Shown: piece after piece, positions 1-64,000 of the stretch | Numbering within the stretch: the first letter of the stretch is position 1 | Layout of the letters: each line of letters begins with the position of its first letter | DNA from: Eubacteriales bacterium | Lineage (GTDB): Bacteria > Bacillota > Clostridia > Oscillospirales > CAG-272 | Assembly (NCBI GenBank): GCA_045649045.1 | Contig: JAZRPF010000051.1 | Span: 14,471 to 78,470, forward strand | Reading direction: 5' to 3' | Length of the DNA stretch: 64,000 nucleotides | Notes under the pieces: model-generated | The model's input: only the letters and a program-made list of their open reading frames with translations | The model's database searches: none | Told to the model about the DNA's origin: nothing | Translations under genes and position numbers: made by a program

Positions 1-1883
1 TTGACCTGACGGTAAATATCGCGAATCTGCTCTTTTGTCACCTCAATACCCTGCATAGCAAGTGCCTTGACGATTTCAACAGTGGTGACTGTTGCGTGCT
101 TATCGTCAATCGGTGCGCCAAAGTTATCGGCGAGGGCATCCTTCATTTCCTGCATTGTGACGGTTTTGTCCTCAAAGACAAGCTTCCGAATGGCAATCAG
201 GGCATCGGTCATATTGGCAATGCCAAAGCCCTGCGGGCCTGTGAAATTATAAACGGCACCGCCCTCCTGCAAGCTCTTTCCGCGGCCGATACAGTCAGCA
301 ACCATAGAGGACTCAAAGGGCAAAGGACAACGGGTGGCGTGCGCCGCATCAACGGCATTGTCAGCGTTGACCATCAATTCAATCATATATTCCTGCTGGG
401 CGCAGTAAGCGTCATAAAACTCGTCAAAGCTCTTCATTTCCGTGACGCTCTTGGTGGGCAGACCGATGCGCTTGCCCTTATCATATCCCTCCGAAAAGAC
501 AAGCTCAAGCGGACGGCACATATTGAAAAATGCAGCGTCATGCCATCCATCCGTTTTCGCGGGAACCTGTGGCTCAACACAGCCAATGATACAATAAAGT
601 CTTGCCTCTTCAAGCGGTATGCCGCGACTCATCATCGACGGAATAATCACCTCGTCATTATAGAAGGCAGGAACACCCATTCCTTCACGCGTAACCTCTG
701 CCGCCTTCATAAGAAGCGATTGCGGAGAGCCGTTCCAGACGCGAATAGAAAGCGAGGGCTGCGGCAGGTGGACATGAGAGGATGCTTCGAGGCACATATA
801 AGAAAGGTCATTTGTCGCATCACGACCGTCAGCCGTCTGACCGCCGACAATCAGGTTCTGGAAAAGTCCATAGCCTGCAAAGCCCTCTGCGGAAGCGGCA
901 TCGCGTACCTTATTCAAATCATTCAGCTTCACCCAGATGCAGTCAATCAGCTCCTGCGCCTGTTCCTTGGTGATTTTGCCTTCCTCAAGGTCGCGACGGT
1001 AGTAAGGATACATATATTGGTCGAAGCGACCGGGAGAAATCGAATGTCCGCTTGACTCGCATTGCAAAAGCTGCTGAACAAACCAGAAGCTTTGGCAGGC
1101 CTCACGGAAATTGCGCGCGCCAAATTCAGGCACACGGCGACAGCTTGCAGCAATTTGCAAAAGCTCTGCCTTTCGCTCGCCACTTGCCTTCTCTGCTTCT
1201 CTTTCAGCAAGCGCGGCATAGCGGTGAGCATAGGTAATGACCGCCTCACAGCTTTCAATGACTGCCTCTAAAAAATGGCGGCGCGAAGCATAATCGCCAT
1301 CACCCACGCGCAGAGTGGCAAGTGCTGCCCGTGCTTCCTCAATAATGGCAGAATATCCCTTATCAATTACCTTGGGATAGTCAACGCAAATGTGTCCGAC
1401 ACCGTTATAGAAGTAGTTACCGACGGTGAAAACACCGTGATGCATAAAGACCTTAAGTGCTTCGGGTGCCATATTGGCCGTTGCAAGCTCGGATGTCGTT
1501 TTTCCCTTCCAATAGGGATGAACGCGGCGAAGACGAGCCTTGGTATCCTCGGCAATATAAAAGGGGTCTGCCTCTCTCTTTTCGACAGTATCAAATTCGT
1601 TCTCCAACCACTCATAAGAGTATTCGGGGAAGGTCTGACATCCGCGCGGTGCTATGGAGTTACTGCCGACAATCAGCTCCTCGGGGCGAATAACGATTGG
1701 AATGTTCTCGAGGATATGGCGGAATGCGGCACTTCTGCGCCTTACAATCGGCAGGCTTTCGGTCGCGCGGTAACTTTCGGTCAAAAGCTCCGCACGGTCA
1801 GCCTCAATTTCGGGCATTTTTGCATAAAGATGTGCAATCAGTCTATCAATACGACTGCTTTTTTCAACACTGAATATAGCCAT
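1..1883 (-). CDS. Glycyl radical enzyme (pyruvate formate-lyase fold, probably 1,2-propanediol dehydratase type); N-terminal ~627 aa, C-terminus lies beyond the window start
   Basis: Absent from the ORF track because it has no stop codon inside the window. Manual minus-strand translation from the ATG (complement of 1881-1883, RBS AAAGGAG) reads MAIFSVEKSSRIDRLIAHLYAKMPEIEADRAELLTESYR...ESSGHSISPGRFDQYMYPYY...CIIGCVEPQVP... and stays open to position 1. The GCVEP Cys loop and overall pattern match PFL-like glycyl radical enzymes. The plus-strand ORFs 96..1055 and 1275..1925 are its antisense shadows. Confidence 0.85.
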   Translation of the reverse strand, partial: MAIFSVEKSSRIDRLIAHLYAKMPEIEADRAELLTESYRATESLPIVRRRSAAFRHILENIPIVIRPEELIVGSNSIAPRGCQTFPEYSYEWLENEFDTVEKREADPFYIAEDTKARLRRVHPYWKGKTTSELATANMAPEALKVFMHHGVFTVGNYFYNGVGHICVDYPKVIDKGYSAIIEEARAALATLRVGDGDYASRRHFLEAVIESCEAVITYAHRYAALAEREAEKASGERKAELLQIAASCRRVPEFGARNFREACQSFWFVQQLLQCESSGHSISPGRFDQYMYPYYRRDLEEGKITKEQAQELIDCIWVKLNDLNKVRDAASAEGFAGYGLFQNLIVGGQTADGRDATNDLSYMCLEASSHVHLPQPSLSIRVWNGSPQSLLMKAAEVTREGMGVPAFYNDEVIIPSMMSRGIPLEEARLYCIIGCVEPQVPAKTDGWHDAAFFNMCRPLELVFSEGYDKGKRIGLPTKSVTEMKSFDEFYDAYCAQQEYMIELMVNADNAVDAAHATRCPLPFESSMVADCIGRGKSLQEGGAVYNFTGPQGFGIANMTDALIAIRKLVFEDKTVTMQEMKDALADNFGAPIDDKHATVTTVEIVKALAMQGIEVTKEQIRDIYRQV

Positions 1884-1953
1884 ATAAGGACGGCTCCTTT
1901 ATCTGAAATGAAGAAAGCGAACTAATTTGAGTCATTTTTCAAAAAATTCTTGA

Positions 1954-2499
1954 TTAAATCTGCTCCCAAAGCTCCGGATGAGGTGCAGGGATGACGCTGC
2001 TGCTATGGAAGAGTCCACCTTCCGCCGCGTAAGCCGCGCCCGCCTCAACTGCGGCGGTGACATCCGACACATCTCCTGTCAATACGACAACACCCTTGCC
2101 GCCCATACCGCGCGAAACACGCAAGTCGTAAATGGCAACGCGCGAGGTCTTGACTGCGATATCCGCCGCCTTGATTGCCGTAGAAGCCGAAAATGTTTCG
2201 ATGATGCCGATACTGCCTGCTCTTTCGGTGTTTTGAGAGCCAAAGAGGGCGGTAATGACCTGCTCATCAATGCGTCCCATGAGTGATGCGTCAATCATCA
2301 CGCCGTCAAAGCGAGCCTTGACATGCTCAATTGCGGCGGTGACATCGGCGATATCACCTGTCAGTATCATTTCATATTTGCCGGGGCAAGCGGGATGTGC
2401 GGAAACAAGGCGAACACCTGCGCTTTTCAGAGCGGCATCACAAGCCTCAATGCCCTTGGCAATGCTTTTGAGTTCAATCACACCAACCGTACGGTACAT
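1954..2499 (-). CDS. pduT: BMC-T tandem-domain shell protein (PduT-like)
   Basis: Contains two BMC domains (VGVIELKSIAKGIEACDAALKSA... and IGIIETFSASTAIKAADIAVKTS...). The likely start is the MYRTVGV Met, which has a GTGAGG RBS. The ORF track gives 1954..2517. Confidence 0.8.
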   Translation of the reverse strand: MYRTVGVIELKSIAKGIEACDAALKSAGVRLVSAHPACPGKYEMILTGDIADVTAAIEHVKARFDGVMIDASLMGRIDEQVITALFGSQNTERAGSIGIIETFSASTAIKAADIAVKTSRVAIYDLRVSRGMGGKGVVVLTGDVSDVTAAVEAGAAYAAEGGLFHSSSVIPAPHPELWEQI

Positions 2500-2534
2500 G
2501 GTATGCCTCACTTTCATCTATGTTTTTGTTGATT

Positions 2535-3854
2535 TTATACCTGTTTTTGAATGCGAATGCAATTCTCATCGCAAAAGGTGACCTGCCCATCAATCGAAGC
2601 GTGCTGGGGAATCGACAGTCCATTCCCTGCCACCGCGATAAGCTGACCTGCCTTGACAGCATCACCGACATGAACAGTAGGCAACGAGGATGCGCCTATG
2701 TGCTGCTTGGTCAGGATAGAAACCTCGTCGGATTCTATTTTTCCGCCGTAGGTTGCCTCACGGTGAAAGCGTGAAACGCCGAGAAGCGCACGCCAACGGG
2801 ATGACGGCACCATGCGGGACGAGCGAGCCTCAGACGGCTCTACCTTGGGCAAATTCTGCGGATATCTGATTTTTTCTTGCGCAAGAATGCTTTTCTGTCC
2901 TGCAATCACCGCTTTGGGCGAAATGAACTGACAGCAGGCGGCAATCTCACAGATGCCGCAGCCACAGCAAAGAAGTGCCGAAACAAATTGCTCGGGCATT
3001 GCACGCGCAACCTCACGGCTTGCACGCACCAGTCTGTGTGGCTCAAGCGGATATCCGAGCAATGCACGCGGACACATTTCGGTGCAGTTGGTGCATTGAC
3101 AGCAAACAGAATTGGCTATGGTGACATGACGGTTATATTCACGAAGCTTCATGGAAACTGCGGGAATTTCACGCGGTAAAATCAAAATACCCTTGGTGGT
3201 TTTGGTGACTGTCGCTTGAAGCGGATTGACAATGCGTCCCATTGAGGGGCCACCGTCCATACAGATATGTGTTTCGGGTACAGTGATTCCGAGCTTTTCA
3301 AAAAGCGCAGAAAGGGGTGTTCCTATCGGTACACGCAGAACAGAAGGAGTTTCAATATCTCCGCCCACTGTCAGCCATTTTTCCGTCAGCTTTGCTTCAA
3401 AGCGTACGGCACGCGAAACATTGTAAAGTGTTTCGACATTATAGACCACAACACCCTGTGAAATCGGCAGATTTCCGGGCTGTACCAGCCTGCCTGTGCT
3501 TTCATAAATCAAGCTGATTTCATCGCCCATCGGATAAACATCGGGCAAAACGCGGGCAATGACATCACACGGCAGTATATCGCCATCCTGAATGCCGAGC
3601 TTTTGAGCATTATGGCTTTTGATACCAAGATAAATTTTCTTCGCGCCAAGTGCATCAGCAACAAGGCGCGCACCGTCAAGAACAGTTGACATTTCGCGTG
3701 TCAGAATCACATAGTCGGTGTAAAGAAGAGGCTCACATTCGGCGGCATTGATTAATAATATATCTGCGCCGTCTGCGAATTTGGCATACGAGGGAAAGCC
3801 TGCCCCACCTGCGCCGACAATTCCCGCCTCTTGCATAATCTGTTTGATATTCAT
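2535..3854 (-). CDS. pduS: PduS/RnfC-like flavin and 4Fe-4S oxidoreductase
   Basis: Contains GIVGAGGAGFPSYAKF and two Cys clusters (CCQCTNCTEMCP, CCGCGICEIAC) typical of RnfC/PduS. The likely start is MNIKQIM at 3854, because the longer ORF to 3920 would overlap the BMC-P gene. Confidence 0.75.
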   Translation of the reverse strand: MNIKQIMQEAGIVGAGGAGFPSYAKFADGADILLINAAECEPLLYTDYVILTREMSTVLDGARLVADALGAKKIYLGIKSHNAQKLGIQDGDILPCDVIARVLPDVYPMGDEISLIYESTGRLVQPGNLPISQGVVVYNVETLYNVSRAVRFEAKLTEKWLTVGGDIETPSVLRVPIGTPLSALFEKLGITVPETHICMDGGPSMGRIVNPLQATVTKTTKGILILPREIPAVSMKLREYNRHVTIANSVCCQCTNCTEMCPRALLGYPLEPHRLVRASREVARAMPEQFVSALLCCGCGICEIAACCQFISPKAVIAGQKSILAQEKIRYPQNLPKVEPSEARSSRMVPSSRWRALLGVSRFHREATYGGKIESDEVSILTKQHIGASSLPTVHVGDAVKAGQLIAVAGNGLSIPQHASIDGQVTFCDENCIRIQKQV

Positions 3855-3873
3855 CAAATAAATTCCCTTATAA

Positions 3874-4122
3874 TCAGTCAACGATACCGACAATAACGGC
3901 ATCAACGGGTGCGCTATCATTTGTCAGTGCAAGGCGCGCACTACTGCCAAGTGTCAGAAGGACGGTTTCGCCGATGCCCGCACCGACACTATCCACCGCG
4001 ATGACATACTCTTCTGTTTTCTTGCCGTTTTCAATCATCTGTACCTCCATGAATTTACTGCCGACAAGAGATTCTTGCTTGCGAGTGGAAACCACATTTC
4101 CGATGACAATACCCTTTTTCAT
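3874..4122 (-). CDS. pduN: BMC-P pentameric vertex protein (EutN/PduN/CcmL family)
   Basis: MKKGIVIGNVVSTRK...VIAVDSVGAGIGETVLLTLGSSAR is the typical EutN/CcmL pattern. The internal Met at 4122 has a GGAG RBS. Confidence 0.85.
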   Translation of the reverse strand: MKKGIVIGNVVSTRKQESLVGSKFMEVQMIENGKKTEEYVIAVDSVGAGIGETVLLTLGSSARLALTNDSAPVDAVIVGIVD

Positions 4123-4176
4123 AGATAAGCTCCATTCTGTCGCCTTATGCGACTGCACAAAATTCTGATAAGTGGG

Positions 4177-4830
4177 TTAGCGCACAATATGAACCTTAAA
4201 GCCGTTACCGATACCTGCGGCATTCGCGTCATCGGTATCGACATGCATTTCAAGAGCAAATTGCTCATGAACGCGCACCTGCACATCATAAAAGAGTGTA
4301 CGGCGTTCGCCTTCTGCCATGACCGTCACAAAATCGCCGTCCTTGACACCGAATTTAACGCCATCCGCCGTATGCATATGAATATGGCGGTTGGCAATGA
4401 TACAGCCCTCCTTCAATGTTACAACACCCTTCGGGCCTATCAAGGTAATCGGTGCGCTTCCCGCAATATTACCCGATTCACGAACAGGTGGCTTCACCTT
4501 CAATACAAAGGAGTCGGTTCTTGAAATTTCAACCTGTGAAGCGCGTCTGACGGGGCCAAGAACACGGACATTTTCAATAGGACGAAGCGACGGGCCGATG
4601 ATGGTCAGGGTTTCCTTGCAGGCGTACTGTCCCGGTTGGGAAAGGTCCTTCAGCTTAGTTAATTCGTAGCCTCTGCCGAACAAGGTCTCGACATCTTCCT
4701 TTGTCAAATGGATATGGCGATTTGAGATTCCGACGGGAATATCGCCATTATCGTTCGCCGTTTCGTTGGATGTCAGTGCTGCAATGGTGGCTTTCACCAT
4801 TTCTTCAATCGCTTTTTCGTTGATTTCCAT
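4177..4830 (-). CDS. pduL: Phosphate propanoyltransferase PduL with N-terminal encapsulation peptide
   Basis: Carries the duplicated PduL motif (GISNRHIHLTKEDVETLFG... and IANRHIHMHTADG). The N-terminal amphipathic helix EKAIEEMVKATIAAL is followed by a polar linker. Confidence 0.9.
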   Translation of the reverse strand: MEINEKAIEEMVKATIAALTSNETANDNGDIPVGISNRHIHLTKEDVETLFGRGYELTKLKDLSQPGQYACKETLTIIGPSLRPIENVRVLGPVRRASQVEISRTDSFVLKVKPPVRESGNIAGSAPITLIGPKGVVTLKEGCIIANRHIHMHTADGVKFGVKDGDFVTVMAEGERRTLFYDVQVRVHEQFALEMHVDTDDANAAGIGNGFKVHIVR

Positions 4831-5030
4831 AGCCGAATAATCCTTTCAAATAGGCAAAGTCTTTGCCTATGATGACATTTTATCGAATCCGCCATATATG
4901 GCGGTGAATAGACAAATTAGTGGTTTTTGCTGATGCTTTGAATTGAGGCGCATCCGTCCTCTACTGCAAAAGAAGGGGTATTCTCCGCCGACGGCAAAGC
5001 GCCGTCGGCGAAGAATGATGCCGCGAGAAA

Positions 5031-5303
5031 TTAGCCGATTGTGGGAAGGAGCTTCTCCACATCTGCATGAGGACGGGGAATGACGTGTGTTGCAACAACT
5101 TCGCCGAGCGAAGAAGCAGCTGCACCGCCTGCCTCAACAGCAGCCTTTACAGCGCCGACATCGCCGCGTACCATAACGCTGACGAGTCCGGAGCCGATTT
5201 TCTCGCTACCAATCAAGATAACATTTGCTGCCTTGACCATAGCATCTGCAGCCTCGATTGCTGCAACAAGACCTCTGGTTTCTACCATTCCAAGTGCTTC
5301 CAT
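5031..5303 (-). CDS. pduA: BMC-H hexameric shell protein (PduA/PduJ type)
   Basis: Reads [28 protein letters not shown]...[22 protein letters not shown]. The start at 5303 has a GGAGGA RBS. The upstream extension in the ORF track to 5432 overlaps the previous gene. Confidence 0.9.
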
Positions 5304-5374
5304 TGTAATTTCCTCCGAAATTGAATTTTTGTTTTTTATTTTGTCCGATATCCATCGGGGAGACGCTTTGTTTT

Positions 5375-5650
5375 TCAGCCTGTTTTCAGGAATGTCATCA
5401 CATCCTCGTGTGGCCGTGCAATCACCTCGCACAGCTTCACACGACCGACGCGCGCCGCCTCGGCACGCCCTGCTTCTGCTGCTGCTTCGACCGCTGAAAC
5501 GCTACCCTCAACAACGACAGTCACAAGACGACCGCCAAGCCTTTTTTCAACATGAATCAGCTTGACATCTGCCGCTTTCAGCATGGCATCAAGCCCTGCG
5601 ATCGCGGCGACCATTGCCTGAACCTCAAGCAATGCAATTGCCTTTTCCAT
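5375..5650 (-). CDS. BMC-H shell protein, divergent paralog
   Basis: Has the BMC fold pattern [28 protein letters not shown]. The pore-loop position reads RLGGRL where the neighbouring paralogs read KIGSGL. Confidence 0.85.
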
Positions 5651-5653
5651 AAA

Positions 5654-5929
5654 TTATTTAATTGCAGGCAGAATCTTTTCAACATCTGCATGAGGACGGG
5701 GAATCACATGCTGTGCAACAACCTCGCCAAGACGGCCTGCTGCGGCAGCTCCTGCCTCAACTGCTGCCTTAACAGCACCGACATCGCCGCGTACCATGAC
5801 GCTGACGAGTCCTGATCCGATTTTCTCGCTGCCAACCATTTCGACATTTGCTGCCTTCACCATAGCATCTGCTGCCTCAATTGCTGCAACAAGACCTCTG
5901 GTTTCTACCATTCCAAGTGCTTCTTTCAT
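5654..5929 (-). CDS. pduJ: BMC-H hexameric shell protein (PduA/PduJ type)
   Basis: Reads [60 protein letters not shown], with an AAGGAGA RBS. It is a near-duplicate of 5031..5303 at the nucleotide level. Confidence 0.9.
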
Positions 5930-5953
5930 TGTGCTTTTTCTCCTTATATTCTT

Positions 5954-6298
5954 TTATTTTTTATTTTTGGGGGATTTCTTTTCACGCAATTTATCCTTGC
6001 CGAGCGCACTCAAATGAGCGAACCACTCAATATCATCGGACTGGCGCGAAATCATTTTGGATGTAATGTAAAGACCGCGCTTCTGTGCCTCAGCGCTTCC
6101 TGCATTCATTGCCTCTTCAACTGCGCTGACAGCACCCTCAAACTTGACAATCATCACAAGCGGTACTTCGGCGCTATCACCGTTTGCAGGCTTGTTTTTG
6201 TCAATGGCGACAAGCTTGACATCAGCTGTTTTTGCCACACAGTCTGCAACGACAATCGCAGTTGTAAAGCCATATACTTCAATCATGCCGAGTGCCAT
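5954..6298 (-). CDS. BMC-domain shell protein with internal insert and Lys-rich C-terminal tail
   Basis: The BMC core is MALGMIEVYGFTTAIVVADCVAKTADVKLV...VKFEGAVSAVEEAMNAG, followed by ...LSALGKDKLREKKSPKNKK. The start at 6298 has an AAAGGAGA RBS. Confidence 0.7.
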   Translation of the reverse strand: MALGMIEVYGFTTAIVVADCVAKTADVKLVAIDKNKPANGDSAEVPLVMIVKFEGAVSAVEEAMNAGSAEAQKRGLYITSKMISRQSDDIEWFAHLSALGKDKLREKKSPKNKK

Positions 6299-6319
6299 AG
6301 GATTCTCCTTTCGCACTCA

Positions 6320-7516
6320 TCATTCTGCACGGTAGCAGATTTTAATACCCTGCTGGGACACATTCATTTCCATTGCCTCATTTAAGCGGTCAAGAGGATA
6401 AGAATGTGTAATCAGCTCCTCAATCGGAATTTTCATTTCCTCTGCCTGACGCAAGAACGCCATTGTGGTCGGGTAATCCTCGGCACTGTAGTCCCAAGAG
6501 CCAACCAAATTGATTTCCTTGTTGCACATTGCGAAATGAGGATTGATGGAAAACTCACCGTTATTGACGAAGAAGCCCATCTCGCAGAGGCCGCCGCCAC
6601 GGCGGATATAGCTGTAAACATCTGCGGCTGCGGCAGGTGCGCCTGTGCATTGATATGCAAAATCAGCACCCATGCCGTCGGTCACCGAGCGGACAATTTC
6701 AAGACGCTTGTCAAGCGTATCAGCCTCGCGGAAGTTGATGCAGGTTTTTGCACCGAACTTCTTTGCCATTTCAAGACGCTTGGGCGTACCGTCAATGGCA
6801 ATGATGTGGTTGATGCCTGCCGCACGAAGAACGGCAATCATCATCAAGCCCACAGGTCCGAGTCCTTGAATGAGGACACGGCTGTTGAAGTTGAGAAGTC
6901 CTGTTGAATTGCCGCGGTTATATGCATGAACACATACGCAAGCAAGCTCAAGAAGCATTCTTTGATTCAAATTCAGGTCATTGACTCTGAAATAGGTCGC
7001 GCCCTTGGCACGAATGAGAAGGTGACTTGCAAACCAGCCGTTCAAGGGCTGTGCATCGTTGTGACCGATAAGACCGAACACACCCTGCTTATCACAAAGG
7101 TTGGTGTTACCGGGGTGCAGACGGCAAATGCCGCACTCTCCGCAGCTGATAACCGAGGTGACAATTTTATCGCCAACCTTGAGCGGTTTACCTGCTGTAT
7201 CGCAATGTACATTTTTACCGAGAGCAATGACCTCACCCGTACCTTCATGACCAAGAACAACGGGAATCAGTCCGAAGGGGTCGCCGCGCCATTCATGGAC
7301 ATCGGTACCGCAAACGCCGCAGCCCTCGACCTTGACGAGAATGTCGTCGTCCTGAAGTGCGGGAATGGGAAATTCCTTGACCTGAATGTTTTGCTTTTCG
7401 GTCAGCATTGCCACGCGAGCAGTTTGCGGTACGCTCGCGGCGGATGCGCCCGTGCCCGACATATTGCCAATGACACTGCGCACGATGCTCTCAATTTGAG
7501 CAGCATTCAATTCCAT
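6320..7516 (-). CDS. Zn-dependent medium-chain alcohol dehydrogenase with N-terminal encapsulation peptide
   Basis: Carries MDR signatures (EGCGVCGTDVHEW, GHEGTGEV, CGECGICR). The ~40-aa N-terminal extension MELNAAQIESIVRSVIGNMSGTGASAAS is an amphipathic helix plus a Gly/Ser/Ala linker. Confidence 0.85.
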   Translation of the reverse strand: MELNAAQIESIVRSVIGNMSGTGASAASVPQTARVAMLTEKQNIQVKEFPIPALQDDDILVKVEGCGVCGTDVHEWRGDPFGLIPVVLGHEGTGEVIALGKNVHCDTAGKPLKVGDKIVTSVISCGECGICRLHPGNTNLCDKQGVFGLIGHNDAQPLNGWFASHLLIRAKGATYFRVNDLNLNQRMLLELACVCVHAYNRGNSTGLLNFNSRVLIQGLGPVGLMMIAVLRAAGINHIIAIDGTPKRLEMAKKFGAKTCINFREADTLDKRLEIVRSVTDGMGADFAYQCTGAPAAAADVYSYIRRGGGLCEMGFFVNNGEFSINPHFAMCNKEINLVGSWDYSAEDYPTTMAFLRQAEEMKIPIEELITHSYPLDRLNEAMEMNVSQQGIKICYRAE

Positions 7517-7554
7517 ATAAATTCAGTTCCTTTCTAATAATGAGGACAGGCGCA

Positions 7555-9018
7555 TCAGATGATGCGGAAGCTGTCTGCCATGACACAGCGGCGGTGGCGG
7601 GTAAAGCTGCGTGCCGAGGTCAAGCCTTCGCCTGTCGGACCTGCAATAGTGAAGGTGGTATGTCCCTCACCGCCAAATCCGATGCCCGCATAAGAGGGGG
7701 CATTTTTGACGAAAATTGTGGTTTCCACCGCCCGCGCAAAGCGAGTCAGGTGGTCAATGTTTTTGGAATGCATATGTGCGGTATGACGGTTGCCGTGCTC
7801 TGCCTTAACGGCAAGCTCGATTGCCTCGTCAATATTTCGTACGCGCACAATCGGCAGAATCGGCATCATCAGCTCTTCCTGAACAAAGAGATGCTCAAAA
7901 GAGGTTTCGCAAATGAGACAGCGGATATCAGGGGCCGCCTTCACGCCGATTTTACCGAGTAGAACCGCCGCATCGCGACCGACACAATCGCGGTTGATGA
8001 CCTTTTTTGCAATACCCGTTTTGGGATTGACCTTGTCGACAAGCACGATTGCAGCAAGCTGCTCTGCCTGCTCCTTTGTCAGCATATAAGCACCGTTTGC
8101 CTTCATCGAAGCAATCAGCTCATCGGCAATATTGTCAAAAGCAAAAACTTCCTTTTCAGCAATGCAGGGCAAATTGTTATCAAAGGTACAGCCGTCAATA
8201 ATATCCTTACCTGCCTTTGCAATATCGGCGGTATCGTCAACAATGACGGGCGGATTTCCCGCACCCGCACCGATTGCCTTCTTACCCGACGAGAGAACAG
8301 AACGGACAACGCCGGGGCCACCCGTACAGACAAGCAAGCGAATCGCAGGGTGCTTATACATCACATCTGCGGTTTCAAGCGTCGGCTTCACAACCGAGGC
8401 AACAAGCACCGAGGGGCCGCCGACTTCCTTTGAGGCGCGGTTGATGAGGTCAACTGCATAGTTTGAGGTTGCTATGGCATTGGGATGGGGATTAAACACA
8501 ACGCCGTTACCTGCGGCAATCATACCGATGCTGTTACAAAGAACCGTTTCACTCGGGTTAGTGCTTGGCGTGATGCTGCCAACCACACCGAAGGGTGCAG
8601 GCTCGGTCAAGGTCAAACCGAAATCTCCCGTCTTGGCGGCAGATGTGATATCCTCGGTGCCGGGGGTTTTGTCCGCAACAAGCAGATGCTTGGCGGTTTT
8701 ATGGTCAGCGCGTCCCATGCCCGTCTCGGTTACACCGAGCTGTGCCATAACAGGTGCTTCCTCGCGAATCATTCGGCGAATTACAGAAATCAGCTTTTCG
8801 CGCTCGGCAACGCTCATCGCACGGACAGCGCGATAGCCCGATTCGGCAGCGAGAATCGCGTCCTTCATATCGGAATAGACGCCGATGAATTTTCGTCCGC
8901 AATAGGAGGAGGCATCCCATGTTTTCTGTACGGCTGCTTGCGCATCCGTATTCTTAATTTGGCGAAGCACCGATTCGACAATCCCTGCAATCTGCGCTTC
9001 ACTCCATTGTATTGCCAT
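7555..9018 (-). CDS. pduP: CoA-acylating aldehyde dehydrogenase (PduP/EutE family) with N-terminal encapsulation peptide
   Basis: Shows the ALDH pattern with ...TFDNNLPCIAEKE... (catalytic Cys context of the EutE/PduP type). The N-terminal helix is SEAQIAGIVESVLRQI. RBS GGGAGGA. Confidence 0.9.
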   Translation of the reverse strand: MAIQWSEAQIAGIVESVLRQIKNTDAQAAVQKTWDASSYCGRKFIGVYSDMKDAILAAESGYRAVRAMSVAEREKLISVIRRMIREEAPVMAQLGVTETGMGRADHKTAKHLLVADKTPGTEDITSAAKTGDFGLTLTEPAPFGVVGSITPSTNPSETVLCNSIGMIAAGNGVVFNPHPNAIATSNYAVDLINRASKEVGGPSVLVASVVKPTLETADVMYKHPAIRLLVCTGGPGVVRSVLSSGKKAIGAGAGNPPVIVDDTADIAKAGKDIIDGCTFDNNLPCIAEKEVFAFDNIADELIASMKANGAYMLTKEQAEQLAAIVLVDKVNPKTGIAKKVINRDCVGRDAAVLLGKIGVKAAPDIRCLICETSFEHLFVQEELMMPILPIVRVRNIDEAIELAVKAEHGNRHTAHMHSKNIDHLTRFARAVETTIFVKNAPSYAGIGFGGEGHTTFTIAGPTGEGLTSARSFTRHRRCVMADSFRII

Positions 9019-9041
9019 ACTTAATTCCTCCCTTTCGGGCT

Positions 9042-9857
9042 TCAGCGACCGAGGGCAGCAAGAACCTTTTTGGTAATCTCGGCAACGAGTGCATCGTCAT
9101 GACCGTGATTGCCGCAGGTGCAGGTGTGTTCAGTACGCTGCTCTGCATTGCCCTTGCATCTGCATTCGGAAGTACCGAGCTTATCGCACTTCTTGCATCC
9201 GGGGTGCTTGCCGGGAACATTGAACTTGCGGCGAAGCTCCATCAGCTTTTCAAGGTCACCGCAGGAAAGCTCCTGAGCGCCGCCAAGCTGCTTTGCAAGC
9301 AATGTAACCTTTGCATAGAATTCAAGAGATTCCATGTGGAAGTATGCATTCAAAAGCGTATGTCCGACAGCCAAAGCGCCGTGGTTCTGGAGAAGGAAAG
9401 TGTCATGGGTCTGGATGTAAGGTGCAAGAGAATCGGGAATTTCATCGGTCGAAGGCGTACCGTATGCGCAAACAGGAACAGAGCCGAGGAAGAGGACTGC
9501 CTCAGGCATGATCATCTGATCAAGCGGAATGTTTGCAACAGCAAAAGCGGTTGCCGTCGGGGGATGCGCGTGTACAACGCTTTTGACATCGGGGCGCTCG
9601 CGATACACGCGAAGGTGCATCTTGATTTCAGAGGAGGGGTTCAGCTTGCCTTCAAGCTTATTGCCCTGCGCATCGACCTTCAGAATCATATCGGGGGTCA
9701 TAAAGCCCTTGGATACGCCTGTCGGGGTGCAGTAGAATTCGTTGTCGTTTACCTTCACAGAGATGTTACCGTCATTTGCGGCAACAAAACCGTTCATGTA
9801 AATACGGCGACCGATTTCACAAATTTCTTTCTTGATTTCGTAAGCAGATTGTTGCAT
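9042..9857 (-). CDS. Class II aldolase (L-fuculose/rhamnulose-phosphate aldolase-like) with Cys/His-rich C-terminal extension and terminal amphipathic helix
   Basis: Carries aldolase_II motifs (NDGNISVK, VVHAHPPTATAF, LLQNHGALAVG). A ~60-aa extension, ...GCKKCDKLGTSECRCKGNAEQRTEHTCTCGNHGHDDALVAEITKKVLAALGR, follows the domain. Confidence 0.85.
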   Translation of the reverse strand: MQQSAYEIKKEICEIGRRIYMNGFVAANDGNISVKVNDNEFYCTPTGVSKGFMTPDMILKVDAQGNKLEGKLNPSSEIKMHLRVYRERPDVKSVVHAHPPTATAFAVANIPLDQMIMPEAVLFLGSVPVCAYGTPSTDEIPDSLAPYIQTHDTFLLQNHGALAVGHTLLNAYFHMESLEFYAKVTLLAKQLGGAQELSCGDLEKLMELRRKFNVPGKHPGCKKCDKLGTSECRCKGNAEQRTEHTCTCGNHGHDDALVAEITKKVLAALGR

Positions 9858-9902
9858 GGTTATATATCCTTTCTGTTTTTATAAACTCTTGTAAATAATT
9901 GT

Positions 9903-11102
9903 TTACTCTTTTGCAAGAGCAAGTGTGTCAAGTGCAATCATGTATTCCTCGTCTGTCGGAATCACCATCGCACGAACCTTGGCATTGTCCTTGCTGATGT
10001 CTGCGGCTTGCCCGCGCGGACAAGTATTGTTAACATCCTTGTCAATCACAATGCCCAAAGCATCCATATCCTCGCAAATGCGTTCGCGAATCCAGCGGTC
10101 ATTTTCACCGATGCCTGCGGTAAAGACCAGCACATCCGCGCCGTTCATCTCGGCGACATAAGAGCCGATGATTTTTTTGGCGGTATGAATCAGGATGTCA
10201 AGTGCAAGACGCGCGCGGTCGTTACCCTGATTTGCGGCATCAATCACCTCACGGCAGTCGCTTGAAACACCCGACACGCCGAGCAATCCCGATTTGCGAT
10301 TGAGAACATCGTCCATTTCCTGCGCCGTCATGCCCTCATGCTGCATGAGAAACGGGATAACAGACGGATCAAGTGAGCCGGAGCGAGTACCCATCGGCAG
10401 TCCCTCTTGCGGAGTAAAGCCCATGGAGGTATCGATGCAGTGACCGTTTTTAATCGCCGAAATCGACGAGCCGTTACCGATATGGCAGGTGATAATTTTC
10501 AGTTCATCAAGAGGCTTGCCCAGCATTTCAGCCGCCTTGCCCGAAACATAGCGGTGAGATGTTCCGTGGAAGCCATAGCGACGAACACGGTATTTTTCAT
10601 AATATTCATAAGGAATCGGATATGTATAAGCGTAGTCGGGAATATCGCCGTAGAAAGAGGTGTCGAAAACACCGATCTGCGGAATATCCTTCATGATGCG
10701 GCGGCAAGCCTCAATACCTTTAATAGCAGGCGGGCCGTGCAACGGATTGATTCCCACAATGGAATACAGATACTCAACATCCTCGTCCTTCAGGATACAG
10801 GACTTGCGGAGCTTTTCGCCGCCGTGTGCCACACGATGACCAACAGCACCAATTTCAGACATATCGGCAATGACGCCAAGCTCGGGGTCCGTCAAGAGCT
10901 TCAGAACCAACGCGATTGCATCGTCGTGACTGTCTAGTTGCACTGAAGCGCGATAGTCTTCTTTACCGGGGCGCTTATGTGTTACGGCACCGTCAACACC
11001 GATTCTCTCGCAATTACCCTTAGCAATGACCGCACCCTTGTCCATGTCGAACAGCTGATATTTCAGAGAAGAGCTGCCCGCATTGACAACCAAAATTTTC
11101 AT
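9903..11102 (-). CDS. ackA: Acetate/propionate kinase
   Basis: Reads MKILVVNAGSSSLKYQLFDM...GFHGTSHRYV...HIGNGSS. The start at 11102 has an AAGGGAGA RBS. Confidence 0.95.
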   Translation of the reverse strand: MKILVVNAGSSSLKYQLFDMDKGAVIAKGNCERIGVDGAVTHKRPGKEDYRASVQLDSHDDAIALVLKLLTDPELGVIADMSEIGAVGHRVAHGGEKLRKSCILKDEDVEYLYSIVGINPLHGPPAIKGIEACRRIMKDIPQIGVFDTSFYGDIPDYAYTYPIPYEYYEKYRVRRYGFHGTSHRYVSGKAAEMLGKPLDELKIITCHIGNGSSISAIKNGHCIDTSMGFTPQEGLPMGTRSGSLDPSVIPFLMQHEGMTAQEMDDVLNRKSGLLGVSGVSSDCREVIDAANQGNDRARLALDILIHTAKKIIGSYVAEMNGADVLVFTAGIGENDRWIRERICEDMDALGIVIDKDVNNTCPRGQAADISKDNAKVRAMVIPTDEEYMIALDTLALAKE

Positions 11103-11155
11103 AGATATCTCCCTTCTCATATTGTTTTGAAAATTTTATATGTATAAGGAATGGG

Positions 11156-11998
11156 TTATTCCTCAACACGCTTTGTTTGCAAGGAGGTTTCGTTTGCCGT
11201 ACCCGAGCCGAGTATGCGCGCCTCATTATGATACGCCACGCGAAAGCATAGCGCATCCACCACTGCAAGCCTTGCAATGTGTGAATTAAGCGCAAGCACC
11301 GTATGCCTCAATTCCTCCGTATCGGTCAAAAGCGTCACATCGCTATGTCTTGTAATCGGTGCGCGCTCCTTGCCTGTAATACAAATTGTAGAAACGCCGC
11401 GAGAGCGTGCTGCCTTTAACGCCTCTACGATATCCTTGGATGTGCCTGATTGCGAAACGCCAACTGCAACATCTCCCTCGCCCAGATAGGAAACGGCAAT
11501 CATCTGCATATGCGTATCCGAATAGGATGCCGCATTACAGCCCGCACGCAAAAGCTTATTTGCCGCCTCATCCGCCACCGCCGATGAGCTTCCAAGTCCC
11601 ACAAAAACAATTCGACCTGCATTTGCCAAAAGCTCCGCCGCCCTTTCAAGTGACTCACGGGAAATCGAGCGTTTGGTGCGTTCAAGTGAAAGGTAGGCAT
11701 CGTTGCACACCTTTTCAAGAATGTCATAGCAGCTGTCATCACTGTCAATATTGGGGGTAACGGTGCGATGCTCGGCATCGTGAGCAAGTGCGAGCTTCAA
11801 ATCCTGATAGCCACTGTAACCGAGCTTTCGCGAAAGGCGGACAATGGTCGCCTCGCTCGTGCCGCATTCAGCAGCAAAATCAACAATCGAAAGTGAAAGT
11901 ATTTCTTCGGTATGGGAAAGCAGGTAATCTGCAGCGAGGCGTTCGGCAGGCCCCATATCATCATAAAGAACCTGAACCTGCAAAAGCGCTCTGTTCAT
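11156..11998 (-). CDS. MurR/RpiR-family transcriptional regulator (HTH plus SIS sugar-phosphate-binding domain)
   Basis: Reads MNRALLQVQVLYDDMGPAERLAADYLL...SEATIVRLSRKLGYSGYQDLK, followed by the SIS pattern VFVGLGSSSAVA. It lies immediately upstream of ackA on the same strand. Confidence 0.85.
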   Translation of the reverse strand: MNRALLQVQVLYDDMGPAERLAADYLLSHTEEILSLSIVDFAAECGTSEATIVRLSRKLGYSGYQDLKLALAHDAEHRTVTPNIDSDDSCYDILEKVCNDAYLSLERTKRSISRESLERAAELLANAGRIVFVGLGSSSAVADEAANKLLRAGCNAASYSDTHMQMIAVSYLGEGDVAVGVSQSGTSKDIVEALKAARSRGVSTICITGKERAPITRHSDVTLLTDTEELRHTVLALNSHIARLAVVDALCFRVAYHNEARILGSGTANETSLQTKRVEE

Positions 11999-12360
11999 GC
12001 CGTTTTCTCCCTTCCCTTTCAAAACTTCTACTCCATAATTTATTTTACAACATCCCATGAAGTTTGTCAATAGTTTTCTGAAATTTTTTTACACTTTTCG
12101 CGGTTTTTTGTTTTTATTTTTCAAAAGATAATTAAAAATTTTTTCACTTATAATTTTTATGTCGCTTTCTGCATAGATATATACTTATAGGAAGATGTTT
12201 TGTTCAAAGCTCAGCTCTTCCCTGCCACAATTATTTGCAAGCTTTCGGGGAATCTTCGCGACAAATTTATCAAAATCCCTTTCATATCTTGCAATATACA
12301 AAAAGTCATGCTATAATAGAGCGGAAAGGAGAGCGACCTTGCTGTCGTCATGAAGATTAT

Positions 12361-13335
12361 ATGCATTTGAATAAACAAGCCCTCGTTATTATGAATCCGT
12401 CAGCAGGACAAAAAAGTGCAAACCGTTACCTTATCGACATCATTGCTTTTCTGAACACGCATGGCTACATTACCACCGTATTGACAACAACAAAAGCAGT
12501 TGGCGGTGATGCTTTAGCCATGACCTACGGGCAAGGCTATGATTTGATTATCTGCATTGGCGGCGACGGTACTCTTCACCAAGTCATCAGCGGCGTCATC
12601 AGCGGCGGCCTGCAAGCGCCGATTGCCTATATTCCAGCAGGGACAACAAATGATTTCGCCAGAAGTCTGGACATCCCAACAGACCCTATGCGTGCTGTTC
12701 AAAATGCAGTTTTAGGCTCTCCGAGGGCGCTGGACATTGGTCTTTTCAACCAAGAAAAATTCACTTATGTTGCCTCCTGCGGTGCTTTTACATCCTCGTC
12801 CTACTCCGCGTCGCGCTCTCTGAAAAATGCCATCGGTCATTTAGCATACATTCTTGAAAGCATCCGCGCACTCCCCGATATCCGTCCGATTCATCTGACT
12901 GTGGAAACGGAAAATGCCGTTTACGAGGATGATTATATTTTCGCCGCTGTCTGTAACACCACCTCACTTGGCGGAATTTTACGACTGAAAGAAGAGCAGG
13001 TCGACCTTTGCGACGGCAAATTGGAATGTCTTTTAATCCGCAGCCCTAAAAACATGATTGAATTCACGCAAATTATACGCAGTCTGCAAACCATGGAATA
13101 CAATGCACCGCTCATGCACTTTTTCCGCACATCTCACGCAGTCTTTCATACACCGCCTACGCTTGACTGGTCTTTGGACGGTGAGCATACAACCTCCTCC
13201 AAAGAAGTCAGCATCGGCGTCATTTCTCACGCCATACGCCTCATGTTGCCCAAAAAAGCCAAGCACCCTTCTCAAAAGCTGGCAGGGCGGATAGATTCCA
13301 CTCTCTCAAACAAACTGTCGAATCGAGAAAAGTAA
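12361..13335 (+). CDS. Diacylglycerol/lipid kinase (YegS/DagK family)
   Basis: Contains LVIMNPSAGQ...DLIICIGGDGTLHQVISG...IPAGTTNDFARSL. A TTGCAA-17-TATAAT promoter lies at about 12289-12317. The start is placed at the in-frame ATG 12361. Confidence 0.8.
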   Translation: MHLNKQALVIMNPSAGQKSANRYLIDIIAFLNTHGYITTVLTTTKAVGGDALAMTYGQGYDLIICIGGDGTLHQVISGVISGGLQAPIAYIPAGTTNDFARSLDIPTDPMRAVQNAVLGSPRALDIGLFNQEKFTYVASCGAFTSSSYSASRSLKNAIGHLAYILESIRALPDIRPIHLTVETENAVYEDDYIFAAVCNTTSLGGILRLKEEQVDLCDGKLECLLIRSPKNMIEFTQIIRSLQTMEYNAPLMHFFRTSHAVFHTPPTLDWSLDGEHTTSSKEVSIGVISHAIRLMLPKKAKHPSQKLAGRIDSTLSNKLSNREK

Positions 13336-13375
13336 ATCTTTGTTTACAAACAAAAAGTTTATATAAGGAGCCTTT

Positions 13376-14098
13376 ATGAACACGATTAAAATCGAAAAAA
13401 GGCAAGCATTGCTTGTCGCACATCGCGGCGCCAGCGGTCTTGAAAGAGAAAATTCTATTGCCGCTTTCATCGCGGCAGGTAACCGCAGTTATTTTGGGAT
13501 TGAAACTGATGTACACAAAACATCAGACGGGCAGTTTGTTTTAATGCATGACGGTGTTACTTCGCGCGTTTCCTCACAAGAATTGACGATCGCCGACTCA
13601 ACAGCAGAAGAGCTTTCCAAAGTCCGCCTGTACGGTTACGACAACCAGACTTTACGAGCAGACCTGTGTATTCCGACACTGAGGGACTACATCTCTATTT
13701 GCAAGCACTATGAGAAGACGGCGGTCCTTGAATTAAAGAGTGACTTCACAACCGATGAGCTGTGTCGCATCATTGCCGAATTTGAAGCGGCGGACTATCT
13801 TTCGCGCGTAATTTTCATTTCCTTTCTCTATGAAAACTTAGTAAAAATCCGCGAACTTCTCCCCGAGCAGCCCATCCAATATCTGACGATGGACGGCGAT
13901 ACAAAAGAAGCTATCCGTCTTGCGTCGGCACATCACATGGATCTTGATGTTCATCAAAAAATGATTACCAAAGAATTTGTAGATGCTTGTCACAAGGCAG
14001 GCATCAAGGTGAATGTATGGACCGTCAACACTGTCGAAGCGGCGCAAAGAGCCATTGATGCAGGTGTCGACTTTGTCACCACAAACATACTTGAATAA
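13376..14098 (+). CDS. Glycerophosphodiester phosphodiesterase
   Basis: Contains LVAHRGASGLERENSIAAFIAAG...GIETDVHKTSDGQFVLMHD and a C-terminal VNVWTVN...GVDFVTTN. RBS AAGGAG. Confidence 0.85.
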   Translation: MNTIKIEKRQALLVAHRGASGLERENSIAAFIAAGNRSYFGIETDVHKTSDGQFVLMHDGVTSRVSSQELTIADSTAEELSKVRLYGYDNQTLRADLCIPTLRDYISICKHYEKTAVLELKSDFTTDELCRIIAEFEAADYLSRVIFISFLYENLVKIRELLPEQPIQYLTMDGDTKEAIRLASAHHMDLDVHQKMITKEFVDACHKAGIKVNVWTVNTVEAAQRAIDAGVDFVTTNILE

Positions 14099-14295
14099 AA
14101 ATGATGAAAAAGTCCCGGCAACGGTCCTATCTGTTCGCCGTGGCTTTTTTCGACCTTAATCTTTCTTTTTTGAAATTTTTGTGAAAAATTTGAATGTTTG
14201 ATTTTCTTTCTTGACAACCGTCGCACTTCATGTTATACTGATTTATATACTTTGACACATTGAAAACTTTTGCCATTCATGGCACGGAGGTCATT

Positions 14296-15963
14296 ATGAA
14301 AAAACTTTTATCGCTTTGCCTTTGTCTGCTTTTGGTAGCTGCTTGCCTGCCTATCACGGCATTTGCAACAGGGCTTCATGTAGACAGTGTTTTTGCACCG
14401 GAAAAAGAAGCTGCTGAATCAATTGAGGATGCCGTTCTTGCAGCACTGGGCGAACAGGATTCTTCACTTTATGTAACAAACGGTTTGCTTTACAATTATC
14501 GTGCTTATGATTTCACCTACATACCGGCTTTGGGCGAGAGCGTACAAGGTGTTCTTGCTTTGGGTGAGGACAAGGCACTTACCTTAAAATCCCTTATCGG
14601 CGTTATCGACTATACATCTGATGTCATGGGAATGCAGGATTACAGCTATGACTTCACCGTAACAGGTCGCTTTTCTCTTCCCGGAACAAAGGAAGGCACC
14701 TTGATGTCCTTGGGCGAGCTGAAAATAGAAGCGGCCCCCCCCTTCTCTTCACTGAAGGTCGGTTTTGGAACTGATATCTCCACGGTCATGCCCTCCTTTA
14801 CTGCGATTCAGGCAAATGAAGCCTTTAATCTGGCGCTTTCCGCGCGGTTGAGCCCCTCCTTTGCCGATGATGGCGCGCTTTCGGGTTGCCGTAAGATAGT
14901 GAACTATCTTGCATTAAACAACGCAAAGGTTGGTTCGACAGACGGATTTTTGCTTGAATGCACACAACCGACAATTCTATCAAAAGATGTTGTTCTGGGT
15001 GGCGATGCCGATTTGAATGTTTTTTCCATCCAATTTTACAATCGCGAGCTTTCCGAGCTTGACATCAAGCAAAACAGCTTTGCGGATATTGTTTATTATC
15101 ATGGCATTGACGCGCTTTCCGTTTCTTATCTGACCGATGAAGCGCGTGAAGCATATATGGCGCCCTTGCTTGCAGCAGCGGACCCTTACGCACTGACCGC
15201 AGATGAAGCAAAAGCACTTGTCGCACAGGGAAAAGAGGCACTCGACGCAATCGGCGAAAGCTATGATTATTCAAAATATACTTTGGAAGATAAGGGTGGC
15301 GATTCTGTTTGGTACGAAACACACAATGCGCTGATGGCGCTTGCCGCTGAAAACGGCTTGGATCTCTCCGCTTATTTCAAGCTCCCTGTATCTCTTGCAG
15401 AAGATTTGATTTATGAAATTGAAGACTTTATCAATGACAAGTCACTGACAAACGATACCCTTTCCGCCATCATCACCGACATGATTGCTCCCTACAGCGA
15501 AATGATGGCAAGTGCCATCACCTTTGACGGCTATCAGGCAAAGCTTGAAGGTGAATCTGCCATTCGTGCGCGCTTCAGTGTTGACAATGCAAAAATCAAG
15601 GCACTTGAGGACCTTGGTCTGACTGTTACCTACGGCATCACCAAGACAGGATCTGATGCACAGTCCTTCGAGGTGGTTTACGGCGAAGATGCAACCGCCG
15701 CGCACATTTATCAAAGCGAGGCGACAAATCGCTTTGCAGCTATGACCTCTTTGCCCGAGAATGCCGATGCCGCAGACTATAACCATCCGTACAAATTCGG
15801 CGCATTCATTACGGTCGAAAGCGGTGATGACATCTACACTCTCGTGTTTGATTGTGCAGGAGAGCTTGGCACTGTTGCAACTGTCAAAGGTATTTGCACA
15901 TATTTCGCACAGAACGGATACGAATCCGCTCCCGCAATCGTTCGTGCTTCCACTATTTCGTAA
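14296..15963 (+). CDS. Secreted LamG-like (concanavalin-type jelly-roll) domain protein
   Basis: The signal peptide is MKKLLSLCLCLLLVAACLPITAFA. VFSIQFYNRELSELDIKQNSFADI matches the ...(V/I)YNRALSxxEIxxN ending of LamG_3 domains. It is a paralog of 16303..18873. Confidence 0.6.
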   Translation: MKKLLSLCLCLLLVAACLPITAFATGLHVDSVFAPEKEAAESIEDAVLAALGEQDSSLYVTNGLLYNYRAYDFTYIPALGESVQGVLALGEDKALTLKSLIGVIDYTSDVMGMQDYSYDFTVTGRFSLPGTKEGTLMSLGELKIEAAPPFSSLKVGFGTDISTVMPSFTAIQANEAFNLALSARLSPSFADDGALSGCRKIVNYLALNNAKVGSTDGFLLECTQPTILSKDVVLGGDADLNVFSIQFYNRELSELDIKQNSFADIVYYHGIDALSVSYLTDEAREAYMAPLLAAADPYALTADEAKALVAQGKEALDAIGESYDYSKYTLEDKGGDSVWYETHNALMALAAENGLDLSAYFKLPVSLAEDLIYEIEDFINDKSLTNDTLSAIITDMIAPYSEMMASAITFDGYQAKLEGESAIRARFSVDNAKIKALEDLGLTVTYGITKTGSDAQSFEVVYGEDATAAHIYQSEATNRFAAMTSLPENADAADYNHPYKFGAFITVESGDDIYTLVFDCAGELGTVATVKGICTYFAQNGYESAPAIVRASTIS

Positions 15964-16302
15964 ACAGCACACAACCAATCATAAAGCGCAAGCGGTTGCG
16001 AATGTCGAAAAGGCATTCGCAACCGCTTTTTATACTGCAGCTTGAGGTGCTTTTCTCAAAAAAAATTCCTCCTCATTTTTTTGGCAAAATTGCATTTTCG
16101 ACCTTGACTTTTAGGCGTTTTTATGGTAGAATGTGATAAAAAGAGGACATTTTTTAGAACAAGAGAATGGATGCGCATGTTCTTTGTGCAACATGCACAT
16201 TCTTTTTTGAGCTTTTTTGTACAAAATATCCTCATCTTATGTAAGTAAAATTTTATTTGCCCTGTGGGTAGCTTTGACGAACCAAAGCGGGAAGGATTGA
16301 AC

Positions 16303-18873
16303 ATGAAGAAGAAATTATTAAGCCTATTGCTTACAGCATCTATGCTTGTAGCTGTGCTTCCTATTTTCACGGTAAGCGCTACTGAGGCTGACAGCAACAA
16401 TGAAGCGACTACGAATTATGCTGACCTGTACGTTCAGGACGGTCTTCTTTCCTTGGTAACCATGAACGGTATCACAAGTACAGAAGAGTTGACCGACCAC
16501 GCAGGAAGACCGATTGCTATCCTTGCCGCAGACGGCACAGGAACTCCTACATATGCAGTGAAGGATGACGGACTTTATCTTGGTGCCAATGCGCAATTGA
16601 ACATCGCCGATGTGGTTGCATTGCCCGAGGACGAGGTCGCTACCGGTTTCACCTATCAGTTTGTCTTTGCTCTCAAAAATGATGACTTTGCAAATAAAGC
16701 TCCGGCGAAGAAATCACAATTCAGCTGGGAAGGCGCATACGCTGTGCGCAATGTCTTCACCGCCGGTCCGCTTAATGTTCTTGTTGAGCCGATTGCCGCC
16801 GATGTTGCGGCTTCTCTGCTTGAAAACAAAACCGATGTCATGTCCGATTACCAATTTGCAGGTGGTGTTTCGAAGTCCTACCTACAGCTTTTCGACACCT
16901 ACCACTCCGACTATGACCGTTCTTCTGTGTTGCCTCGTCTGATGACCTTTGATTACGATAAAGTTTCTTCTCTGACCTTCACTGGCGCAAGCAAGAAAAT
17001 TGTGCAAACAATGGTTGGTAAGGGTGAAAACGGAACCGATTTGATTGTCACAACATATGGCGGCTATCTGTATTCCATTTATCGCAACAGTGACAAGGTT
17101 GATGTCAATGCAAATAGATTTGTAGCCAATGATCAATATACGAGTCCCTCTACAGCTTTGATCGCAGGTAATGATATGCCGATGGTTCTTTATTCTATCC
17201 GTGCATATAACCGTGAATTGACTACTCTTGAAATTCAGCAGAACAATTTTGCAGACATTGCATCCTACTATCAACTCAATCTTCAGTATTTTAACCCCTT
17301 GGATGACTTTGGCAAACAAATGATTTATGCTGCATTTGCAAGCAAGAGCATCTCCGAGCTTTCCGCTTATGAAGCGCAAGCGTTGCTCGACGACACCTAC
17401 AACAACATTCCCGTTAATTATAGATATTCCTATAACCATCTCTTTGTAAGCGACGGCTTAGTGGCCGAGCTTAACTTCAGCAATGTGACCGAGTCCACCG
17501 CCTGCAAAGAAACTGAATTTGAGCAGGGTGGCAAGGTTATCGCTCAGTTCTTACCCTATGCTCCTTCAAGCTCCGGCACTTATACATGGTCTTACGGTAA
17601 TGGCTATCTTCAAACAGGATTGAACGGCGCACTTGATATGTCCTCTGTCATGGAAGGACTGACAGACTACACCGTTCAGGTTACTATGGCGCACAATTCG
17701 ACATCCGATGACGACCTCTTTGCCAGTAGCAACCGTCCTGCCATTGACCCCAGAAGAAACATCGCAAAACGCGTTTCGATGATTCATGTCGGTGCGCTTT
17801 GCTATGATATTGATTTTAACGAAAAGACTGCCGCAACAGACGGCCGTAGCGGTGTTAAAACGTCTGCTCTTCGTCTTTGGGACGGAAGCACATATACGCC
17901 GACCGCAATCATGACCTTGGACGACAAGACAGATGCATCCAAGATGGTTTTGGCAAATCCCTTGAACTCCCCCTTCAATTACACGATTTCCCAGAAAGTC
18001 GATGGCGATAAGGCAACTGTTTCGGTTTACTCAAAAGCAAACTTGGCAGGAAGTACCGATGTGACGCTTCCCGCTACTGATGCACAGCCGCCGAAGTCCC
18101 TCGTATTCGGTGCAGTTGTAAACACGAACATCTATTCTGTCCGCGTTTATAACCGCGCACTCTCCGAGCAGGAGATTAAGCAAAACCATTTTGCAGAGCT
18201 TGCAAGCAAACTCTACATTTCTCCTGCACTTTTCGAAAGGCTTTCTGACGAACAAAAAGCTTCCGTTTATGACACTTACGCAAATGTAAGTCTCTTTGAT
18301 ACGACGGTTACCAAGGAATCGATGGAATCTGAAATCGCCAAGATTTGCTCCCAGAACAACCTGAAGGATATGGCTTCGATTCTTGTCAGCTTCAAGGGAT
18401 TCCAGATGGCAACATCCGATGAGGTTGCGCTTCGTCCCCTCTTCGCAACAGATGAATCTCTCCTCGCTCTCGCATTACAAAACGCCTCTGTTTCCATCGG
18501 CGTCCTTTATGCTCCTGCAGGCACTGCTCTCCCCACCGTTTCTGTTGGTGATAAGGTGACAGCTTCCGAGGGCGCAACACTTGTTGAATATTATGCAAAC
18601 GGCGTGAAAAACTCTCAGGCTCAAACATTTGAAAATGATGTTGTTGCACGCTTCACCGCAAAAATCCAGCCGACTGATTACAATGCCGAATATGTTTGCC
18701 GCGCTTATATTGCTTTGAAGACCGCTAATGCCACAGAAATTGTCTACTGCGATACAACATCTGCCCTCTTTGGTGAATCGGTATCTGCAACCGAGCTTGC
18801 AAACTACTTTTATCAGGAAGGCTACACAACCGGCGGCATCAAAACAGTGTATGATGCCGCAAACGCACAGTAA
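16303..18873 (+). CDS. Secreted protein with two LamG-like domains
   Basis: The signal peptide is MKKKLLSLLLTASMLVAVLPIFTVSA. It carries two copies of the LamG-end motif (LYSIRAYNRELTTLEIQQNNFADI and IYSVRVYNRALSEQEIKQNHFAEL). Its C-terminal region parallels that of 14296..15963. Confidence 0.6.
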   Translation: MKKKLLSLLLTASMLVAVLPIFTVSATEADSNNEATTNYADLYVQDGLLSLVTMNGITSTEELTDHAGRPIAILAADGTGTPTYAVKDDGLYLGANAQLNIADVVALPEDEVATGFTYQFVFALKNDDFANKAPAKKSQFSWEGAYAVRNVFTAGPLNVLVEPIAADVAASLLENKTDVMSDYQFAGGVSKSYLQLFDTYHSDYDRSSVLPRLMTFDYDKVSSLTFTGASKKIVQTMVGKGENGTDLIVTTYGGYLYSIYRNSDKVDVNANRFVANDQYTSPSTALIAGNDMPMVLYSIRAYNRELTTLEIQQNNFADIASYYQLNLQYFNPLDDFGKQMIYAAFASKSISELSAYEAQALLDDTYNNIPVNYRYSYNHLFVSDGLVAELNFSNVTESTACKETEFEQGGKVIAQFLPYAPSSSGTYTWSYGNGYLQTGLNGALDMSSVMEGLTDYTVQVTMAHNSTSDDDLFASSNRPAIDPRRNIAKRVSMIHVGALCYDIDFNEKTAATDGRSGVKTSALRLWDGSTYTPTAIMTLDDKTDASKMVLANPLNSPFNYTISQKVDGDKATVSVYSKANLAGSTDVTLPATDAQPPKSLVFGAVVNTNIYSVRVYNRALSEQEIKQNHFAELASKLYISPALFERLSDEQKASVYDTYANVSLFDTTVTKESMESEIAKICSQNNLKDMASILVSFKGFQMATSDEVALRPLFATDESLLALALQNASVSIGVLYAPAGTALPTVSVGDKVTASEGATLVEYYANGVKNSQAQTFENDVVARFTAKIQPTDYNAEYVCRAYIALKTANATEIVYCDTTSALFGESVSATELANYFYQEGYTTGGIKTVYDAANAQ

Positions 18874-18880
18874 TTTTTGA

Positions 18881-18925
18881 CACATCAGGGTGAGGCAAAC
18901 AAATGCCTCGCCCTGATGTGCTTCA
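18881..18925 (+). terminator. Stem-loop downstream of the LamG gene
   Basis: CACATCAGGGTGAGGCA / TGCCTCGCCCTGATGTG is a long perfect stem. It has no clear T-run. Confidence 0.45.
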
Positions 18926-19168
18926 ATCATGAAATACGAATGCAGTATGTATAACTGAAATCACTTAATGACAACAATCGGCGCAGCCTTTCAATTTTGA
19001 AAGCCTGCGCCGATAATGTTTACAAAAGTAAAGTATGATAAAGTGAATAAGTTTGGTTGCTTTTCGCCGCGGCGAAAAGCTTCATTTTCTTTTATCTTTT
19101 CTCTCTTATCTCTTCTCTGCTGATAGTATAAATCTTTTATACTATCAGCATCGCATCGCCGATGTGTA

Positions 19169-19210
19169 TGGGATATAAGATTGGTAATTTCGCATAACCA
19201 ATCGGTAATT
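19169..19210. repeat. Left imperfect terminal inverted repeat of the TA cassette
   Basis: TGGGATATAAGATTGGTAATTTCGCATAACCAATCGGTAATT. The blocks TGGGATATAA, ATTGGTAA and CCAATCGGTAATT recur in inverted order at 20105..20171. Confidence 0.6.
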
Positions 19211-19258
19211 TTTAATGCTTGACTTCAAAAATTCAGCAGGGCAAAAAGCCCTGCTTCG

Positions 19259-19492
19259 TTAATGGCTTGAAGGACAAAATTCCACTTTTAACTGCATCCC
19301 CATCCCCTCGGCAAGTCTGATCAATGTCCGTAAGGACGGGTTTGCGTTTCCCTTTTCCAGCTTACTGATGTCACCTTGGGCGATTCCCGTAAGCTCGGAC
19401 AATTCCTTTTGCGTCATTCCCGATGCCCGTCTTGCCTCGATCAATGCCTGTATAATTTCGTCTGCTTCAACAGTATGGGTTACGTTACTCAT
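19259..19492 (-). CDS. XRE-family helix-turn-helix protein (antitoxin/regulator of the TA module)
   Basis: Contains GMTQKELSELTGIAQGDISKLEKGNANPSLRTLIRLAEGMG. Its ATG at 19492 overlaps the stop of the upstream gene (GATGAGTAA), so the two are translationally coupled. Confidence 0.75.
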   Translation of the reverse strand: MSNVTHTVEADEIIQALIEARRASGMTQKELSELTGIAQGDISKLEKGNANPSLRTLIRLAEGMGMQLKVEFCPSSH

Positions 19493-19703
19493 CGGTTCCA
19501 ATGCTCTCCCAATCAATTTCGTCCGCATCAACGTAGCCGCTGTTTTCCGCATCTTCTATCCTCTTTGCTTCGTCAGCAGTCACCTTGGTAAAATCGGGAT
19601 CCCAAGCAAGAACTAATTTTTTGATAAACTCGTAAGCAAACGCCTTGTCTGCTTCAGGCAGAGCATCCATTAAGCGTGCAGCTTCAATTACAATACTTGA
19701 CAT
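19485..19703 (-). CDS. Small acidic protein, middle gene of the three-gene TA operon
   Basis: Reads MSSIVIEAARLMDALPEADKAFAYEFIKKLVLAWDPDF...DADEIDWESIGTDE. The AAGGAGG RBS overlaps the end of the toxin gene. I do not recognise the family. Confidence 0.5.
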   Translation of the reverse strand: MSSIVIEAARLMDALPEADKAFAYEFIKKLVLAWDPDFTKVTADEAKRIEDAENSGYVDADEIDWESIGTDE

Positions 19704-19716
19704 AAAAGATACCTCC

Positions 19717-19986
19717 TTATTTGTATATATCTCCGCGATTGCCAATATCAATCACGAAGATGATCTCAACCGTTTCTTCATTTTCGTGTCGGTAGATAAT
19801 TCTCCACGAGCCAACACGAAGTCGTTTCCGTCCGTCGTTGTAGCCTTGCATTGTTTTTATATCGCCGACAGGTGGATTATAGGTCAGCCCCGCAATGGCA
19901 TCACGGATTCTGCCGACCGATTTTTTATCCAATTTTGATAAAAATTTCAGTGCATCCTTTGAATACCTGATTTTGATCTCATTCAT
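19717..19986 (-). CDS. RelE/ParE-family type II toxin
   Basis: Reads MNEIKIRYSKDALKFLSKLDKKSVGRIRDAIAGL...LRVGSWRIIYRHENEETVEIIFVIDIGNRGDIY, the typical RelE/ParE pattern. Confidence 0.8.
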   Translation of the reverse strand: MNEIKIRYSKDALKFLSKLDKKSVGRIRDAIAGLTYNPPVGDIKTMQGYNDGRKRLRVGSWRIIYRHENEETVEIIFVIDIGNRGDIYK

Positions 19987-20104
19987 TGATTATTCTCCGT
20001 AAAAATAGAATGTTTTATCCTACACTTATATTATATAGGATTTATCCTATTTTGTCAATAGATTTCAGGAAGATTTTTGAATTTATTTCTATTGTTGTCG
20101 AAAG

Positions 20105-20171
20105 AATTACCGATTGGCTATTAGTTTTTACCAATTGGTAAAATTGCATAATTATTATTTGTTATATCCCA
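20105..20171. repeat. Right imperfect terminal inverted repeat of the TA cassette; includes a 16-bp perfect palindrome
   Basis: AATTACCGATTGG (20105-20117) is the reverse complement of 19198-19210. TTTACCAATTGGTAAA (20127-20142) is a perfect palindrome. TTATATCCCA (20162-20171) is the reverse complement of 19169-19178. Confidence 0.6.
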
Positions 20172-20181
20172 TTTTATTTAG

Positions 20182-21264
20182 TTAAAATATATAACAGGCG
20201 TCGCCGAAGGAAAAAAACCGATACTTCTCTTTCACCGCTTCTTCGTAAGCATTCATGACAAAATTTTTGCCTGCGAATGCAGAAACAAGCATCAGAAGCG
20301 TGCTTTGCGGTAAATGAAAATTGGTAATTAGCCCATCAATTGCGCGAAAACGGTAACCAGGATAGATGAAAATACCCGTTTCCCCTTCCATTGCACACAA
20401 TTTCCCATCTTTATCGGTTGCACTTTCAAGAACACGACAGGTAGTTGTGCCAACAGCAATAATTCTGCCGCCTGCGGCTCGACGGTGCTGAATTTCCGCA
20501 ACCGTTTCTTCGCTCAAAATGAAATGCTCTGTATGCATATGATGGTCAGTGATTTTCTTTTCCTTGACAGGACGGAATGTCCCAAGTCCAACATGAAGCG
20601 TAACTTCTCCGTAACCAATGCCTCGATTGCGAATATCTGTCAGAAGTTCCCGCGTAAAATGCAATCCTGCCGTTGGTGCCGCAGCCGAGCCCTCGGTTTT
20701 GGCATAAACAGTCTGATAGCGTTCTTTTTCCTTGAGCTTCGTGGTAATATACGGTGGCAACGGCATTTGTCCAACTGCATCCATCGCATCATAAATCGAA
20801 GTATATTTTGAAGTATCATAAGAAAGTCGCACCATGCGGTTTCCGTCATCAAGCACCTCGGTAATCTCGCCTGTCAAGACTGCATTAAAATCAAACCGAT
20901 GTCCTTTCTTTGCTCGCTTACCCGGGCGCACCAATGTTTCCCACTCGCCGCTTTCATGCATACGCAAAAGAAGAAGCTCAATCGGTGAGCCTGTATCCGC
21001 GCGAACGCCAAGCAATCGTGCAGGGATGACCTTTGAAGAATTCACGACCAGCATATCCTCGGGACGCAAATAGTCGATAATCTGATGGAAATGCCGATGT
21101 GTCACACTTTGCGATGCGCGGTCAAGCACCATCAGCCTTGACATATCGCGTTTTTCTGTAGGTGTTTGTGCAATCAGCTCCTCGGGCAATTGATAATCAA
21201 AATCTTCGGTTGACAAATCGGTTTCTATTCGTTCGTTGATAATAACATCCTTCAATGCAGTCAT
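20182..21264 (-). CDS. queA: S-adenosylmethionine:tRNA ribosyltransferase-isomerase
   Basis: Contains FDYQLPEELIAQTPTEKRDMSRLMVL...TAGLHFT...VGTTTCRVLES. The ATG at 21264 has an AGAGGTG RBS. Confidence 0.95.
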   Translation of the reverse strand: MTALKDVIINERIETDLSTEDFDYQLPEELIAQTPTEKRDMSRLMVLDRASQSVTHRHFHQIIDYLRPEDMLVVNSSKVIPARLLGVRADTGSPIELLLLRMHESGEWETLVRPGKRAKKGHRFDFNAVLTGEITEVLDDGNRMVRLSYDTSKYTSIYDAMDAVGQMPLPPYITTKLKEKERYQTVYAKTEGSAAAPTAGLHFTRELLTDIRNRGIGYGEVTLHVGLGTFRPVKEKKITDHHMHTEHFILSEETVAEIQHRRAAGGRIIAVGTTTCRVLESATDKDGKLCAMEGETGIFIYPGYRFRAIDGLITNFHLPQSTLLMLVSAFAGKNFVMNAYEEAVKEKYRFFSFGDACYIF

Positions 21265-21369
21265 GCACACACCTCTTCTTTTTATATCATATACTTGTAT
21301 TAGTATACTACATTCGAATCATAATTGCAAGAACAATCCGTAAAACTTTTTCCCCGAAAGGACTTTTTC

Positions 21370-22266
21370 ATGACAAGCTCCAACAATCCAATCTTTCAAG
21401 GAGTGGCAACAGCTTTAATCACCCCCTTCAAAGACCAAAAACTTGATATAACTGCCTACAAAAAGCTACTACAACAACAGATATTATCCGGCATCAATGC
21501 ACTTGTACTCTGTGGAACAACAGGTGAATCAGCAACTCTCACCGAAAAAGAGTGCGCAACACTGCTTGCAACAGCACAGGATGAAATCGGTGCTCAATTA
21601 CCGTTAATTATGGGTTGCGGTGGTAATGACACTGCGACAGTATTAAAAAAAAGCCGTGAAGCTGCCGCACACGGCGCAGATGCTCTTCTCATTGTAACGC
21701 CATACTACAACAAAGGGACCAAGCGTGGCATCATCCACCATTATTTATCTGTGGCAGAAAGCGTCGATGTCCCTATCATTCTTTATAATGTGCCGTCCCG
21801 CACGGGCGTTGATTTATCACTCGACATGATTGAAGAGCTTGCGATGCATCCCAATATTGTGGCAATTAAGGAAGCAAGTGGCAATATTGACCGCATTGCA
21901 CAAATCATTCAAAAGAGTGACAAAAACTTTTCATTATATAGCGGAAATGACTCACAGATTTTGCCTATATTATCACTTGGCGGCAAGGGTGTCATTTCAG
22001 TTGTATCAAACATACTGCCTAGCCAAACATCACAGCTTTGCCGCTCCTTTTTTGAAGGTGACATCAAAAACGCCTGTCGGTTACAGCTCAAGCTTCTCCC
22101 TCTCATACAACTTCTCTTTACCGAAACCAACCCTGCACCAATTAAAGCCGCAATGAGCATTGCAGGAATATCTCAAAACGAACTCCGCTTACCGATGGCG
22201 ACAATTGAAGCACCCCTCTTTGAAAATATAAAGGAAAAGCTCTTGCCGCTTCTGCAAGATGAATAA
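21370..22266 (+). CDS. dapA: 4-hydroxy-tetrahydrodipicolinate synthase
   Basis: Contains GVATALITPF...LCGTTGESATLT...YNVPSRTG...IKEASGN. Confidence 0.95.
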   Translation: MTSSNNPIFQGVATALITPFKDQKLDITAYKKLLQQQILSGINALVLCGTTGESATLTEKECATLLATAQDEIGAQLPLIMGCGGNDTATVLKKSREAAAHGADALLIVTPYYNKGTKRGIIHHYLSVAESVDVPIILYNVPSRTGVDLSLDMIEELAMHPNIVAIKEASGNIDRIAQIIQKSDKNFSLYSGNDSQILPILSLGGKGVISVVSNILPSQTSQLCRSFFEGDIKNACRLQLKLLPLIQLLFTETNPAPIKAAMSIAGISQNELRLPMATIEAPLFENIKEKLLPLLQDE

Positions 22267-22270
22267 AAAG

Positions 22271-22296
22271 AAAAAGCTCGCTTCTGCGAGCTTTTT
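22271..22296. terminator. Bidirectional intrinsic terminator between dapA and the convergent lipoprotein gene
   Basis: AAAAAGCTCGC-ttct-GCGAGCTTTTT, with A-runs and T-runs on both sides. Confidence 0.8.
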
Positions 22297-22307
22297 CTTT
22301 TTATTGG

Positions 22308-23978
22308 TTATGCCTGCGGTGCAACCCAAACCGAAACCGAAACACCGCGGTTTGTCATGGAAACAACCGCACCTTGGGTGTTGATAACACCATCAGGTGT
22401 CACATTCTGCGCCAAATTGTCAAGCGCGCCGTTATCACGCAACCACCAATACATACCGTCTTCAGATGCTACAACCTTTTTGTTACCATCTGCGTCAACA
22501 ACTTCTATAGGATTCGAGGTAGCTGTTCCCTTGCGAACACAAAGAATCTCCTCTTCAAAAAGTCTTGCAAGCTCGGATGCGCTGAAGATGAAGAGCTTAT
22601 CACCTGCAACACCGATATCATTGCGAATGTCAACCTGCGCTTGCAGTTCTTCCTCTGTAAAGGCAGTCACAAAATCGTTTATCAGCCACTCACGAAGAGA
22701 GGATGCGTTCCAATCAACTGCAACAGGTGCATTGTTATACGGAAGCTTTTCAACAGCATAGAACATGGTCAACAGATAAGCATCGCCCTCCTGTGCAACA
22801 ACTGTCCAGGTAAGCGGCTCCTTGGTTGTTGCTTCACCGTCCTGATCATAACGGCCATAGAGGAAATTGATTGAAGCGTTCTGGTCATTGTTCCATACAG
22901 CATCCATCATTGTCAAAATATTGACACCGCCACTGAACAAAACACTTTGCTCATCTGTCCAGTTCTTGAATGCATAAGCGCCAACAGATTCCAAGCCCTC
23001 GGGTAAGGTCATTTCCTTAATGGAAGTGCCGTTTGCAAAGACATATGCACCAAGTGTGGTGACTGTATCGTCGAAACGAACCTCTTCAATTTCGGAAATA
23101 TAGGGTGCCCACGGAACAATCTTTTCCATGTAATCATACATAGCGCCCGTGCCATTGATATCAAGACGATGATCTTCATAGTAACACCAAGTCAGATCAT
23201 CACCACAACGACCGTCGGCAAGAATCTTTGTATATGTAATGATAGCCGTTGTATCATCAGTCATTGTACCTTCGAGGTTGACGCCGTCAACACGGTAACC
23301 TGCAACCGAAGGACACTCTACGGTATAATTGGTATCGCTGATATAGGTTGTAACCTCAGCCGGCTTCACTTCAAGACCATTTGCATAAAGATGCTGAACT
23401 GTCAAATCAAAATAGCGGCTGAATACAACAGTAATTTCTCTGCTTGTAAAATAATCCTCGGCAATACCTGCATTTGCAAGCATCTGATTCCAAAGAGACT
23501 CACTACCGAAATAGCGAACGGTTTTAAGTGCTGTGCAGTTATCAAAAAGATTCTGTTCTGCGCTTTCCTCATTTTTTCCAAGGTTCTTGACAGTAGAAGG
23601 AATGCTGATTTCGGTTAAAGCCTGTGCTTTATCAGATGCAAACGCATTGATGTCAATACCGATAACAGTCTTATTATCCTGAATATCGGGGATGATAACA
23701 GTCGTACCCTCAAAGGTACCGAGACCGCTCACCGTGCAGGTCGTGCCTGTCTTGTTCACACCGTATTCAAGCCCTTCGGACGCGTTCAAGGTCGTCGGCT
23801 TTTTAATTTCTTCCTCGTCACCTGCCCCTTCACCACCGGTTTCATCACCGTCCTGTGAAGAGGATTCTGACGGATCGTCTGTCGTCGGCTTTTCGTCTTC
23901 ATCGCCACACGCAACAAAAGAGCCAAGCATCAACAGCACAAGTGCCATCGCCGTTATCTTCATCCAAATGTTTCGCAT
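22308..23978 (-). CDS. Lipoprotein with leucine-rich-repeat-like N-terminal region and DUF6273-like C-terminal domain
   Basis: The lipobox is LMLGSFVACGDE, followed by an acidic low-complexity linker. The C-terminal pattern DKLFIFSASELARLF...YWWLRDNG resembles DUF6273-type domains. The family call is made from memory only. Confidence 0.5.
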   Translation of the reverse strand: MRNIWMKITAMALVLLMLGSFVACGDEDEKPTTDDPSESSSQDGDETGGEGAGDEEEIKKPTTLNASEGLEYGVNKTGTTCTVSGLGTFEGTTVIIPDIQDNKTVIGIDINAFASDKAQALTEISIPSTVKNLGKNEESAEQNLFDNCTALKTVRYFGSESLWNQMLANAGIAEDYFTSREITVVFSRYFDLTVQHLYANGLEVKPAEVTTYISDTNYTVECPSVAGYRVDGVNLEGTMTDDTTAIITYTKILADGRCGDDLTWCYYEDHRLDINGTGAMYDYMEKIVPWAPYISEIEEVRFDDTVTTLGAYVFANGTSIKEMTLPEGLESVGAYAFKNWTDEQSVLFSGGVNILTMMDAVWNNDQNASINFLYGRYDQDGEATTKEPLTWTVVAQEGDAYLLTMFYAVEKLPYNNAPVAVDWNASSLREWLINDFVTAFTEEELQAQVDIRNDIGVAGDKLFIFSASELARLFEEEILCVRKGTATSNPIEVVDADGNKKVVASEDGMYWWLRDNGALDNLAQNVTPDGVINTQGAVVSMTNRGVSVSVWVAPQA

Positions 23979-24169
23979 CACAATACCGACCTCTTATTTA
24001 GAGGCTTTCCTTTCTTGTTCTGACAGAAGCGCTGCCGTTTATCATCAAAAGACTTTTCTGTCGTTTGTTTGCGCCGAGGTGGGTGCCTCAAACGCATCTG
24101 ACAGGCAATCATAAAACGCCTACAAGTATTATATCATGTCTTTCGTCATTTTGCAATACCTAATATGAA

Positions 24170-24205
24170 AAAAGACGATTTTTCTTGAAAGAAAAATCGT
24201 CTTTT
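24170..24205 (-). terminator. Intrinsic terminator of nagB
   Basis: AAAAGACGATTTTTC / GAAAAATCGTCTTTT stem, followed on the minus strand by TTTTTTC. Confidence 0.8.
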
Positions 24206-24229
24206 CATAAGCTTTGAGTGAGCTGCAAA

Positions 24230-25015
24230 TTACTTTTCGTTTTTATAAATTTCCTTGAAATACTTGTAGGTATCAACCTTCAGCTCGCCGCATGCCGCCT
24301 CATCACAAGCGATGATTCCATCGGGATGCATTTGCAAAGCGCTGATTGTCCATGCGTGGTCAACGCCGCCTTCAACGCAGTGGCGCAGTGCACGGGCTTT
24401 ATTATGTCCGCTGATTAACAGCAAAACCTGCTTGGAATCACAAACAGTACCAACACCAACAGAAAGCGCTGTCTTAGGTACTTTGTTTGGGTCATTGTCA
24501 AAGAAACGGGAGTTCACAATTAAAGTATCTTCTGTCAAGGCGCGAACACCTGTACGGGACGAAAGCGAGGTGAACGGCTCATTAAAAGCAATGTGTCCAT
24601 CAACGCCGCTACCACCCAAGAACAAGTCAATTCCGCCGTAGGAAGCAATCTTATCTTCATAGCGCTGGCATTCTGCTTCCAAATCGCTTGCCATACCGTT
24701 CAGAATATTGACATTTTCCGCCGGAATATCAATATGGTTAAAGAAATTGTCATGCATAAAATACCAGTAGCTCTGGTCATGCTCTCTTTGAAGACCAACA
24801 TACTCATCCATATTAAAAGTAACCACATTCTTGAAGGTTACCTTTCCTGCTTTGTTCATCTCAATCAGCTTTCTGTAAACTCCAAGCGGAGAAGATCCTG
24901 TAGGGAGACCGAGAACAAAGGGGCGGTCTTCCTTGTGGTTATTAATGGCATCGGCAATATGCTGAGCGGCCCATGCACTCATTTCTTCGTAATTTTGCTT
25001 AATGATCAGTTTCAT
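24230..25015 (-). CDS. nagB: Glucosamine-6-phosphate deaminase
   Basis: Contains [17 protein letters not shown]...[15 protein letters not shown]...FNMDEYVGL...[14 protein letters not shown]. Confidence 0.95.
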
Positions 25016-25141
25016 TTCATCACACTCCATATGTATTCATTCGAAGGAATTATATGTCAATACTCCTCTTTTTATATTATACACCTATTTACCTGTTTTG
25101 TAAAGCATTTTTGATGGAATATTTTATTTTAATGAAAAAAT

Positions 25142-25174
25142 GCGCCTCCAAAAGTCAGATGCTTTTGGAGGCGC
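25142..25174 (-). terminator. Intrinsic terminator, probably the native terminator of the PduL-like/NifU-like/GGGtGRT operon, now displaced by the inserted element
   Basis: GCGCCTCCAAAAG-(loop)-CTTTTGGAGGCGC, followed on the minus strand by ATTTTTTC. It lies about 40 nt downstream of the orphan gene end at 25214. Confidence 0.7.
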
Positions 25175-25213
25175 ATATCAACATCAATTTGTTTTTTGAT
25201 TTTTATATAAAAA

Positions 25214-25280
25214 TCACTTTGCAGTCTCTTCAATCGCAACGGCAACAGCAACCGTCATACCAACCATGGGGTTGTTACCT
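25214..25280 (-). pseudogene. Orphaned native 3' end of the GGGtGRT-family gene (last ~21 codons plus stop)
   Basis: The minus strand reads ...GNNPMVGMTVAVAVAIEETAK*. It matches the end of the intact gene at 34276.. (…GNNPMVGMTVAVAVAIEEASK*) over the 54-bp repeat and then diverges. Confidence 0.75.
25227..25280. repeat. att direct repeat, left copy
   Basis: TCTTCAATCGCAACGGCAACAGCAACCGTCATACCAACCATGGGGTTGTTACCT, identical to 34289-34342. Confidence 0.9.
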
Positions 25281-25295
25281 AAGTCATATATCCTT

Positions 25296-25447
25296 GTGGA
25301 TTGGTCTTAATTCGTCTTAATTTGAACGTATATGTTCAAGAACAACAGCTATATATCACGATGGCTTATCTGTATTTGTCTTAATTTGTTTCGATATGTT
25401 TTGATTAGGTTTTGAGAAAAGCGTGGATTTTTTGCGGATAAATCCAC
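25296..25447. repeat. Candidate integrase arm-type sites (GTGGATT(T)) and GTCTTAATT repeats near the left end
   Basis: GTGGATT at 25296-25302. GTGGATTT at 25423-25430 and its inverse AAATCCAC at 25440-25447. GTCTTAATT occurs three times between about 25304 and 25385. Confidence 0.6.
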
Positions 25448-25463
25448 CGATTTATACCGTGGC

Positions 25464-26771
25464 TTAATTACCCGCAAATATTGCATTTATGGCTTGCTTT
25501 CCCTCTGCTCTCATACTGTCGTCAAGGTGAATATATACGATTTTTGTTATTTTACAATCCTTATGTCCCAAACGCTCACTAATATACTTATCGGGCAACC
25601 GCGCGGAATACAGCATTGAAGCGTGAGTATGTCGCAAAGAGTGATATTTGAAGGCGGGGTATATATCCTTATGGATAACGCTTGATGTGTGCTGCATAGT
25701 GCGCAAAGAGATATAAGTCCCGTCTTTACGGACACACAAAAAGTTTATAGCATTTCCGTTTGCTGTTCGGTCTATGGGATTAGGTACGGCATTATCGGGA
25801 TTATTTACACCGCTAAAGGCAAGCGGATACGTGGCGTAATAGCTATTATAATATTCTCCATAATAGATTTTCATAGCTTCTTGCCGCCGTTTTTCCTCGC
25901 GGAGCAACCGCACCATACTGTCACTTAAATCTATCACTCTAAAGGAATTATATTTAGGGTTAGTGAAATACCAAAAGCCCTCACCGCTCTCTGCACTACC
26001 GTTATTTATAATCTTGTCGCTTTCACTTCGCGTTCCATCCTCTTGCCATTGGATTTGACGGTTCACGGTCAATGTTTTAGCTTCCAAGTCTATATCTTCC
26101 CACGTTAGCGCGAATGCTTCTCCAATACGCAACCCGCACTCATAGCCGAGCCGTAAAGGTATGTGAGAGGGGTGTGTTTCGGGAAACCGCTCCATAATGC
26201 TTTTGATAGCTGACGGCGGTATAGTATCTCTTGTGTCGGTACGGGTAGGTGTGACGGGTGTTCTGTTTCTCGGTATCTTTAACCGCACCGCAGGGGAAAA
26301 GAGTATGTAATGATTATCTACGGCGTAGTTAAAGCTCTTTGAGAGAATGCCCGTAAGACTTGATAATGTATTGATAGAATATCCTTTATCGTACATATCA
26401 AGAATAAATTTCTGCAAATCATCCTTTGATATTGCTTTTAACCGATAGCTACCAAGCGCGGGTTTAATATGATTTCGCACCCGCTTTTGATAGTTCAAAA
26501 TTGTTGCGGGTTTCAAATCCACCTTACAATCATTTTCCATCCATATGTCAAGAAAATCGGCATAGGATAGATCAGCAGATTGCAAGACTTGTCCCGTGTG
26601 TTCATATAGCTGTTGCGCCTTAATTCCTGCGCGTTTTGCTTCCGCTTTAGACTTAAATCCGCGCTTTGTGTACTGTTTGCGCTTTCCGTTTTCGGATGCG
26701 ATTTCAAATCTATATTCATAAGATATAGAGCCGTCTTTGAGTTCGTGTTTTCTTATATTGATGTCACCCAT
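25464..26771 (-). CDS. int: Tyrosine site-specific integrase with N-terminal arm-binding-type domain
   Basis: The C-terminal catalytic pattern is ...HSLRHTHASML...LGHKDCKITKIVYIHL. The basic N-terminus is GSISYEYRFEIASENGKRKQYTKRGFKSKAEAKRAG, as in Tn916-type integrases. Confidence 0.9.
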   Translation of the reverse strand: MGDINIRKHELKDGSISYEYRFEIASENGKRKQYTKRGFKSKAEAKRAGIKAQQLYEHTGQVLQSADLSYADFLDIWMENDCKVDLKPATILNYQKRVRNHIKPALGSYRLKAISKDDLQKFILDMYDKGYSINTLSSLTGILSKSFNYAVDNHYILFSPAVRLKIPRNRTPVTPTRTDTRDTIPPSAIKSIMERFPETHPSHIPLRLGYECGLRIGEAFALTWEDIDLEAKTLTVNRQIQWQEDGTRSESDKIINNGSAESGEGFWYFTNPKYNSFRVIDLSDSMVRLLREEKRRQEAMKIYYGEYYNSYYATYPLAFSGVNNPDNAVPNPIDRTANGNAINFLCVRKDGTYISLRTMQHTSSVIHKDIYPAFKYHSLRHTHASMLYSARLPDKYISERLGHKDCKITKIVYIHLDDSMRAEGKQAINAIFAGN

Positions 26772-26835
26772 AGGTATATCCTCGCTTTCTGCTGATAATT
26801 ATATCATAGCATTTTCTTGTTGCATACTTCAATTT

Positions 26836-27060
26836 TTATGATAATTGCAACTGACATACATTGCTCATATCCTTAAAACTGAAACCCGTATAGCTGTCGA
26901 TAAATTTGTCTATAGAAGCGTTTGATACCTTTAGTCCGCCCAAATCCAAAGCGGATAGAAAACCGTTTGTGATAAGCTCATATACCTTTGCTTTGCTTAC
27001 TCCTAAAAGCTTGCTTGTTTCTGTTACGTTGTATAATTTCTTTGCGTTGATTTCTGTCAT
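26836..27060 (-). CDS. xis: Excisionase-family helix-turn-helix DNA-binding protein
   Basis: LYNVTETSKLLGVSKAKVYELITNGFL is the MerR/excisionase-type HTH. It lies directly upstream of int. Confidence 0.7.
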   Translation of the reverse strand: MTEINAKKLYNVTETSKLLGVSKAKVYELITNGFLSALDLGGLKVSNASIDKFIDSYTGFSFKDMSNVCQLQLS

Positions 27061-27667
27061 ATAATAAATTCATTTCTCCTTAGTTATGTATGCCACTCTT
27101 GATGTAATCAAGATATTGTCCGTAGGACTTGAATGTTGACATTCAACCCATCGGTGAGAAATGAAATGGCTTGTTTTTGGTTAAAATTTGTTAATCTCTA
27201 TCCCTCTCGGAAAACCCTCGAATTATAGGGATGTTTGTTTGTTTTTTTTCCTAAAAAGTGGCTTTTTTTCGTTCTCAGAAACGCTCTCAGTAAACTTGCC
27301 TCTAATAGGGTGTTTTTCGCACTTTTACCCCCTAAAAAACGCCGTTTTTAGTTGTTCTATTTTGTTTTTTCTATGGAGAGTGAAATGCGGTGGTATTTTC
27401 TCCATTTTCCACGCTTGTGTATCGTCGTGGTGGGATACGACGAACACGGCGCGAACCGCGCTCTTGGCTCGGTGTGCCACATAGATAGTAAAGAACTCGT
27501 CTGTGTAATAGACTTGAATACTGCCGTATAATTGAGCGGATTGTGTACATCATTCCGTTTCACAAAATGCAAGTTAAGCTGAGCTATGACCGCTACGGAA
27601 ACACCGAACAGTAGACAGGTATCTATTTCAGCCAAGCGATTATCTCAGTCATAAAGTGCAAGTAATC

Positions 27668-28597
27668 TTAATCTATGCAAAATACGCCCAAGACCTCTAC
27701 TTTTGAGTAGTCGCTACCGCTATAGAGGATATGTGGATTTATGATGATTTTTGCCCCTGCTTTGTGTATCCCATCATAAGCAATGGCACAAAACCGCTCC
27801 AAATGACCGTCAACATCAAACAAAATGCTGTTGTATATTTTCAAAAGCTTGTTAACGTGCGCTACATCGTAGCCGACCATTTCGCAAAAATCCGCTACAG
27901 ATATTAACTCAATCTTGTTTATATCCGTTTCCAAAGGGTTGCGACATATCAAGTTGTATTCGATGTTGATATACGGTAACAGCTTGAACAGATAACCTAA
28001 CTGACGGTCATTCTTTCTTGCTGAGGTAGTATATAATCTGCGGATACCCTCAATATAAAACTTTTGGTGTGCTTTTGTTCGTTGTGCCAAACGCCCACGC
28101 TTGAATATATCGTTGTTTGCAAATATCAATCCGTCCGCTTGCTCGGTTAAATAAATGGGACAAACCTCTTTCAAGAAACGTGATACCGTAGAAGCCGATA
28201 CCCCCAACAATGCGGGCAAGTCTGCGCTTTTGATAGGTGTTCTTTCGCTGAACATCAATTTGTTTTCGTAATTCATATACGTATTGAGATATACAAGGCG
28301 CGTTAAGCTTTCGGGGGAAATGTTTGACAACGGAGCTTGCTTTTTTACAAAGTAAAAGTATCCCAAAGGATCGTTGCACCCTCTCTGCAATCCGCGCAAC
28401 ATTTTTGCTTCTTCAAGTTGTCGTTCAAGCTCTTTTCTCCTTTTGTATTCCTCTTGCTGTTCGGGGGTGTATGTGATACTCCCGACGGGAACGATTGTAG
28501 CTACTGTATCTAATACCGCGCCCGTAGCTCGTTGAACCGCTAATATTTTTCCCGTATATTCTTCCATTACATAGTCATAACCTTTTGCTTCAGTCAT
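27668..28597 (-). CDS. Hypothetical protein, possible replication initiator or winged-helix protein of the element
   Basis: 309-aa ORF with an AAAGGAG RBS and an internal HTH-like segment (LPALLGVSASTVSRFLKEV). The functional call rests on position only. Confidence 0.4.
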   Translation of the reverse strand: MTEAKGYDYVMEEYTGKILAVQRATGAVLDTVATIVPVGSITYTPEQQEEYKRRKELERQLEEAKMLRGLQRGCNDPLGYFYFVKKQAPLSNISPESLTRLVYLNTYMNYENKLMFSERTPIKSADLPALLGVSASTVSRFLKEVCPIYLTEQADGLIFANNDIFKRGRLAQRTKAHQKFYIEGIRRLYTTSARKNDRQLGYLFKLLPYINIEYNLICRNPLETDINKIELISVADFCEMVGYDVAHVNKLLKIYNSILFDVDGHLERFCAIAYDGIHKAGAKIIINPHILYSGSDYSKVEVLGVFCID

Positions 28598-28686
28598 TAA
28601 AAACTCCTTTATAAAATTATGGTTTGATATGCCCTAAAAATATGCTCGTGAGTGGGGCATTTCAATCAAGAGCATTGACGGGGATA

Positions 28687-28884
28687 TTAGTTATCCTCGT
28701 CTTGCTCCGTGCGTTTTTCGGCGTGTGAGTGGCTATTTTCACCGCCTACGCCCGCACGATGCGGGTTCTTACCCATTCTAAAAGGGTACAACGCGCATTG
28801 AAAGCACGTGCACAAACGTACCTCTTTTGGTTGGTCGCAACAGCAATCAAGACAATGCTGTCTTATAGCTTGCATAGGTGTCAT
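28687..28884 (-). CDS. Small Cys-rich (zinc-ribbon-like) protein
   Basis: MTPMQAIRQHCLDCCCDQPKEVRLCTCFQCALYPFRMGKNPHR is a pattern common in phage and ICE accessory regions. Confidence 0.5.
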   Translation of the reverse strand: MTPMQAIRQHCLDCCCDQPKEVRLCTCFQCALYPFRMGKNPHRAGVGGENSHSHAEKRTEQDEDN

Positions 28885-29155
28885 ACCGTCGGTATCTCCT
28901 TTCCGTAATACTCACGGAATATTAAGTAGGTGACGGCAACTGCATAAACGACAAAAAGCGGGTATGCACCTTAAAAAGATATAGCTATCACTATACTTAA
29001 AAGGTATGCACACCCGCTATCAGCAAGGTTATGATATTCCTACTATGAGCAGGAATATGTAAAAACTCAATGCACACTATTCCATTATATCAATTATTAT
29101 ACCACACTTTAACATACTTGTCAATAGGTTTTTGAAAATTTCTCAAAAATATTTT

Positions 29156-29350
29156 TTATTCCTCGCTCTGACTTAACAGCAGATCAATGGCGCGGTTAAT
29201 AAAGGCGTTTACACTCTCCCCGTTCTCTGTGGCGCGTTGCTGTATAAGTTCCTTTTTGCCCTTCTTCACCATAAGGTTAATTCTGTCATACGCGCCCTTG
29301 TTATAATCGTTGTTGTAGCTGATAGTTTTTGCTTTATCCTTATATGCCAT
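29156..29350 (-). CDS. Ribbon-helix-helix (Arc/CopG-like) DNA-binding protein
   Basis: MAYKDKAKTISYNNDYNKGAYDRINLMVKKGKKELIQQRATENGESVNAFINRAIDLLL. The start at 29350 has an AAAGGAGA RBS. Confidence 0.6.
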   Translation of the reverse strand: MAYKDKAKTISYNNDYNKGAYDRINLMVKKGKKELIQQRATENGESVNAFINRAIDLLLSQSEE

Positions 29351-29489
29351 ATCGGTATCTCCTTTTATATCCGTGTGAGTGAAAAGGAACGACACACCTA
29401 AAAACACAGACGGCGTATTTTTCCACGGTGTAAAATATTCCGTCCTCTCGGTTGTGTGCTCTGTTTCTTTTTTATTATATCACAAGTCG

Positions 29490-29580
29490 GAACATTGTGC
29501 AATGTACAAAATGCACAAAAATTCGCAGAAGAACATTGTGCAATGTGCCGATTGACTTCCATTGCTCAATGTGCTATAAT
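29490..29580 (+). promoter_or_regulatory. Promoter (TTGACT 29552-29557, TATAAT 29575-29580) with three ACATTG-nn-CAATGT operator palindromes
   Basis: GAACATTGTGCAATGT occurs at 29490-29505 and again at 29531-29546. A degenerate copy, CCATTGCTCAATGTGC at 29559-29574, lies between the -35 and -10 elements. Confidence 0.6.
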
Positions 29581-29636
29581 GGTATCACAACGGGACGGAC
29601 ACCGCCCCGAATATAAAAGACAAAGGAGATAGAAAA

Positions 29637-29912
29637 ATGTCAGTAAACGAAATGGAAACAAAAATTGCAAGGTTGCAGGAATGGGAAGCAATCGCAGAGG
29701 AAGCAAGAGCAGAAGCGGAAGCGTTAAAGGATGAAATCAAAGCCGAAATGCTCTCCCGCGATACTGAGGAAATGGAAGCGGGGCGTTTCATCATCCGTTG
29801 GACTTCGGTACTTTCTAACCGCTTCGACACTACAAGCTTCAAAAAGGAACACGGCGACCTTTACAAGCTCTATACCAAGCAATCCGCAAGCCGTCGTTTC
29901 AGTATTGCATAA
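29637..29912 (+). CDS. Hypothetical coiled-coil protein of the element
   Basis: 91-aa ORF with an AAAGGAGA RBS. An N-terminal coiled coil (IARLQEWEAIAEEARAEAEALKDEIKAEM) is followed by FIIRWTSVLSNRFDTTSFKKEHGDLY. Confidence 0.5.
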   Translation: MSVNEMETKIARLQEWEAIAEEARAEAEALKDEIKAEMLSRDTEEMEAGRFIIRWTSVLSNRFDTTSFKKEHGDLYKLYTKQSASRRFSIA

Positions 29913-30054
29913 GAAAAAGCCCTTTACAAAAGCCACCGACCAAAGCGACAACGTAAAGAGCTTACCCACCCCCATCACGGAGCGGGTACATATATTATAA
30001 CGTATCCGCTCCTAAAAATCAACATCAAAATTATTGAATTTAGGAGAATTTACA

Positions 30055-30711
30055 ATGAAACAAATAACCAATATGTCCCGCCTTGTCAATCAGCTTGAAA
30101 AGTGCTTCCGTTTGCTCAATCAAGATTTTTTCAACGGCGAGCTTCCAACCCCGATTATTACAGTAATACCCACGCCCAAAGCATACGCCCACTACGTTCC
30201 ATATGATATATGGGATACAAAAGACGATAGCAAGCGCGAGATAAACATAGCAAGCGGAACACTCAACCGCCCGCTTGAAAATGTCATTGCTTCCTTACTG
30301 CACGAAATGGTGCATATGTACAACGATTGTATTCTCAATATCCAAGATACAAGCCGAAACGGTACATATCACAACCGCCAATTTGCCAAACAAGCAGAAG
30401 CACACGGGCTTATTGTTACCCGTTCTGAGAAATACGGATACGCGCACACCGCACCCGCCGACAGTTTGCTTGAATGGGTACTTAATCACGATGAGTTGCG
30501 CGAGATCGAAATTTGCCGTTCTAACCCCTTTTATAACGCCGTAGGAATAGGCACACACGCAAGCAACGGCGGGGCTATATCAACGACCACCGCAAACAAG
30601 AACAGCCACAGCCGACATTATATCTGTCCCTGCTGTCATACCATTGTGCGAGCTACAAAGGTAGTCAACATCATATGCGGGGATTGTATGGAGCGTATGG
30701 AAGAACGCTGA
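30055..30711 (+). CDS. SprT-like zinc metalloprotease domain protein with C-terminal zinc ribbon
   Basis: Carries the HExxH motif LLHEMVHMYN and a C-terminal CPCCHTIVRATKVVNIICGDC. RBS AGGAGA. Confidence 0.75.
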   Translation: MKQITNMSRLVNQLEKCFRLLNQDFFNGELPTPIITVIPTPKAYAHYVPYDIWDTKDDSKREINIASGTLNRPLENVIASLLHEMVHMYNDCILNIQDTSRNGTYHNRQFAKQAEAHGLIVTRSEKYGYAHTAPADSLLEWVLNHDELREIEICRSNPFYNAVGIGTHASNGGAISTTTANKNSHSRHYICPCCHTIVRATKVVNIICGDCMERMEER

Positions 30712-30718
30712 CACAGAC

Positions 30719-30746
30719 GGCGGGGAGAAATCCCCGCCACGTTTTT
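30719..30746 (+). terminator. Intrinsic terminator after the SprT-like gene
   Basis: GGCGGGGA-gaaa-TCCCCGCC followed by ACGTTTTT. Confidence 0.75.
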
Positions 30747-30915
30747 GAAGTTAACATTACAAAAAAATCAAGAGGGGGGATATCGCGCCCTCTCTGTACC
30801 AAAACAGCCCTATCAATATGCAGTATCAAAAGTGCTCGGTAAACTGCTCAAAATGCAGTTTGCCGACAGTACGAAAAGAACCGAAGGAAAGTTTTGCGAC
30901 AAAGGAGATTGAAAA

Positions 30916-31593
30916 ATGAAACAATACGGTTATGCACGTATCAGTACACATAAACAACGAATTGAAAGACAGCTACGCAACATCAAAGCGGAATATCCCT
31001 CAGCGGTCATTTTACAAGACGAATACACGGGAACAAAGCTCTCCCGCCCGTCGTGGGACAAGCTGATGAAGGTTATTAAAGACGGTGATATGATTATTTT
31101 TGATTCTGTATCCCGTATGTCAAGAAATGCTGAGGAAGGGTTTGCGGTATATGAAGCCTTATACAACCGAGGTATAGAGCTTATATTTCTTAAAGAGCCT
31201 CACATAAACACCCAAACATATAAAAAGGCAGTACAGAGCTCCGTGCCAATGACGGGAACGGCGGTCGATTACATCTTAGAGGGTATCAATAAATATCTGT
31301 TAGAGCTTGCTAAAGAGCAAATACGCCTTGCATTTGAGCAAGCGGAAAAAGAGGTTGAGGATTTGCACCAACGTACAAAAGAGGGGCTTATAACCGCCCG
31401 CTTGAATGGTAAACAGATAGGCATACCAAAAGGAACAAAGCTCACGACAAAAAAGAGCGTATCCGCAAAAGAAATCATACGCACTCACTCTAAGGATTTT
31501 GGCGGTACGCTGACAGACACGGAATGTATCAAGCTCGCGGGCATATCGCGTAATAGTTTCTATAAGTACAAGGCAGAGCTACGGGACGAATAA
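30916..31593 (+). CDS. Serine recombinase (resolvase/invertase family)
   Basis: MKQYGYARISTHKQRIERQ... contains the catalytic Ser context. It also has DSVSRMSRN and a C-terminal HTH (GISRNSFYKYK). Confidence 0.9.
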   Translation: MKQYGYARISTHKQRIERQLRNIKAEYPSAVILQDEYTGTKLSRPSWDKLMKVIKDGDMIIFDSVSRMSRNAEEGFAVYEALYNRGIELIFLKEPHINTQTYKKAVQSSVPMTGTAVDYILEGINKYLLELAKEQIRLAFEQAEKEVEDLHQRTKEGLITARLNGKQIGIPKGTKLTTKKSVSAKEIIRTHSKDFGGTLTDTECIKLAGISRNSFYKYKAELRDE

Positions 31594-31596
31594 GAA

Positions 31597-31620
31597 AAGG
31601 GGGATTTCGTCCCCCTTTAG
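31597..31620. terminator. Bidirectional terminator between the recombinase and the convergent GLUG gene
   Basis: AAGGGGGA-tttcg-TCCCCCTT with flanking A/T runs. Confidence 0.75.
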
Positions 31621-31626
31621 TATAGA

Positions 31627-33819
31627 TCACTTTAGTATTGGATATTCTCCGTCAGTCAAAGCCCAAACCGAATCATCCCAAGAAATAATATCTTTATGAA
31701 ATGAAATTGTTTTTATTATTTCCATAGATTTTGCTTGACCAAGTGAATTGGTCGGTTCGGTAGAGTGCTTATCTTTAATGTCAATACTAAAAGATTGATT
31801 TTCATAATAATAACAATTGGCGACAGTTCCGTTGTTGTTATTTCCTACTATTGCACCTGCATTTCCCAGCCAATTCTCCGTAGACAAAAAGATATTACAA
31901 ACAGCGTAACAATTCGCAACGACACTATAATTGCATCCAATCAATCCGCCTACATAAGCAATATCGGATTCAACGTATATATCTCCAATAGCATAACTGT
32001 TGTGTACTCCCCCCTTGCTGTAACCTACCAAGCCGCCACTATATCCACCGCAAGTGGAGTTGGAAACAACCGTACCTTTAGCATAGCAATTCCTAACGGT
32101 TCCATTTCCCGCAATTCCTTCGTGATAGCCTATTAAACCACCAACATAACTTCCATATGAATATTCATTTTGGCTTGTGCTTGTTGCGCTTATATAACCT
32201 GTTGCGTAACATTCGCTTATATCACCTACAGAATTATATGCAACTAATCCACCTGCATAACTATTACTAAATGAGGGAGAAAAACTATATGCTGTTACGT
32301 TACCCGTAGCATAGGAGTTTGATATTTTTCCATCATTATAACCTACAAGCCCTCCAGCATAGCTATAAGAATCAATCATATCATAATCTCCACCAAGAAC
32401 AGTTCCTATACTTGTAGCCGTTGTTGAGCCTGTTGCATAGCAATCTACAATGTGCCCATTATTTAGTTGAATTGTGGTTGTATTATTATACCCTATAAAT
32501 CCACCTACATAGCTGTAACTATCTTTGGTTTGATTGCTTGAATTGGTGGTAGAAGTTACATCGCCACTTGCGTAGCAATTCTCGTAATAGCCACCATTAT
32601 TATAGCCTACAAATCCACCTGCATAACAAAAGCCGTGTTCTTTCTTTGAACTAAATCCGACAACAGAGATTCTTCCCGAAGCAGAACTGTTTGAAAGTAC
32701 AAGATAATTACGAACATCTCCTATCAATCCACCCGCAATACATTCTTTACCCGATTCAGTTATACTTATATTTACAGAGGCAGAGCAGTTCGAGACTGTT
32801 TCTTCTTCGAATACACGCCCAACTAACCCGCCGACATAATTGCAATCATATCCCGAAATTTGGATCGAGCCTGAGGCATAACAATTTTGGAGTATTCCAT
32901 TTCGATGAATACCGAGTAGTCCACCTGCATATATAGTTGTTCCATCAGTTGCACTAACATTTATTGAAAAATTGTCCAGAATTAAATTTTGAATAGTGGA
33001 GCTGTTACTATATCCAAAGAACCCTATATATTTTGAAGGAGCGGTAATCTTAAAATTATACACTCTATGCCCATTACCATCAAACACCCCTGTAAAACAA
33101 TATGTGTTCGATGTTCCGATAGGTTTCCACTCCGCACCACCCAAATCAATATCCGAAGTCAAAACATAATTACCGTTCATTGAAATGTTTTTCAATTCTT
33201 GTGCTGTGGAAATGGTGGTATATGGATAATAGCAATGTGAACACCAATTATCTTTTATGCTATGTTCAGTTTTTTTTATTATTTCTTGCTTAATTATTAC
33301 CGTATTACACACAAAACAACGGCTTCCTTCGGTTAAGCCCGTTTGAGTACAAGAAGCTTCTACGGCAGAATCAATAACTACGGTATGTTCCTTTTTAATT
33401 ACTATTTCTTGTTCTACCAAAACAGCGTTGCAAACAGAGCAATGGCGACCTTCGGTCTTTCCCGATTCTTGACACGTTGCTTCTATCGCGCTATCTATTA
33501 CAATGGTATGTTCAAGTTTATTTATGGTATCGGTTTGTTTGGTATCGCATTTAGAGCAACTGCGCTCTTTTGTGCCTTCTTTTTCACACGTTGCGGTTGA
33601 TATTGTTACCCATTCACCAAAGCTATGTGTGCACACTGTTGGTGTATCATCCGTAGTTGGTGTATCATCAGTAGTCGGCGTATTGTCTGTTACGGGATTA
33701 TTCGTCTGTTGGTTAGTCGTATTGTTGTCTGTATCTATAGGGGGATTATCTGTATTATCACACGCAACTAACACAAATAACAATAGTATGATACAAAGAA
33801 TAGGCAGTATTTTTCTCAT
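31627..33819 (-). CDS. Surface lipoprotein with Cys3-His repeat modules and about ten GLUG-motif repeats
   Basis: The start MRKILPILCIILLLFVLVACDN (lipobox, GGAGGT RBS) is at 33819. It contains a TPTTDD low-complexity stretch, three C-x-C...H modules, and then repeated Y(A/V)GG(L/F)(V/I)G GLUG-type units. Confidence 0.75.
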   Translation of the reverse strand: MRKILPILCIILLLFVLVACDNTDNPPIDTDNNTTNQQTNNPVTDNTPTTDDTPTTDDTPTVCTHSFGEWVTISTATCEKEGTKERSCSKCDTKQTDTINKLEHTIVIDSAIEATCQESGKTEGRHCSVCNAVLVEQEIVIKKEHTVVIDSAVEASCTQTGLTEGSRCFVCNTVIIKQEIIKKTEHSIKDNWCSHCYYPYTTISTAQELKNISMNGNYVLTSDIDLGGAEWKPIGTSNTYCFTGVFDGNGHRVYNFKITAPSKYIGFFGYSNSSTIQNLILDNFSINVSATDGTTIYAGGLLGIHRNGILQNCYASGSIQISGYDCNYVGGLVGRVFEEETVSNCSASVNISITESGKECIAGGLIGDVRNYLVLSNSSASGRISVVGFSSKKEHGFCYAGGFVGYNNGGYYENCYASGDVTSTTNSSNQTKDSYSYVGGFIGYNNTTTIQLNNGHIVDCYATGSTTATSIGTVLGGDYDMIDSYSYAGGLVGYNDGKISNSYATGNVTAYSFSPSFSNSYAGGLVAYNSVGDISECYATGYISATSTSQNEYSYGSYVGGLIGYHEGIAGNGTVRNCYAKGTVVSNSTCGGYSGGLVGYSKGGVHNSYAIGDIYVESDIAYVGGLIGCNYSVVANCYAVCNIFLSTENWLGNAGAIVGNNNNGTVANCYYYENQSFSIDIKDKHSTEPTNSLGQAKSMEIIKTISFHKDIISWDDSVWALTDGEYPILK

Positions 33820-34091
33820 ATTTACCTCCAAATAAAAAGGGTGTGACCTCAATAGAAGTCGCACCCGAAAAACGCAAACTCCTATTGTTGCCACACAATT
33901 TATCAACAAATAAGGATTACTCTCCGTATTCATCAGCGGAATTTGCATTTTTACCAAATTCAAACTGACAAATAGGCAAAAAGGGTATACTTACAAAACC
34001 CTCTATAAAAATAGAGAGCTCACCTTGTGAAAGAATGTTGATTAAATTATGTGGCAGTTACAATTATATCATAAAAACAGCGTTTTGTCAA
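33820..34091 (-). promoter_or_regulatory. Consensus promoter plus ~235-nt structured leader with intrinsic terminator (copy 1 of a conserved leader RNA)
   Basis: All elements below are on the minus strand.
- Promoter: TTGACA (34091-34086), 17-nt spacer, TATAAT (34068-34063).
- P1: GCCACATAATTT (34055-34044) pairs with AAATTGTGTGGC (33901-33890).
- Hairpin: GAATTT-GGTAAAAATGC-AAATTC (33961-33939).
- Terminator: GGGTGCGAC...GTCACACCC plus TTTTTATTT (33866-33830), ending directly before the RBS. Confidence 0.65.
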
Positions 34092-34137
34092 TCCGTTACG
34101 GCAGATTTGAAGGGTGTGGGCGGGATTTGAAAAGAAA

Positions 34138-34193
34138 AAATCCACAGTTTAATCCGCTGTGGATTTTACGTGGATTTTCTGGCTCGTGGATTT
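34138..34193. repeat. Candidate integrase arm-type sites near the right end of the element
   Basis: AAATCCAC at 34138-34145. GTGGATTT at 34159-34166, 34170-34177 and 34186-34193. The same octamer occurs near the left end. Confidence 0.6.
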
Positions 34194-34275
34194 TTCTTTG
34201 TATGGAAAAAGGGCTCTCGATTTGCACCGAAAGCCCTAAAAAATATGATTTTTTGATCTAAAATGAGGTTTTTTC

Positions 34276-35283
34276 TTACTTCGAAGCTTCTTCAATCGCA
34301 ACGGCAACAGCAACCGTCATACCAACCATGGGGTTGTTACCTGCGCCGATGAGACCCATCATCTCAACATGAGCGGGAACAGAAGAGGAGCCTGCGAACT
34401 GTGCATCACCGTGCATACGGCCCATGGAGTCGGTCAAGCCGTAAGAAGCGGGGCCTGCTGCCATGTTATCGGGATGCAGGGTACGGCCCGTACCGCCGCC
34501 CGATGCAACCGAGAAGTACTTTTTACCTGTCTCATAGGACCACTTCTTATAAGTGCCTGCGACCAAATGCTGAAAACGAGTCGGGTTGGTGGAGTTACCT
34601 GTAATCGAAACATCAACACCCTCATGCTTCATGATGGCAACGCCTTCCAGAACATCGTTTGCACCGTAGCAACGAACCTTTGCCTTCTCACCGTCGGAAT
34701 AAGGAACGGTGCGGACAACAGTCAATTCATCTGTATAGAAATCATAGGAGGTTTCAACATAGGTAAAGCCGTTGATACGGGAAATGATGTACGCGGCGTC
34801 CTTGCCAAGACCGTTCAAAATGATTTGGAGAGGCTCTTTACGAACACGGTTTGCCTTCTTTGCAATACCGATCGCGCCCTCTGCTGCTGCAAAGGACTCA
34901 TGACCTGCAAGGAAGCAGAAGCACTTTGTCTCTTCGCGGAGGAGCATTGCTGCCAGATTACCGTGGCCGAGACCAACCTTACGGGTTTCAGCAACAGAGC
35001 CGGGGATGCAGAATGCCTGCAAGCCAATACCGATAGCTTCAGCAGCCTCTGCTGCGGTGGTGATACCCTTCTTAATGGCAATCGCACAACCGAGCGTATA
35101 TGCCCAGCTTGCGTTATCGAAAGCGATGGGCTGAACACCCTTTACGATTTCATCTACATTAATGCCTCTTTTTGCGCAAATATCGCGAGCGTCCTCAAGG
35201 TCAGCGATGCCGTACTCTGCCATGCAAGCCTTGATTTTTTCAATTCTTCTTTCGTATCCTTCAAATTTTACATTGTTCGACAT
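34276..35283 (-). CDS. GGGtGRT-family protein (function unknown)
   Basis: Contains the eponymous motif ...FSVASGGGTGRTLHPDNMAAGPASYG.... The start at 35283 has a GGGAGGA RBS. Its last codons are supplied by the inserted element. Confidence 0.8.
   Translation of the reverse strand: MSNNVKFEGYERRIEKIKACMAEYGIADLEDARDICAKRGINVDEIVKGVQPIAFDNASWAYTLGCAIAIKKGITTAAEAAEAIGIGLQAFCIPGSVAETRKVGLGHGNLAAMLLREETKCFCFLAGHESFAAAEGAIGIAKKANRVRKEPLQIILNGLGKDAAYIISRINGFTYVETSYDFYTDELTVVRTVPYSDGEKAKVRCYGANDVLEGVAIMKHEGVDVSITGNSTNPTRFQHLVAGTYKKWSYETGKKYFSVASGGGTGRTLHPDNMAAGPASYGLTDSMGRMHGDAQFAGSSSVPAHVEMMGLIGAGNNPMVGMTVAVAVAIEEASK
34289..34342. repeat. att direct repeat, right copy (inside the 3' end of the GGGtGRT gene)
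   Basis: Identical over 54 bp to 25227-25280. Confidence 0.9.
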
Positions 35284-35300
35284 GTTCACTATCCTCCCTA

Positions 35301-36011
35301 TCATTCTTCGCGGGGGTCGATGTACTTCACGGCACCGTCGGCTTCGGAATATCTACCGTAGGTCTTGATGTTTGCCTCATATGCTTCCTTGGGGTCTGTA
35401 CCCTTGCGGATGGCCTCCATCATCTTGCCGAGATGTACAAAGCGATAACCGATGACTTCACTATTCTTATCAAGTGCCAGATTCAGAATGTAACCTTCAG
35501 CCATCTCAAGATAACGAACACCCTTCTTCTTGGTTGCGAAAATGGTACCGACTTGCGAACGGAGTCCCTTACCGAGATCCTCAAGCGATGCGCCGACAGG
35601 AAGTCCGTTTTCGGAGAAAGCGGTCTGCGAACGGCCGTAAGCGAGCTGCTTGAAGATTTCACGCATTGCCACATTGATAGCATCGCAAACAAGGTCTGTA
35701 TTGAGAGCTTCGAGCAAGGTCTTGCCCTGAAGAATCTCGCCTGCCATAGCAGCGGAGTGTGTCATACCGGAGCATCCGCAGGTCTCAACAAGAGCCTCCT
35801 CGATGATACCTTGCTTCACATTCAAGGTCAGCTTGCACATACCCTGCTGGGGTGCGCACCAGCCAATACCGTGCGAAAGACCTGAAATGTCCTTGATCTC
35901 ATAAACCTTCACCCACTGGCCTTCTTCAGGAATGGGAGCGGGACCGTGATGAGGGCCCTTGGCAATAGGACACATACTTTCTACTTCGTGGGAATAGAGA
36001 ATTTCACTCAT
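35301..36011 (-). CDS. NifU/IscU-N-terminal-like Fe-S scaffold-like protein (function unknown in this context)
   Basis: Contains ...GIGWCAPQQGMCKLTLNVKQGIIEEALVETCGCSGMTHSAAMAGEILQGKTLLEAL.... RBS AAAGGAGA. The stop is 18 nt upstream of the ATG of the next gene, with the GGGAGGA RBS in between. Confidence 0.65.
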   Translation of the reverse strand: MSEILYSHEVESMCPIAKGPHHGPAPIPEEGQWVKVYEIKDISGLSHGIGWCAPQQGMCKLTLNVKQGIIEEALVETCGCSGMTHSAAMAGEILQGKTLLEALNTDLVCDAINVAMREIFKQLAYGRSQTAFSENGLPVGASLEDLGKGLRSQVGTIFATKKKGVRYLEMAEGYILNLALDKNSEVIGYRFVHLGKMMEAIRKGTDPKEAYEANIKTYGRYSEADGAVKYIDPREE

Positions 36012-36039
36012 TTTTTTGTCTCCTTTACAGTTTTCGCTG

Positions 36040-36606
36040 TCAGTCAGCGATAATTTCGCCCTCGGTTACACCGAAAGCGGCATTGGATTCATCTGTATCA
36101 ATATGCATTGCAGGGGCAAAATTTTTGTTGACACGCACAACCACATCATCAAAGATAAGCGGACGGTTACCGTTCAGCTTGACCTTGACAATCTGCTTAT
36201 CTGTTACGCCAAATTCAGCAGCAGCCTCGGGTGTCAGATGAATGTGTCTTTTTGCTGCAATCACGCCCTCGGCAAGTGTGACCTCACCGCAAGGACCGAC
36301 CAATTTACAGCCTGCGCTACCTACAACATCACCGCTCTCACGAATGGGTGCAGACACACCGATCGAGCGCGCATCGGTCAAGGACAGTTCAACCTGTGAT
36401 GCAGGGCGGGCAGGGCCAAGGATGCTGACGCCTGCAAGCTCTTTCTTTGAGCCGACAACCGTGACGCGCTCTTCGCACGCAAACTGTCCGGGCTGGCTCA
36501 AATCCTTTTTCTTTGTTAACACATATCCCTCTCCAAAGAGAATATTGATGTGTTCTTCCGTCAAATGAACATGACGGGCAGAAGTTTCCACCATGACTTT
36601 TTTCAT
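36040..36606 (-). CDS. PduL-type phosphotransacylase without encapsulation peptide
   Basis: Reads MKKVMVETSARHVHLTEEHINILFGEGY... and IAAKRHIHLTPEAAAEFG (duplicated PduL motif). It starts directly with the catalytic domain, unlike 4177..4830. Confidence 0.85.
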   Translation of the reverse strand: MKKVMVETSARHVHLTEEHINILFGEGYVLTKKKDLSQPGQFACEERVTVVGSKKELAGVSILGPARPASQVELSLTDARSIGVSAPIRESGDVVGSAGCKLVGPCGEVTLAEGVIAAKRHIHLTPEAAAEFGVTDKQIVKVKLNGNRPLIFDDVVVRVNKNFAPAMHIDTDESNAAFGVTEGEIIAD

Positions 36607-36739
36607 TTTAGTGTCTCCTTATGATTTCTATGTACTACCAATTTAGTATTATACCATAACTTTTTTTATTTGTAAATGAGTAGATGCAAATATTTCGGCA
36701 AAAACTAAAGAAAATTTACAAAAAGGAAGAAGGTTTTTC

Positions 36740-37477
36740 ATGAATTCACAGAATCCAACCGCAAACAGTGAGCTAACCGCCATGAATCCCAAACACCCCT
36801 ACGCCATCTCGCTGACCGAAAGCATCGACCTTATTGCGAGAAACGGCACTATGCCCTATGAAACAGCGAGCGGGCTTTACTACTGCATCAGCATTATCGG
36901 TCAGATCGAAGGGCATATGCTTTCAGAGCAAACGCAGAAGGTCACAAAATACGACCACCTGATGCCGCTTCTTGTACGGCTTGAAGCAGACCCGCGCATT
37001 CGCGGCGTGCTTTTCCTTTTGAACACGCTTGGCGGTGATGTCGAAGCAGGACTTGCGATTGCAGAGCTCGTTGCCTCTATGCGCACACCGACAGTCTCTC
37101 TCGTTCTGGGTGGCGGCCATTCTATCGGCATTCCACTTGCTGTATCTGCCGACTATTCCATGATTGTGCCGAGTGCCACCATGACTCTTCATCCTGTTCG
37201 CACTGGCGGCACGGTTATCACCTCACCGCAAGCATTTGATTACCTGCTCAAAATGCAGGGGCGCATCCTTGATTTTATTGCCGCGCATTCAAAGGCAGAG
37301 CGTGAGGATCTGCACCGCCGTATGATGCGTACCGACCAGCTTGCCAACGATATCGGCTCGGTTTTGAACGGGCATGATGCGGTTGATTGCGGTCTTATTG
37401 ACCGTGTAGGCGGTCTATCGGACGCGATGCGTGCACTTGAAGAACACGCTGAAAAGGCTCTTGAAAATCAAGCATGA
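36740..37477 (+). CDS. ClpP/TepA-family serine protease-like protein
   Basis: Contains IIGQIEGH...RGVLFLLNTLGGDVEAGLAIAELV...LGGGHSIGIPLAVSAD. Confidence 0.7.
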   Translation: MNSQNPTANSELTAMNPKHPYAISLTESIDLIARNGTMPYETASGLYYCISIIGQIEGHMLSEQTQKVTKYDHLMPLLVRLEADPRIRGVLFLLNTLGGDVEAGLAIAELVASMRTPTVSLVLGGGHSIGIPLAVSADYSMIVPSATMTLHPVRTGGTVITSPQAFDYLLKMQGRILDFIAAHSKAEREDLHRRMMRTDQLANDIGSVLNGHDAVDCGLIDRVGGLSDAMRALEEHAEKALENQA

Positions 37478-37484
37478 CAAAAAT

Positions 37485-37516
37485 GCGACCTGTCGGGCAA
37501 ACGCCCGACAGGTCGC
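37485..37516 (-). terminator. Intrinsic terminator of the pgk-tpiA-lipoprotein transcription unit
   Basis: GCGACCTGTCGGGC-aaac-GCCCGACAGGTCGC, followed on the minus strand by ATTTTTG. Confidence 0.75.
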
Positions 37517-37657
37517 AATAAACGGTGTTCTTATTGGCATTCACATACCGATAATTCACTAAATCGCTACCGCGTGTTGTGTCGGTCATGGCGCAATCAA
37601 AAAAATGTGAGATTTTTTCATATCATGACTCCTTGAATGTTCGGTATTGTGAAGCAA

Positions 37658-38404
37658 TTATTCTTGAACCGCCATATACGGCCGAACAGGTGAAATTGCA
37701 TTTTCACTGGTCGGAAAAGGCTCAACAGTCATATAGCCAACATAGGGGAAGGCAATATAAAAGAAAAGAGAAACGCCGAGCGTGCCGTCTTTATTGACAG
37801 TATAAAGATGAAGGATGCCGTTATCAATCGTATAAGAATAATTCTGATAGTCCGCCGTCATATCAAAGGCTCCCCGTTTTTCAACAGATACCGCCTTGCC
37901 ATCCTCTGTGAAGCGATAAATGTGTGTCACGCTCTCACCGTCTGCATCTGTATAAGTAGAAACCCACTCACCGATATAAGAGGACTTTTTCACGGATTCG
38001 CGATAGAATACAATTTTCCTTTCTTCCTCCTCGCTTTCGGAGGAATCCTCGGGAAAATCCGAAAGAATCAAATCGCCATAGCGATTCAATCGAGCATAAA
38101 ACCTGCCGTCTTCCAAGCCGTTTTCACTCATGACAAGAGATTGATTTTCCTCATCGTACTGATAGTGATAGCCACTCATCAGAACAAGCTCATCATCTTC
38201 AAAATAAAGAGCCAGCATCTGACCGTTTTCGGCAAAAGCATAAACAAACTCATGAACTGCATTATCCGAATTTGAAAGATTCTCCGAGCGCCATGCACCG
38301 ATAAGGCTATCGGCTGTCAATTCTGTTATTTTGTCATCACCGCAGGAGGTGATAGCAGGCAAGCAAAGGAGGATTGTAAGGCAAAATGCAAGGATGCGCT
38401 TCAT
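37658..38404 (-). CDS. Hypothetical lipoprotein
   Basis: MKRILAFCLTILLCLPAITSCGDD carries a lipobox. I do not recognise any domain. Confidence 0.5.
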   Translation of the reverse strand: MKRILAFCLTILLCLPAITSCGDDKITELTADSLIGAWRSENLSNSDNAVHEFVYAFAENGQMLALYFEDDELVLMSGYHYQYDEENQSLVMSENGLEDGRFYARLNRYGDLILSDFPEDSSESEEEERKIVFYRESVKKSSYIGEWVSTYTDADGESVTHIYRFTEDGKAVSVEKRGAFDMTADYQNYSYTIDNGILHLYTVNKDGTLGVSLFFYIAFPYVGYMTVEPFPTSENAISPVRPYMAVQE

Positions 38405-38537
38405 TTGATTTTTCTTGCCTCGCCAATGTCGTCGGCAAGACTTCCCTTCATAAATGTAAATATTGAGAAAATGCGTCTTTGTAGTCCAAGGCTGCAAAGA
38501 CGCAAGGTCACGCGTGATGCTTCACGCACTATAAAAA

Positions 38538-39293
38538 TCAGTTAGCGGCGTCAACAATGGCTGTAAACTTATCGGTCTTCAAGGAAGCACCGCCAATCAA
38601 GCCACCGTCAACATTCTCGCAGGCAAGAAGCTCACAAGCATTGGCATCGTTCATAGAACCGCCATATTGAATAATCATTTCCTCGGCAGCCTTTGCGCTA
38701 TAAAGCTTTCCAATGACGCGGCGAATGATGCCGCAAGCCTCGTCCGCCTGTGCAGGCGTTGCAGTAAGTCCAGTACCGATTGCCCAAACAGGCTCGTATG
38801 CAATGATGATATTCTGAAGGTCAGCCTCGGGAATGCCTGCAAAGTCAAGCTTGGTTTGCATAGAAACAATTTCCTCTGTGATTCCTGCCTGACGCGCTTC
38901 AAGAAGCTCGCCCAAGCAAAGAATGACCTTCAAGCCTGCTGCGAGAGCAGCCTTGGTGCGCAGATTGACGGTTTCGTCGGTTTCAGCAAAATACTGACGG
39001 CGTTCACTGTGACCGATAATGACATACTCCGTGCCGATTTCCTTCAGCATTGCGGCAGAAACCTCGCCTGTATAAGCGCCGTTTTCCTTGAAGTGCACAT
39101 TCTGAGCACCGATTTTGATGTTTGTGCCCTTTGCAGCCTCAATGGCTGTGGCAACATCGACAAAGGGAACGCAAAGAACGATGTCGCACGCGTCCTTTCC
39201 TTCGACCATCGGTGCAAGCTCTTTGATAAATGCTTTTGTTTGTGCAGGTGTCATGTTCATCTTCCAGTTACCTGCAATGACATATCTTCTCAT
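38538..39293 (-). CDS. tpiA: Triose-phosphate isomerase
   Basis: Contains AGNWKMN...IIGHSERR...AYEPVWAIGTG. Confidence 0.95.
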   Translation of the reverse strand: MRRYVIAGNWKMNMTPAQTKAFIKELAPMVEGKDACDIVLCVPFVDVATAIEAAKGTNIKIGAQNVHFKENGAYTGEVSAAMLKEIGTEYVIIGHSERRQYFAETDETVNLRTKAALAAGLKVILCLGELLEARQAGITEEIVSMQTKLDFAGIPEADLQNIIIAYEPVWAIGTGLTATPAQADEACGIIRRVIGKLYSAKAAEEMIIQYGGSMNDANACELLACENVDGGLIGGASLKTDKFTAIVDAAN

Positions 39294-39363
39294 GTTAATT
39301 CTCCTTCAATATTCGCATCATTTGTGCGGCGACTTACCGTCGCCGCACAGAAAGATTCAATCA

Positions 39364-40566
39364 TTATTTATCCTGCAAGCAAGCGATGCCGGGAAGCTCA
39401 AGACCTTCAAGGAACTCAAGTGATGCGCCGCCACCTGTGGAAATGTGGGTAATACGAGGTGCAAAGCCAAGCTGCTCGCAGGCCGCAGCAGAGTCACCGC
39501 CACCAACGATAGTGGTAGCATCGCTTTCAGCAAGTGCGCGTGCAACGGCGATAGTACCCTCAGCCAAGGTCGGATTCTCAAACACGCCCATAGGACCGTT
39601 CCAAACGACAGTTTTTGCGTTCTTTGCGGCATCGGCGAAGAGCTTTCTTGTTTCTGTACCGATATCAAGTCCCATCTTATCAGCAGGAATCTTGTCGGAT
39701 TGGCAAATTGTCACATCGACAGGTGCATCAATGGGATCGGGAAAAGCGCCTGCAACAACAGTGTCGATCGGGAGCAGGAGCTTCACGCCCTTCTCCTCTG
39801 CCTTCTTCATCATATCGCGGCAATAATCAACCTTTTCGGCATCAAAAAGCGAGGTACCAATCTGGTAGCCCTTCGCTGCAAGGAAGGTATATGCCATACC
39901 GCCGCCGATAATCAGGGTGTCAACCTTTGTCAGAAGGTTATCAATAACCTTCAGTTTGTCCGCAACCTTTGCACCGCCGAGAATTGCAACAAAAGGACGG
40001 GCGGGGTCAGCCAGAGCCTTACCCATAATGCCGATTTCCTTCTGAATCAGATAGCCGCAAACAGCAGGCAAGTAGTCTGCAACGCCTGCAGTGGACGCGT
40101 GTGCGCGGTGAGCTGTACCAAATGCATCGTTCACATAAAGCTCTGCAAGCGAAGCAAGCTCACGGGAAAATTCAGGGTCGTTCTTCTCCTCGCGCTTATC
40201 AAAGCGAACATTCTCAAGCAAGATGACCTCGCCGTCCTTAAGAGCGGCTGCCTTCGCCTTTGCATCCTCGCCGATAATATCAGCAGTCAAGGGAACATTC
40301 ACACCGAGAAGCTCGGAAAGACGGGCGGCTACTGCGACGAGAGAATACTTCGGATTGACCTCGCCCTTGGGCTTACCCATATGGGAGCAGAGGATGACGC
40401 GTGCGCCCTCGGCCATCAGATACTTGATGGTCGGCAGTGCCTCAACAATACGCTTATCGCTTGTGATGCGGCCTTCTTTTTGAGGGACATTGAAGTCGCA
40501 ACGGACAAGAACTCTCTTACCCTTCACTTCGATGTCTTCAATGGTTTTCTTGTTATACATGGACAT
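39364..40566 (-). CDS. pgk: Phosphoglycerate kinase
   Basis: Contains VRCDFNVP...[11 protein letters not shown]...[14 protein letters not shown]...[13 protein letters not shown]. Confidence 0.95.
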
Positions 40567-40844
40567 GGATTCAGTTCTCCTTCTCTATTTATTTCATATT
40601 GTCTACATTTTACCATATTTTCATGTATTCGTCAAGATATTAACGAAAAAAAGACCGCGTGACACACAAGTTTTTTATAGTGAAATACCCCCGCCAAGCA
40701 TCATTCGCGCAAAGATCCCGATTTTACATCAAGTTCACACTTTTCGCCTGAATCCGCGTTATAATGAAGATAGACATTTTGTGGGAGATTCTGGGGCGAA
40801 GAGTCTCCCTGCTTCTTACATTGTAACGAAAGGTGCATATCAAG

Positions 40845-41129
40845 GTGGACAAGCCATTCTATGACATTGACAAAATTGCATCGCTTGCAAAGCTCAAGCT
40901 GACGGACGAGGAAGCCAAAGCTCTTCCGCGCCAATTTGAAGAAGCAGTGCGCTTTGCGAGCATTCTGACAGAGCTTCCCCCGTCAAATACCGAGGAGCAA
41001 AAAGCGAGCATTTGTCCAAATGCTCTGCGCGAGGATAGCGTCTCCCCTTCTTATGAACGCGATATTCTTCTCTCTGCCACCGCCGAGCACGAGGGCGAAT
41101 ATTTCAAGGTTTTGCAGGTGATAGGTTAA
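40845..41129 (+). CDS. gatC: Asp/Glu-tRNA amidotransferase subunit C
   Basis: Contains IDKIASLAKLKLTDEEAKAL. The GTG at 40845 has a GAAAGGTG RBS. The ORF track starts at the GTG at 40833. Confidence 0.85.
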   Translation: MDKPFYDIDKIASLAKLKLTDEEAKALPRQFEEAVRFASILTELPPSNTEEQKASICPNALREDSVSPSYERDILLSATAEHEGEYFKVLQVIG

Positions 41130-41133
41130 GTCT

Positions 41134-42573
41134 ATGAAAAAGCTGATTGATTGCTCGCTTGAAGCACTTTCCGCTCTTCTTCAAAAAAGAGAGCTTTCCG
41201 CGCATGAGGTGACCGAATTCTACCTGTCGGCGACAGAGCGTACCGAAAAAGAAATCTCCGCCCTCATCACCTATACACGCCGCCGCGCGCTTGTCACTGC
41301 CGACAATGTTGACCGTCTGCGCGCGGAAGGGGCTTCTCTTCCCGCACTTGCAGGCATCCCTATGATTTTGAAGGACAACATCTGCACCAAGGGCATTCGC
41401 ACCACCTGCGCCTCCAAAATGCTTGAAAACTTCATTCCGCCTTACGATGCAAAAGTCGCCGAGCTTTTAGCGCTTTGTCCATTGATAGGCAAAGCCAACA
41501 TGGATGAGTTCGGCATGGGCGCATCCACTGAAAATTCCGCTTTTTTCAAAACCTGCAATCCATGCGACCATGACCGTGTACCCGGCGGAAGCTCAGGCGG
41601 CTCTGCCGCCGCAGTTGCCGCAGGCGAAGCCCCCTTTGCACTTGGAAGCGATACAGGAGGCTCTGTCCGTCAGCCCGCTGCCTTCTGCGGTGTTGTCGGC
41701 TTAAAACCCACTTACGGACTTGTCTCTCGCTTTGGTCTTGTCGCCTTTGCCTCCTCGCTTGACCAAGTCGCCCCTCTGACCAAAACCGTTGCCGATTCCG
41801 CTATTGTACTTGAAGCCATTGCAGGACACGACTCGCGTGACTCAAGCTCGGCAGACCGCCCGCCCGTTCCCTACCGCGACTGTGTCGGCGCCGGTGTACG
41901 CGGCAAGCGAATTGCCGTCCTGCGTGAGCTTTCTTCTGATGCCTGCACCCCCTCAATTCAGCTTGCATTCAGCCGTGCCATCCTCGCCCTTGAAAAAGAG
42001 GGTGCGAGCGTTCTCGAATATTCCATACCCGAGCTTCGCTATGCGCTTGCCGCCTACTATCTGCTTTCGTCGGCGGAGGCATCCTCCAATCTTGCCCGCT
42101 ATGACGGCGTGCGTTACGGCTATCGTGCTGAGGGCTGTCAAAGCTATGAGGAAACTGTTATCAAAACAAGAACGCTCGGCTTCGGAAGTGAGGTCAAGCG
42201 CCGTCTGATGCTCGGCACATTTTCTCTCAGTGCAGGCTATGCCGACAACTACTACAAAAAGGCCTTGCAGGCACAGCAAATGCTCAGGGACGCGTTTGAT
42301 GAAGCCTTTACGCATTTTGATCTCATACTTGCCCCTACGGTGCTTGATGTTGCACACAAATTTGGCGAGAAGCAAGATCCGATGGATATGTATCACGGTG
42401 ATATCTTCACCGTTCCCGCCAGCCTTGCAGGCTTGCCTGCAATCTCTGTGCCTTTTGAAAAAGACAATTCGGGCTTACCGATAGGTCTGCAGCTGATAGC
42501 ACCCGCCTTTTGCGAGGAAAAACTTCTTTCGGCTGCTCATGTACTTGAATCGGCAGGAGGTCTTTCTGTATGA
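41134..42573 (+). CDS. gatA: Asp/Glu-tRNA amidotransferase subunit A
   Basis: Carries the amidase signature GGSSGGSAAAVAAGEAPFALGSDTGGSVRQPAAFCG. Confidence 0.95.
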   Translation: MKKLIDCSLEALSALLQKRELSAHEVTEFYLSATERTEKEISALITYTRRRALVTADNVDRLRAEGASLPALAGIPMILKDNICTKGIRTTCASKMLENFIPPYDAKVAELLALCPLIGKANMDEFGMGASTENSAFFKTCNPCDHDRVPGGSSGGSAAAVAAGEAPFALGSDTGGSVRQPAAFCGVVGLKPTYGLVSRFGLVAFASSLDQVAPLTKTVADSAIVLEAIAGHDSRDSSSADRPPVPYRDCVGAGVRGKRIAVLRELSSDACTPSIQLAFSRAILALEKEGASVLEYSIPELRYALAAYYLLSSAEASSNLARYDGVRYGYRAEGCQSYEETVIKTRTLGFGSEVKRRLMLGTFSLSAGYADNYYKKALQAQQMLRDAFDEAFTHFDLILAPTVLDVAHKFGEKQDPMDMYHGDIFTVPASLAGLPAISVPFEKDNSGLPIGLQLIAPAFCEEKLLSAAHVLESAGGLSV

Positions 42574-43988
42574 CATCCTATGAAATGAACATTGGACTTG
42601 AAGTCCATGTAGAACTGAAAACCAAAACAAAAATCTTCTGTTCCTGCCCGACTGACTTTGGCGCGCCACCAAATACACACTGCTGTCCCATCTGCCTCGG
42701 CTATCCGGGCATGCTTCCCTCTTTGAACAGGCGTGTTGTTGAATACGCGGTGAAGGCCGGTCTTGCAACCAATTGCAAAATTGCCAAGCAATCAAAAATG
42801 GACAGAAAAAACTATTTCTACCCCGACCTGCCGAAAGCCTATCAGATTTCGCAAAACGATAAGCCGCTTTGCTATGACGGCACTCTCATGATCGAGACAG
42901 GACAGACGAGCAAGCAAATCGGTATCACGCGCATCCACATTGAAGAGGATGCGGGCAAGCTCATTCACCGCGACGGTGTCGGCACGCTGATTGACGGCAA
43001 CCGCGCAGGTGTCCCCTTGATTGAAATTGTATCAAAGCCCGACATTGCATCGGCAGAGGAAGCGGTCGCCTATCTGAAAAAGCTACGCACGCTCATGCTC
43101 TATATCGGTGTATCGGACTGCAAAATGCAGGAGGGCTCTATGCGCTGTGACATCAACCTTTCTGTACGCCCCACGGGCGAGACTGCGCTTGGCACACGCA
43201 CAGAAATCAAAAATCTCAATTCCTTTGCCTTTGTGGCAAAGGCGATTACCTTCGAAACGGCAAGACAAATTGCCATTCTGGAGGCAGGCGGACAAATTCA
43301 GCGTGAGACACGCCGCTTCAATATGGCGTCAGGCAAAACCGAGAGTATGCGCTCAAAGGAAGACTCTGACGATTATCGCTTTTTTCCCGAGCCTGATCTT
43401 CTGCCAATTGCGATTGAAAAGAGCGAGATTGAATGCCTGAAGGCAGAACTGCCCGAACTTCCTGACAGTCGCAAGGCACGCTATACGCGTGAATACGCTC
43501 TTTCCGCATATGACGGTGAGCAATTAACAGCCACCCGTCAGCTTGCCGATTATTTTGAGGCGGTCACAAAGCTGACCGACTACCCCAAAATAGTGGCAAA
43601 CCTCTTATTAAATGAAAATTTATGGACGGATGATGATGAAAAGCCGTCGCTTTCGGTCGCTCATTTTGCCGAGCTTGCCACACTGCTCGGTGAAGAAAAA
43701 ATCAACTCAAGCACAGCAAAAAAACTGCTTGACGAAATTCGTTTGACAGACGAAAGTCCTGCTCGCTTGGTCGAAAAAAGAGGGCTTTTCATACTGAACG
43801 ACCGCGGGGCAATCGAGCTTATGCTCCGTCAGGCGATTGCAGAAAACCCGCGGGGGTTATCCGACTATAAAAACGGTAAAAGCTACGCCATCAAGCCATA
43901 TATCGGTGCTGTTATGAAAGCATCGGGGGGACTGGCGAACCCATCTCTTATCAATGAAATTTTACGGGAGATTACTGAACATGAGTGA
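42570..43988 (+). CDS. gatB: Asp/Glu-tRNA amidotransferase subunit B
   Basis: Contains IGLEVHVELKTKTKIFC...RIHIEEDAGKL. It overlaps the gatA stop. Confidence 0.95.
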   Translation: MTSYEMNIGLEVHVELKTKTKIFCSCPTDFGAPPNTHCCPICLGYPGMLPSLNRRVVEYAVKAGLATNCKIAKQSKMDRKNYFYPDLPKAYQISQNDKPLCYDGTLMIETGQTSKQIGITRIHIEEDAGKLIHRDGVGTLIDGNRAGVPLIEIVSKPDIASAEEAVAYLKKLRTLMLYIGVSDCKMQEGSMRCDINLSVRPTGETALGTRTEIKNLNSFAFVAKAITFETARQIAILEAGGQIQRETRRFNMASGKTESMRSKEDSDDYRFFPEPDLLPIAIEKSEIECLKAELPELPDSRKARYTREYALSAYDGEQLTATRQLADYFEAVTKLTDYPKIVANLLLNENLWTDDDEKPSLSVAHFAELATLLGEEKINSSTAKKLLDEIRLTDESPARLVEKRGLFILNDRGAIELMLRQAIAENPRGLSDYKNGKSYAIKPYIGAVMKASGGLANPSLINEILREITEHE

Positions 43989-44742
43989 TAAAGAAAAAAA
44001 GTTCTGTCAAGAGCTTGACGAGGCGGAGTTTCTCGCCCGCCTCAACCGCGTGTTTGCAAAAAACAAGCTTGACCGCTATTTGACGAAGGAACGCGCGGAA
44101 AAGCTGCTTTTGTTGGCAAAGCGTCTCATAGAGGTCAATGCGCAGTACAATCTCACCGCCATCACCGACATGGACGGCATCATTCTGAAGCATTTTGCCG
44201 ACTGTGTTGCCCTCGCGCCCCTGATTCCCCCAAAGGCATCGCTTCTGGATGTGGGAACAGGTGCAGGCTTTCCGTCCCTCCCGCTTGCAATCTGCCGTCC
44301 TGATATTGCGGTAACGGCAATGGATGCTACCGAAAAAAAGGTGCGCTATGTTGAGGAGACGGCGGAAATTCTCGCAATCGGCAACCTGACCGCCATGAAC
44401 GCACGCGCCGAGGACTGCGCTGGCGGCTCTATGCGCGCCGCCTTCGATGTGGTCACGGCGCGGGCGGTGTCCGAGCTACGCATTTTATCCGAGCTTTGCC
44501 TGCCCTTCTGCCGCAAGGGCGGTCTGTTTCTTGCCATGAAGGGAAAAAATGTTGAAAACGAGCTGAAAGCCGCAAAAAAAGCCATCCCCACACTTGGAGG
44601 ACGGCTGATTTCTTCTACCGAAGACACGCTGACAAACGATAGCGAAAGCATTTCCCGTTTTGTTGTCGTCATTGAAAAAAGCGGTGCAACACCTGCGCGG
44701 TATCCCCGCCCTTACGCGAAAATTCTCAAAAGTCCGCTCTGA
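43981..44742 (+). CDS. rsmG: 16S rRNA (guanine527-N7)-methyltransferase
   Basis: Contains NLTAITDMDGIILKHFADC...LLDVGTGAGFPSLPLAI...VTARAV. The ATG at 43981 has a GGGAGA RBS. Confidence 0.9.
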   Translation: MSDKEKKFCQELDEAEFLARLNRVFAKNKLDRYLTKERAEKLLLLAKRLIEVNAQYNLTAITDMDGIILKHFADCVALAPLIPPKASLLDVGTGAGFPSLPLAICRPDIAVTAMDATEKKVRYVEETAEILAIGNLTAMNARAEDCAGGSMRAAFDVVTARAVSELRILSELCLPFCRKGGLFLAMKGKNVENELKAAKKAIPTLGGRLISSTEDTLTNDSESISRFVVVIEKSGATPARYPRPYAKILKSPL

Positions 44743-44746
44743 TTCA

Positions 44747-45625
44747 TCAAAGATAAAACCGCAGAGTATCCTCAATCCAATACATAAATTCCGTATGAGG
44801 TGACAAAGCCTCTGTGGCCTTCAAGCGGAGATAGGCATCAACGCCGTCAGACGCATCGTGCCAGATATCCGCAAAGACGAAATCGAAGCCTTCCTTATGC
44901 ATCGTATGTGCCGCATAATCAAAGGCATCTGCCTGTACGACCTTGATTTTATGAGCACAGGACATCTGTGGACGAAGCACCTCTTCAAAAAGTGCTATCG
45001 CGTTTTGGTCACGCTCAACCACCGTTACGGAATCCACTTTCGGCTTGCGCGCCGCCATAAAGGCAAAATAGCCGAGTCCGAGTCCGTATGTGAGAACGCT
45101 TCCGTGCGCACGCGCAATGGGCTTTTGCATGGTACGGATTTCATTTGGTGTGACCGTCATCCATATCCGCCCTCTCTCACGAACGGCAGGATAGAAAAAG
45201 TCTTCGGTAAAAAATCCGATTTGTGGAATGACCGCGCCGTCCGGAAATTCGCGCAGGTCATCACAGGCAAATGCCTCGCACGCCCTGTAATTCATAGGCA
45301 GAAGCTCCCATGCTCCCGACACCTTTGACGAAAAAGAAATCTCACAAAGATACGGATTTTCCGCAAATTCTTCAGCTTTCAGATGATGAAGCATCCGAGG
45401 AAAATAAGAAGTAAAAATTTCGCGTTCGATTGTATCATGCTCGGTGTCAAGACTGATAACCGCCGCAAGAATATGCGAAAATGCCTCTTTTTCACGAAGA
45501 CCGCAATCGCGACAAAGCTCGTCAACCATGCTTTTTTGCACAAAGGTCGGCTCGTAATTTAAGAAAACACTCATCTTCTGCATGAGAATGCGGTTCATCT
45601 CTGCAATTTTCTTTGTCATATCCAT
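44747..45625 (-). CDS. Hypothetical protein with class I SAM-methyltransferase/spermidine-synthase-like C-terminal half
   Basis: VLTYGLGLGYFAFMAA...VTVVERDQ...VVQADAFDY...FDFVFADIW resembles a Rossmann methyltransferase motif order. Confidence 0.45.
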   Translation of the reverse strand: MDMTKKIAEMNRILMQKMSVFLNYEPTFVQKSMVDELCRDCGLREKEAFSHILAAVISLDTEHDTIEREIFTSYFPRMLHHLKAEEFAENPYLCEISFSSKVSGAWELLPMNYRACEAFACDDLREFPDGAVIPQIGFFTEDFFYPAVRERGRIWMTVTPNEIRTMQKPIARAHGSVLTYGLGLGYFAFMAARKPKVDSVTVVERDQNAIALFEEVLRPQMSCAHKIKVVQADAFDYAAHTMHKEGFDFVFADIWHDASDGVDAYLRLKATEALSPHTEFMYWIEDTLRFYL

Positions 45626-45677
45626 TTCCTATACAAGTGGCTCACGGTTTCCGTGAGCCACCATCATTTCATACCTA

Positions 45678-46622
45678 TCATTCAAGAGCTTCAGCAATCA
45701 CAGAAAGATTTTTTTCCATCATTTGAAGATAATTCGCACCGCGCTCGATTTCACCGCGTGTCACCGACTGAATAGAATCCAGCGTGAGTATATGTTGGTT
45801 TTTGCTTTCGGTTTGTAAAATGACGGTGCGGGCGATATCGGTGTTCGATTTTTCAAGAACAAGAACCGATGTCAAGCCATGTGTGTCAATTGCCGAGGCA
45901 AGCCGCTTGACCGTCGATGCACTTGCCTCGCTATCGGCTGTGCAACCCGAAAAAGCGGCAATGCAAGTCAGTCCGTAGTCCTTCGCCATATAAGTGAATG
46001 GGAAGCGGTCAGCAAACAGCAGTATTTTTTGCGAGGCGGCTGAAACGGTCGCCTCATAGCGCGCATCAAGCGCATCAAGCTTGGCAATATATGCCGTGGC
46101 ATTTTCTTCGTAAAGTGCAGAATTTTCCGCATCAAGCTGTGAGAGTGCATTGGCAATTTCCTCGCAAAGCAACATCGCATTTTTAAGCGAAAGCCAAATG
46201 TGCTCATCCTGACCTTCGTGCTCATGCTCATGTTCGGTTTCACAGCTATCATCACAGGCAGGAACCAAATCCAACAGTCTTATTACCCGCTGCTTTTTGT
46301 TGCGGCTGTTTTTGAGTGCATCATCAAGCCATTTATCAGATTCACCGCCAACTGTAATCAAAAGGTCACATTCGGATGCTTTGATAATATCGTCAGCAGT
46401 TGCCTGATAGCTATGCATATCTGCTCCGTTATCGGTCAGGAGCGAAAGCTCTACATCCGCTATACGCTCACCGAGAATATTACGTGTCCAATCATATTCC
46501 GAAAATGATGTGCATACAATGCGCAGAGTGCCGTCATCTGTCCTTTGCTGACTGCAAGCACTCAACAAAACGAATAGCAGAAGCAAAACAAACAGCAAAA
46601 GTGCTATAAGCATTTTTTTCAT
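45678..46622 (-). CDS. znuA: Metal (Zn/Mn) ABC transporter substrate-binding lipoprotein, ZnuA/TroA family
   Basis: The lipobox is LLSACSQ. The His/Asp/Glu-rich loop CETEHEHEHEGQDEH is typical of ZnuA. It sits next to a Fur-family regulator. Confidence 0.8.
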   Translation of the reverse strand: MKKMLIALLLFVLLLLFVLLSACSQQRTDDGTLRIVCTSFSEYDWTRNILGERIADVELSLLTDNGADMHSYQATADDIIKASECDLLITVGGESDKWLDDALKNSRNKKQRVIRLLDLVPACDDSCETEHEHEHEGQDEHIWLSLKNAMLLCEEIANALSQLDAENSALYEENATAYIAKLDALDARYEATVSAASQKILLFADRFPFTYMAKDYGLTCIAAFSGCTADSEASASTVKRLASAIDTHGLTSVLVLEKSNTDIARTVILQTESKNQHILTLDSIQSVTRGEIERGANYLQMMEKNLSVIAEALE

Positions 46623-46638
46623 AAAAATATGAGTTCCT

Positions 46639-47031
46639 TTAAGATTCTTCCTTTTCGGTGCATTCGCGGCAAACACCGTATAGCACGGTTTTTTTGCGGT
46701 CAAGCTTAAAACCTTTTTCAGGCAACAGCGCTTCGACCTCGGTTGCCTCCATATGACAAATGCTCCCGCACTTGACGCAGGTTAAATGCAAGCAGCTACG
46801 GCAAGCATCTGCACCAACAAACTGATAGACGCTTTCGCGACGGCCTGGCTTGACAGTGCGGCTTACAAGGCCTTCTTTTTCAAGAAAAGACAGGTTGCGA
46901 TAAACTGCGCTGTGGCTGATACCGCCCTCTTCTAACGCGTCTGCAATCTCCTTTGCCGAAAACTGCTTATCAGGATTGCACCGTAAAAACAGCATCAGCA
47001 CTTTTCTTTGTTCCGTTGCATAGGTCGCCAA
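46639..47031 (-). CDS. zur: Fur-family metalloregulator (probably Zur)
   Basis: Contains ATEQRKVLMLFLRCNPDKQFSAKEIADAL...AVYRNLSFLEKEGLV plus CxxC pairs. The likely TTG start at 47031 has a GGAGGTG RBS. A TTGACA-17-TATAAT promoter lies upstream. Confidence 0.75.
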   Translation of the reverse strand: MATYATEQRKVLMLFLRCNPDKQFSAKEIADALEEGGISHSAVYRNLSFLEKEGLVSRTVKPGRRESVYQFVGADACRSCLHLTCVKCGSICHMEATEVEALLPEKGFKLDRKKTVLYGVCRECTEKEES

Positions 47032-47209
47032 GACAAGCACCTCCAAAATGAGAATGGTTCGCAAATTATTATAGTACAGGTTTCCTTTTTTGTCAAGTGG
47101 CAGAAGAAAAAAGTGGAACATTCTCACTCAAAGAAACAAAAAAGACCGCAAGCGCGGTCAAGTTCTTAATCAAAAAAGATGCTATGCCGTGGCATAGCAT
47201 CTTTTTATA

Positions 47210-47464
47210 TTAGTTTGCAATATAAGGCAAAAGAGCAACCTGACGCGCGCGCTTGATAGCCACTGTCAGCTGACGCTGGTGAAGTGCGCAAGTACCGGAT
47301 ACGCGACGAGGAAGGATCTTTGCACGCTCGGAAATGAACTTCCGAAGCTTTGCGGTATCTTTGTAGTCGATGCATTCAACCTTGTCCGCGCAGAAAATGC
47401 AGACCTTCTTTCTTCTGCGGTTTGCATTCGGACGGAAGGGACGCTCTGTATCGTTTCTTTCCAT
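47210..47464 (-). CDS. rpsR: 30S ribosomal protein S18
   Basis: Contains [48 protein letters not shown]. Confidence 0.95.
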
Positions 47465-47556
47465 GATGGAAACCTCAAACCTTTCCGGCTCACCGAATCA
47501 ATCGAATAACCGTGTGCCGCGAGCCTGACACGCGATTGATAAAGTGCGGAGACTAC

Positions 47557-48036
47557 TCAAAACGGCAATCCGGCATCATCAGCAATGTCGACAAAATCGA
47601 CAGATGCTTGATTGTCTCCGCGATTGGAATAAGCAGGCGCGCCGTATGCATCGGGCGTATACTGCTGACCATCCGCTTGAGAGCCACCTTGTGAAGCGGT
47701 GCCGTCAGGCTTACTATCGACGAAATCGACCTCGTCAGCAACAACCTCCGTAGCATAACGCTTTGCACCTTGGGCATCAGTCCAAGTTCTGTTCTGCAGC
47801 TGACCGCAGACAAGGATCGGACGGCCTTTACGGAAACTGCGGCAAACGAACTCTGCCGTATTTCTCCATGCAACAATGTTAAAGAAATCAGCTGTAGGCT
47901 GTCCCTCAGCCGCCTTTGCAAAGCGACGGTTGACTGCAATGGAAAAACTGCAAACAGAAAGTCCTGTCGTGGTTTGTTTAAGCTCGGGATCGGCAGTCAA
48001 TCTACCTACCAAAATTACCTTATTAAAGTTTGCCAT
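47557..48036 (-). CDS. ssb: Single-stranded DNA-binding protein
   Basis: Reads MANFNKVILVGRLTADPELKQTTTG...FFNIVAWR... with the C-terminal acidic tip DDAGLPF. Confidence 0.95.
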   Translation of the reverse strand: MANFNKVILVGRLTADPELKQTTTGLSVCSFSIAVNRRFAKAAEGQPTADFFNIVAWRNTAEFVCRSFRKGRPILVCGQLQNRTWTDAQGAKRYATEVVADEVDFVDSKPDGTASQGGSQADGQQYTPDAYGAPAYSNRGDNQASVDFVDIADDAGLPF

Positions 48037-48054
48037 GACTCCGCCTCCTTTTCA

Positions 48055-48405
48055 TTATTCTGCGGCTTTTTCTTCAGCCTGAGCTGCTGTGGGAGCGGCA
48101 GCTTTCATCTTCTTCTCGTCCTGACGGATGACGATTGCACGCATAATACCGTCAGTAATACGGAAGATACGCTCGAGTTCTGCAGGGAATGCAGGAGCGC
48201 TCTTGAAGTTCACTTGGACATAATAACCCTCATTCATATCGTTAATCGGGTATGCCAAACGACGCTTGCCCCATTCGTTCACGGTGTTAATAGTACCGTT
48301 TGCGGAAATGAGAGCTGTGAACTTCTCCACCATTGCTTTTGTGTCTTCCTCAGTCAACTGAGCATTCACAACAAACAAGGTTTCATAAGAACCGATTTTC
48401 TCCAT
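48055..48405 (-). CDS. rpsF: 30S ribosomal protein S6
   Basis: Reads MEKIGSYETLFVVNAQLTEEDTKAMVEKF...WGKRRLAYPI. The start at 48405 has an AAGGAGG RBS. Confidence 0.9.
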   Translation of the reverse strand: MEKIGSYETLFVVNAQLTEEDTKAMVEKFTALISANGTINTVNEWGKRRLAYPINDMNEGYYVQVNFKSAPAFPAELERIFRITDGIMRAIVIRQDEKKMKAAAPTAAQAEEKAAE

Positions 48406-48635
48406 GTGTTTACACCTCCTTATGGTCATTCGGCCACATTCGTGGCAAGGAGCCGAACTGCATAACAGTTCGCACCGATTCTTAATTTTACCATACATCT
48501 GATCATTTGTCAAGCAAAAAATGCGTTTTTTCCCAAAAGTTTTTTAATTTTTTATGATACCTTCAAAAAAATCCTTCTATATTAATGAAAAAGGCTGTGC
48601 GCCGCGTCGCACATCCTTTTTCAAATCAGTAAGAA

Positions 48636-48812
48636 TTATTCAGCGTCATCGGAAGCGATTTCTTCAACCTCTTCGTCGAGCTCTTCGAAATCTTCTTCAT
48701 CCAACTCGTCGTACTCGTCCTCTTCGTTCTTCTTGGAAAGAAGAGAAGCAACAATTGCAGCAACAGTCGCAACGATTGCGAGAATACCGATAGCCATCAA
48801 AATTTTCTTCAT
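48636..48812 (-). CDS. Small membrane-anchored acidic protein (58 aa), not in the ORF track
   Basis: Manual translation gives MKKILMAIGILAIVATVAAIVASLLSKKNEEDEYDELDEEDFEELDEEVEEIASDDAE*. The AAGGAGA RBS lies 7 nt upstream. The listed plus-strand ORF 48554..48793 is its shadow. Confidence 0.5.
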   Translation of the reverse strand: MKKILMAIGILAIVATVAAIVASLLSKKNEEDEYDELDEEDFEELDEEVEEIASDDAE

Positions 48813-49079
48813 AGTTTGCGTCTCCTTTACAGAAATTTATTGATTATATACAGTATACCACATATCTTTCAAAAATGCAACTGTTTCCGACAGAAAATAT
48901 TTTGTAAAAAAAATCTTGAAAGACTATTGATTTTTTCAAAACAATATGATATAATAGACAGCGTTAATGGTTTTTTCTCGGCTTTTGCTTGTCGAGAGCT
49001 GTGTTCTTATAGTTGCACAGAGTTAAACAGTTAAATTTTCAATGAACTTTTGCACGCAGGTGCAATAGGAGGTGTCAAA

Positions 49080-49265
49080 ATGGCAAAATGTAGCTTGTGC
49101 GGAAAAGGAGTTGTCTTTGGACATAATGTTTCTCACTCCAACCGCAAAACCAACCGTACCTGGAAGCCCAACATCCGCCGTGTCAAGGCTGTTGTTGAGG
49201 GAACAAACAAGACCATCTATGTATGCTCCCGTTGCCTCCGCTCCGGTAAGGTCGAAAGAGCCTGA
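49080..49265 (+). CDS. rpmB: 50S ribosomal protein L28
   Basis: Reads MAKCSLCGKGVVFGHNVSHSNRKTNRTWKPNIRRVKAVV. RBS AGGAGG. Confidence 0.95.
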   Translation: MAKCSLCGKGVVFGHNVSHSNRKTNRTWKPNIRRVKAVVEGTNKTIYVCSRCLRSGKVERA

Positions 49266-49387
49266 TTGATTGGCTCTTTATAGGACGGCTTTTGTTCTGT
49301 CCTGAAAAAAAGGTTGTCGCATTTAGCAAAACAAAAGCACGCAAAAAAATCGTTGCTTTCGGTTCACCTAAATGAAACAACCTTTTT

Positions 49388-50491
49388 TTATTCTTTCTCC
49401 GCTCTTCCCTTTTCCTCGTCGTGCGTAAAAAGTGAAATGACACCTCGCAACACAACTGCGAGAAACGGACCTGCAATCATGCCAAAAAACCCAAAGAAGC
49501 AAAAACCCGCATACATAGCGAAAAGCGCAGGCAAGGGGTGAATGCCCATATGTGAACCGATAATTTTCGGCTCTGCAAATTGTCTGACGACCACGCAAAC
49601 AGCAAATAAAATGAGAAGTCCCATGCCGCCACCAAGGTCGCCGACCATCAGCCTGAAAAGCCCCCACGGGACAAGCATAGTGCCGACGCCAAGCACGGGC
49701 AGAATGTCAACCAAGGTAAATATAAACGCAATCAATACGGCATAGCGTATACCCAAAATCAAAAAACCGACAAGTAAAATAAGGAAGGTCAGAAGCGCCA
49801 AAATTGAATAGGCGCGCAAATAGAGAAAAACCGTTGTCCGTAAAAGTTCCTTCAGGCGCAAGACTCCGCTTTGCATTTTTTCGGGCAAAACAGCGCGCAC
49901 AGCGGCATGCACTTTGTGAAGGTCAAGCGCAAAGTAAACCGCCGCGATTAAGGTAATCACCACAAGAAAAAGTGCGCTTGGCAATGCCATGACAATTTTG
50001 CCGACGGCATTAGCAAGAAAAACAAGTGCCTTCTCCGCGCTTCTCTCTAAAAAGTCCATCAGATATTGCTCTACCTGAAGCGAAACCGCAGAATCTTTTG
50101 CGCTCTCTGAAAAATTTGCAAAAATTCCGTCAAAAAATTGATTGACACGCAAAAGCAGCTCATCGAAAATTTCCGGGTGTGCAACCAATCGCTCAAATAG
50201 CTGCTGCGCCTCAATGATAAGTCGACTGCACAGTAAAAACAGAAGTCCAAAAATACCCGCCAAAAGCAAAATAAGAAGTATCAGACTTAAAACGCGGACA
50301 GGCAAGTGAATCTGCCGATTGAGCCACCTTGCCGCAGGACGAACAGCAAGTGCCGCACACCATGCAATGAGGAAGGGCAGAAGGACTGGCAAAAGGTACT
50401 TGAAAAACAAATAAATCAGTACCGCAACGCCAAACACACTGATTGTCACTGCTGCCGCCTTTTCAAACGAAAAAACCCTTTTTTTCTCCAT
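49388..50491 (-). CDS. ytvI: AI-2E/PerM-family integral membrane protein (YtvI-like)
   Basis: Polytopic membrane protein with ...DILPVLGVGTMLVPWG..., typical of the AI-2E transporter / YtvI family. Confidence 0.75.
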   Translation of the reverse strand: MEKKRVFSFEKAAAVTISVFGVAVLIYLFFKYLLPVLLPFLIAWCAALAVRPAARWLNRQIHLPVRVLSLILLILLLAGIFGLLFLLCSRLIIEAQQLFERLVAHPEIFDELLLRVNQFFDGIFANFSESAKDSAVSLQVEQYLMDFLERSAEKALVFLANAVGKIVMALPSALFLVVITLIAAVYFALDLHKVHAAVRAVLPEKMQSGVLRLKELLRTTVFLYLRAYSILALLTFLILLVGFLILGIRYAVLIAFIFTLVDILPVLGVGTMLVPWGLFRLMVGDLGGGMGLLILFAVCVVVRQFAEPKIIGSHMGIHPLPALFAMYAGFCFFGFFGMIAGPFLAVVLRGVISLFTHDEEKGRAEKE

Positions 50492-50616
50492 AATTGCACC
50501 GTCCTTACCGAGCTTGAATGAGTTACTTCAGTATATGCCAAAAAAAGTCCTATTTATCCCGTGCAAGCATATGATATCAAAAATTTATTAATTTTATAAA
50601 GAAAGAGGTACACACA

Positions 50617-51099
50617 ATGATTCTCATTGAAATGGAAAACGGCTCTACCATGCGTCTGGAGCTGTATCCCGAAATCGCACCAAAGACAGTTGCCAATTTT
50701 GAAAAGCTGGTACGCGAGGGCTTTTATGACGGTTTGATTTTCCATCGCGTAATCCCCGGCTTTATGATTCAGGGTGGCGATCCGCTCGGCAACGGCATGG
50801 GCGGTTCAAAGGAGCATATTGTCGGTGAATTCACTTCAAACGGCTTCAAAAACGATCTGCGCCATACACGCGGTGTCATTTCAATGGCACGCGCGATGGA
50901 CAAGAACTCTGCCTCATCACAATTCTTTATTATGCACGCTGATGCACCTCATCTTGACGGCTCTTATGCCGCCTTTGGCCGTGTGGTAGATGGCATTGAA
51001 ACTGTCGATGCCATCGCGTCTGTACCGACCGACCGTAGTGACCGCCCCCGTGTCGACCAAAGAATCGCACGCATGACAGTCGTGGAGGAATCAAAATGA
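50617..51099 (+). CDS. ppiB: Peptidyl-prolyl cis-trans isomerase, cyclophilin type
   Basis: Contains FHRVIPGFMIQGGDP...GVISMARAMDKNSASSQFFI. Confidence 0.9.
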   Translation: MILIEMENGSTMRLELYPEIAPKTVANFEKLVREGFYDGLIFHRVIPGFMIQGGDPLGNGMGGSKEHIVGEFTSNGFKNDLRHTRGVISMARAMDKNSASSQFFIMHADAPHLDGSYAAFGRVVDGIETVDAIASVPTDRSDRPRVDQRIARMTVVEESK

Positions 51100-51833
51100 A
51101 AGTACTTACAAGTGAATGGAAAGGCTTTGAACGCCTTGACTTTCAAATAGACGGACAAGATGCACTTTTAATTCGTCCGAACAAAGACTGCGGTCACAAT
51201 CGCTATATGATAAAAACCGAATATTTCGGTGCGTTTCCGAACCTTGAAATTGCGCTCCTGAATCGTGGCTATCATTTGGCATATGTCAAAAACCGCTCGC
51301 GCTGGGGAACTGATGCCGACTGCGACACCAAGGCAATGCTGGTAAATGAGCTCCATAACGAATTCGGGCTTTATAGGCGCGCAATTCCCGTTGGCATGAG
51401 CTGTGGTGGCTTTCATGCTGTCAACTTTGCTTCACGTTACCCTGACCTGCTCTCACTTCTCTATCTGGATGCACCGCTCCTTTCCTTTTTGTCCCTTCCG
51501 TACGGTATGGGTGAAATCCCTCGCAACGAGAGCATGATAAAGGAAATTGTCGATGCATACGGCTTTGACCTGCCGCATGTACTTGCTTATAATGAGCAAC
51601 CGATTCACCGTATCAAGACCTTAACCAATGCAAAAATTCCTGTCGCACTTGTCTACGGCGATGCCGATAAAACCGTTTCCTGCCACGAAAACGCACTGCT
51701 TCTGAAGGAGTTTTATGAGCGTGACGGTGCCCCCATTCGCACATGGTGCAAAAAGGGATGCGACCACCACCCTCACGGTCCTCTTGAATACATGGACGAG
51801 GTTATTGCATACATTGAAAGCGCTATGCTATAG
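51096..51833 (+). CDS. Alpha/beta hydrolase-fold protein
   Basis: Has the nucleophile-elbow-like GMSCGG, a late GDADKTV and a C-terminal CDHHPHG. It overlaps the ppiB stop. Confidence 0.55.
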   Translation: MKVLTSEWKGFERLDFQIDGQDALLIRPNKDCGHNRYMIKTEYFGAFPNLEIALLNRGYHLAYVKNRSRWGTDADCDTKAMLVNELHNEFGLYRRAIPVGMSCGGFHAVNFASRYPDLLSLLYLDAPLLSFLSLPYGMGEIPRNESMIKEIVDAYGFDLPHVLAYNEQPIHRIKTLTNAKIPVALVYGDADKTVSCHENALLLKEFYERDGAPIRTWCKKGCDHHPHGPLEYMDEVIAYIESAML

Positions 51834-51887
51834 CAAAAAAAATGGGCTACCGCAGAATTGCGGTAGCCCATTCTCTATTTTGACGAT

Positions 51888-52160
51888 TCAGTTTACAGCC
51901 GCCTCGGCTGCAGCCCAATCGTCTCCTTCTATTTCTTCAAAGGTCGCATCAAGATATGCTTCAGCACGACGCTCCTGTTTGACCTCATGATGCAAAATTG
52001 CCATGAGATAGCCACCTGATGCCGCTTCGACAATGGATGCGACAAGGAAAGCCCAACAAATATGTCTACGCTTCGCACAGGTGATAATAAACATCACCAT
52101 TAACGCAATGGAATTGAGTATCAGCAAAAGAATGGCATAAAAACGAAGCTTCTTAAACAT
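51888..52160 (-). CDS. Small membrane protein (hypothetical)
   Basis: MFKKLRFYAILLLILNSIALMVMFIITCA... has two TM segments. RBS GGAAGGGAG. Confidence 0.4.
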   Translation of the reverse strand: MFKKLRFYAILLLILNSIALMVMFIITCAKRRHICWAFLVASIVEAASGGYLMAILHHEVKQERRAEAYLDATFEEIEGDDWAAAEAAVN

Positions 52161-52184
52161 TATAGCTCCCTTCCGATACAAATT

Positions 52185-53297
52185 TTATTTTTTAGCGACA
52201 GTCGATTTCAAATAAGCGTTGATAAAGCCGTCAATATCACCGTCCATCACTGCGCCGATATTACCGTCCTCATACCCTGTACGCGTATCCTTGGCAAGTG
52301 TATAAGGCATGAAAACATAGCTGCGAATTTGCGCGCCCCATTCAATATTGGTTTTGTTGCCTTGAATATCCTCGATTCTATCCAGCTTTTCGCGCTCTTT
52401 TATCTCCATCAGCTTGGATTTCAGCATCTTGAGTGCTGTTTCCTTGTTCTGAAGCTGACTGCGTTCTGTCTGACAGCCGACAACAATACCTGTTGGCAAG
52501 TGCGTGATACGAATAGCAGAGTCTGTTTTATTGATATGCTGTCCACCCGCACCGCTTGAACGGTGCGCTGTGATTTCAATATCCTCATCGCGAATTTCGA
52601 TGCTGTTATCATCATCAAATTCAGGCATGACCTCAACAGATGCAAAGGATGTCTGTCTGCGCCCCGAGCTATCGAAGGGAGATACACGCACCAAACGGTG
52701 CACGCCATTCTCGCTCTTGAGATAGCCGTAAGCATTCAGTCCCTCAATCGCAATAGTTGCACTCTTGATTCCCGCCTCTTCTCCGTCAAGCCAATCAAGC
52801 AGCTTGACAGTATAACCGTGCTTCTCGCCCCAGCGTGTATAAAGTCGGTAAAGCATGAGCGCCCAGTCCTGCGCCTCCGTACCGCCGGCACCGGGATGGA
52901 AGGACAGAATTGCATTGTTCTTATCATATTCGCCCGAAAGCAAAACCTCAATGCGTTTCTTTTCAGCCGCCTCTTCAATATAAGCGACCTCGCTCTCAAC
53001 CTCTTCAACAGAGCCTTCGTCATTTTCCTCAATAGCCATCTCTGCCAAGGTCAAGGCATCATCAAGACGGCTGCAAAGATGATCATAAAAACCAATTTGG
53101 TCCTTCATCTGCTTAATGGTTTGCAGAATCTTACTGCTCTTCTCCTGATTCGACCAGAAGTTTTCCTCAAAGGTCTGTTTTTCAAGCTCGGCGCTCTCTT
53201 CGCGCAAGGAATCAATGCGTAAAGCCGAACCAAGCTCCTGCAAATTGTCCTTCAAGGCGATTAGTTTGTATTTTGCTTCTTCAAGTGCAATAATCAA
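52185..53297 (-). CDS. prfB: Peptide chain release factor 2 (single uninterrupted frame)
   Basis: Contains the SPF and GGQ motifs (RVSPFDSSGRRQTSF, RSSGAGGQHINKTDSA). TTG start with GGAGG RBS. There is no internal in-frame UGA. Confidence 0.95.
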   Translation of the reverse strand: MIIALEEAKYKLIALKDNLQELGSALRIDSLREESAELEKQTFEENFWSNQEKSSKILQTIKQMKDQIGFYDHLCSRLDDALTLAEMAIEENDEGSVEEVESEVAYIEEAAEKKRIEVLLSGEYDKNNAILSFHPGAGGTEAQDWALMLYRLYTRWGEKHGYTVKLLDWLDGEEAGIKSATIAIEGLNAYGYLKSENGVHRLVRVSPFDSSGRRQTSFASVEVMPEFDDDNSIEIRDEDIEITAHRSSGAGGQHINKTDSAIRITHLPTGIVVGCQTERSQLQNKETALKMLKSKLMEIKEREKLDRIEDIQGNKTNIEWGAQIRSYVFMPYTLAKDTRTGYEDGNIGAVMDGDIDGFINAYLKSTVAKK

Positions 53298-53318
53298 GGG
53301 GAAACCTCCGAATCCAAA

Positions 53319-53720
53319 TTAGCGTTGAATGCCCGAGCTTCCTGTATCCTGCTCGGATGTAGACTTACAACGGGGACAGGTCACACGAACCGTACCCTTG
53401 CCTCGCGGAATACGCAGAACCGTATTACAACGGGCGCATCTGAAATAGATGTGTGTTTTGCGGTCGCGGAACTTATTTTTTGCCAGCTTCATTGTGGCAC
53501 CAATGTTTGCGAACGCCGCATTTTCAAGACGGCGCGCCTGCACATTGCTTGAGAATGTACGAAAAATCACCCATGCAACAAGCAAGAGCGGCAAAAGGCA
53601 CAAAAACCAAACATCAAAAAGGCTGACAATCAACAGCAGAACAAAAGACAGGGCAAGTAAGAACCATGAAAGCAAATCGGCGCCATAGCGACGGCTCATG
53701 AATCTGTAAAAAGCATTCAT
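53319..53720 (-). CDS. Membrane protein with C-terminal zinc ribbon
   Basis: Two TM helices are followed by CARCNTVLRIPRGKGTVRVTCPRC. Confidence 0.5.
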   Translation of the reverse strand: MNAFYRFMSRRYGADLLSWFLLALSFVLLLIVSLFDVWFLCLLPLLLVAWVIFRTFSSNVQARRLENAAFANIGATMKLAKNKFRDRKTHIYFRCARCNTVLRIPRGKGTVRVTCPRCKSTSEQDTGSSGIQR

Positions 53721-53926
53721 TAGAATTCCTCCATTTTGAACAAAAATGCCGTCATATCACAATTTTTATCACAGAATCGCATTTTTGTATGTTCATTATA
53801 ATATTATTATACCATAATACTTCTATTTTGTAAAGTCAAAAAAATAAAAAAGATTGCTTTTGTCAAAATTTTTCCTTCTTTTCAAAAATCCGCACCTTGA
53901 AGCAGGTGCGGATTTTTGAAGCGTTG

Positions 53927-54781
53927 TCAGATAGTGCCTGTCACGGTCAATACGCTGACACCGGGCGTGATGCTGATCGCGCCTGTGTCCGGATCCCGTG
54001 TATAGGTTGCCGCAGGTACCGTGATTTGTCCCGCTACTGTCGTGAATACACCCGTTGCCTCATCATAGGTGTAGTTTGCAGGCTCGGACCATGCCGTACC
54101 GTTGTAGGTCACCGTGATATTTTCAAGAATCGGGTCAAATGTGTCGCTGACGCTCACATTGTCATCAACACCTGCTTCGGTATTGCCCGTATTCTGAATC
54201 ACAAAGGTGTAGGTGATTTCACCGTTTTCAGCCACAGTAGTAGGCGAAAGCGACTTGGTAATCGAAAGAATCGCCTCATCCCTGACCGTCACTGTCTCTT
54301 CCGCGACCACCGGCGTCATAACACAGCCACCACTCACTGTCACGGTATTGGTAATCTCACTGCCTGTTTCAAGCGGTGCAAAGGCGTTGACATCCACTTG
54401 ATAGATGATCACCGCATTGCCACCCGCGGGAACTGTAACCCCCGAAATAAAGAGAGCCGTCCCCACAGTCACATTCGGCGCGCCTTGCAAAACACCGTTC
54501 TGATAATAAAGCACCGAGCCTTCGATATAGCTTAACGGAACGCGACTCGTCGTCCCATCCGTATACACACCCAAATCATCGGTGAGCGTCAGACCTGTCA
54601 AGGGGGTTGCACCCGAATTGACAAGAGAGACCACATAGGTGATTGTATCGCCTGCGCGGTAAGTGCCAATTGACGCCGTCTTGACCGCAGACAGTACCTC
54701 TACAATTTCTCCTGTTGTCACATTTGAAGCAACTGCCATGCCATTATAGGTCAGCGTTGCCTGATTATAAAAAGTTGCCAT
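53927..54781 (-). CDS. Repeat-domain (DUF11 / prealbumin-like beta-sandwich type) protein without signal peptide
   Basis: Reads MATFYNQATLTYNG...TITYVVSLVNSGATPLTGLTLTDDLG...ITYTFVIQNTGNTEA. It has two or three similar modules and no N-terminal hydrophobic leader. Confidence 0.5.
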   Translation of the reverse strand: MATFYNQATLTYNGMAVASNVTTGEIVEVLSAVKTASIGTYRAGDTITYVVSLVNSGATPLTGLTLTDDLGVYTDGTTSRVPLSYIEGSVLYYQNGVLQGAPNVTVGTALFISGVTVPAGGNAVIIYQVDVNAFAPLETGSEITNTVTVSGGCVMTPVVAEETVTVRDEAILSITKSLSPTTVAENGEITYTFVIQNTGNTEAGVDDNVSVSDTFDPILENITVTYNGTAWSEPANYTYDEATGVFTTVAGQITVPAATYTRDPDTGAISITPGVSVLTVTGTI

Positions 54782-55087
54782 ATAAACTCCATTCCGCCAT
54801 AAACATGACGGCAAAATACTCTGTTTTTTTGCGTTTTCTGCAAAATCAAATAAGCTCCGAATATCATTGAGGCTTGCACCTCATAAGCAGTATATGCATA
54901 CCTCATCCCCCGTGATATTTTATCCCTGACCGCCATAATTCCATTCGCAAACAAAAGTTAACGATCAAAAGGTTCTGGAGGCAATGATGCCTATATAAAT
55001 AACACTGAAGCTCGAAAAAGTCACAACATTCTCTGTGTTTTCTCTTTTCTTCACTAAATATTATCTTTTCAAAAATATTAATTTTAC

Positions 55088-55116
55088 TTGACAAACAGGT
55101 GAAACAGGTGTATAAT
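55088..55116 (+). promoter_or_regulatory. Consensus sigma-A-type promoter
   Basis: TTGACA (55088-55093), 17-nt spacer, TATAAT (55111-55116). It lies upstream of the DUF1858/trmK/nif3 genes. Confidence 0.6.
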
Positions 55117-55210
55117 TTGATTGTATAAATTAAGAGAGATTTTCGAATATTATTTCTCTCAAATCAATACAAGGTCAGAAAGGCGCGGTGAGCACCGCGA
55201 AAAATGAAGC

Positions 55211-55411
55211 ATGAAGGTAACAAAAGAATCTTTAATTGGTGATGTTCTTGATTATGATGTAGAAACTGCACAGTTCTTCCTTGAAATCGGTATGCACTGC
55301 CTCGGTTGCCCCTCCGCACGCGGTGAGAGCATTGAGCAGGCTTGCGCCGTTCACGGAACAGACGCCGATGCGCTTGTCAAAAAGCTGAACGACTTTATCG
55401 GTGCAAAATAA
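55211..55411 (+). CDS. DUF1858-type small redox-disulfide protein
   Basis: Contains ...FLEIGMHCLGCPSARGESIEQACAVHG.... Confidence 0.7.
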   Translation: MKVTKESLIGDVLDYDVETAQFFLEIGMHCLGCPSARGESIEQACAVHGTDADALVKKLNDFIGAK

Positions 55412-55413
55412 AA

Positions 55414-56118
55414 ATGCCCGTAACGCAACTGAACGGAAGGCTCAGTGCGGCGGCGGCATTTGTGCGGCAGGGGGCGGTATTTGCCGATATCGGTACAGAC
55501 CATGCCCACCTGCCGATTTTTCTTTTGAAGCAAAACCGTATCCAATCTGCCGTTGCCGCCGATTTGCGTGAAGGCCCGCTTTCACGCGCACGCGAAAACG
55601 CAGCGCAAGCAGGCGTGTCAGACAGAATTGATTTTCGCCTCGCAAGCGGTCTTGCAGGCATGGAAGCTCTCGGCTTGACCGATATTGCTATTTGCGGTAT
55701 GGGTGGCGAGCTGATTGCCTCTATTCTTGATAATGCCCCCTTCGTTCGTAACCCCGACATTCGCCTGATTCTTCAACCCATGACACGCGCACCGCACCTG
55801 CGCCACTATCTCGCCTCAAACGGCTTTGTCATTCAGGAAGAGGTCGTTTGTCAGGCGGCAGGAAGACTCTATATCTGCATTGTCTCTGCTTATGCAGGTG
55901 CGCCCTATACGCTTTCAGAAGCTGAAATTGATTGCGGACAAGCACTTCTCCGCCGCAAGCCCAATGCACTTGAGCGCGCTTTTATAGAAGAAAGACTTGA
56001 TGCCGCACGCCGCCGCCTTGACGGCCGCACGGCAGGTGGCATTCAGGATGCAGAAAACCGTACCCTCTCGCTTATCATCGATACATATGAACGCTATCTG
56101 GAGGTGAATCCCGCGTGA
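55414..56118 (+). CDS. trmK: tRNA (adenine22-N1)-methyltransferase
   Basis: Contains RLSAAAAFVRQGAVFADIGTDHAHLPIFLL...AICGMGGELI. Confidence 0.85.
   Translation: MPVTQLNGRLSAAAAFVRQGAVFADIGTDHAHLPIFLLKQNRIQSAVAADLREGPLSRARENAAQAGVSDRIDFRLASGLAGMEALGLTDIAICGMGGELIASILDNAPFVRNPDIRLILQPMTRAPHLRHYLASNGFVIQEEVVCQAAGRLYICIVSAYAGAPYTLSEAEIDCGQALLRRKPNALERAFIEERLDAARRRLDGRTAGGIQDAENRTLSLIIDTYERYLEVNPA

Positions 56119-64000: not shown

Follow-up and report, generated by a model that had tools for sequence, protein, structure and literature searches.

The segment at 25227-34342 of the window (the whole stretch of 64,000 nucleotides that was analysed) was confirmed to be a genuine site-specific integrative element. 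With a probability of about 0.9, we interpret it as a lambda-Int-type element integrated in the last 22 codons of a gene for a GGGtGRT-family protein. Direct repeats at the borders, an empty site, presence and absence among strains, an intact integrase, a conserved geometry of arm sites and a target shared with related elements were all demonstrated. The element itself is of an ordinary kind, and its target is undescribed yet widely used. The features are collected in Table 1.

Table 1. Features of the element and of its insertion site, with window coordinates.
Feature	Position	Strand	Basis
Terminator native to the PduL/NifU-like/GGGtGRT operon, now an orphan	25140-25176	-	15-pair hairpin and T-run
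Orphaned native gene ending, E-T-A-K-stop	25214-25226	-	Translation
Integrase-proximal att core copy, 54 bp	25227-25280	-	Perfect repeat; encodes the GNNPMVGMTVAVAVAIE stretch
Integrase-side att arm	25296-25447		GTCTTAATT-type repeats and inverted GTGGATTT sites
Tyrosine integrase, 435 aa, arm-binding N-terminal domain	25464-26771	-	PF00589, PF14659, PF14657, phrog_1
Candidate Xis/recombination directionality factor, 74 aa	26836-27060	-	HTH_17, E 1.7e-8
Non-coding 600-bp stretch between rep-like gene and xis	27061-27667		Candidate origin (ori or oriT)
Probable replication initiator, 309 aa, tandem winged-helix fold	27668-28597	-	AF2 model, Foldseek
Cys-rich protein, 65 aa	28687-28884	-	ORF only
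RHH (Arc/CopG-like) regulator	29156-29407	-	phrog_13890, E 5e-18; Arc-like phrog_582
Operator-like palindromic 15/16-mer CATTGTGCAATGT, three copies	29490-29574		Repeat families D1, D3
Conserved backbone protein, 91 aa	29637-29912	+	phrog_6244, phrog_434 C-terminal region
SprT-like putative metalloprotease, C-terminal Cys4 ribbon	30034-30711	+	HEMVH motif; phrog_6361, E 3e-25
Small serine recombinase, resolvase/invertase type, catalytic Ser10	30916-31593	+	PF00239 (Resolvase), E 3.5e-21; phrog_125 DNA invertase
Cargo: GLUG-repeat surface lipoprotein	31627-33822	-	PF07581, seven times; ORF extends to 33963
Consensus promoter and long leader before the cargo gene	33830-34091	-	12-of-12 promoter match, 34091-34063
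Four GTGGATTT arm-type integrase sites, gene-proximal arm	34138-34193		Octamer scan
Element-borne terminator, now closing the host operon	34210-34237	-	12-pair hairpin and T-run
Element-supplied replacement ending, E-A-S-K-stop	34276-34288	-	Translation
Target gene, GGGtGRT-family protein	34276-35304	-	PF14057, E 2e-194
Gene-proximal att core copy, 54 bp	34289-34342	-	Perfect repeat

Insertion site and empty site

As the original prediction had it, the element is flanked by 54-bp direct repeats that are identical to each other, and their identity ends exactly at both borders. The enclosed 9,008 bp are indeed AT-richer, with a GC content of 40.5% against 44-50% in the flanks and 48.4% in the genome. 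Across the whole 1,598,443-bp assembly the repeat occurs in these two copies only and at no other locus. The target gene is the last of a PduL-type/NifU-like/GGGtGRT operon, in which the partner genes match PF06130 and NifU_N, and 217 of 301 sampled genomes of the order have a GGGtGRT gene. In the window, this gene now ends on element DNA, with ...AIEEASK-stop and the element terminator, and the native ending (...AIEETAK-stop) and native terminator lie 9 kb away. Translation confirmed both the new and the displaced ending, and terminator-like hairpins were located for the native as well as the element-borne terminator. L053 and L054, which are closely related elements, bring an EEASK ending too, beside the same arm sites; thus, the ending and its terminator are element-derived, and the proposal that the element rebuilds the gene end holds.

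The predicted empty site, in which 25226 is followed by one core copy and then by 34343, was found in four independent metagenome contigs (L061-L064) as a colinear single HSP of 4,540 columns at 95.9% identity. The gene order ClpP-PduL-NifU-like-GGGtGRT-nagB is uninterrupted in these contigs, where the native ending and terminator and then nagB follow the gene directly. Their ending, ESAK-stop, is homologous to the native ETAK-stop and continuous with the gene. In the gut metagenome runs X1-X2, both flanks were present at about 100% identity with zero depth at 25290-25400 and 34180-34287, and depth across the element interior was near zero in runs X1-X4. The flank contig from X1 also joins the orphaned native ending to nagB. 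Bovine and goat gut runs contained the backbone (26000-31600) at 95-99% identity but not these flanks. Moreover, in a strain of 99.2% identity (L066) a different insert begins exactly at the core border.

Integrase, arm sites and shared target

The integrase contains PF00589 (E 8.7e-19), Phage_int_SAM_3 and Arm-DNA-bind_4 (PF14657) domains. It is not degenerate, as the catalytic residues R215, H377, R380, H403 and Y413 are kept and were invariant in an alignment of 14 family members. The candidate Xis scored 26.0 bits against the excisionase family TIGR01764, just under the cut-off of 28.8, and its gene is always directly upstream of int in the relatives. The window contains 11 copies of the GTGGATTT octamer where 2.6 would be expected, and 0 of 100 shuffles reached 11. 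Six exact copies lie in the element ends (25423, 25440, 34138, 34159, 34170 and 34186), in keeping with the claimed clustering of octamers inside both ends; the site claimed at 25296 is a 7-of-8 match (GTGGATTG) rather than an exact one. The two integrase-side copies are inverted arm-type sites (25423-25430 on the plus and 25440-25447 on the minus strand) with offsets of 164 and 181 in a 330-bp arm, which are unchanged in L053 and L054, and the second motif becomes AATCAAGAC in L053. Three GTCTTAATT-type repeats at 25305-25400 in the same arm are candidate Xis or accessory sites. The gene-proximal copies lie 96, 112, 123 and 144 bp from the core, identically in L053, orientations included, and one base further in L054 (97, 113, 124 and 145). 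In L055 and L060, where the integrases are 58-61% identical, they are replaced by TTGCACAA-type repeats; the arm-site motif shifts along with the integrase. The catalytic set, the arm-binding domain and the arm sites on both sides, all present here, mark the enzyme as a predicted heterobivalent integrase of the lambda-Int type.

All seven integrase relatives that were looked up in public contigs (50-92% identity) lie at the GGGtGRT 3' end. Four of them belong to elements of the same architecture (L053, L054, L055 and L060, with integrases 92, 81, 61 and 58% identical, respectively), one to a relaxase-bearing element (L058; PF03432, NikA) and one to a T4SS element (L059; VirB4, T4CP), and one lies beside an orphan fragment. 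The direct repeats of the four similar elements measure 27-55 bp and start at the same position or within a few bases, and the compact layout of 7.4-9.1 kb recurs in at least five independent genomes. Related integrases are also found at this site in two 5-kb mini-elements (L050 and L027) and in 11 of the 13 testable IMG/VR predicted viral contigs. The relatives therefore share the target gene. In the searchable literature that mentions the GGGtGRT family, it was never treated as an att site. On the other hand, to call the targeting of a protein-gene end uncommon was an overstatement, because in streptococci the 3' or 5' end of a housekeeping protein gene is a routine target of ICE tyrosine integrases, and the direct repeats there measure 12-54 bp (PMC4701971).

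From this anatomy, we propose an attP of about 400 bp that would bear a copy of the GGGtGRT gene 3' end and to either side of which the integrase would bind the GTGGATTT arm sites. The attP would recombine with the chromosomal gene end, with a crossover near CCCCATGGT on the 5' side of the 54-bp identity block. Excision would be Xis-dependent and yield a circle, which would move between cells with outside help because genes for a relaxase, a T4SS or a capsid are missing from the element. That the circle replicates in a plasmid-like manner, its multimers being resolved by the serine recombinase, is a possibility to which we give slightly less than even odds.

Backbone and exchangeable cargo

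The gene content originally proposed (integrase, Xis, Rep-like, RHH, SprT-like, serine recombinase and GLUG proteins) was upheld, with the SprT-like, RHH and Rep-like assignments being the weaker ones. The Rep-like product is probably a winged-helix replication initiator, judging by its modelled fold, a sub-threshold family match and the occurrence of its homologues on plasmids. Its AF2 model (pLDDT 83.5) gave Rep proteins as the best Foldseek matches, namely 8ac8, 2nra (pi) and 8tip (RepE), although these are weak (E 0.015-0.14, TM 0.31-0.44), and the match to RepL in Pfam was sub-threshold (E 0.035). Homologues of about 30% identity occur on small plasmids without another Rep and in phiCD211-type records; on pTP3, a 6.7-kb plasmid lacking any other Rep, the homologue is the largest ORF. 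The adjacent non-coding stretch showed no credible ORF, no clear iterons and no recognisable oriT, and it is partly conserved in L053, where a 90.8% identity block stops at 27412.

No family match was obtained for the 65-aa Cys-rich protein in Pfam, PHROGs or NCBIfam, and all Pfam RHH matches of the regulator were sub-threshold. The CATTGTGCAATGT copies sit at a divergent promoter, with a promoter-like site at 29552-29580. The 91-aa ORF holds the same position in L054, L055 and L060. The SprT-like protein scored 22.3 bits against PF10263, below the cut-off of 25.6, and its position is filled by an ORF of 218-225 aa in all related elements. A serine recombinase occurs in the same position in L053, L054, L055 and L060, without DNA homology in L053. 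The related elements thus have a common backbone of int, xis, the probable Rep, the RHH regulator with palindromic operators, the 91-aa protein, the SprT-like protein and the serine recombinase.

A slot for exchangeable cargo, occupied here by the GLUG lipoprotein, separates the serine recombinase from the gene-proximal att site. A lipobox (LVAC) follows Met48 of the long ORF, which places the true start near 33822. L053-L055 carry other cargo in place of the GLUG gene and L060 carries none, and the GLUG gene is also missing from the 95-99% identical backbones in runs X10-X20. The promoter and leader stretch is 77-81% identical in L050 and L053, where it precedes other cargo.

Class, alternatives and wider meaning

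A strict IME has its own relaxase, and no element ORF matched a relaxase or coupling protein family in Pfam, NCBIfam or PHROGs. The type IV secretion genes (VirB4, T4CP) that an ICE must carry were likewise absent from the element in Pfam and PHROGs. Nor does it qualify as a prophage or a recognisable satellite, since the PHROG and Pfam searches gave no structural or packaging-redirection match (capsid, terminase, portal, small terminase or packaging interference); a satellite whose packaging genes escape recognition is conceivable.

Among known systems, prophage 21 and the defective prophage e14 occupy the icd 3' end of Escherichia coli (Proteobacteria). They likewise bring a substitute 3' end that alters only the last residues of the product; the present element differs in having a plasmid-like backbone and no phage structural genes. 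The integrative plasmids of actinomycetes of the pSAM2 type have an int-xis-rep module, integrate in tRNA genes and encode an FtsK-like transfer protein. An int-xis-rep core, with a probable rep in the present case, a size of about 10 kb, site-specific integration and the expected replication once excised are common to both, whereas no transfer gene was seen in the present element and its probable Rep is unrelated in sequence. Streptococcal ICEs and IMEs use tyrosine integrases at the 3' ends of rplL, guaA, rpsI and rpmG (PMC4701971; review PMC5704250). They resemble our case in that the target gene stays intact under a site-specific tyrosine integrase and in that related integrases share one target across element types. 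However, GGGtGRT is not among their listed targets, and the present element, whose hosts are uncultured gut Clostridia, lacks a relaxase, coupling protein and T4SS.

The alternative that survives best, though we consider it unlikely, is a hitch-hiking mobilizable island. Lacking its own relaxase, its excised circle would be moved by a conjugative element in the same cell, acting on an oriT within the non-coding 600 bp. In that case the Rep-like protein would serve as an origin-binding accessory and not as a replication initiator, so that only the plasmid-like part of our reading is challenged and not the integration model. Relaxase-less genomic islands with oriT alone (iOriTs) are reported to be common (bioRxiv 10.64898/2026.01.13.699239), and they share with the present element the att borders, an integrase without relaxase or mating-pore genes, and adaptive cargo. 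The non-coding region adjoins xis, and the same integrase clade in the T4SS element L059 and the relaxase element L058 at the same site implies that helpers frequent the niche. Nevertheless, unlike in iOriTs, no oriT was recognised, and there is no relaxase, coupling protein or T4SS gene in the element. The probable Rep and the resolvase suggest an autonomous episomal phase, and the Rep-like homologues on small plasmids typed as non-mobilizable and in phiCD211-type records point to replication.

A phage satellite or small-prophage remnant, the packaging and spread of which would depend on a helper phage, is considerably less probable. Phage-inducible islands are of comparable size and have a similar layout of int, regulator and rep. 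Six of the eight backbone proteins (not the 65-aa ORF and the serine recombinase) match PHROGs that are unannotated or generically labelled (phrog_1877, 9501, 13890, 6244 and 6361, and phrog_1 for the integrase), and predicted viral contigs as long as 176 kb have integrases of 39-44% identity at this att site. Against it stand the lack of structural and packaging genes in the Pfam and PHROG searches and the recurrence of the compact layout in independent genomes, which argues against random prophage decay; moreover, the IMG/VR single-protein scan gave no close relative of this integrase.

Least credible of all is an assembly chimera or a real but fixed, non-excising island: although a misjoin through the 54-bp core is conceivable because the core is conserved across species, so much that the Logan contigs of every run end within it, the assembly consists of 61 contigs, and exact-pattern scans of JGI metagenome contigs matched neither attB nor attP, both junctions lie in one contig and each joins host-specific to element-specific sequence, the core copies are identical to each other and match those of element-free X1 strains as far as that flank contig extends (25271), the cores of other species differ at 4-12 of 54 positions, int, xis and arm sites are intact and conserved, and closely related elements are integrated in the same way in independent assemblies.

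Returning to the integrative element, we tentatively suggest, while leaning towards doubt, that it represents a family of integrative, plasmid-like elements of 7-9 kb in gut Clostridia that is as yet undescribed, with the GGGtGRT end as an unrecognised hotspot. Such a family may have a fixed set of int, xis, winged-helix Rep, RHH, SprT-like and serine recombinase genes, no relaxase or capsid genes, and a plug-in slot on the att side that swaps surface-protein cargo (GLUG, Big_2 or other lipoproteins), which in the window, L053 and L050 at least follows a common promoter and leader. The core specificity of the integrase clade, for the GGGtGRT 3' end, may have stayed the same down to about 39% identity, and the clade may have been recruited by phages, ICEs, IMEs and mini-elements with three attP geometries. 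The target gene end is absent from the searchable literature as an att site, yet common to many phages and mobile elements of gut Clostridia. If this reading is true, the gene end would be a major hotspot of integration in the gut microbiome that has gone unrecognised.

The integrated element and its target gene

The segment at 25227-34342 is a genuine site-specific integrative element. Its two 54-bp core copies (25227-25280 and 34289-34342) are identical, and in the repeat comparison the match stops precisely at both borders, while the similarity spans 65 bp at 94% identity with both alternative gene endings included. The GC content of the 9,008 bp between the copies is 40.5%, compared with 44-50% in the flanks and 48.4% in the genome. 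The original prediction of perfect direct repeats flanking an AT-richer segment was thus borne out. The 54-bp pattern, for which occurrence at many other loci had been considered, is present in only two copies in the whole assembly (1,598,443 bp, 61 contigs), both at the element borders. The gene at 34276-35304 (minus strand) encodes the full-length GGGtGRT protein (PF14057, E 2e-194) ending in ...AIEEASK-stop, and the orphan piece at 25214-25280 (minus strand) codes for ...AIEETAK-stop. These translations agree with the earlier assignment of EASK-stop to the intact gene and ETAK-stop to the orphaned end, with a hairpin beyond each. Rfam and tRNA scans found no tRNA, tmRNA or Rfam family inside or adjoining the segment, and therefore the target is not a tRNA or tmRNA gene. 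It is unlikely that the contig is an assembly chimera joined via the conserved core, since in other species 4-12 of the 54 core positions are different and the same architecture recurs in independent assemblies. A chance repeat was rejected because this perfect 54-bp repeat sits at a site used by dozens of related elements.

Insertion at the 3' ends of protein-coding genes by tyrosine integrases is well documented in streptococcal ICEs and IMEs, in which the direct repeats are 12-54 bp long and hold the exact gene end (PMC4701971). The window element likewise lies at the 3' end of a protein gene between direct repeats, so the earlier description of such targeting as uncommon was overstated. 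The mechanism is ordinary because 3'-end integration with gene-end repeats has already been documented (PMC4701971), and gene-end insertion with an element-supplied replacement end is textbook knowledge. As a target, the GGGtGRT 3' end is undescribed but widely shared; integration is not a subject of the literature found to mention GGGtGRT.

Empty and reoccupied sites

Empty-site contigs were obtained by exact-sequence look-up of the neighboring NifU-like protein, which returned four independent ENA metagenome contigs (L061-L064); the nagB protein was not on record in the same kind of look-up. The gene order in these contigs (ClpP, PduL-type PTAC, NifU-like, GGGtGRT, nagB, LRR lipoprotein, dapA) is that of the window flanks minus the insert. 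The predicted join, 23000-25280 fused to 34343-36600, gave one colinear HSP of 4,540 columns with 95.9% identity and three gaps. At the junction, the gene runs into one core copy, ESAK-stop, native intergenic sequence and the native terminator. Thus, the empty site foreseen in the original prediction exists in all four contigs with the native end in place.

In the gut-metagenome runs X1-X2, both flanks were found at ~100% identity with zero depth on 25290-25400 and 34180-34287, and the element interior had almost no depth in X1-X4. Owing to the cross-species conservation of the core, the Logan contigs of X1-X4 all end within it; no single contig spans the site, and only the presence or absence of its sides is readable. 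The backbone (~26000-31600) was found at 95-99% identity, without host flanks or the GLUG gene, in four bovine or goat gut runs (X10, X14, X16, X20). Flank-only and backbone-only runs both exist; element and host locus are thus each found without the other. Moreover, an ENA contig (L066) from a near-identical strain matches window 34343-36600 at 99.2%, and its homology ends precisely at the 3' core border. There (L066 3223-5060), the gene terminates in EEASK-stop, and beyond it comes unrelated DNA that includes an EamA transporter gene and matches nothing in the window's genome. With a different insert at this border, the site has been used more than once even inside one species. In JGI metagenome contigs, exact-pattern scans returned neither the predicted attB, i.e. 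the empty chromosomal site, nor the predicted attP; this probably reflects the limits of the collection and of exact matching and is not evidence of absence.

Gene content, classification and cargo

Features of the element and of the two gene ends (window positions)
Feature	Position	Strand	Remarks
Terminator-like hairpin after ETAK ending	25176-25140	-	
Tyrosine integrase	25464-26771	-	Arm-DNA-bind_4, SAM-like and catalytic domains
Xis candidate	26836-27060	-	HTH_17; excisionase TIGR01764 slightly below its cut-off
Rep-like protein, 309 aa	27668-28597	-	No family above threshold
65-aa Cys-rich ORF (CLDCCCDQ...CTCFQC)	28687-28884	-	No family match
RHH (Arc-like) regulator	29156-29407	-	
Three palindromic operator-like repeats	29490-29574		At divergent promoter
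91-aa protein	29637-29912	+	phrog_6244
SprT-like protein	30034-30711	+	HEMVH motif; Pfam score under cut-off
Small serine recombinase	30916-31593	+	
GLUG-repeat lipoprotein	31627-33822	-	Preceded by consensus promoter and long leader
Terminator-like hairpin after EASK ending	34237-34210	-	

The integrase is not degenerate, a possibility raised at the outset: its domains are present, and the catalytic residues R215, H377, R380, H403 and Y413 are kept and are invariant in 14 homologues. By searching the Pfam, NCBIfam and PHROG families, no gene for a relaxase, coupling protein, T4SS, capsid or terminase was found in the element. It falls outside the strict definitions of an IME (no relaxase), an ICE (no T4SS) and a prophage (no structural genes). 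A decayed prophage was rejected, as the compact layout recurs in relatives; in its workings the element resembles a hitch-hiking island or a small integrative plasmid. Some related elements carry ORFs of 60-82 aa at a position comparable to that of the Cys-rich ORF.

The 309-aa protein is probably a replication initiator. Its AlphaFold model (pLDDT 83.5) has its best structural matches, weak ones (E 0.015-0.14), in the iteron-plasmid initiators 8ac8, 2nra (pi) and 8tip (RepE), and its match to Pfam RepL is sub-threshold (E 0.035). The profile found nothing significant among PDB sequences, and the iteron search in 27000-27700 gave no convincing repeats. Homologues of ~30% identity are located on small plasmids typed as non-mobilizable; on one of these, the 6.7-kb pTP3, the homologue forms the largest ORF and no other Rep is encoded. 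Further homologues come from phiCD211-type records, present in phage and plasmid collections alike.

By comparing the window with L053, a related element in another assembly, DNA homology was missing only in the cargo slot and the serine recombinase gene, and the remainder was 81-91% identical. The cargo among relatives is the GLUG lipoprotein (window), a Big_2 protein, a 498-aa protein, HTH plus 408-aa proteins, or none. The promoter and leader of the GLUG gene (33830-34091, minus strand), for which the Rfam scan gave no match, are 77-81% identical to stretches before other cargo in L053 and L050. A G+C-rich hairpin at 31596-31618, terminator-like in either direction, separates the convergent serine recombinase and GLUG genes, exactly at the border of the exchangeable slot. 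The host gene two beyond the att site (22308-23981, minus strand) encodes a 557-aa lipoprotein with BspA-type LRR, MucBP and DUF6273 domains, which has a short similar stretch in a cargo protein of the L027 element.

Related elements, crossover and arm sites

The integrase has homologues in 584 clusters at E <= 1e-30. It had been proposed that its relatives be checked for the same target, and the GGGtGRT 3' end adjoins 7/7 of those looked up in public contigs. Four have the window-like layout (gene, cargo, serine recombinase, SprT-like, 91-aa ORF, regulators, rep-like, xis, int, orphan gene end) with 7.4-8.6 kb from core to core: L053 (integrase identity 92%, repeat 27 bp), L054 (81%, 35 bp), L055 (61%, 45 bp) and L060 (58%, 55 bp). 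L058 (50%) is an element with relaxase, NikA and D5-primase, L059 (51%) has T4CP, VirB4 and pilin genes, and the L057 integrase (51%) adjoins an orphan fragment of the gene end. Near the latter integrase (GCA_014799575.1 contig, 3593-7620) are a Gabija-like pair, formed by an OLD-TOPRIM/AAA_15 protein and a UvrD-type helicase, as well as a Fic protein; past the orphan gene end (14386-15789), a reverse transcriptase and a bAvd accessory gene resemble a diversity-generating retroelement.

Integrases of 42-44% identity belong to 5-kb elements in which int is accompanied by lipoprotein and rep-like genes, for example in the genomes G031 (59-bp repeats) and G010. Two such elements of ~5 kb with a Cys-repeat lipoprotein, L050 (G031:C189, 9297-14347) and L027 (G010:C8, 5017-9733), lie in hosts from different families, and their near-identical rep-like N-termini suggest a recent transfer between families. 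The IMG/VR scan with the integrase as a single protein found no close relative, and that with the profile gave 181 matches. Where the integrase of an IMG/VR contig reached 39% identity and the contig continued for 200 bp or more downstream of int, the gene end lay there in 11/13; contigs with ~36%-identical integrases are without the gene end at this place. Two of the IMG/VR contigs bear phage-type replication and lysis genes. Integrases of ~30% identity or less in the order are mostly not beside the gene, with G127 (~30%) as an exception. The integrase scan of genome contigs gave only an uninformative Paenibacillus match (28%).

The gene was found in 217 of the 301 sampled genomes of the order, and 31/217 have two or more matches, which is an upper bound on occupied sites, given that contig breaks divide some of the genes. 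Within the genus and the order, additional 3' fragments of the gene are present in G019, G010, G014 and G031, and in three copies each in G013 and in G017. Three successive gene ends lie 0.9-2.3 kb apart in L025 (G013:C25, 651-3004) and L026 (G017:C80, 553-4901), with no integrase homologue between the copies; they resemble mini-islands that lack an integrase, or remnants, lined up in tandem at a single att site.

The repeats begin at, or a few bases from, one position (A/GGGTAAC/TAAC...) and reach variably toward the stop codon, as expected if attP carries the 3' end of the gene and crossing over takes place close to the 5' edge of the identity block. The crossover would be expected within CCCCATGGT...GAC. 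The stretch common to the exact repeats in L053 (27 bp), L054, L027 and the G013 array limits it to CCCCATGGTTGGTATGAC, and a 13-bp repeat next to the L059 element, ACAACCCAATGGT, narrows it to about CCC(C/A)ATGGT; we infer this placement from the repeat intersection.

The GTGGATTT octamer occurs 11 times in the window against 2.6 expected; copies lie 96, 112, 123 and 144 bp away from the gene-proximal core, with two more in the integrase-side arm. Its number and orientation are the same in L053 and L054, with identical offsets in L053 and offsets one base further on the gene-proximal arm of L054, although sequence identity over these arms is only ~80%. Elements with 58-61%-identical integrases have a different arm repeat of the TTGCACAA type. 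Offsets conserved despite arm divergence, together with a motif that changes with the integrase, mark the octamers as likely functional arm-type sites, in line with the original reading of these clusters. From the core to the arm sites on the integrase side, there are three copies of a second repeat, GTCTTAATT, with AATCAAGAC instead in L053; this repeat is a candidate site for Xis or an accessory function. Three attP geometries were found in the clade: int reads out toward the orphan end (window element), lies directly after the intact gene (5-kb elements), or runs convergently to the gene, as in L058, L059 and several viral contigs.

In genomes and MAGs of gut Clostridia, prophages, ICEs, IMEs and small islands can be found and delimited with the GGGtGRT 3' end as a landmark; this gene end also accounts for the frequent assembly breaks at the site. 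The integrases form a natural series, from 92% down to ~39% identity, in which the core target is kept while arm sites, attP orientation and element type vary, and thus provide good material on the evolution of tyrosine-integrase specificity. Moreover, gut Clostridia may vary their surface by way of the compact backbone and its exchangeable slot for surface lipoproteins.

Follow-up and report, generated by a model that had tools for sequence, protein, structure and literature searches.

The Bacillus subtilis pyr/PyrR leader, the S-box/SAM-I leaders and the T-box leaders are three-helix attenuators with an anti-antiterminator. The leader described here is like them in logic, with a terminator, an antiterminator and an upstream element predicted to sequester the antiterminator strand, and in position, as a Firmicutes 5' leader with the terminator just before the ribosome-binding site (RBS). 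It differs from them in that it has no sequence or structure match to them in Rfam, its anti-antiterminator is a loop-to-linker pseudoknot with respect to the P1 stem rather than a closing stem, and its promoter, set at a fixed distance, belongs to the unit itself. The preQ1 and SAM-II types are pseudoknot-forming riboswitches, and there, as predicted here, a 3' tail pairs with the loop of a sensor hairpin and sequesters a strand of the expression platform. In contrast to these, the loop-tail helix of our leader is 14 to 15 bp long and stable without ligand, the sensor is much larger, and the outcome would be routed via a separate antiterminator/terminator pair. The c-di-GMP-I/II (GEMM) riboswitches of Clostridia share with the leader an occurrence in multiple copies before heterogeneous surface, adhesin and unknown genes, often acting via a terminator, but the leader differs in architecture: its P1 is long and conserved, its central motif is rich in A, and its interior comes in three size classes. 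Finally, cwpV of Clostridioides difficile carries an invertible leader switch. As in our leader, a segment flanked by inverted repeats precedes the surface-protein gene in cwpV, the promoter lies outside this segment, and expression is set by terminator formation in the leader; unlike cwpV, the leader showed no inversion in 71 members and has an RNA-type tolerance of G.U pairs, and its switch would operate at the RNA level.

Promoter, P1 stem and sensor interior

We examined a 64,000-nucleotide stretch of a Eubacteriales genome (contig JAZRPF010000051.1; hereafter, the window), which holds two copies of the leader. For copy 1, on the minus strand, an earlier note on this DNA had listed a promoter and a set of paired elements, all of which we found where it had placed them. 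Its description of a structured 5' leader agrees with our results, as the unit brings its own promoter and combines a P1 that is long and covaries with a conserved motif in the central hairpin and an intrinsic terminator just before the RBS. In a consensus scan, the promoter matches at 12 of 12 positions, with a -35 hexamer TTGACA (34086 to 34091), a 17-nt spacer and a TG-extended -10 element TGaTATAAT (34063 to 34071; hexamer TATAAT, 34068 to 34063). In copy 1, 6 nt separate the -10 hexamer from the first G of P1, and the predicted transcription start is G 34055. The same distance is exactly 6 nt in 62 of 71 family members, and the TG extension is present in 61 of the 71. With a sigma-70 consensus promoter at this set distance of 6 nt from P1, the first G of the stem is the probable start of the RNA.

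The 5' strand of P1, GCCACATAATTT (RNA GCCACAUAAUUU; 34044 to 34055), pairs with the 3' strand AAATTGTGTGGC (33890 to 33901) with one U.G pair, and the stem is extended by AUCAACA (ATCAACA in the DNA; 34036 to 34042) pairing with TGTTGAT (33902 to 33908). Across the family, P1 is 12 to 19 bp long. The 12 P1 pairs of the 71 leaders comprised 815 Watson-Crick, 29 G.U, 1 C.A and 7 other cells. Position 3 was U-A in 45 leaders, C-G in 15 and G-C in 9, and divergent copies showed covariation along the whole stem (for instance, GCUAAACUAACUUA / UAAGUUAGUUUAGC in locus L131). These statistics are based on anchor-based extraction; when whole long-class leaders are aligned with MAFFT, the P1 5' strand falls out of register.

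The sensor interior enclosed by P1 falls into three size classes, which is atypical of a single aptamer, and the motif UUGGUAAAAAYGCA is conserved across the family. The motif was found in the forward direction in 68 of 71 members and reversed in none. In copy 1, which belongs to the long class, it is carried by a central hairpin, GAAUUU-GGUAAAAAUGC-AAAUUC (DNA loop GGTAAAAATGC; 33939 to 33961); its medium-class counterpart is palindromic. The central loop contains UGGU, which bears only a loose resemblance to the T-box. The minimum free energy structure of copy 1 also contains a P2 hairpin, GCUCUCUAU-UUUU-AUAGAGGGU (33998 to 34019), which was found in related long-class members as well. The conserved block of copy 1 is GCAACAATAGGAGTTTGCGTTTTTCGGGTGCGA. 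The whole leader of copy 1 folds at -80.9 kcal/mol (z = -6.4), with none of 200 shuffles equally good, and the corresponding z value for copy 2 is -6.35. Two coding interpretations were rejected. A short-class AUG frame (AUGAGCGAAACUGCG...) that might have been a leader peptide exists, but inspection showed that its AUG is missing from the long and medium classes, and a 778-aa TTG open reading frame through the copy 1 leader is a coincidence of frame.

Three competing helices at the 3' end

The terminator of copy 1 is a hairpin, GGGTGCGAC / GTCACACCC (RNA GGGUGCGAC-uucuauugag-GUCACACCC; 33839 to 33866, minus strand), with an RNAfold energy of -17.8 kcal/mol. The U-run UUUUUAUUU (DNA TTTTTATTT; 33830 to 33838) follows directly, giving the hairpin and U-run of an intrinsic terminator; next come the RBS GGAGGU (33824 to 33829) and the ATG at 33819. 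With a loop of 10 nt, the hairpin exceeds the limit of 8 in a simple terminator scan and for this reason alone went undetected there. Family-wide, 97.6% of cells in the terminator helix were paired, and both sides change at 7 of 11 pairs.

Comparative data support an antiterminator formed by the linker CAAUNGGAGU and the terminator apex ACUUCNAUUG. In copy 1, its 5' strand CAAUAGGAGU, the linker right after P1 (33878 to 33887), makes 10 bp with the apex strand ACUUCUAUUG (33850 to 33859), and this pairing explains the unusually large loop of the copy 1 terminator. The structures that we inspected contained a single helix of 10 to 11 bp with a loop of about 20 nt. As in an attenuator, the antiterminator shares nucleotides with the terminator, excludes it and covaries. 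In the long class, 95.1% of cells were paired, compared to 18 to 54% with the partner slid, and 4 pairs were altered on both sides. Compensatory variants include CAAU/GUUG to CGAC/GUCG (L040b) and to GACU/GGUC (L131), and further variants were GGAGUU/AACUUC to GGAAUU/GAUUAC and, in L123, CGGAG/CUUCG to CAAAG/CUUUG.

The earlier note had proposed a different alternative to the terminator, in which the P1 3' strand pairs with the terminator 3' half and covaries between the two copies. The complementarity itself is present, with 7 bp in copy 1 (GTGTGGC/GTCACAC; GUGUGGC and GUCACAC in the RNA) and in copy 2 (GTGTAGC/GCTACGC), but it did not covary family-wide, the longest complementary run averaging 5.9 bp in cognate and 5.5 bp in non-cognate combinations. 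In copy 1, this pairing is an in-register basal extension of the better supported linker-apex antiterminator. Without P1, the extended antiterminator of copy 1 reaches -25.5 kcal/mol, compared to -17.8 for the terminator.

The switch scheme of the earlier note had no third element and overlooked a helix, 15 bp long, that joins the central hairpin to the linker with its U-run. Comparative data support this helix as an anti-antiterminator formed by the central AAAAAUGCAAAUUCC and by GGAGUUUGCGUUUUU. In copy 1, the 5' strand consists of the central motif and its 3' flank (33938 to 33952) and the 3' strand of the linker and the U-run that follows it (33868 to 33882); RNAduplex gave 15 bp and -18.4 kcal/mol for the two. 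Because the anti-antiterminator 3' strand and the antiterminator 5' strand overlap by GGAGU, the two helices are mutually exclusive. RNAalifold predicted the anti-antiterminator from 35 sequences, and 97.9% of its cells were paired, compared to 37 to 52% in slid controls. Its mean duplex energy was -16 to -18 kcal/mol (z = -4.2 against shuffled interiors). Short-class linkers reached -17.6 kcal/mol with short-class interiors but -12.8 with medium and -11.3 with long ones. A compensatory change from C-G to U-A in L077b and L064b lies within the segment fixed by the scan pattern (see below). The strands of both the antiterminator and the anti-antiterminator are highly conserved inside each size class, so the covariation of these two helices amounts to a modest number of events plus differences between classes. 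The helices, mutual exclusivity, conservation and covariation of terminator, antiterminator and anti-antiterminator were all established computationally.

With P1 enforced, the energies of P1 plus terminator and of P1 plus antiterminator were -54.6 and -53.4, -65.3 and -65.4, and -79.8 and -79.5 kcal/mol for the three size classes. Terminator and antiterminator are thus computed to be isoenergetic when P1 is closed, and the anti-antiterminator would tip the balance toward termination. It is important to note that the anti-antiterminator is a pseudoknot relative to P1. With P1 opened, anti-antiterminator plus terminator is worse than P1 plus terminator by 11 to 21 kcal/mol, and formation of the anti-antiterminator would therefore depend on three-dimensional geometry.

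Family, database searches and genomic context

A genome pattern scan, which held GCAACAAT and TGCGTTTTTCGG fixed and hence drew a biased sample of leaders, found at least 118 loci, with about 75 distinct leaders among the matches listed. The sources of these leaders, again among the matches listed, were Clostridia MAGs from gut and rumen, and all three size classes were represented. True copies scored 36 to 92 bits with CM R1 and chance matches at most 22 bits. Selection on the 3' switching block, which had been proposed from the two copies in the window, is upheld by the family: the block recurs in at least about 75 distinct leaders, whereas their interiors differ and fall into three size classes. 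In most members, an RBS and a start codon follow 10 to 40 nt past the U-run.

The leader with its promoter is an RNA cassette that is widespread in gut Clostridia and had not been catalogued before. None of the 4,227 models of Rfam 15 matched it at the gathering threshold, and the whole window gave only tRNA. With E values up to 10, the copy 1 and copy 2 regions had only chance-level matches of at most 20 bits. Across 17 leader loci, none of the Rfam matches fell at the leaders, while T-box, SAM riboswitch and tRNA matches were found elsewhere in the loci. The T-box model RF00230 had no match on any leader tested, compared to 112.5 bits for a true T-box in L021, and the c-di-GMP-I and c-di-GMP-II models had none on the leaders at E values up to 10. 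An ANTAR-type antitermination target consists of two tandem short hexaloop hairpins, the second overlapping the terminator; inspection of the leader structures revealed no such dual hexaloop hairpins. Phage genomes contained no BLASTN match to the leader, and when we looked in the window for sequences that could pair in trans with the central loop, nothing rose above chance except the loops themselves. Literature searches and a term search of PMC8040213, a survey of structured RNAs in the human microbiome, did not turn up a description of the motif in the text that they reached, which falls short of proving absence.

The gene predicted to be regulated by copy 1 encodes a 730-aa lipoprotein (31627 to 33819, minus strand) that combines a Cys-repeat module at its N terminus with GLUG repeats (Pfam Glug, E = 7.6e-39). 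Together with its leader it is the last cargo of an integrative element of about 9.06 kb (25216 to 34342), a placement already suggested for copy 1. The element is bounded by 65-nt att-like direct repeats (25216 to 25280 and 34278 to 34342) that are 94% identical, lie 9,062 nt apart and duplicate the 3' end of the GGGtGRT gene. It encodes a tyrosine integrase (25464-26771; Phage_integrase, E = 8.7e-19) and, next to copy 1, a resolvase that is a small serine recombinase (30916-31593; Resolvase match), and its GC content is low (0.37 to 0.44 within, 0.46 to 0.50 outside). An integrase and target-duplicating direct repeats, as in an integrative element, were thus both found. The cassette also occurs on a predicted viral contig, L002.

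Copy 2 lies on the plus strand (58769 to 58961), belongs to the short class and scored 80.1 bits with CM R1. It has a promoter (58769-58797), a P1 (58804-58815 paired with 58891-58902) and a terminator (58928-58951), and it precedes a gene for a 316-aa Cys-repeat lipoprotein (from 58976). It has the 3' block in common with copy 1 and carries a C-G to U-A change in P1. An 18-nt word spanning the P1 3' strand and linker occurs only at these two copies within the window.

From the settings of the two copies, the earlier note had suggested that the leader travels with one class of surface-protein gene. One orthologue of the 730-aa lipoprotein, 78% identical and encoded in L125, does have the same leader upstream, but of the 8 GLUG/Cys-repeat homologues retrieved only 2 carry it, and the genes behind the leaders are very diverse (BspA-LRR, zinc-ribbon, lipoproteins, unknowns), which speaks against such an association. 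The regulated genes had no amino-acid theme, and clustering of 564 ORFs from 72 loci revealed no recurrent neighbouring regulator; only LRR proteins recur. Because the regulon is heterogeneous, without a functional theme, no ligand can be inferred from it.

Proposed mechanism and alternative readings

On the basis of sequence comparison and folding models, the leader and its promoter are probably a self-contained cassette that governs the gene behind it via conditional intrinsic termination, with terminator, antiterminator and anti-antiterminator in competition. Transcription would begin at the first G of P1, and P1 would close a sensor domain whose size-variable interior would always display UUGGUAAAAAYGCA. 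Pairing of AAAAAUGCAAAUUCC with GGAGUUUGCGUUUUU would remove the antiterminator 5' strand, and the terminator with its U-run would then stop transcription ahead of the gene. Because the anti-antiterminator partner is made before the antiterminator partner and the helix adds about -18 kcal/mol, the default is most likely termination (an OFF state). We infer that an effector, which may be a small molecule, a protein or an RNA, acts at the central motif or at the sensor and thereby determines whether the anti-antiterminator forms. If it were blocked, the linker CAAUAGGAGU would pair first with the apex ACUUCUAUUG, in copy 1 perhaps lengthened by the P1 3' strand, and polymerase would read through into the gene; this direction of regulation is likewise the one that we propose.

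A classical OFF riboswitch, as in the earlier note, would instead have a ligand steady P1, which would otherwise give way to pairing of GUGUGGC with GUCACAC and so prevent termination. We consider this unlikely. Besides the two copies in the window, 38 of 71 members have a 7-bp run between the P1 3' strand and the terminator 3' half, and the 3' part alone, without the P1 5' strand and interior, folds as a P1-3'-extended antiterminator in 72 to 88% of members. Against this stand the near equality of cognate and non-cognate runs given above, a variable P1 base that is unmatched in the G and C groups, and the conserved central motif with its 15-bp complementarity to the linker, which such a riboswitch leaves unexplained. 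A ligand-dependent P1 is itself unlikely because the stem has 12 to 19 bp, forms about 40 nt before its competitor and is at least as strong. Somewhat more doubtful still is an independent small-RNA gene whose product would act in trans, for instance to titrate a factor or to pair with other leaders, and for which the position before a gene would be secondary. The consensus promoter, the strong terminator and the several copies per genome would fit such a gene, and there are orphan leaders that precede not a gene but a further leader with its own promoter, with no ORF between the tandem units (L050, L052, L040, L077, L016), which is compatible with a small-RNA role too. Yet most members have a same-strand RBS and start codon within 10 to 40 nt with no intervening promoter, the truncated copies L063 and L056 retain the antiterminator/terminator part beside a gene, and a covarying antiterminator isoenergetic with the terminator would serve no purpose in a small RNA.

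Two further readings do without a conditional RNA switch. The cassette could be a portable strong promoter whose leader is a constitutive partial terminator, insulator or 5' stabiliser, conserved through recent spread. Its presence on mobile elements (the element in the window and viral contig L002) and the close likeness of the 3' block between genomes agree with this, and a 5'-terminal base-paired stem is a known RNA stabiliser design. The three size classes with differing interiors and class-specific compensatory complementarity, the covariation in P1, terminator, antiterminator and anti-antiterminator, and the G.U bias and terminator/antiterminator balance in all classes, which indicate long-term selection on alternative structures, make it improbable. 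Most improbable by far are P1 arms that serve as DNA inverted repeats of a phase-variable segment flipped by a recombinase such as the resolvase at 30916-31593, and we rejected an invertible DNA switch. It is true that inverted repeats surround a 90- to 200-bp segment between promoter and surface-protein genes, that a small serine recombinase gene adjoins copy 1, and that a flip would turn the anti-antiterminator strand into a copy of its own partner. But the interior was reversed in 0 of 71 leaders from different genomes (68 forward), the mismatches in the repeats (G.U to C.A, 29:1) reflect selection on the RNA of this strand and not on DNA, the palindromic central hairpin of the medium class means that inversion would change little, and no recombinase gene recurs near the leaders.

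Returning to the conditional three-helix switch, a bolder form of it is conceivable, which we put forward tentatively and do not regard as the expected outcome. The leader would be a new signal-sensing RNA class (a riboswitch or a dedicated target of an RNA-binding antiterminator) that responds to one global cue and, in uncultured Oscillospirales-type Clostridia of the gut, governs a large regulon that spreads horizontally and comprises surface and secreted proteins as well as unknown ones; its way of sensing would be unusual, with the effector controlling the 15-bp loop-to-linker pseudoknot that arbitrates between a balanced antiterminator and terminator. In any catalogue of the Rfam type the leader would be a new RNA family, and its compact promoter-sensor-switch design could become a genetic part for Clostridia. 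Its presence on integrative elements and a predicted viral contig means that a regulatory RNA is transferred along with cargo genes. If the model holds, many abundant uncultured Clostridia of gut and rumen switch on dozens of unrelated surface and secreted proteins via one portable cassette, among them BspA-type LRR proteins, lipoproteins with GLUG or Cys repeats, membrane proteins with zinc ribbons and many that have no known domain. This would open a way into the functions of a large set of uncharacterised genes, and the identity of the effector would reveal a global signal for surface remodelling in the host.

Leader copies, family and sensor stem

Copy 1 of the leader RNA (34091-33820, minus strand), 5' of the gene for a 730-aa GLUG lipoprotein, carries its promoter, P1, central hairpin, conserved block and terminator where the earlier note had placed them on a minus-strand reading. 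The promoter has TTGACA at 34091-34086 and, after a spacer of 17 nt, TATAAT with a TG extension at 34068-34063; it scores 12/12 in a consensus scan. As read from the sequence, P1, the long closing stem of the sensor domain, pairs GCCACAUAAUUU (34055-34044) with AAAUUGUGUGGC (33901-33890), extended by AUCAACA/UGUUGAU, and the central hairpin is GAAUUU-GGUAAAAAUGC-AAAUUC (33961-33939). The conserved block is followed by the terminator (GGGUGCGAC/GUCACACCC plus UUUUUAUUU), directly 5' of GGAGGU and ATG 33819. A 778-aa ORF with a TTG start that runs through the leader (33963-33820, minus strand) in frame with the lipoprotein gene was rejected as a frame coincidence; the true start is ATG 33819, with GGAGG ahead of it. 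Copy 2 (58769-58961, plus strand) has the 3' block in common with copy 1, and its P1 differs by a compensatory C-G to U-A change. For copy 1, the folding energy is -80.9 kcal/mol, with a z of -6.4 relative to dinucleotide shuffles; for copy 2, the z is -6.35. Sequence search and R1, a covariance model built from the leader 3' core, found no further copies within the window.

A scan of viral contigs (pattern CAACAAT-N(4-14)-TGCGTTTTTCGG) turned up a single genuine further copy, L002, which lies on a contig predicted to be viral, and a similar pattern matched at least 118 loci when one genome per GTDB species was searched. True leaders account for about 75 distinct sequences among the matches listed, and every one belongs to a gut or rumen Clostridia MAG (labeled Oscillospiraceae, Acutalibacteraceae, Ruminococcaceae, Christensenellaceae, Lachnospiraceae or "Eubacteriales"); the remaining listed matches are chance, in coding DNA of other phyla. 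R1 scored true copies at 36 to 92 bits versus at most 22 bits for chance, and also picked up divergent copies outside the scan pattern. The leaders form three size classes: short (142 to 158 nt, with copy 2), medium (159 to 193 nt, with L002) and long (196 to 237 nt, with copy 1). In Rfam 15, the leader matched no family, either at gathering thresholds or at E values up to 10. A T-box leader (L021 7519-7767) and a SAM riboswitch (L064 1566-1652), each a few kilobases from a leader copy, were the positive controls of this search and are unrelated to the leader family.

Among the matches listed, the distance from the -10 hexamer to the first G of P1 was exactly 6 nt in 62 of 71 members, and 61 of the 71 had the TG extension. 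The promoter is part of the unit, and the RNA thus most likely begins with the P1 5' strand. The first 12 pairs of P1 in the 71 leaders listed comprised 815 Watson-Crick, 29 G.U, 1 C.A and 7 other mismatched cells; that G.U outnumbers C.A by 29 to 1 shows selection on the RNA of the leader strand. Position 3 is U-A in 45, C-G in 15 and G-C in 9 of the members listed, positions 10 to 12 covary, and the usually constant core ACACAA/UUGUGU covaries in divergent copies (L131, GCUAAACUAACUUA/UAAGUUAGUUUAGC; L064b; L050b; L052b). The interior between the P1 strands has a class-dependent sequence that always includes UUGGUAAAAAYGCA. Pairing does not explain the near-invariant GG ahead of the A-run, the mostly constant ACACAA/UUGUGU or the AUA bulge after P1.

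Anti-antiterminator, antiterminator and terminator helices

For 35 long-class leaders, RNAalifold returned the terminator and a long-range helix (central motif/linker plus U-run), the anti-antiterminator (AAT), and did not return the local central hairpin. In copy 1, the AAT pairs AAAAAUGCAAAUUCC (33952-33938) with GGAGUUUGCGUUUUU (33882-33868), giving 15 bp at -18.4 kcal/mol. Its cells were 97.9% paired, compared with 37 to 52% when the partner was slid. Duplex energy was -16 to -18 kcal/mol in every class (z = -4.2 against shuffled interiors), and complementarity was class specific: short-class linkers reached -17.6 kcal/mol with short interiors versus -12.8 with medium and -11.3 with long ones. 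The scan pattern had held one AAT segment constant; this segment is altered in two divergent copies, where central AAAAAUGUA pairs with UACAUUUUU (L077b) or UACGUUUUU (L064b), a C-G to U-A change in both. Two truncated copies (L063 1049-1113 and L056 6414-6489), with a promoter directly 5' of the linker/terminator part, are missing both the P1 5' strand and the central motif, and so the entire sensor; they would be without the AAT. The word TTGGTAAAA of the central motif also occurs in a perfect 18-nt palindrome, TTTTACCAATTGGTAAAA (20126-20143), downstream of a queA-like gene (20182-21270); the palindrome probably serves as a terminator or operator, and the shared word is probably coincidental.

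The antiterminator (AT) pairs the linker directly 3' of P1 with the terminator apex, usually as CAAUCGGAGUU/AACUUCGGUUG and in copy 1 as CAAUAGGAGU (33887-33878) with ACUUCUAUUG (33859-33850); this role of the apex explains why copy 1 has an unusual terminator loop of 10 nt. AT cells were 95.1% paired, compared with 18 to 54% when slid, and four pairs were changed on both sides. Compensatory changes occur in L040b (CAAU/GUUG to CGAC/GUCG and GGAGUU/AACUUC to GGAAUU/GAUUAC), L131 (CAAU/GUUG to GACU/GGUC), L123 (CGGAG/CUUCG to CAAAG/CUUUG) and, in the short class, L115 (CGAAAC/GUUUCG to CAAAGC/GCUUUG). The terminator helix covaries strongly, with both sides changed in 7 of 11 pairs. It shares its apex with the AT, and the AT shares GGAGU(U) with the AAT.

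The earlier note had sought the antiterminator in a pairing of the P1 3' strand with the terminator 3' half. This pairing is real in copy 1, where GUGUGGC/GUCACAC extends the AT past a 2x2 internal loop without a shift of register and the 3' part without the P1 5' strand folds into an extended AT helix (-25.5 kcal/mol), but across the family it does not covary with the variable P1 base (cognate pairs, 5.9 bp; noncognate pairs, 5.5 bp). It would also need to displace a P1 of 12 to 19 bp, and is possibly an auxiliary and not the main switch.

Likely switch logic and alternative readings

With P1 enforced, the best terminator and AT structures were isoenergetic in each class (-54.6/-53.4, -65.3/-65.4 and -79.8/-79.5 kcal/mol), the AAT contributing about -18 kcal/mol to the terminator state. 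The AAT is a pseudoknot relative to P1, and AAT plus terminator would be 11 to 21 kcal/mol worse if P1 had to open. The AAT partner is transcribed earlier than the AT partner, and at least part of the central motif is exposed, so termination would be the default. Whether the AAT forms would depend on an effector that acts at the central motif or sensor; were the AAT blocked, the AT could form ahead of synthesis of the terminator 3' half, and polymerase would read through. The structure and family of the leader are solid, and we infer its switch function.

Leader units that are orphans or lie in tandem, each with its own promoter and terminator and with no ORF between them, occur at L050 1-320, L052 1907-2384, L040 1431-1931, L077 3334-3622 and L016 4157-4600; the L050 region resembles an array in which a unit of ∼250 nt is repeated. 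These units may have arisen as by-products of duplication or may be stand-alone small RNAs. Only they support the reading of the leader unit as itself a small RNA, which leaves the balanced, covarying antiterminator unexplained. That the leader is a functionless cassette spread by copying is contradicted by the class-specific compensatory complementarity, and a cwpV-like switch by DNA inversion was rejected on the G.U bias and the absence of reversed interiors (0 of 71 among the matches listed). As a switch, the leader resembles Firmicutes three-helix attenuators (pyr/PyrR, S-box and T-box) in functional logic and clostridial c-di-GMP riboswitches in regulon type. It is unlike the known systems compared in that its AAT is a loop-to-linker pseudoknot, its sensor interior falls into three size classes and its promoter lies at a fixed distance. 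Membership in known RNA families failed wherever testable in Rfam searches of the window copies and related loci, and the literature searched held no description of the motif, although one may still exist.

Mobile context and downstream genes

Direct repeats of 65 nt (94% identical; 25216-25280 and 34278-34342) that duplicate the 3' end of a GGGtGRT gene bound an element of ∼9.06 kb (25281-34277) with lower GC than its surroundings. It encodes a tyrosine integrase (25464-26771), HTH/replication-like and SprT-like proteins and a small serine resolvase, and it also carries the leader-lipoprotein unit. The repeats, low GC and integrase show that an integrative element carries copy 1 as cargo, in agreement with the earlier note.

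Both window lipoproteins (31627-33819 and 58976-59926) begin with a Cys-repeat module that is common to more than 1,000 proteins, in which its fusion partners include cohesin, dockerin, BspA-LRR, Glug and further surface domains; the module looks like a widespread part of clostridial surface proteins. A family of small Cys-rich proteins (...CLGNGEQGFECCCDECDYYL-CFPE...) recurs 3' of the leader in different genomes (L069 1041-1268, L083 1674-1853 and L104 3162-3323, all minus strand; L078, downstream of 209). The BspA-LRR/MucBP/DUF6273 surface protein gene at 22308-23981 (minus strand) has no leader copy, R1 returning two copies only in the window, so such genes are not all under leader control.

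In most members, a ribosome binding site and start codon lie 10 to 40 nt 3' of the U-run. The 61 downstream proteins among the matches listed include 8 of BspA-type LRR, 4 zinc ribbons and 1 GLUG protein (copy 1); the others are singletons or lack Pfam domains, and many have lipoprotein signal peptides. No recurrent neighboring gene was found near the leaders. The proposed tie to one class of surface protein held for L125, a 78%-identical orthologue of the copy 1 lipoprotein with a nearly identical leader and compensated terminator changes, but only 2 of 8 GLUG/Cys-repeat homologues fetched with their flanks had a leader (L125 and the divergent L131). Given this and the mixed downstream genes, the leader is a portable cassette and not the companion of a single gene family.

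What the first reader, a model, noticed from the sequence alone, without database searches (positions are those of the whole stretch)
34276..36606. Three-gene operon of unknown function: encapsulation-peptide-free PduL-type phosphotransacylase, NifU-like protein and GGGtGRT protein
The three genes are tightly packed on the minus strand, with 28-nt and 17-nt gaps and a strong RBS on each.
- The first is a PduL-fold phosphotransacylase that starts directly with the catalytic domain. The BMC-associated PduL at 4177-4830 instead has a targeting helix.
- The second has an IscU/NifU-like Cys pattern (CAP...C...CGCSGMTHS).
- The third is the GGGtGRT family. As far as I know it has only a motif-derived name and no assigned biochemistry.

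A phosphotransacylase implies acyl-CoA/acyl-phosphate chemistry. The two partners could therefore be an uncharacterised Fe-S or thiol-dependent enzyme that produces or consumes an acyl-CoA or acyl-phosphate. The locus is also the chosen attachment site of a mobile element, which implies that the gene end is highly conserved.
Basis: partly seen in the sequence, partly recalled or inferred. Interest (0 to 1): 0.65.

Follow-up and report, generated by a model that had tools for sequence, protein, structure and literature searches.

The report
PduL plus conserved NifU-like/GGGtGRT pair
The three genes are real and co-transcribed, but the true conserved unit is a two-gene pair (an IscU-like iron-sulfur protein plus the GGGtGRT protein) that is very conserved and abundant in gut anaerobes, has no known function, and by context probably belongs to the glycolysis-to-acetate trunk rather than to acyl-CoA chemistry specifically.

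Summary
Three minus-strand genes lie at 36606-34276: PduL, a NifU-like protein and GGGtGRT. The gaps are 28 and 17 nt, each gene has an RBS, and there is one strong promoter and one terminator.

PduL keeps all six Zn ligands and cannot carry an encapsulation peptide.

- **The pair is the conserved unit.** The NifU-like gene sits directly upstream of GGGtGRT in 143 of 143 loci with room to judge, across many phyla and one archaeal MAG.
- **PduL is a lineage-limited addition.** It is nearby in 7 of 80 species representatives and 0 of 80 metagenome loci.
- **The NifU-like protein is a remodelled IscU.** It has four universally conserved Cys, no LPPVK motif and an extra C-terminal domain.
- **GGGtGRT is unusually conserved.** Median identity is 74% across phyla. 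It has no universal Cys and no sequence or fold relative in the PDB.

A divergent clade always sits with phosphoglycerate-mutase-type genes. Three main-clade loci, including this window, lie just downstream of (gap-)pgk-tpiA. Published data show iron-dependent, high expression and a hit in a B. thetaiotaomicron glycolysis-linked screen.

Best reading: a two-subunit Fe-S enzyme of the fermentative trunk. Its biochemistry is unknown.

The gene's 3' end is a recurrent integration site, occupied here by a 9-kb element.

The parts
36648..36676 (-). Sigma-70-type promoter (TTTACA-17-TATAAT with extended TG) upstream of pduL
   Evidence: 11 of 12 matches. It is the only strong minus-strand promoter between 34300 and 36900. 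A similar promoter-proximal sequence occurs in relative L061.
36040..36606 (-). EP-free PduL-type phosphotransacylase (188 aa)
   Evidence: - Pfam PF06130, E 5.5e-81.
- NCBIfam PRK15070, 262 bits against a cut-off of 209.
- H12, H14, E73, H121, H123 and H168 align with rPduL His48, His50, Glu109, His157, His159 and His204 (ligands from PMC4784909).
- No room for an encapsulation peptide.
35301..36011 (-). NifU-like protein (236 aa): remodelled IscU-fold domain (about residues 44-124) plus a family-specific C-terminal domain
   Evidence: - Sub-threshold NifU_N/IscU hits.
- Profile against PDB IscU, E 6e-5.
- The AF2 model matches IscU structures over about 100 residues, TM about 0.5-0.57.
- C52, C59, C80 and C109 are invariant in 133 distinct sequences.
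34276..35283 (-). GGGtGRT protein (335 aa), the presumed large or substrate-binding subunit
   Evidence: - PF14057, 645 bits.
- 108 of 335 positions are at least 98.5% invariant in 170 distinct sequences, with no universal Cys.
- No PDB relative by sequence or fold.
- Second-strongest codon bias among 46 window genes.
34210..34237 (-). Terminator-like hairpin after the present GGGtGRT stop, probably supplied by the element
   Evidence: 12-bp stem followed by a T run.
34278..34342 (.). Gene-proximal copy of the 65-nt direct repeat (att junction inside the last 21 codons of GGGtGRT)
   Evidence: It encodes GNNPMVGMTVAVAVAIEEASK*.
25281..34277 (.). Integrated element of about 9 kb: tyrosine integrase 25464-26771 (-), phage-family ORFs, DNA invertase 30916-31593, GLUG-repeat surface protein 31627-33963
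   Evidence: GC content is lower, 0.37-0.44. No match in the phage collection.
25214..25280 (.). Distal repeat copy: displaced alternative 3' end of GGGtGRT (GNNPMVGMTVAVAVAIEETAK*)
25140..25176 (-). Strong intrinsic terminator after the displaced 3' end, probably the operon's native terminator
   Evidence: 15-bp stem with 8 GC pairs, followed by a T run.
38538..40566 (-). Context: pgk (39364-40566) and tpiA (38538-39293), on the same strand 2-4 kb upstream of the operon
   Evidence: Translations. They were used as queries. The same proximity occurs in L065 and L157.

Best explanation
**Shown**
- The window carries a single transcription unit: promoter, pduL, NifU-like gene, GGGtGRT gene.
- The last two genes form a bicistronic module whose linkage is essentially universal. 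pduL has been placed in front of this module in only a few Oscillospirales-type lineages.

**Inferred**
- The two proteins form one heteromeric iron-sulfur protein.
- The IscU-derived subunit holds a permanent cluster on four invariant cysteines: C52, C59, C80 and C109. It has no LPPVK hand-off motif and no desulfurase partner.
- The Cys-free GGGtGRT subunit supplies the substrate site from its invariant loops, which are rich in Gly, Ser, Thr, Arg and His (GNST, GGGTGRT, AGSSSVPAH). These loops look like phosphate-binding loops.
- The enzyme is a highly expressed, iron-dependent component of the trunk from triose phosphate to acetate in anaerobic fermenters.
- The EP-free PduL in front of it is the cytosolic phosphotransacetylase of the same trunk. 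It is co-expressed with the pair rather than mechanistically coupled to it.

**Most speculative step (about 15-20%)**
- The substrate is a phosphorylated C3 acid at the phosphoglycerate mutase/enolase node.
- One possibility is an Fe-S (de)hydratase or lyase working on 2-/3-phosphoglycerate or a close derivative.
For: **Pair linkage**
- 76 of 76 GTDB loci and 67 of 67 metagenome loci with upstream sequence.
- Also every locus of the divergent clade and an archaeal MAG.

**Fe-S**
- Four universal Cys on an IscU fold.
- No universal Cys in GGGtGRT.
- BT0173-74 falls 11-13-fold on iron depletion (PMC10434189).
- The C. pasteurianum pair F502_05012/05017 rises with iron (PMC5395762).

**High expression**
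- Nc is 41.7 and 43.5, like pgk (43.4) and tpiA (44.2).
- Abundant in vivo in several phyla (PMC11204068, PMC7035244).

**Trunk and phospho-C3 link**
- 5 of 5 distinct contexts of the divergent clade carry an ApgM-type iPGM (517 bits against a cut-off of 489) and a His_Phos_1 enzyme.
- One of these contexts also has GpmI and one has a HAD phosphatase, in shuffled gene orders.
- L065 reads gap-pgk-tpiA-gpmI-yezG-NifUL-GGG.
- L157 reads gap-pgk-tpiA-secG-x-GTPase-NifUL-GGG.
- The window has pgk-tpiA 2-4 kb upstream on the same strand.
- An unbiased B. thetaiotaomicron screen for loss of glucose repression of Cur hit only three loci: pfkA, mdpA (which controls pyruvate kinase) and BT0173-4 (bioRxiv 10.64898/2026.04.10.717545).
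- PduL is adjacent on either side in 7 species, and a classical Pta lies nearby in 2 loci.
Against: - No cluster, complex or activity has been shown.
- In the main clade the pair usually stands alone, with no conserved neighbour.
- The PGM association is confined to a small divergent clade (50-57% identity) that could have a different substrate.
- gap/pgk proximity is 3 of about 161 loci. That is about 0.9 expected within +/-8 kb and only about 0.2 if same-strand and downstream is required, a criterion chosen after the fact.
- The B. thetaiotaomicron phenotype is modest (2-fold), with no growth defect on glucose.
- GGGtGRT has no sequence or fold similarity to any dehydratase or glycolytic enzyme.
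- AF2 gives pLDDT below 50 for the most conserved 70 residues.
- Both locus samples are the 'best 80' of about 600 hits, not random draws.
Confidence: 0.4

Rival explanations
1. One reading: the three genes form one pathway. The NifU-like/GGGtGRT enzyme makes or consumes an acyl-CoA or acyl-phosphate that PduL interconverts.
For: - The three genes are co-transcribed here.
- PduL is adjacent upstream in L001-3, L006, L007, L029, L033 and L061. It is directly downstream in L009 and 2 kb downstream in L015, which implies at least two arrangements.
- A non-homologous Pta lies within 1.2-4 kb in L048 and L172.
- There is a weak local resemblance of VASGGGTGRTLHPD..AAGPASYGLTD to the crotonase oxyanion-hole motif (E 0.48, not significant).
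Against: - PduL is absent from 73 of 80 and 80 of 80 sampled loci, including most close relatives (80-86% identity).
- PduL codon bias (Nc 50.8) differs from the pair's.
- The Pta cases are convergent or distant.
- EP-free PduLs are thought to act as housekeeping Pta substitutes (PMC4784909), which explains co-expression without coupling.
Confidence: 0.15
2. Fe-S cluster biogenesis, storage or repair module. The NifU-like protein would be a scaffold or carrier and GGGtGRT its accessory factor.
For: - IscU homology and fold.
- Iron-responsive expression (PMC10434189, PMC5395762).
- In Collinsella the pair lies about 1.7-6 kb downstream of sufCBDS.
- The pair is dispensable in B. thetaiotaomicron in vitro.
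Against: - No cysteine desulfurase is adjacent in about 125 non-redundant loci.
- The Collinsella suf genes are separated from the pair by an opposite-strand transposase-like gene.
- The canonical Cys37/Asp39 register and the LPPVK motif are missing, and an all-Cys set is present. That favours a fixed cluster.
- Scores are about 160 bits below the IscU/NifU equivalog cut-offs.
- Assembly systems are usually induced, not repressed 12-fold, by iron starvation. This rests on general knowledge.
Confidence: 0.2
3. Sulfur-transfer or thiolation enzyme, for example sulfide or persulfide incorporation into a phosphorylated amino-acid precursor or a cofactor. The IscU-like subunit would act as the sulfur carrier.
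For: - IscU and SufU folds accept persulfide sulfur (general knowledge).
- The neighbours in the divergent clade belong to the two families that include phosphoserine phosphatases: His_Phos_1/PspA-like (90 bits) and HAD.
- In the rumen metaproteome the pair changes together with cysteine synthase and O-acetylhomoserine sulfhydrylase (PMC7035244).
Against: - No desulfurase, rhodanese or PLP enzyme is consistently nearby.
- Abundance comparable to glycolytic enzymes is unusual for such enzymes.
- The His_Phos_1 hits are far below every equivalog cut-off.
Confidence: 0.1
4. Redox, oxygen or nitrosative stress enzyme of anaerobes, in the manner of rubrerythrin, flavodiiron protein or hybrid-cluster protein.
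For: - Flavodiiron-type genes (Lactamase_B/ODP + flavodoxin) lie upstream in 3-4 loci, and a rubredoxin lies next to the archaeal pair.
- The pair is co-listed with rubrerythrins among highly expressed proteins (PMC11204068).
- It is down-regulated together with hcp in B. thetaiotaomicron.
- There are weak CODH/HCP-family Foldseek hits (E 0.1-0.5, TM about 0.25).
Against: - All of these signals are weak or at chance level.
- No regulator or operator typical of stress regulons was found.
- This model does not explain the PGM and gap-operon contexts.
Confidence: 0.1

Closest known systems
BT0173-BT0174 of Bacteroides thetaiotaomicron and F502_05012/F502_05017 of Clostridium pasteurianum (orthologous GGGtGRT + NifU-like pairs)
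   Same: - Same two families, adjacent and co-regulated.
- Iron-dependent abundance.
- Function unknown (PMC10434189, PMC5395762, bioRxiv 10.64898/2026.04.10.717545).
- GGGtGRT is about 74-78% identical across these phyla.
   Different: - In the window a PduL gene has been recruited in front of the pair.
- In the window an integrative element sits in the 3' end of the gene.
- Neither feature is reported for those organisms.
IscU/NifU-N Fe-S scaffold proteins (PF01592, TIGR01999)
   Same: - Core beta-sheet plus helices fold.
- The GC(S/G) cysteine equivalent to IscU Cys63.
- A Cys at the start of the last helix.
   Different: - Below all curated cut-offs.
- The Cys37/Asp39 'CGD' register is replaced by two Cys at -4 and +3.
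- No LPPVK motif.
- About 110 extra C-terminal residues.
- No desulfurase neighbour.
- Always paired with GGGtGRT.
PduL phosphotransacylase (rPduL, PDB 5CUO/5CUP)
   Same: - Full-length PF06130 match.
- All six Zn ligands are present (PMC4784909).
   Different: - No encapsulation peptide, and not in a BMC locus.
- The window's BMC has its own PduL, 53% identical.
- Probably a housekeeping Pta substitute, as proposed for EP-less PduLs (PMC4784909).
Two-subunit Fe-S hydro-lyases of anaerobes (for example L-serine dehydratase SdaAB/SdaAA, class I fumarase). This is an analogy from general knowledge only.
   Same: - Small plus large subunit encoded in tandem.
- Oxygen- and iron-dependent.
- Abundant in fermenters.
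- Redundant with non-Fe-S isozymes.
   Different: - No sequence or fold similarity was detected.
- The cluster ligands are on an IscU fold, which is unprecedented for this enzyme class.

Membership tests
PduL / PTAC phosphotransacylase (PF06130) | Full-length match above the curated cut-off | tested here: met
   Pfam 271 bits against a cut-off of 25. NCBIfam PRK15070 262 bits against 209.
PduL / PTAC phosphotransacylase (PF06130) | Zn1 ligands His48, His50, Glu109 and Zn2 ligands His157, His159, His204 (rPduL numbering, PMC4784909) | tested here: met
   H12, H14, E73, H121, H123 and H168 align without gaps to 5cuo_A.
BMC-targeted PduL subgroup | N-terminal encapsulation peptide and a location in a BMC locus | tested here: not met
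   - The ORF starts at the catalytic domain and cannot extend upstream.
- It is 27 residues shorter at the N-terminus than the BMC PduL at 4177-4830.
- BMC_EutD_Gpos scores 259 bits against a cut-off of 315.
PduL / PTAC phosphotransacylase (PF06130) | Acyl-CoA:phosphate acyltransferase activity and acyl-chain preference | not testable with these tools
   An enzyme assay is required.
IscU/NifU-N scaffold (PF01592; TIGR01999, TIGR03419, TIGR01994) | Score above the family cut-off | tested here: not met
   21.6 bits against 22 (Pfam). 25.6 against 187.9, 22 against 192.4 and 17.6 against 92.5 (NCBIfam).
IscU/NifU-N scaffold | IscU fold | tested here: met
   Foldseek matches to IscU/ISCU structures with E 2e-4 to 4e-3, about 100 residues, rmsd 2.5-3.2 A and TM(target) 0.5-0.57. 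The query model itself is low-confidence, pLDDT 49.
IscU/NifU-N scaffold | Three ligand Cys in canonical positions (Cys37 in CGD, Cys63, Cys106), plus Asp39 and His105 | tested here: inconclusive
   - C80 corresponds to Cys63.
- The Cys37 column holds Q56, and Cys occur instead at 52 and 59.
- C109 starts the last helix, like Cys106, but HMMER does not align that segment.
- All four Cys are universal.
IscU/NifU-N scaffold | LPPVK chaperone-docking motif | tested here: not met
   The motif is not in the sequence. The segment between the GKT..EAL helix and C109 is about 11-14 residues shorter than in IscU (alignment).
IscU/NifU-N scaffold | Genomic association with a cysteine desulfurase (IscS, NifS or SufS) | tested here: not met
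   No aminotransferase class V family appears among the recurrent neighbours of 63 non-redundant loci. Only Collinsella has sufS about 3 kb away, and it is not in the same operon.
GGGtGRT (PF14057) | Full-length match and the GGGTGRT motif | tested here: met
   645 bits over profile positions 1-327 of 327. The motif lies at residues 262-268 and is invariant in 170 sequences.
Conserved NifU-like + GGGtGRT bicistron | NifU-like gene immediately upstream on the same strand | tested here: met
   The gap is 17 nt here. The arrangement holds in 143 of 143 other loci with room to judge.
Fe-S hydro-lyases (aconitase, SdaA, FumA or IlvD types) | Sequence or fold homology to a known class | tested here: not met
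   - No Pfam or NCBIfam hit even at E <= 10.
- No PDB sequence hit.
- No Foldseek hit with E <= 1e-3.
Iron-sulfur protein (generic) | Bound Fe-S cluster | not testable with these tools
   Only indirect evidence is available: four invariant Cys on an IscU fold and iron-dependent abundance in the literature.

The most novel reading that the evidence does not exclude
The NifU-like/GGGtGRT heteromer would be a previously unrecognised iron-sulfur enzyme of central carbon metabolism in anaerobes, built on an IscU fold used as a permanent catalytic or redox cluster domain. It would act on a phosphorylated C3 glycolytic intermediate, for example as an Fe-S analogue of the enolase or phosphoglycerate-converting step. 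One of the most conserved and abundant proteins of the gut microbiota would then be a missing piece of textbook glycolysis and fermentation.
Probability: 0.2. Interest if true: 0.9.

Novelty: new variant of a known kind. Interest (0 to 1): 0.6.

Why it matters
GGGtGRT and its NifU-like partner are about 74% identical across bacterial phyla. They are among the highly expressed proteins of Bacteroides, Clostridia, Negativicutes and others in vivo. They are strongly iron-regulated, and they have no known function, no solved structure and no detectable relatives.

This work defines the true unit as the pair, not the trio. It locates the likely cluster ligands. It also supplies three independent context clues:
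- PGM-rich clusters in a divergent clade;
- gap-pgk-tpiA(-gpmI) adjacency;
- lineage-specific recruitment of the phosphotransacetylase gene.

Together with a published B. thetaiotaomicron screen, these clues turn 'unknown function' into a short list of assayable substrates.

The work also shows that the gene's ultra-conserved 3' end is a recurrent landing site for integrative elements in Clostridia.

Tried and rejected
- **Rosetta-stone fusions.** Long 'fusion' proteins in the 50% cluster library (P0001, P0121-P0129, P0144 and others) are internal duplications or abrupt junctions to gyrase, GuaA, IMPDH, aspartokinase and similar. I read them as chimeric metagenome assemblies caused by the gene's nucleotide conservation, and they are not informative.
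- **Fold assignment of GGGtGRT.** AF2 gave pTM 0.80, but Foldseek against the PDB gave nothing with E <= 1e-3. The CODH, TIM, PFK and LacI-type hits at E 0.02-0.6 and TM about 0.2-0.3 are generic alpha/beta noise.
- **Profile against PDB sequences.** Only insignificant hits appeared, to guanylate cyclase and to a crotonase motif.
- **Conserved operator or riboswitch.** There is no Rfam hit in the window apart from one tRNA. No shared palindrome was found in 63 upstream regions.
- **Conserved third operon partner.** None was found. Same-strand tight neighbours differ in every lineage.
- **Suf linkage in Collinsella.** This is a single-genus proximity with an intervening opposite-strand gene.
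- **Phage origin of the divergent clade or of the 9-kb element.** There is no relative in IMG/VR for P0403 and no match for the element in INPHARED.
- **Exact-sequence look-ups.** The window protein and P0002 are not on record.
Full report
**1. Observation**

- PduL, 36040-36606 (-), 188 aa.
- NifU-like protein, 35301-36011 (-), 236 aa.
- GGGtGRT, 34276-35283 (-), 335 aa.

Reading the strand gives gaps of 28 and 17 nt. AAGGAG, AAGGAG and GGGAGG lie at RBS distance from the starts. An upstream in-frame ATG at 35304 would overlap the NifU-like stop. Homologues start at or after the 35283 ATG, and the RBS fits that start.

Transcription signals:
- A near-consensus extended -10 promoter (TTTACA-17-TATAAT, 36676-36648) precedes pduL.
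- No minus-strand terminator lies inside the unit.
- A hairpin with a T run follows GGGtGRT at 34237-34210.

Pfam and NCBIfam confirm PTAC (E 5.5e-81) and GGGtGRT (E 2e-194). For the middle protein they give only sub-threshold IscU/NifU hits.

**2. PduL**

Against the only solved PduL (5CUO/5CUP) the alignment has no gaps. It places H12, H14, E73, H121, H123 and H168 on the published Zn ligands His48, His50, Glu109, His157, His159 and His204 (PMC4784909, read). The refutation criterion 'lacks the metal-binding His' is therefore not met.

The ORF is bounded by a stop codon, so no encapsulation peptide can exist. The BMC PduL at 4177-4830 is 53% identical and about 27 residues longer at the N-terminus. 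The same paper suggests that EP-less PduLs replace Pta in the Pta-Ack pathway.

**3. NifU-like protein**

- A profile of 40 homologues matches IscU structures only over residues about 46-121 (E 6e-5).
- The low-confidence AF2 model (pLDDT 49) superposes on IscU/ISCU over about 100 residues at 2.5-3.2 A.
- In 133 distinct sequences from all sampled lineages, C52, C59, C80 and C109 are invariant. C14 is conserved only in the main clade.
- C80 is the IscU Cys63 equivalent. The Cys37/Asp39 'CGD' register is replaced by two flanking Cys.
- LPPVK is absent.
- About 110 family-specific residues follow the IscU-like core.

I infer a fixed, all-Cys cluster rather than a transient scaffold cluster. This is an inference, not a measurement.

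**4. GGGtGRT**

The exhaustive search of 1.84 billion 50%-identity representatives found essentially one full-length cluster plus one divergent cluster, P0147, at 52-53% identity to the query. Everything else was fragments or chimeras.

Over 170 distinct sequences, median identity to the window protein is 74% and the minimum is 50%. Of 335 positions, 108 are at least 98.5% invariant. None of the invariant positions is Cys, but they include many Gly, Ser, Thr, Asn, Arg, Lys, His, Asp and Glu.

AF2 gives a helical N-domain and an alpha/beta domain with pTM 0.80. It fails (pLDDT below 50) on residues 230-302, the most conserved stretch. That behaviour is expected if the stretch folds only against the partner or a cofactor.

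No PDB relative exists by sequence or by fold.

**5. What co-occurs**

Sample 1 comprised 80 GTDB species-representative loci:
- The NifU-like gene lies directly upstream in all 76 loci that have upstream sequence.
- The taxa include Clostridia, Collinsella/Eggerthellaceae, Gastranaerophilales, Elusimicrobiales, Bacteroidaceae and a gammaproteobacterial MAG.
- PduL is within 8 kb in only 7 loci. It is upstream in L006, L007, L029, L033 and L061, directly downstream in L009, and 2 kb downstream in L015.
- A 92%-identical relative (L001-3) shares the window's arrangement, including the divergent ClpP-like gene.

Sample 2 comprised 80 metagenome loci:
- The pair is linked in 67 of 67 loci.
- PduL occurs in 0 of 80.

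Pfam tallies of the two nearest neighbours on each side in 63 non-redundant loci show no recurrent partner. The counts were SecA 5, TyrRS 4, flavodiiron 3-4, integrase 4 and PTA_PTB 1. Tightly spaced same-strand neighbours are different in every lineage.

The conserved unit is therefore the pair, and PduL is a lineage-specific addition. PduL also shows weaker codon bias (Nc 50.8) than the pair, which matches pgk and tpiA (41.7, 43.5, 43.4 and 44.2).

**6. Context clues to function**

(a) The divergent clade (P0147, P0391-P0407) keeps the NifU-like partner (55% identical). All five distinct contexts, in shuffled orders, sit with the following:
- an ApgM-type cofactor-independent phosphoglycerate mutase (NF003104, 517 bits against a cut-off of 489);
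- a His_Phos_1 (dPGM/phosphatase superfamily) enzyme;
- a bacterial GpmI in one context and a HAD phosphatase in another;
- a conserved membrane-anchored protein of about 320 aa and, in most contexts, an HTH regulator.

(b) Main-clade locus L065 reads gap-pgk-tpiA-gpmI-yezG-NifUL-GGG. L157 reads gap-pgk-tpiA-secG-x-GTPase-NifUL-GGG. The window has pgk-tpiA 2-4 kb upstream on the same strand.

(c) Literature:
- BT0173-74 falls 11-13-fold on iron depletion (PMC10434189).
- The C. pasteurianum pair rises with iron (PMC5395762).
- Both proteins are highly expressed in vivo in several phyla (PMC11204068, PMC7035244).
- A forward screen in B. thetaiotaomicron for loss of glucose repression of Cur hit three loci only: pfkA, mdpA (which controls pyruvate kinase) and BT0173-4. 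The BT0173-4 effect was 2-fold, with no growth defect.
- Papers from 2024-2025 still call the function unknown.

**7. Mechanism**

The pieces fit best with a two-subunit Fe-S enzyme. The cluster would sit on the IscU-derived subunit and the phosphate-binding substrate site on GGGtGRT. The enzyme would work in the triose-phosphate-to-acetate trunk.

In a few Oscillospirales the housekeeping PduL-type phosphotransacetylase was placed in the same transcript. A reaction on a phosphorylated C3 acid next to the PGM/enolase step is the most specific reading the context allows. It remains speculative, at about 15-20%.

Rival readings are listed with their evidence in the rival explanations section: acyl-CoA/acyl-P coupling, Fe-S assembly or storage, sulfur transfer, and stress defence. 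None is excluded.

**8. Mobile element**

- A 65-nt direct repeat with a 52-nt identical core lies at 25216-25280 and 34278-34342.
- It brackets 9.06 kb of lower-GC DNA. This carries a tyrosine integrase next to the distal repeat, a DNA invertase, an SprT-like protein and a GLUG-repeat surface protein.
- Both repeat copies encode a GGGtGRT C-terminus...EEASK* and ...EETAK*.
- The distal copy is followed by a strong terminator, which is probably the native one.

The site recurs elsewhere. Integrases lie directly downstream of GGGtGRT in 4 of 63 loci (L008 and L061 were checked). Six other loci carry a second copy of the gene's 3' end 0.1-4.7 kb downstream.

**9. Novelty and limits**

The families and the pair are already catalogued. 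The following appear not to have been described in the held literature:
- the PduL-headed operon;
- the universal pair linkage across both sampled sets and the divergent clade;
- the definition of the cluster ligands;
- the PGM-rich divergent clade;
- the att hot spot.

Limits:
- Both locus samples are 'best 80' sets.
- The gap-operon proximity is statistically weak.
- No complex model could be computed.
- All Fe-S and substrate statements are inferences.

Noticed in passing
L085-L096 (public contigs; for example L085:5997-10606, L091:391-6859, L095:842-6141): A small divergent GGGtGRT clade (50-57% identical to the main family) always lies in a cluster with an ApgM-type phosphoglycerate mutase and a His_Phos_1 enzyme. 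GpmI and a HAD phosphatase each occur in one context. A conserved TM protein of about 320 aa and, in most contexts, an HTH regulator are also present. No Pfam or NCBIfam family matches the TM protein.
   Followed up: partly
L065:1333-8999; L157:1256-8993; window 38538-40566: The pair lies a few kb downstream of, and co-oriented with, gap-pgk-tpiA(-gpmI) in two unrelated public loci, and of pgk-tpiA (no gap gene) in this window. In L065 it follows gpmI, where Bacillus-type operons carry eno.
   Followed up: partly
Proteins P0001, P0006, P0018, P0121-P0129, P0144, P0195, P0202, P0209 (public protein clusters): Many 'long' GGGtGRT proteins in public collections are internal duplications or abrupt chimeras with unrelated housekeeping genes. 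This is probably mis-assembly across species at this highly conserved gene, and it is a caution for domain-architecture mining.
   Followed up: yes
L029, L031, L033, L035, L041, L084 (second copies); L008:9108-10043, L061:3440-4384 (integrases): Duplicated GGGtGRT 3' ends lie 0.1-4.7 kb downstream of the gene, and XerC/D-like integrases lie directly after it in other Clostridia. The gene end is a recurrent integration hot spot, apparently used by more than one integrase type.
   Followed up: partly
window 31627-33963 (-) and 22308-23981 (-): Large repeat-rich surface proteins are present. One is a GLUG-motif protein inside the 9-kb element, with 29-nt periodic repeats at 31837-32627. The other carries LRR_5, MucBP and DUF6273 domains. 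The whole 12-34 kb stretch has lower GC than its flanks.
   Followed up: no
window 1-12100: The BMC-type locus holds the second, EP-bearing PduL (4177-4830). Its other genes were not annotated here, so the BMC type is undetermined.
   Followed up: no
window 36640-36700 and L061 upstream region: The promoter-proximal sequence ATTTGCAT(C/T)TA(C/A)TCATTTACAAA is shared between the window and L061, whose GGGtGRT is only 75% identical. It may be a conserved regulatory element. It was not seen in other lineages.
   Followed up: partly
window 34276-35283, protein residues 230-302: AlphaFold2 gives pLDDT below 50 for exactly the most conserved segment (GNSTNPTRFQH ... GGGTGRT ... GRMH), while the less conserved N-terminal half is modelled at above 90. 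The NifU-like residues 126-173, also conserved, behave the same way.
   Followed up: no
window 36740-37477 (+): A ClpP/S49-like serine peptidase gene lies divergent from pduL. It is conserved in that position in L001, L006 and L061. Its role is unknown.
   Followed up: no
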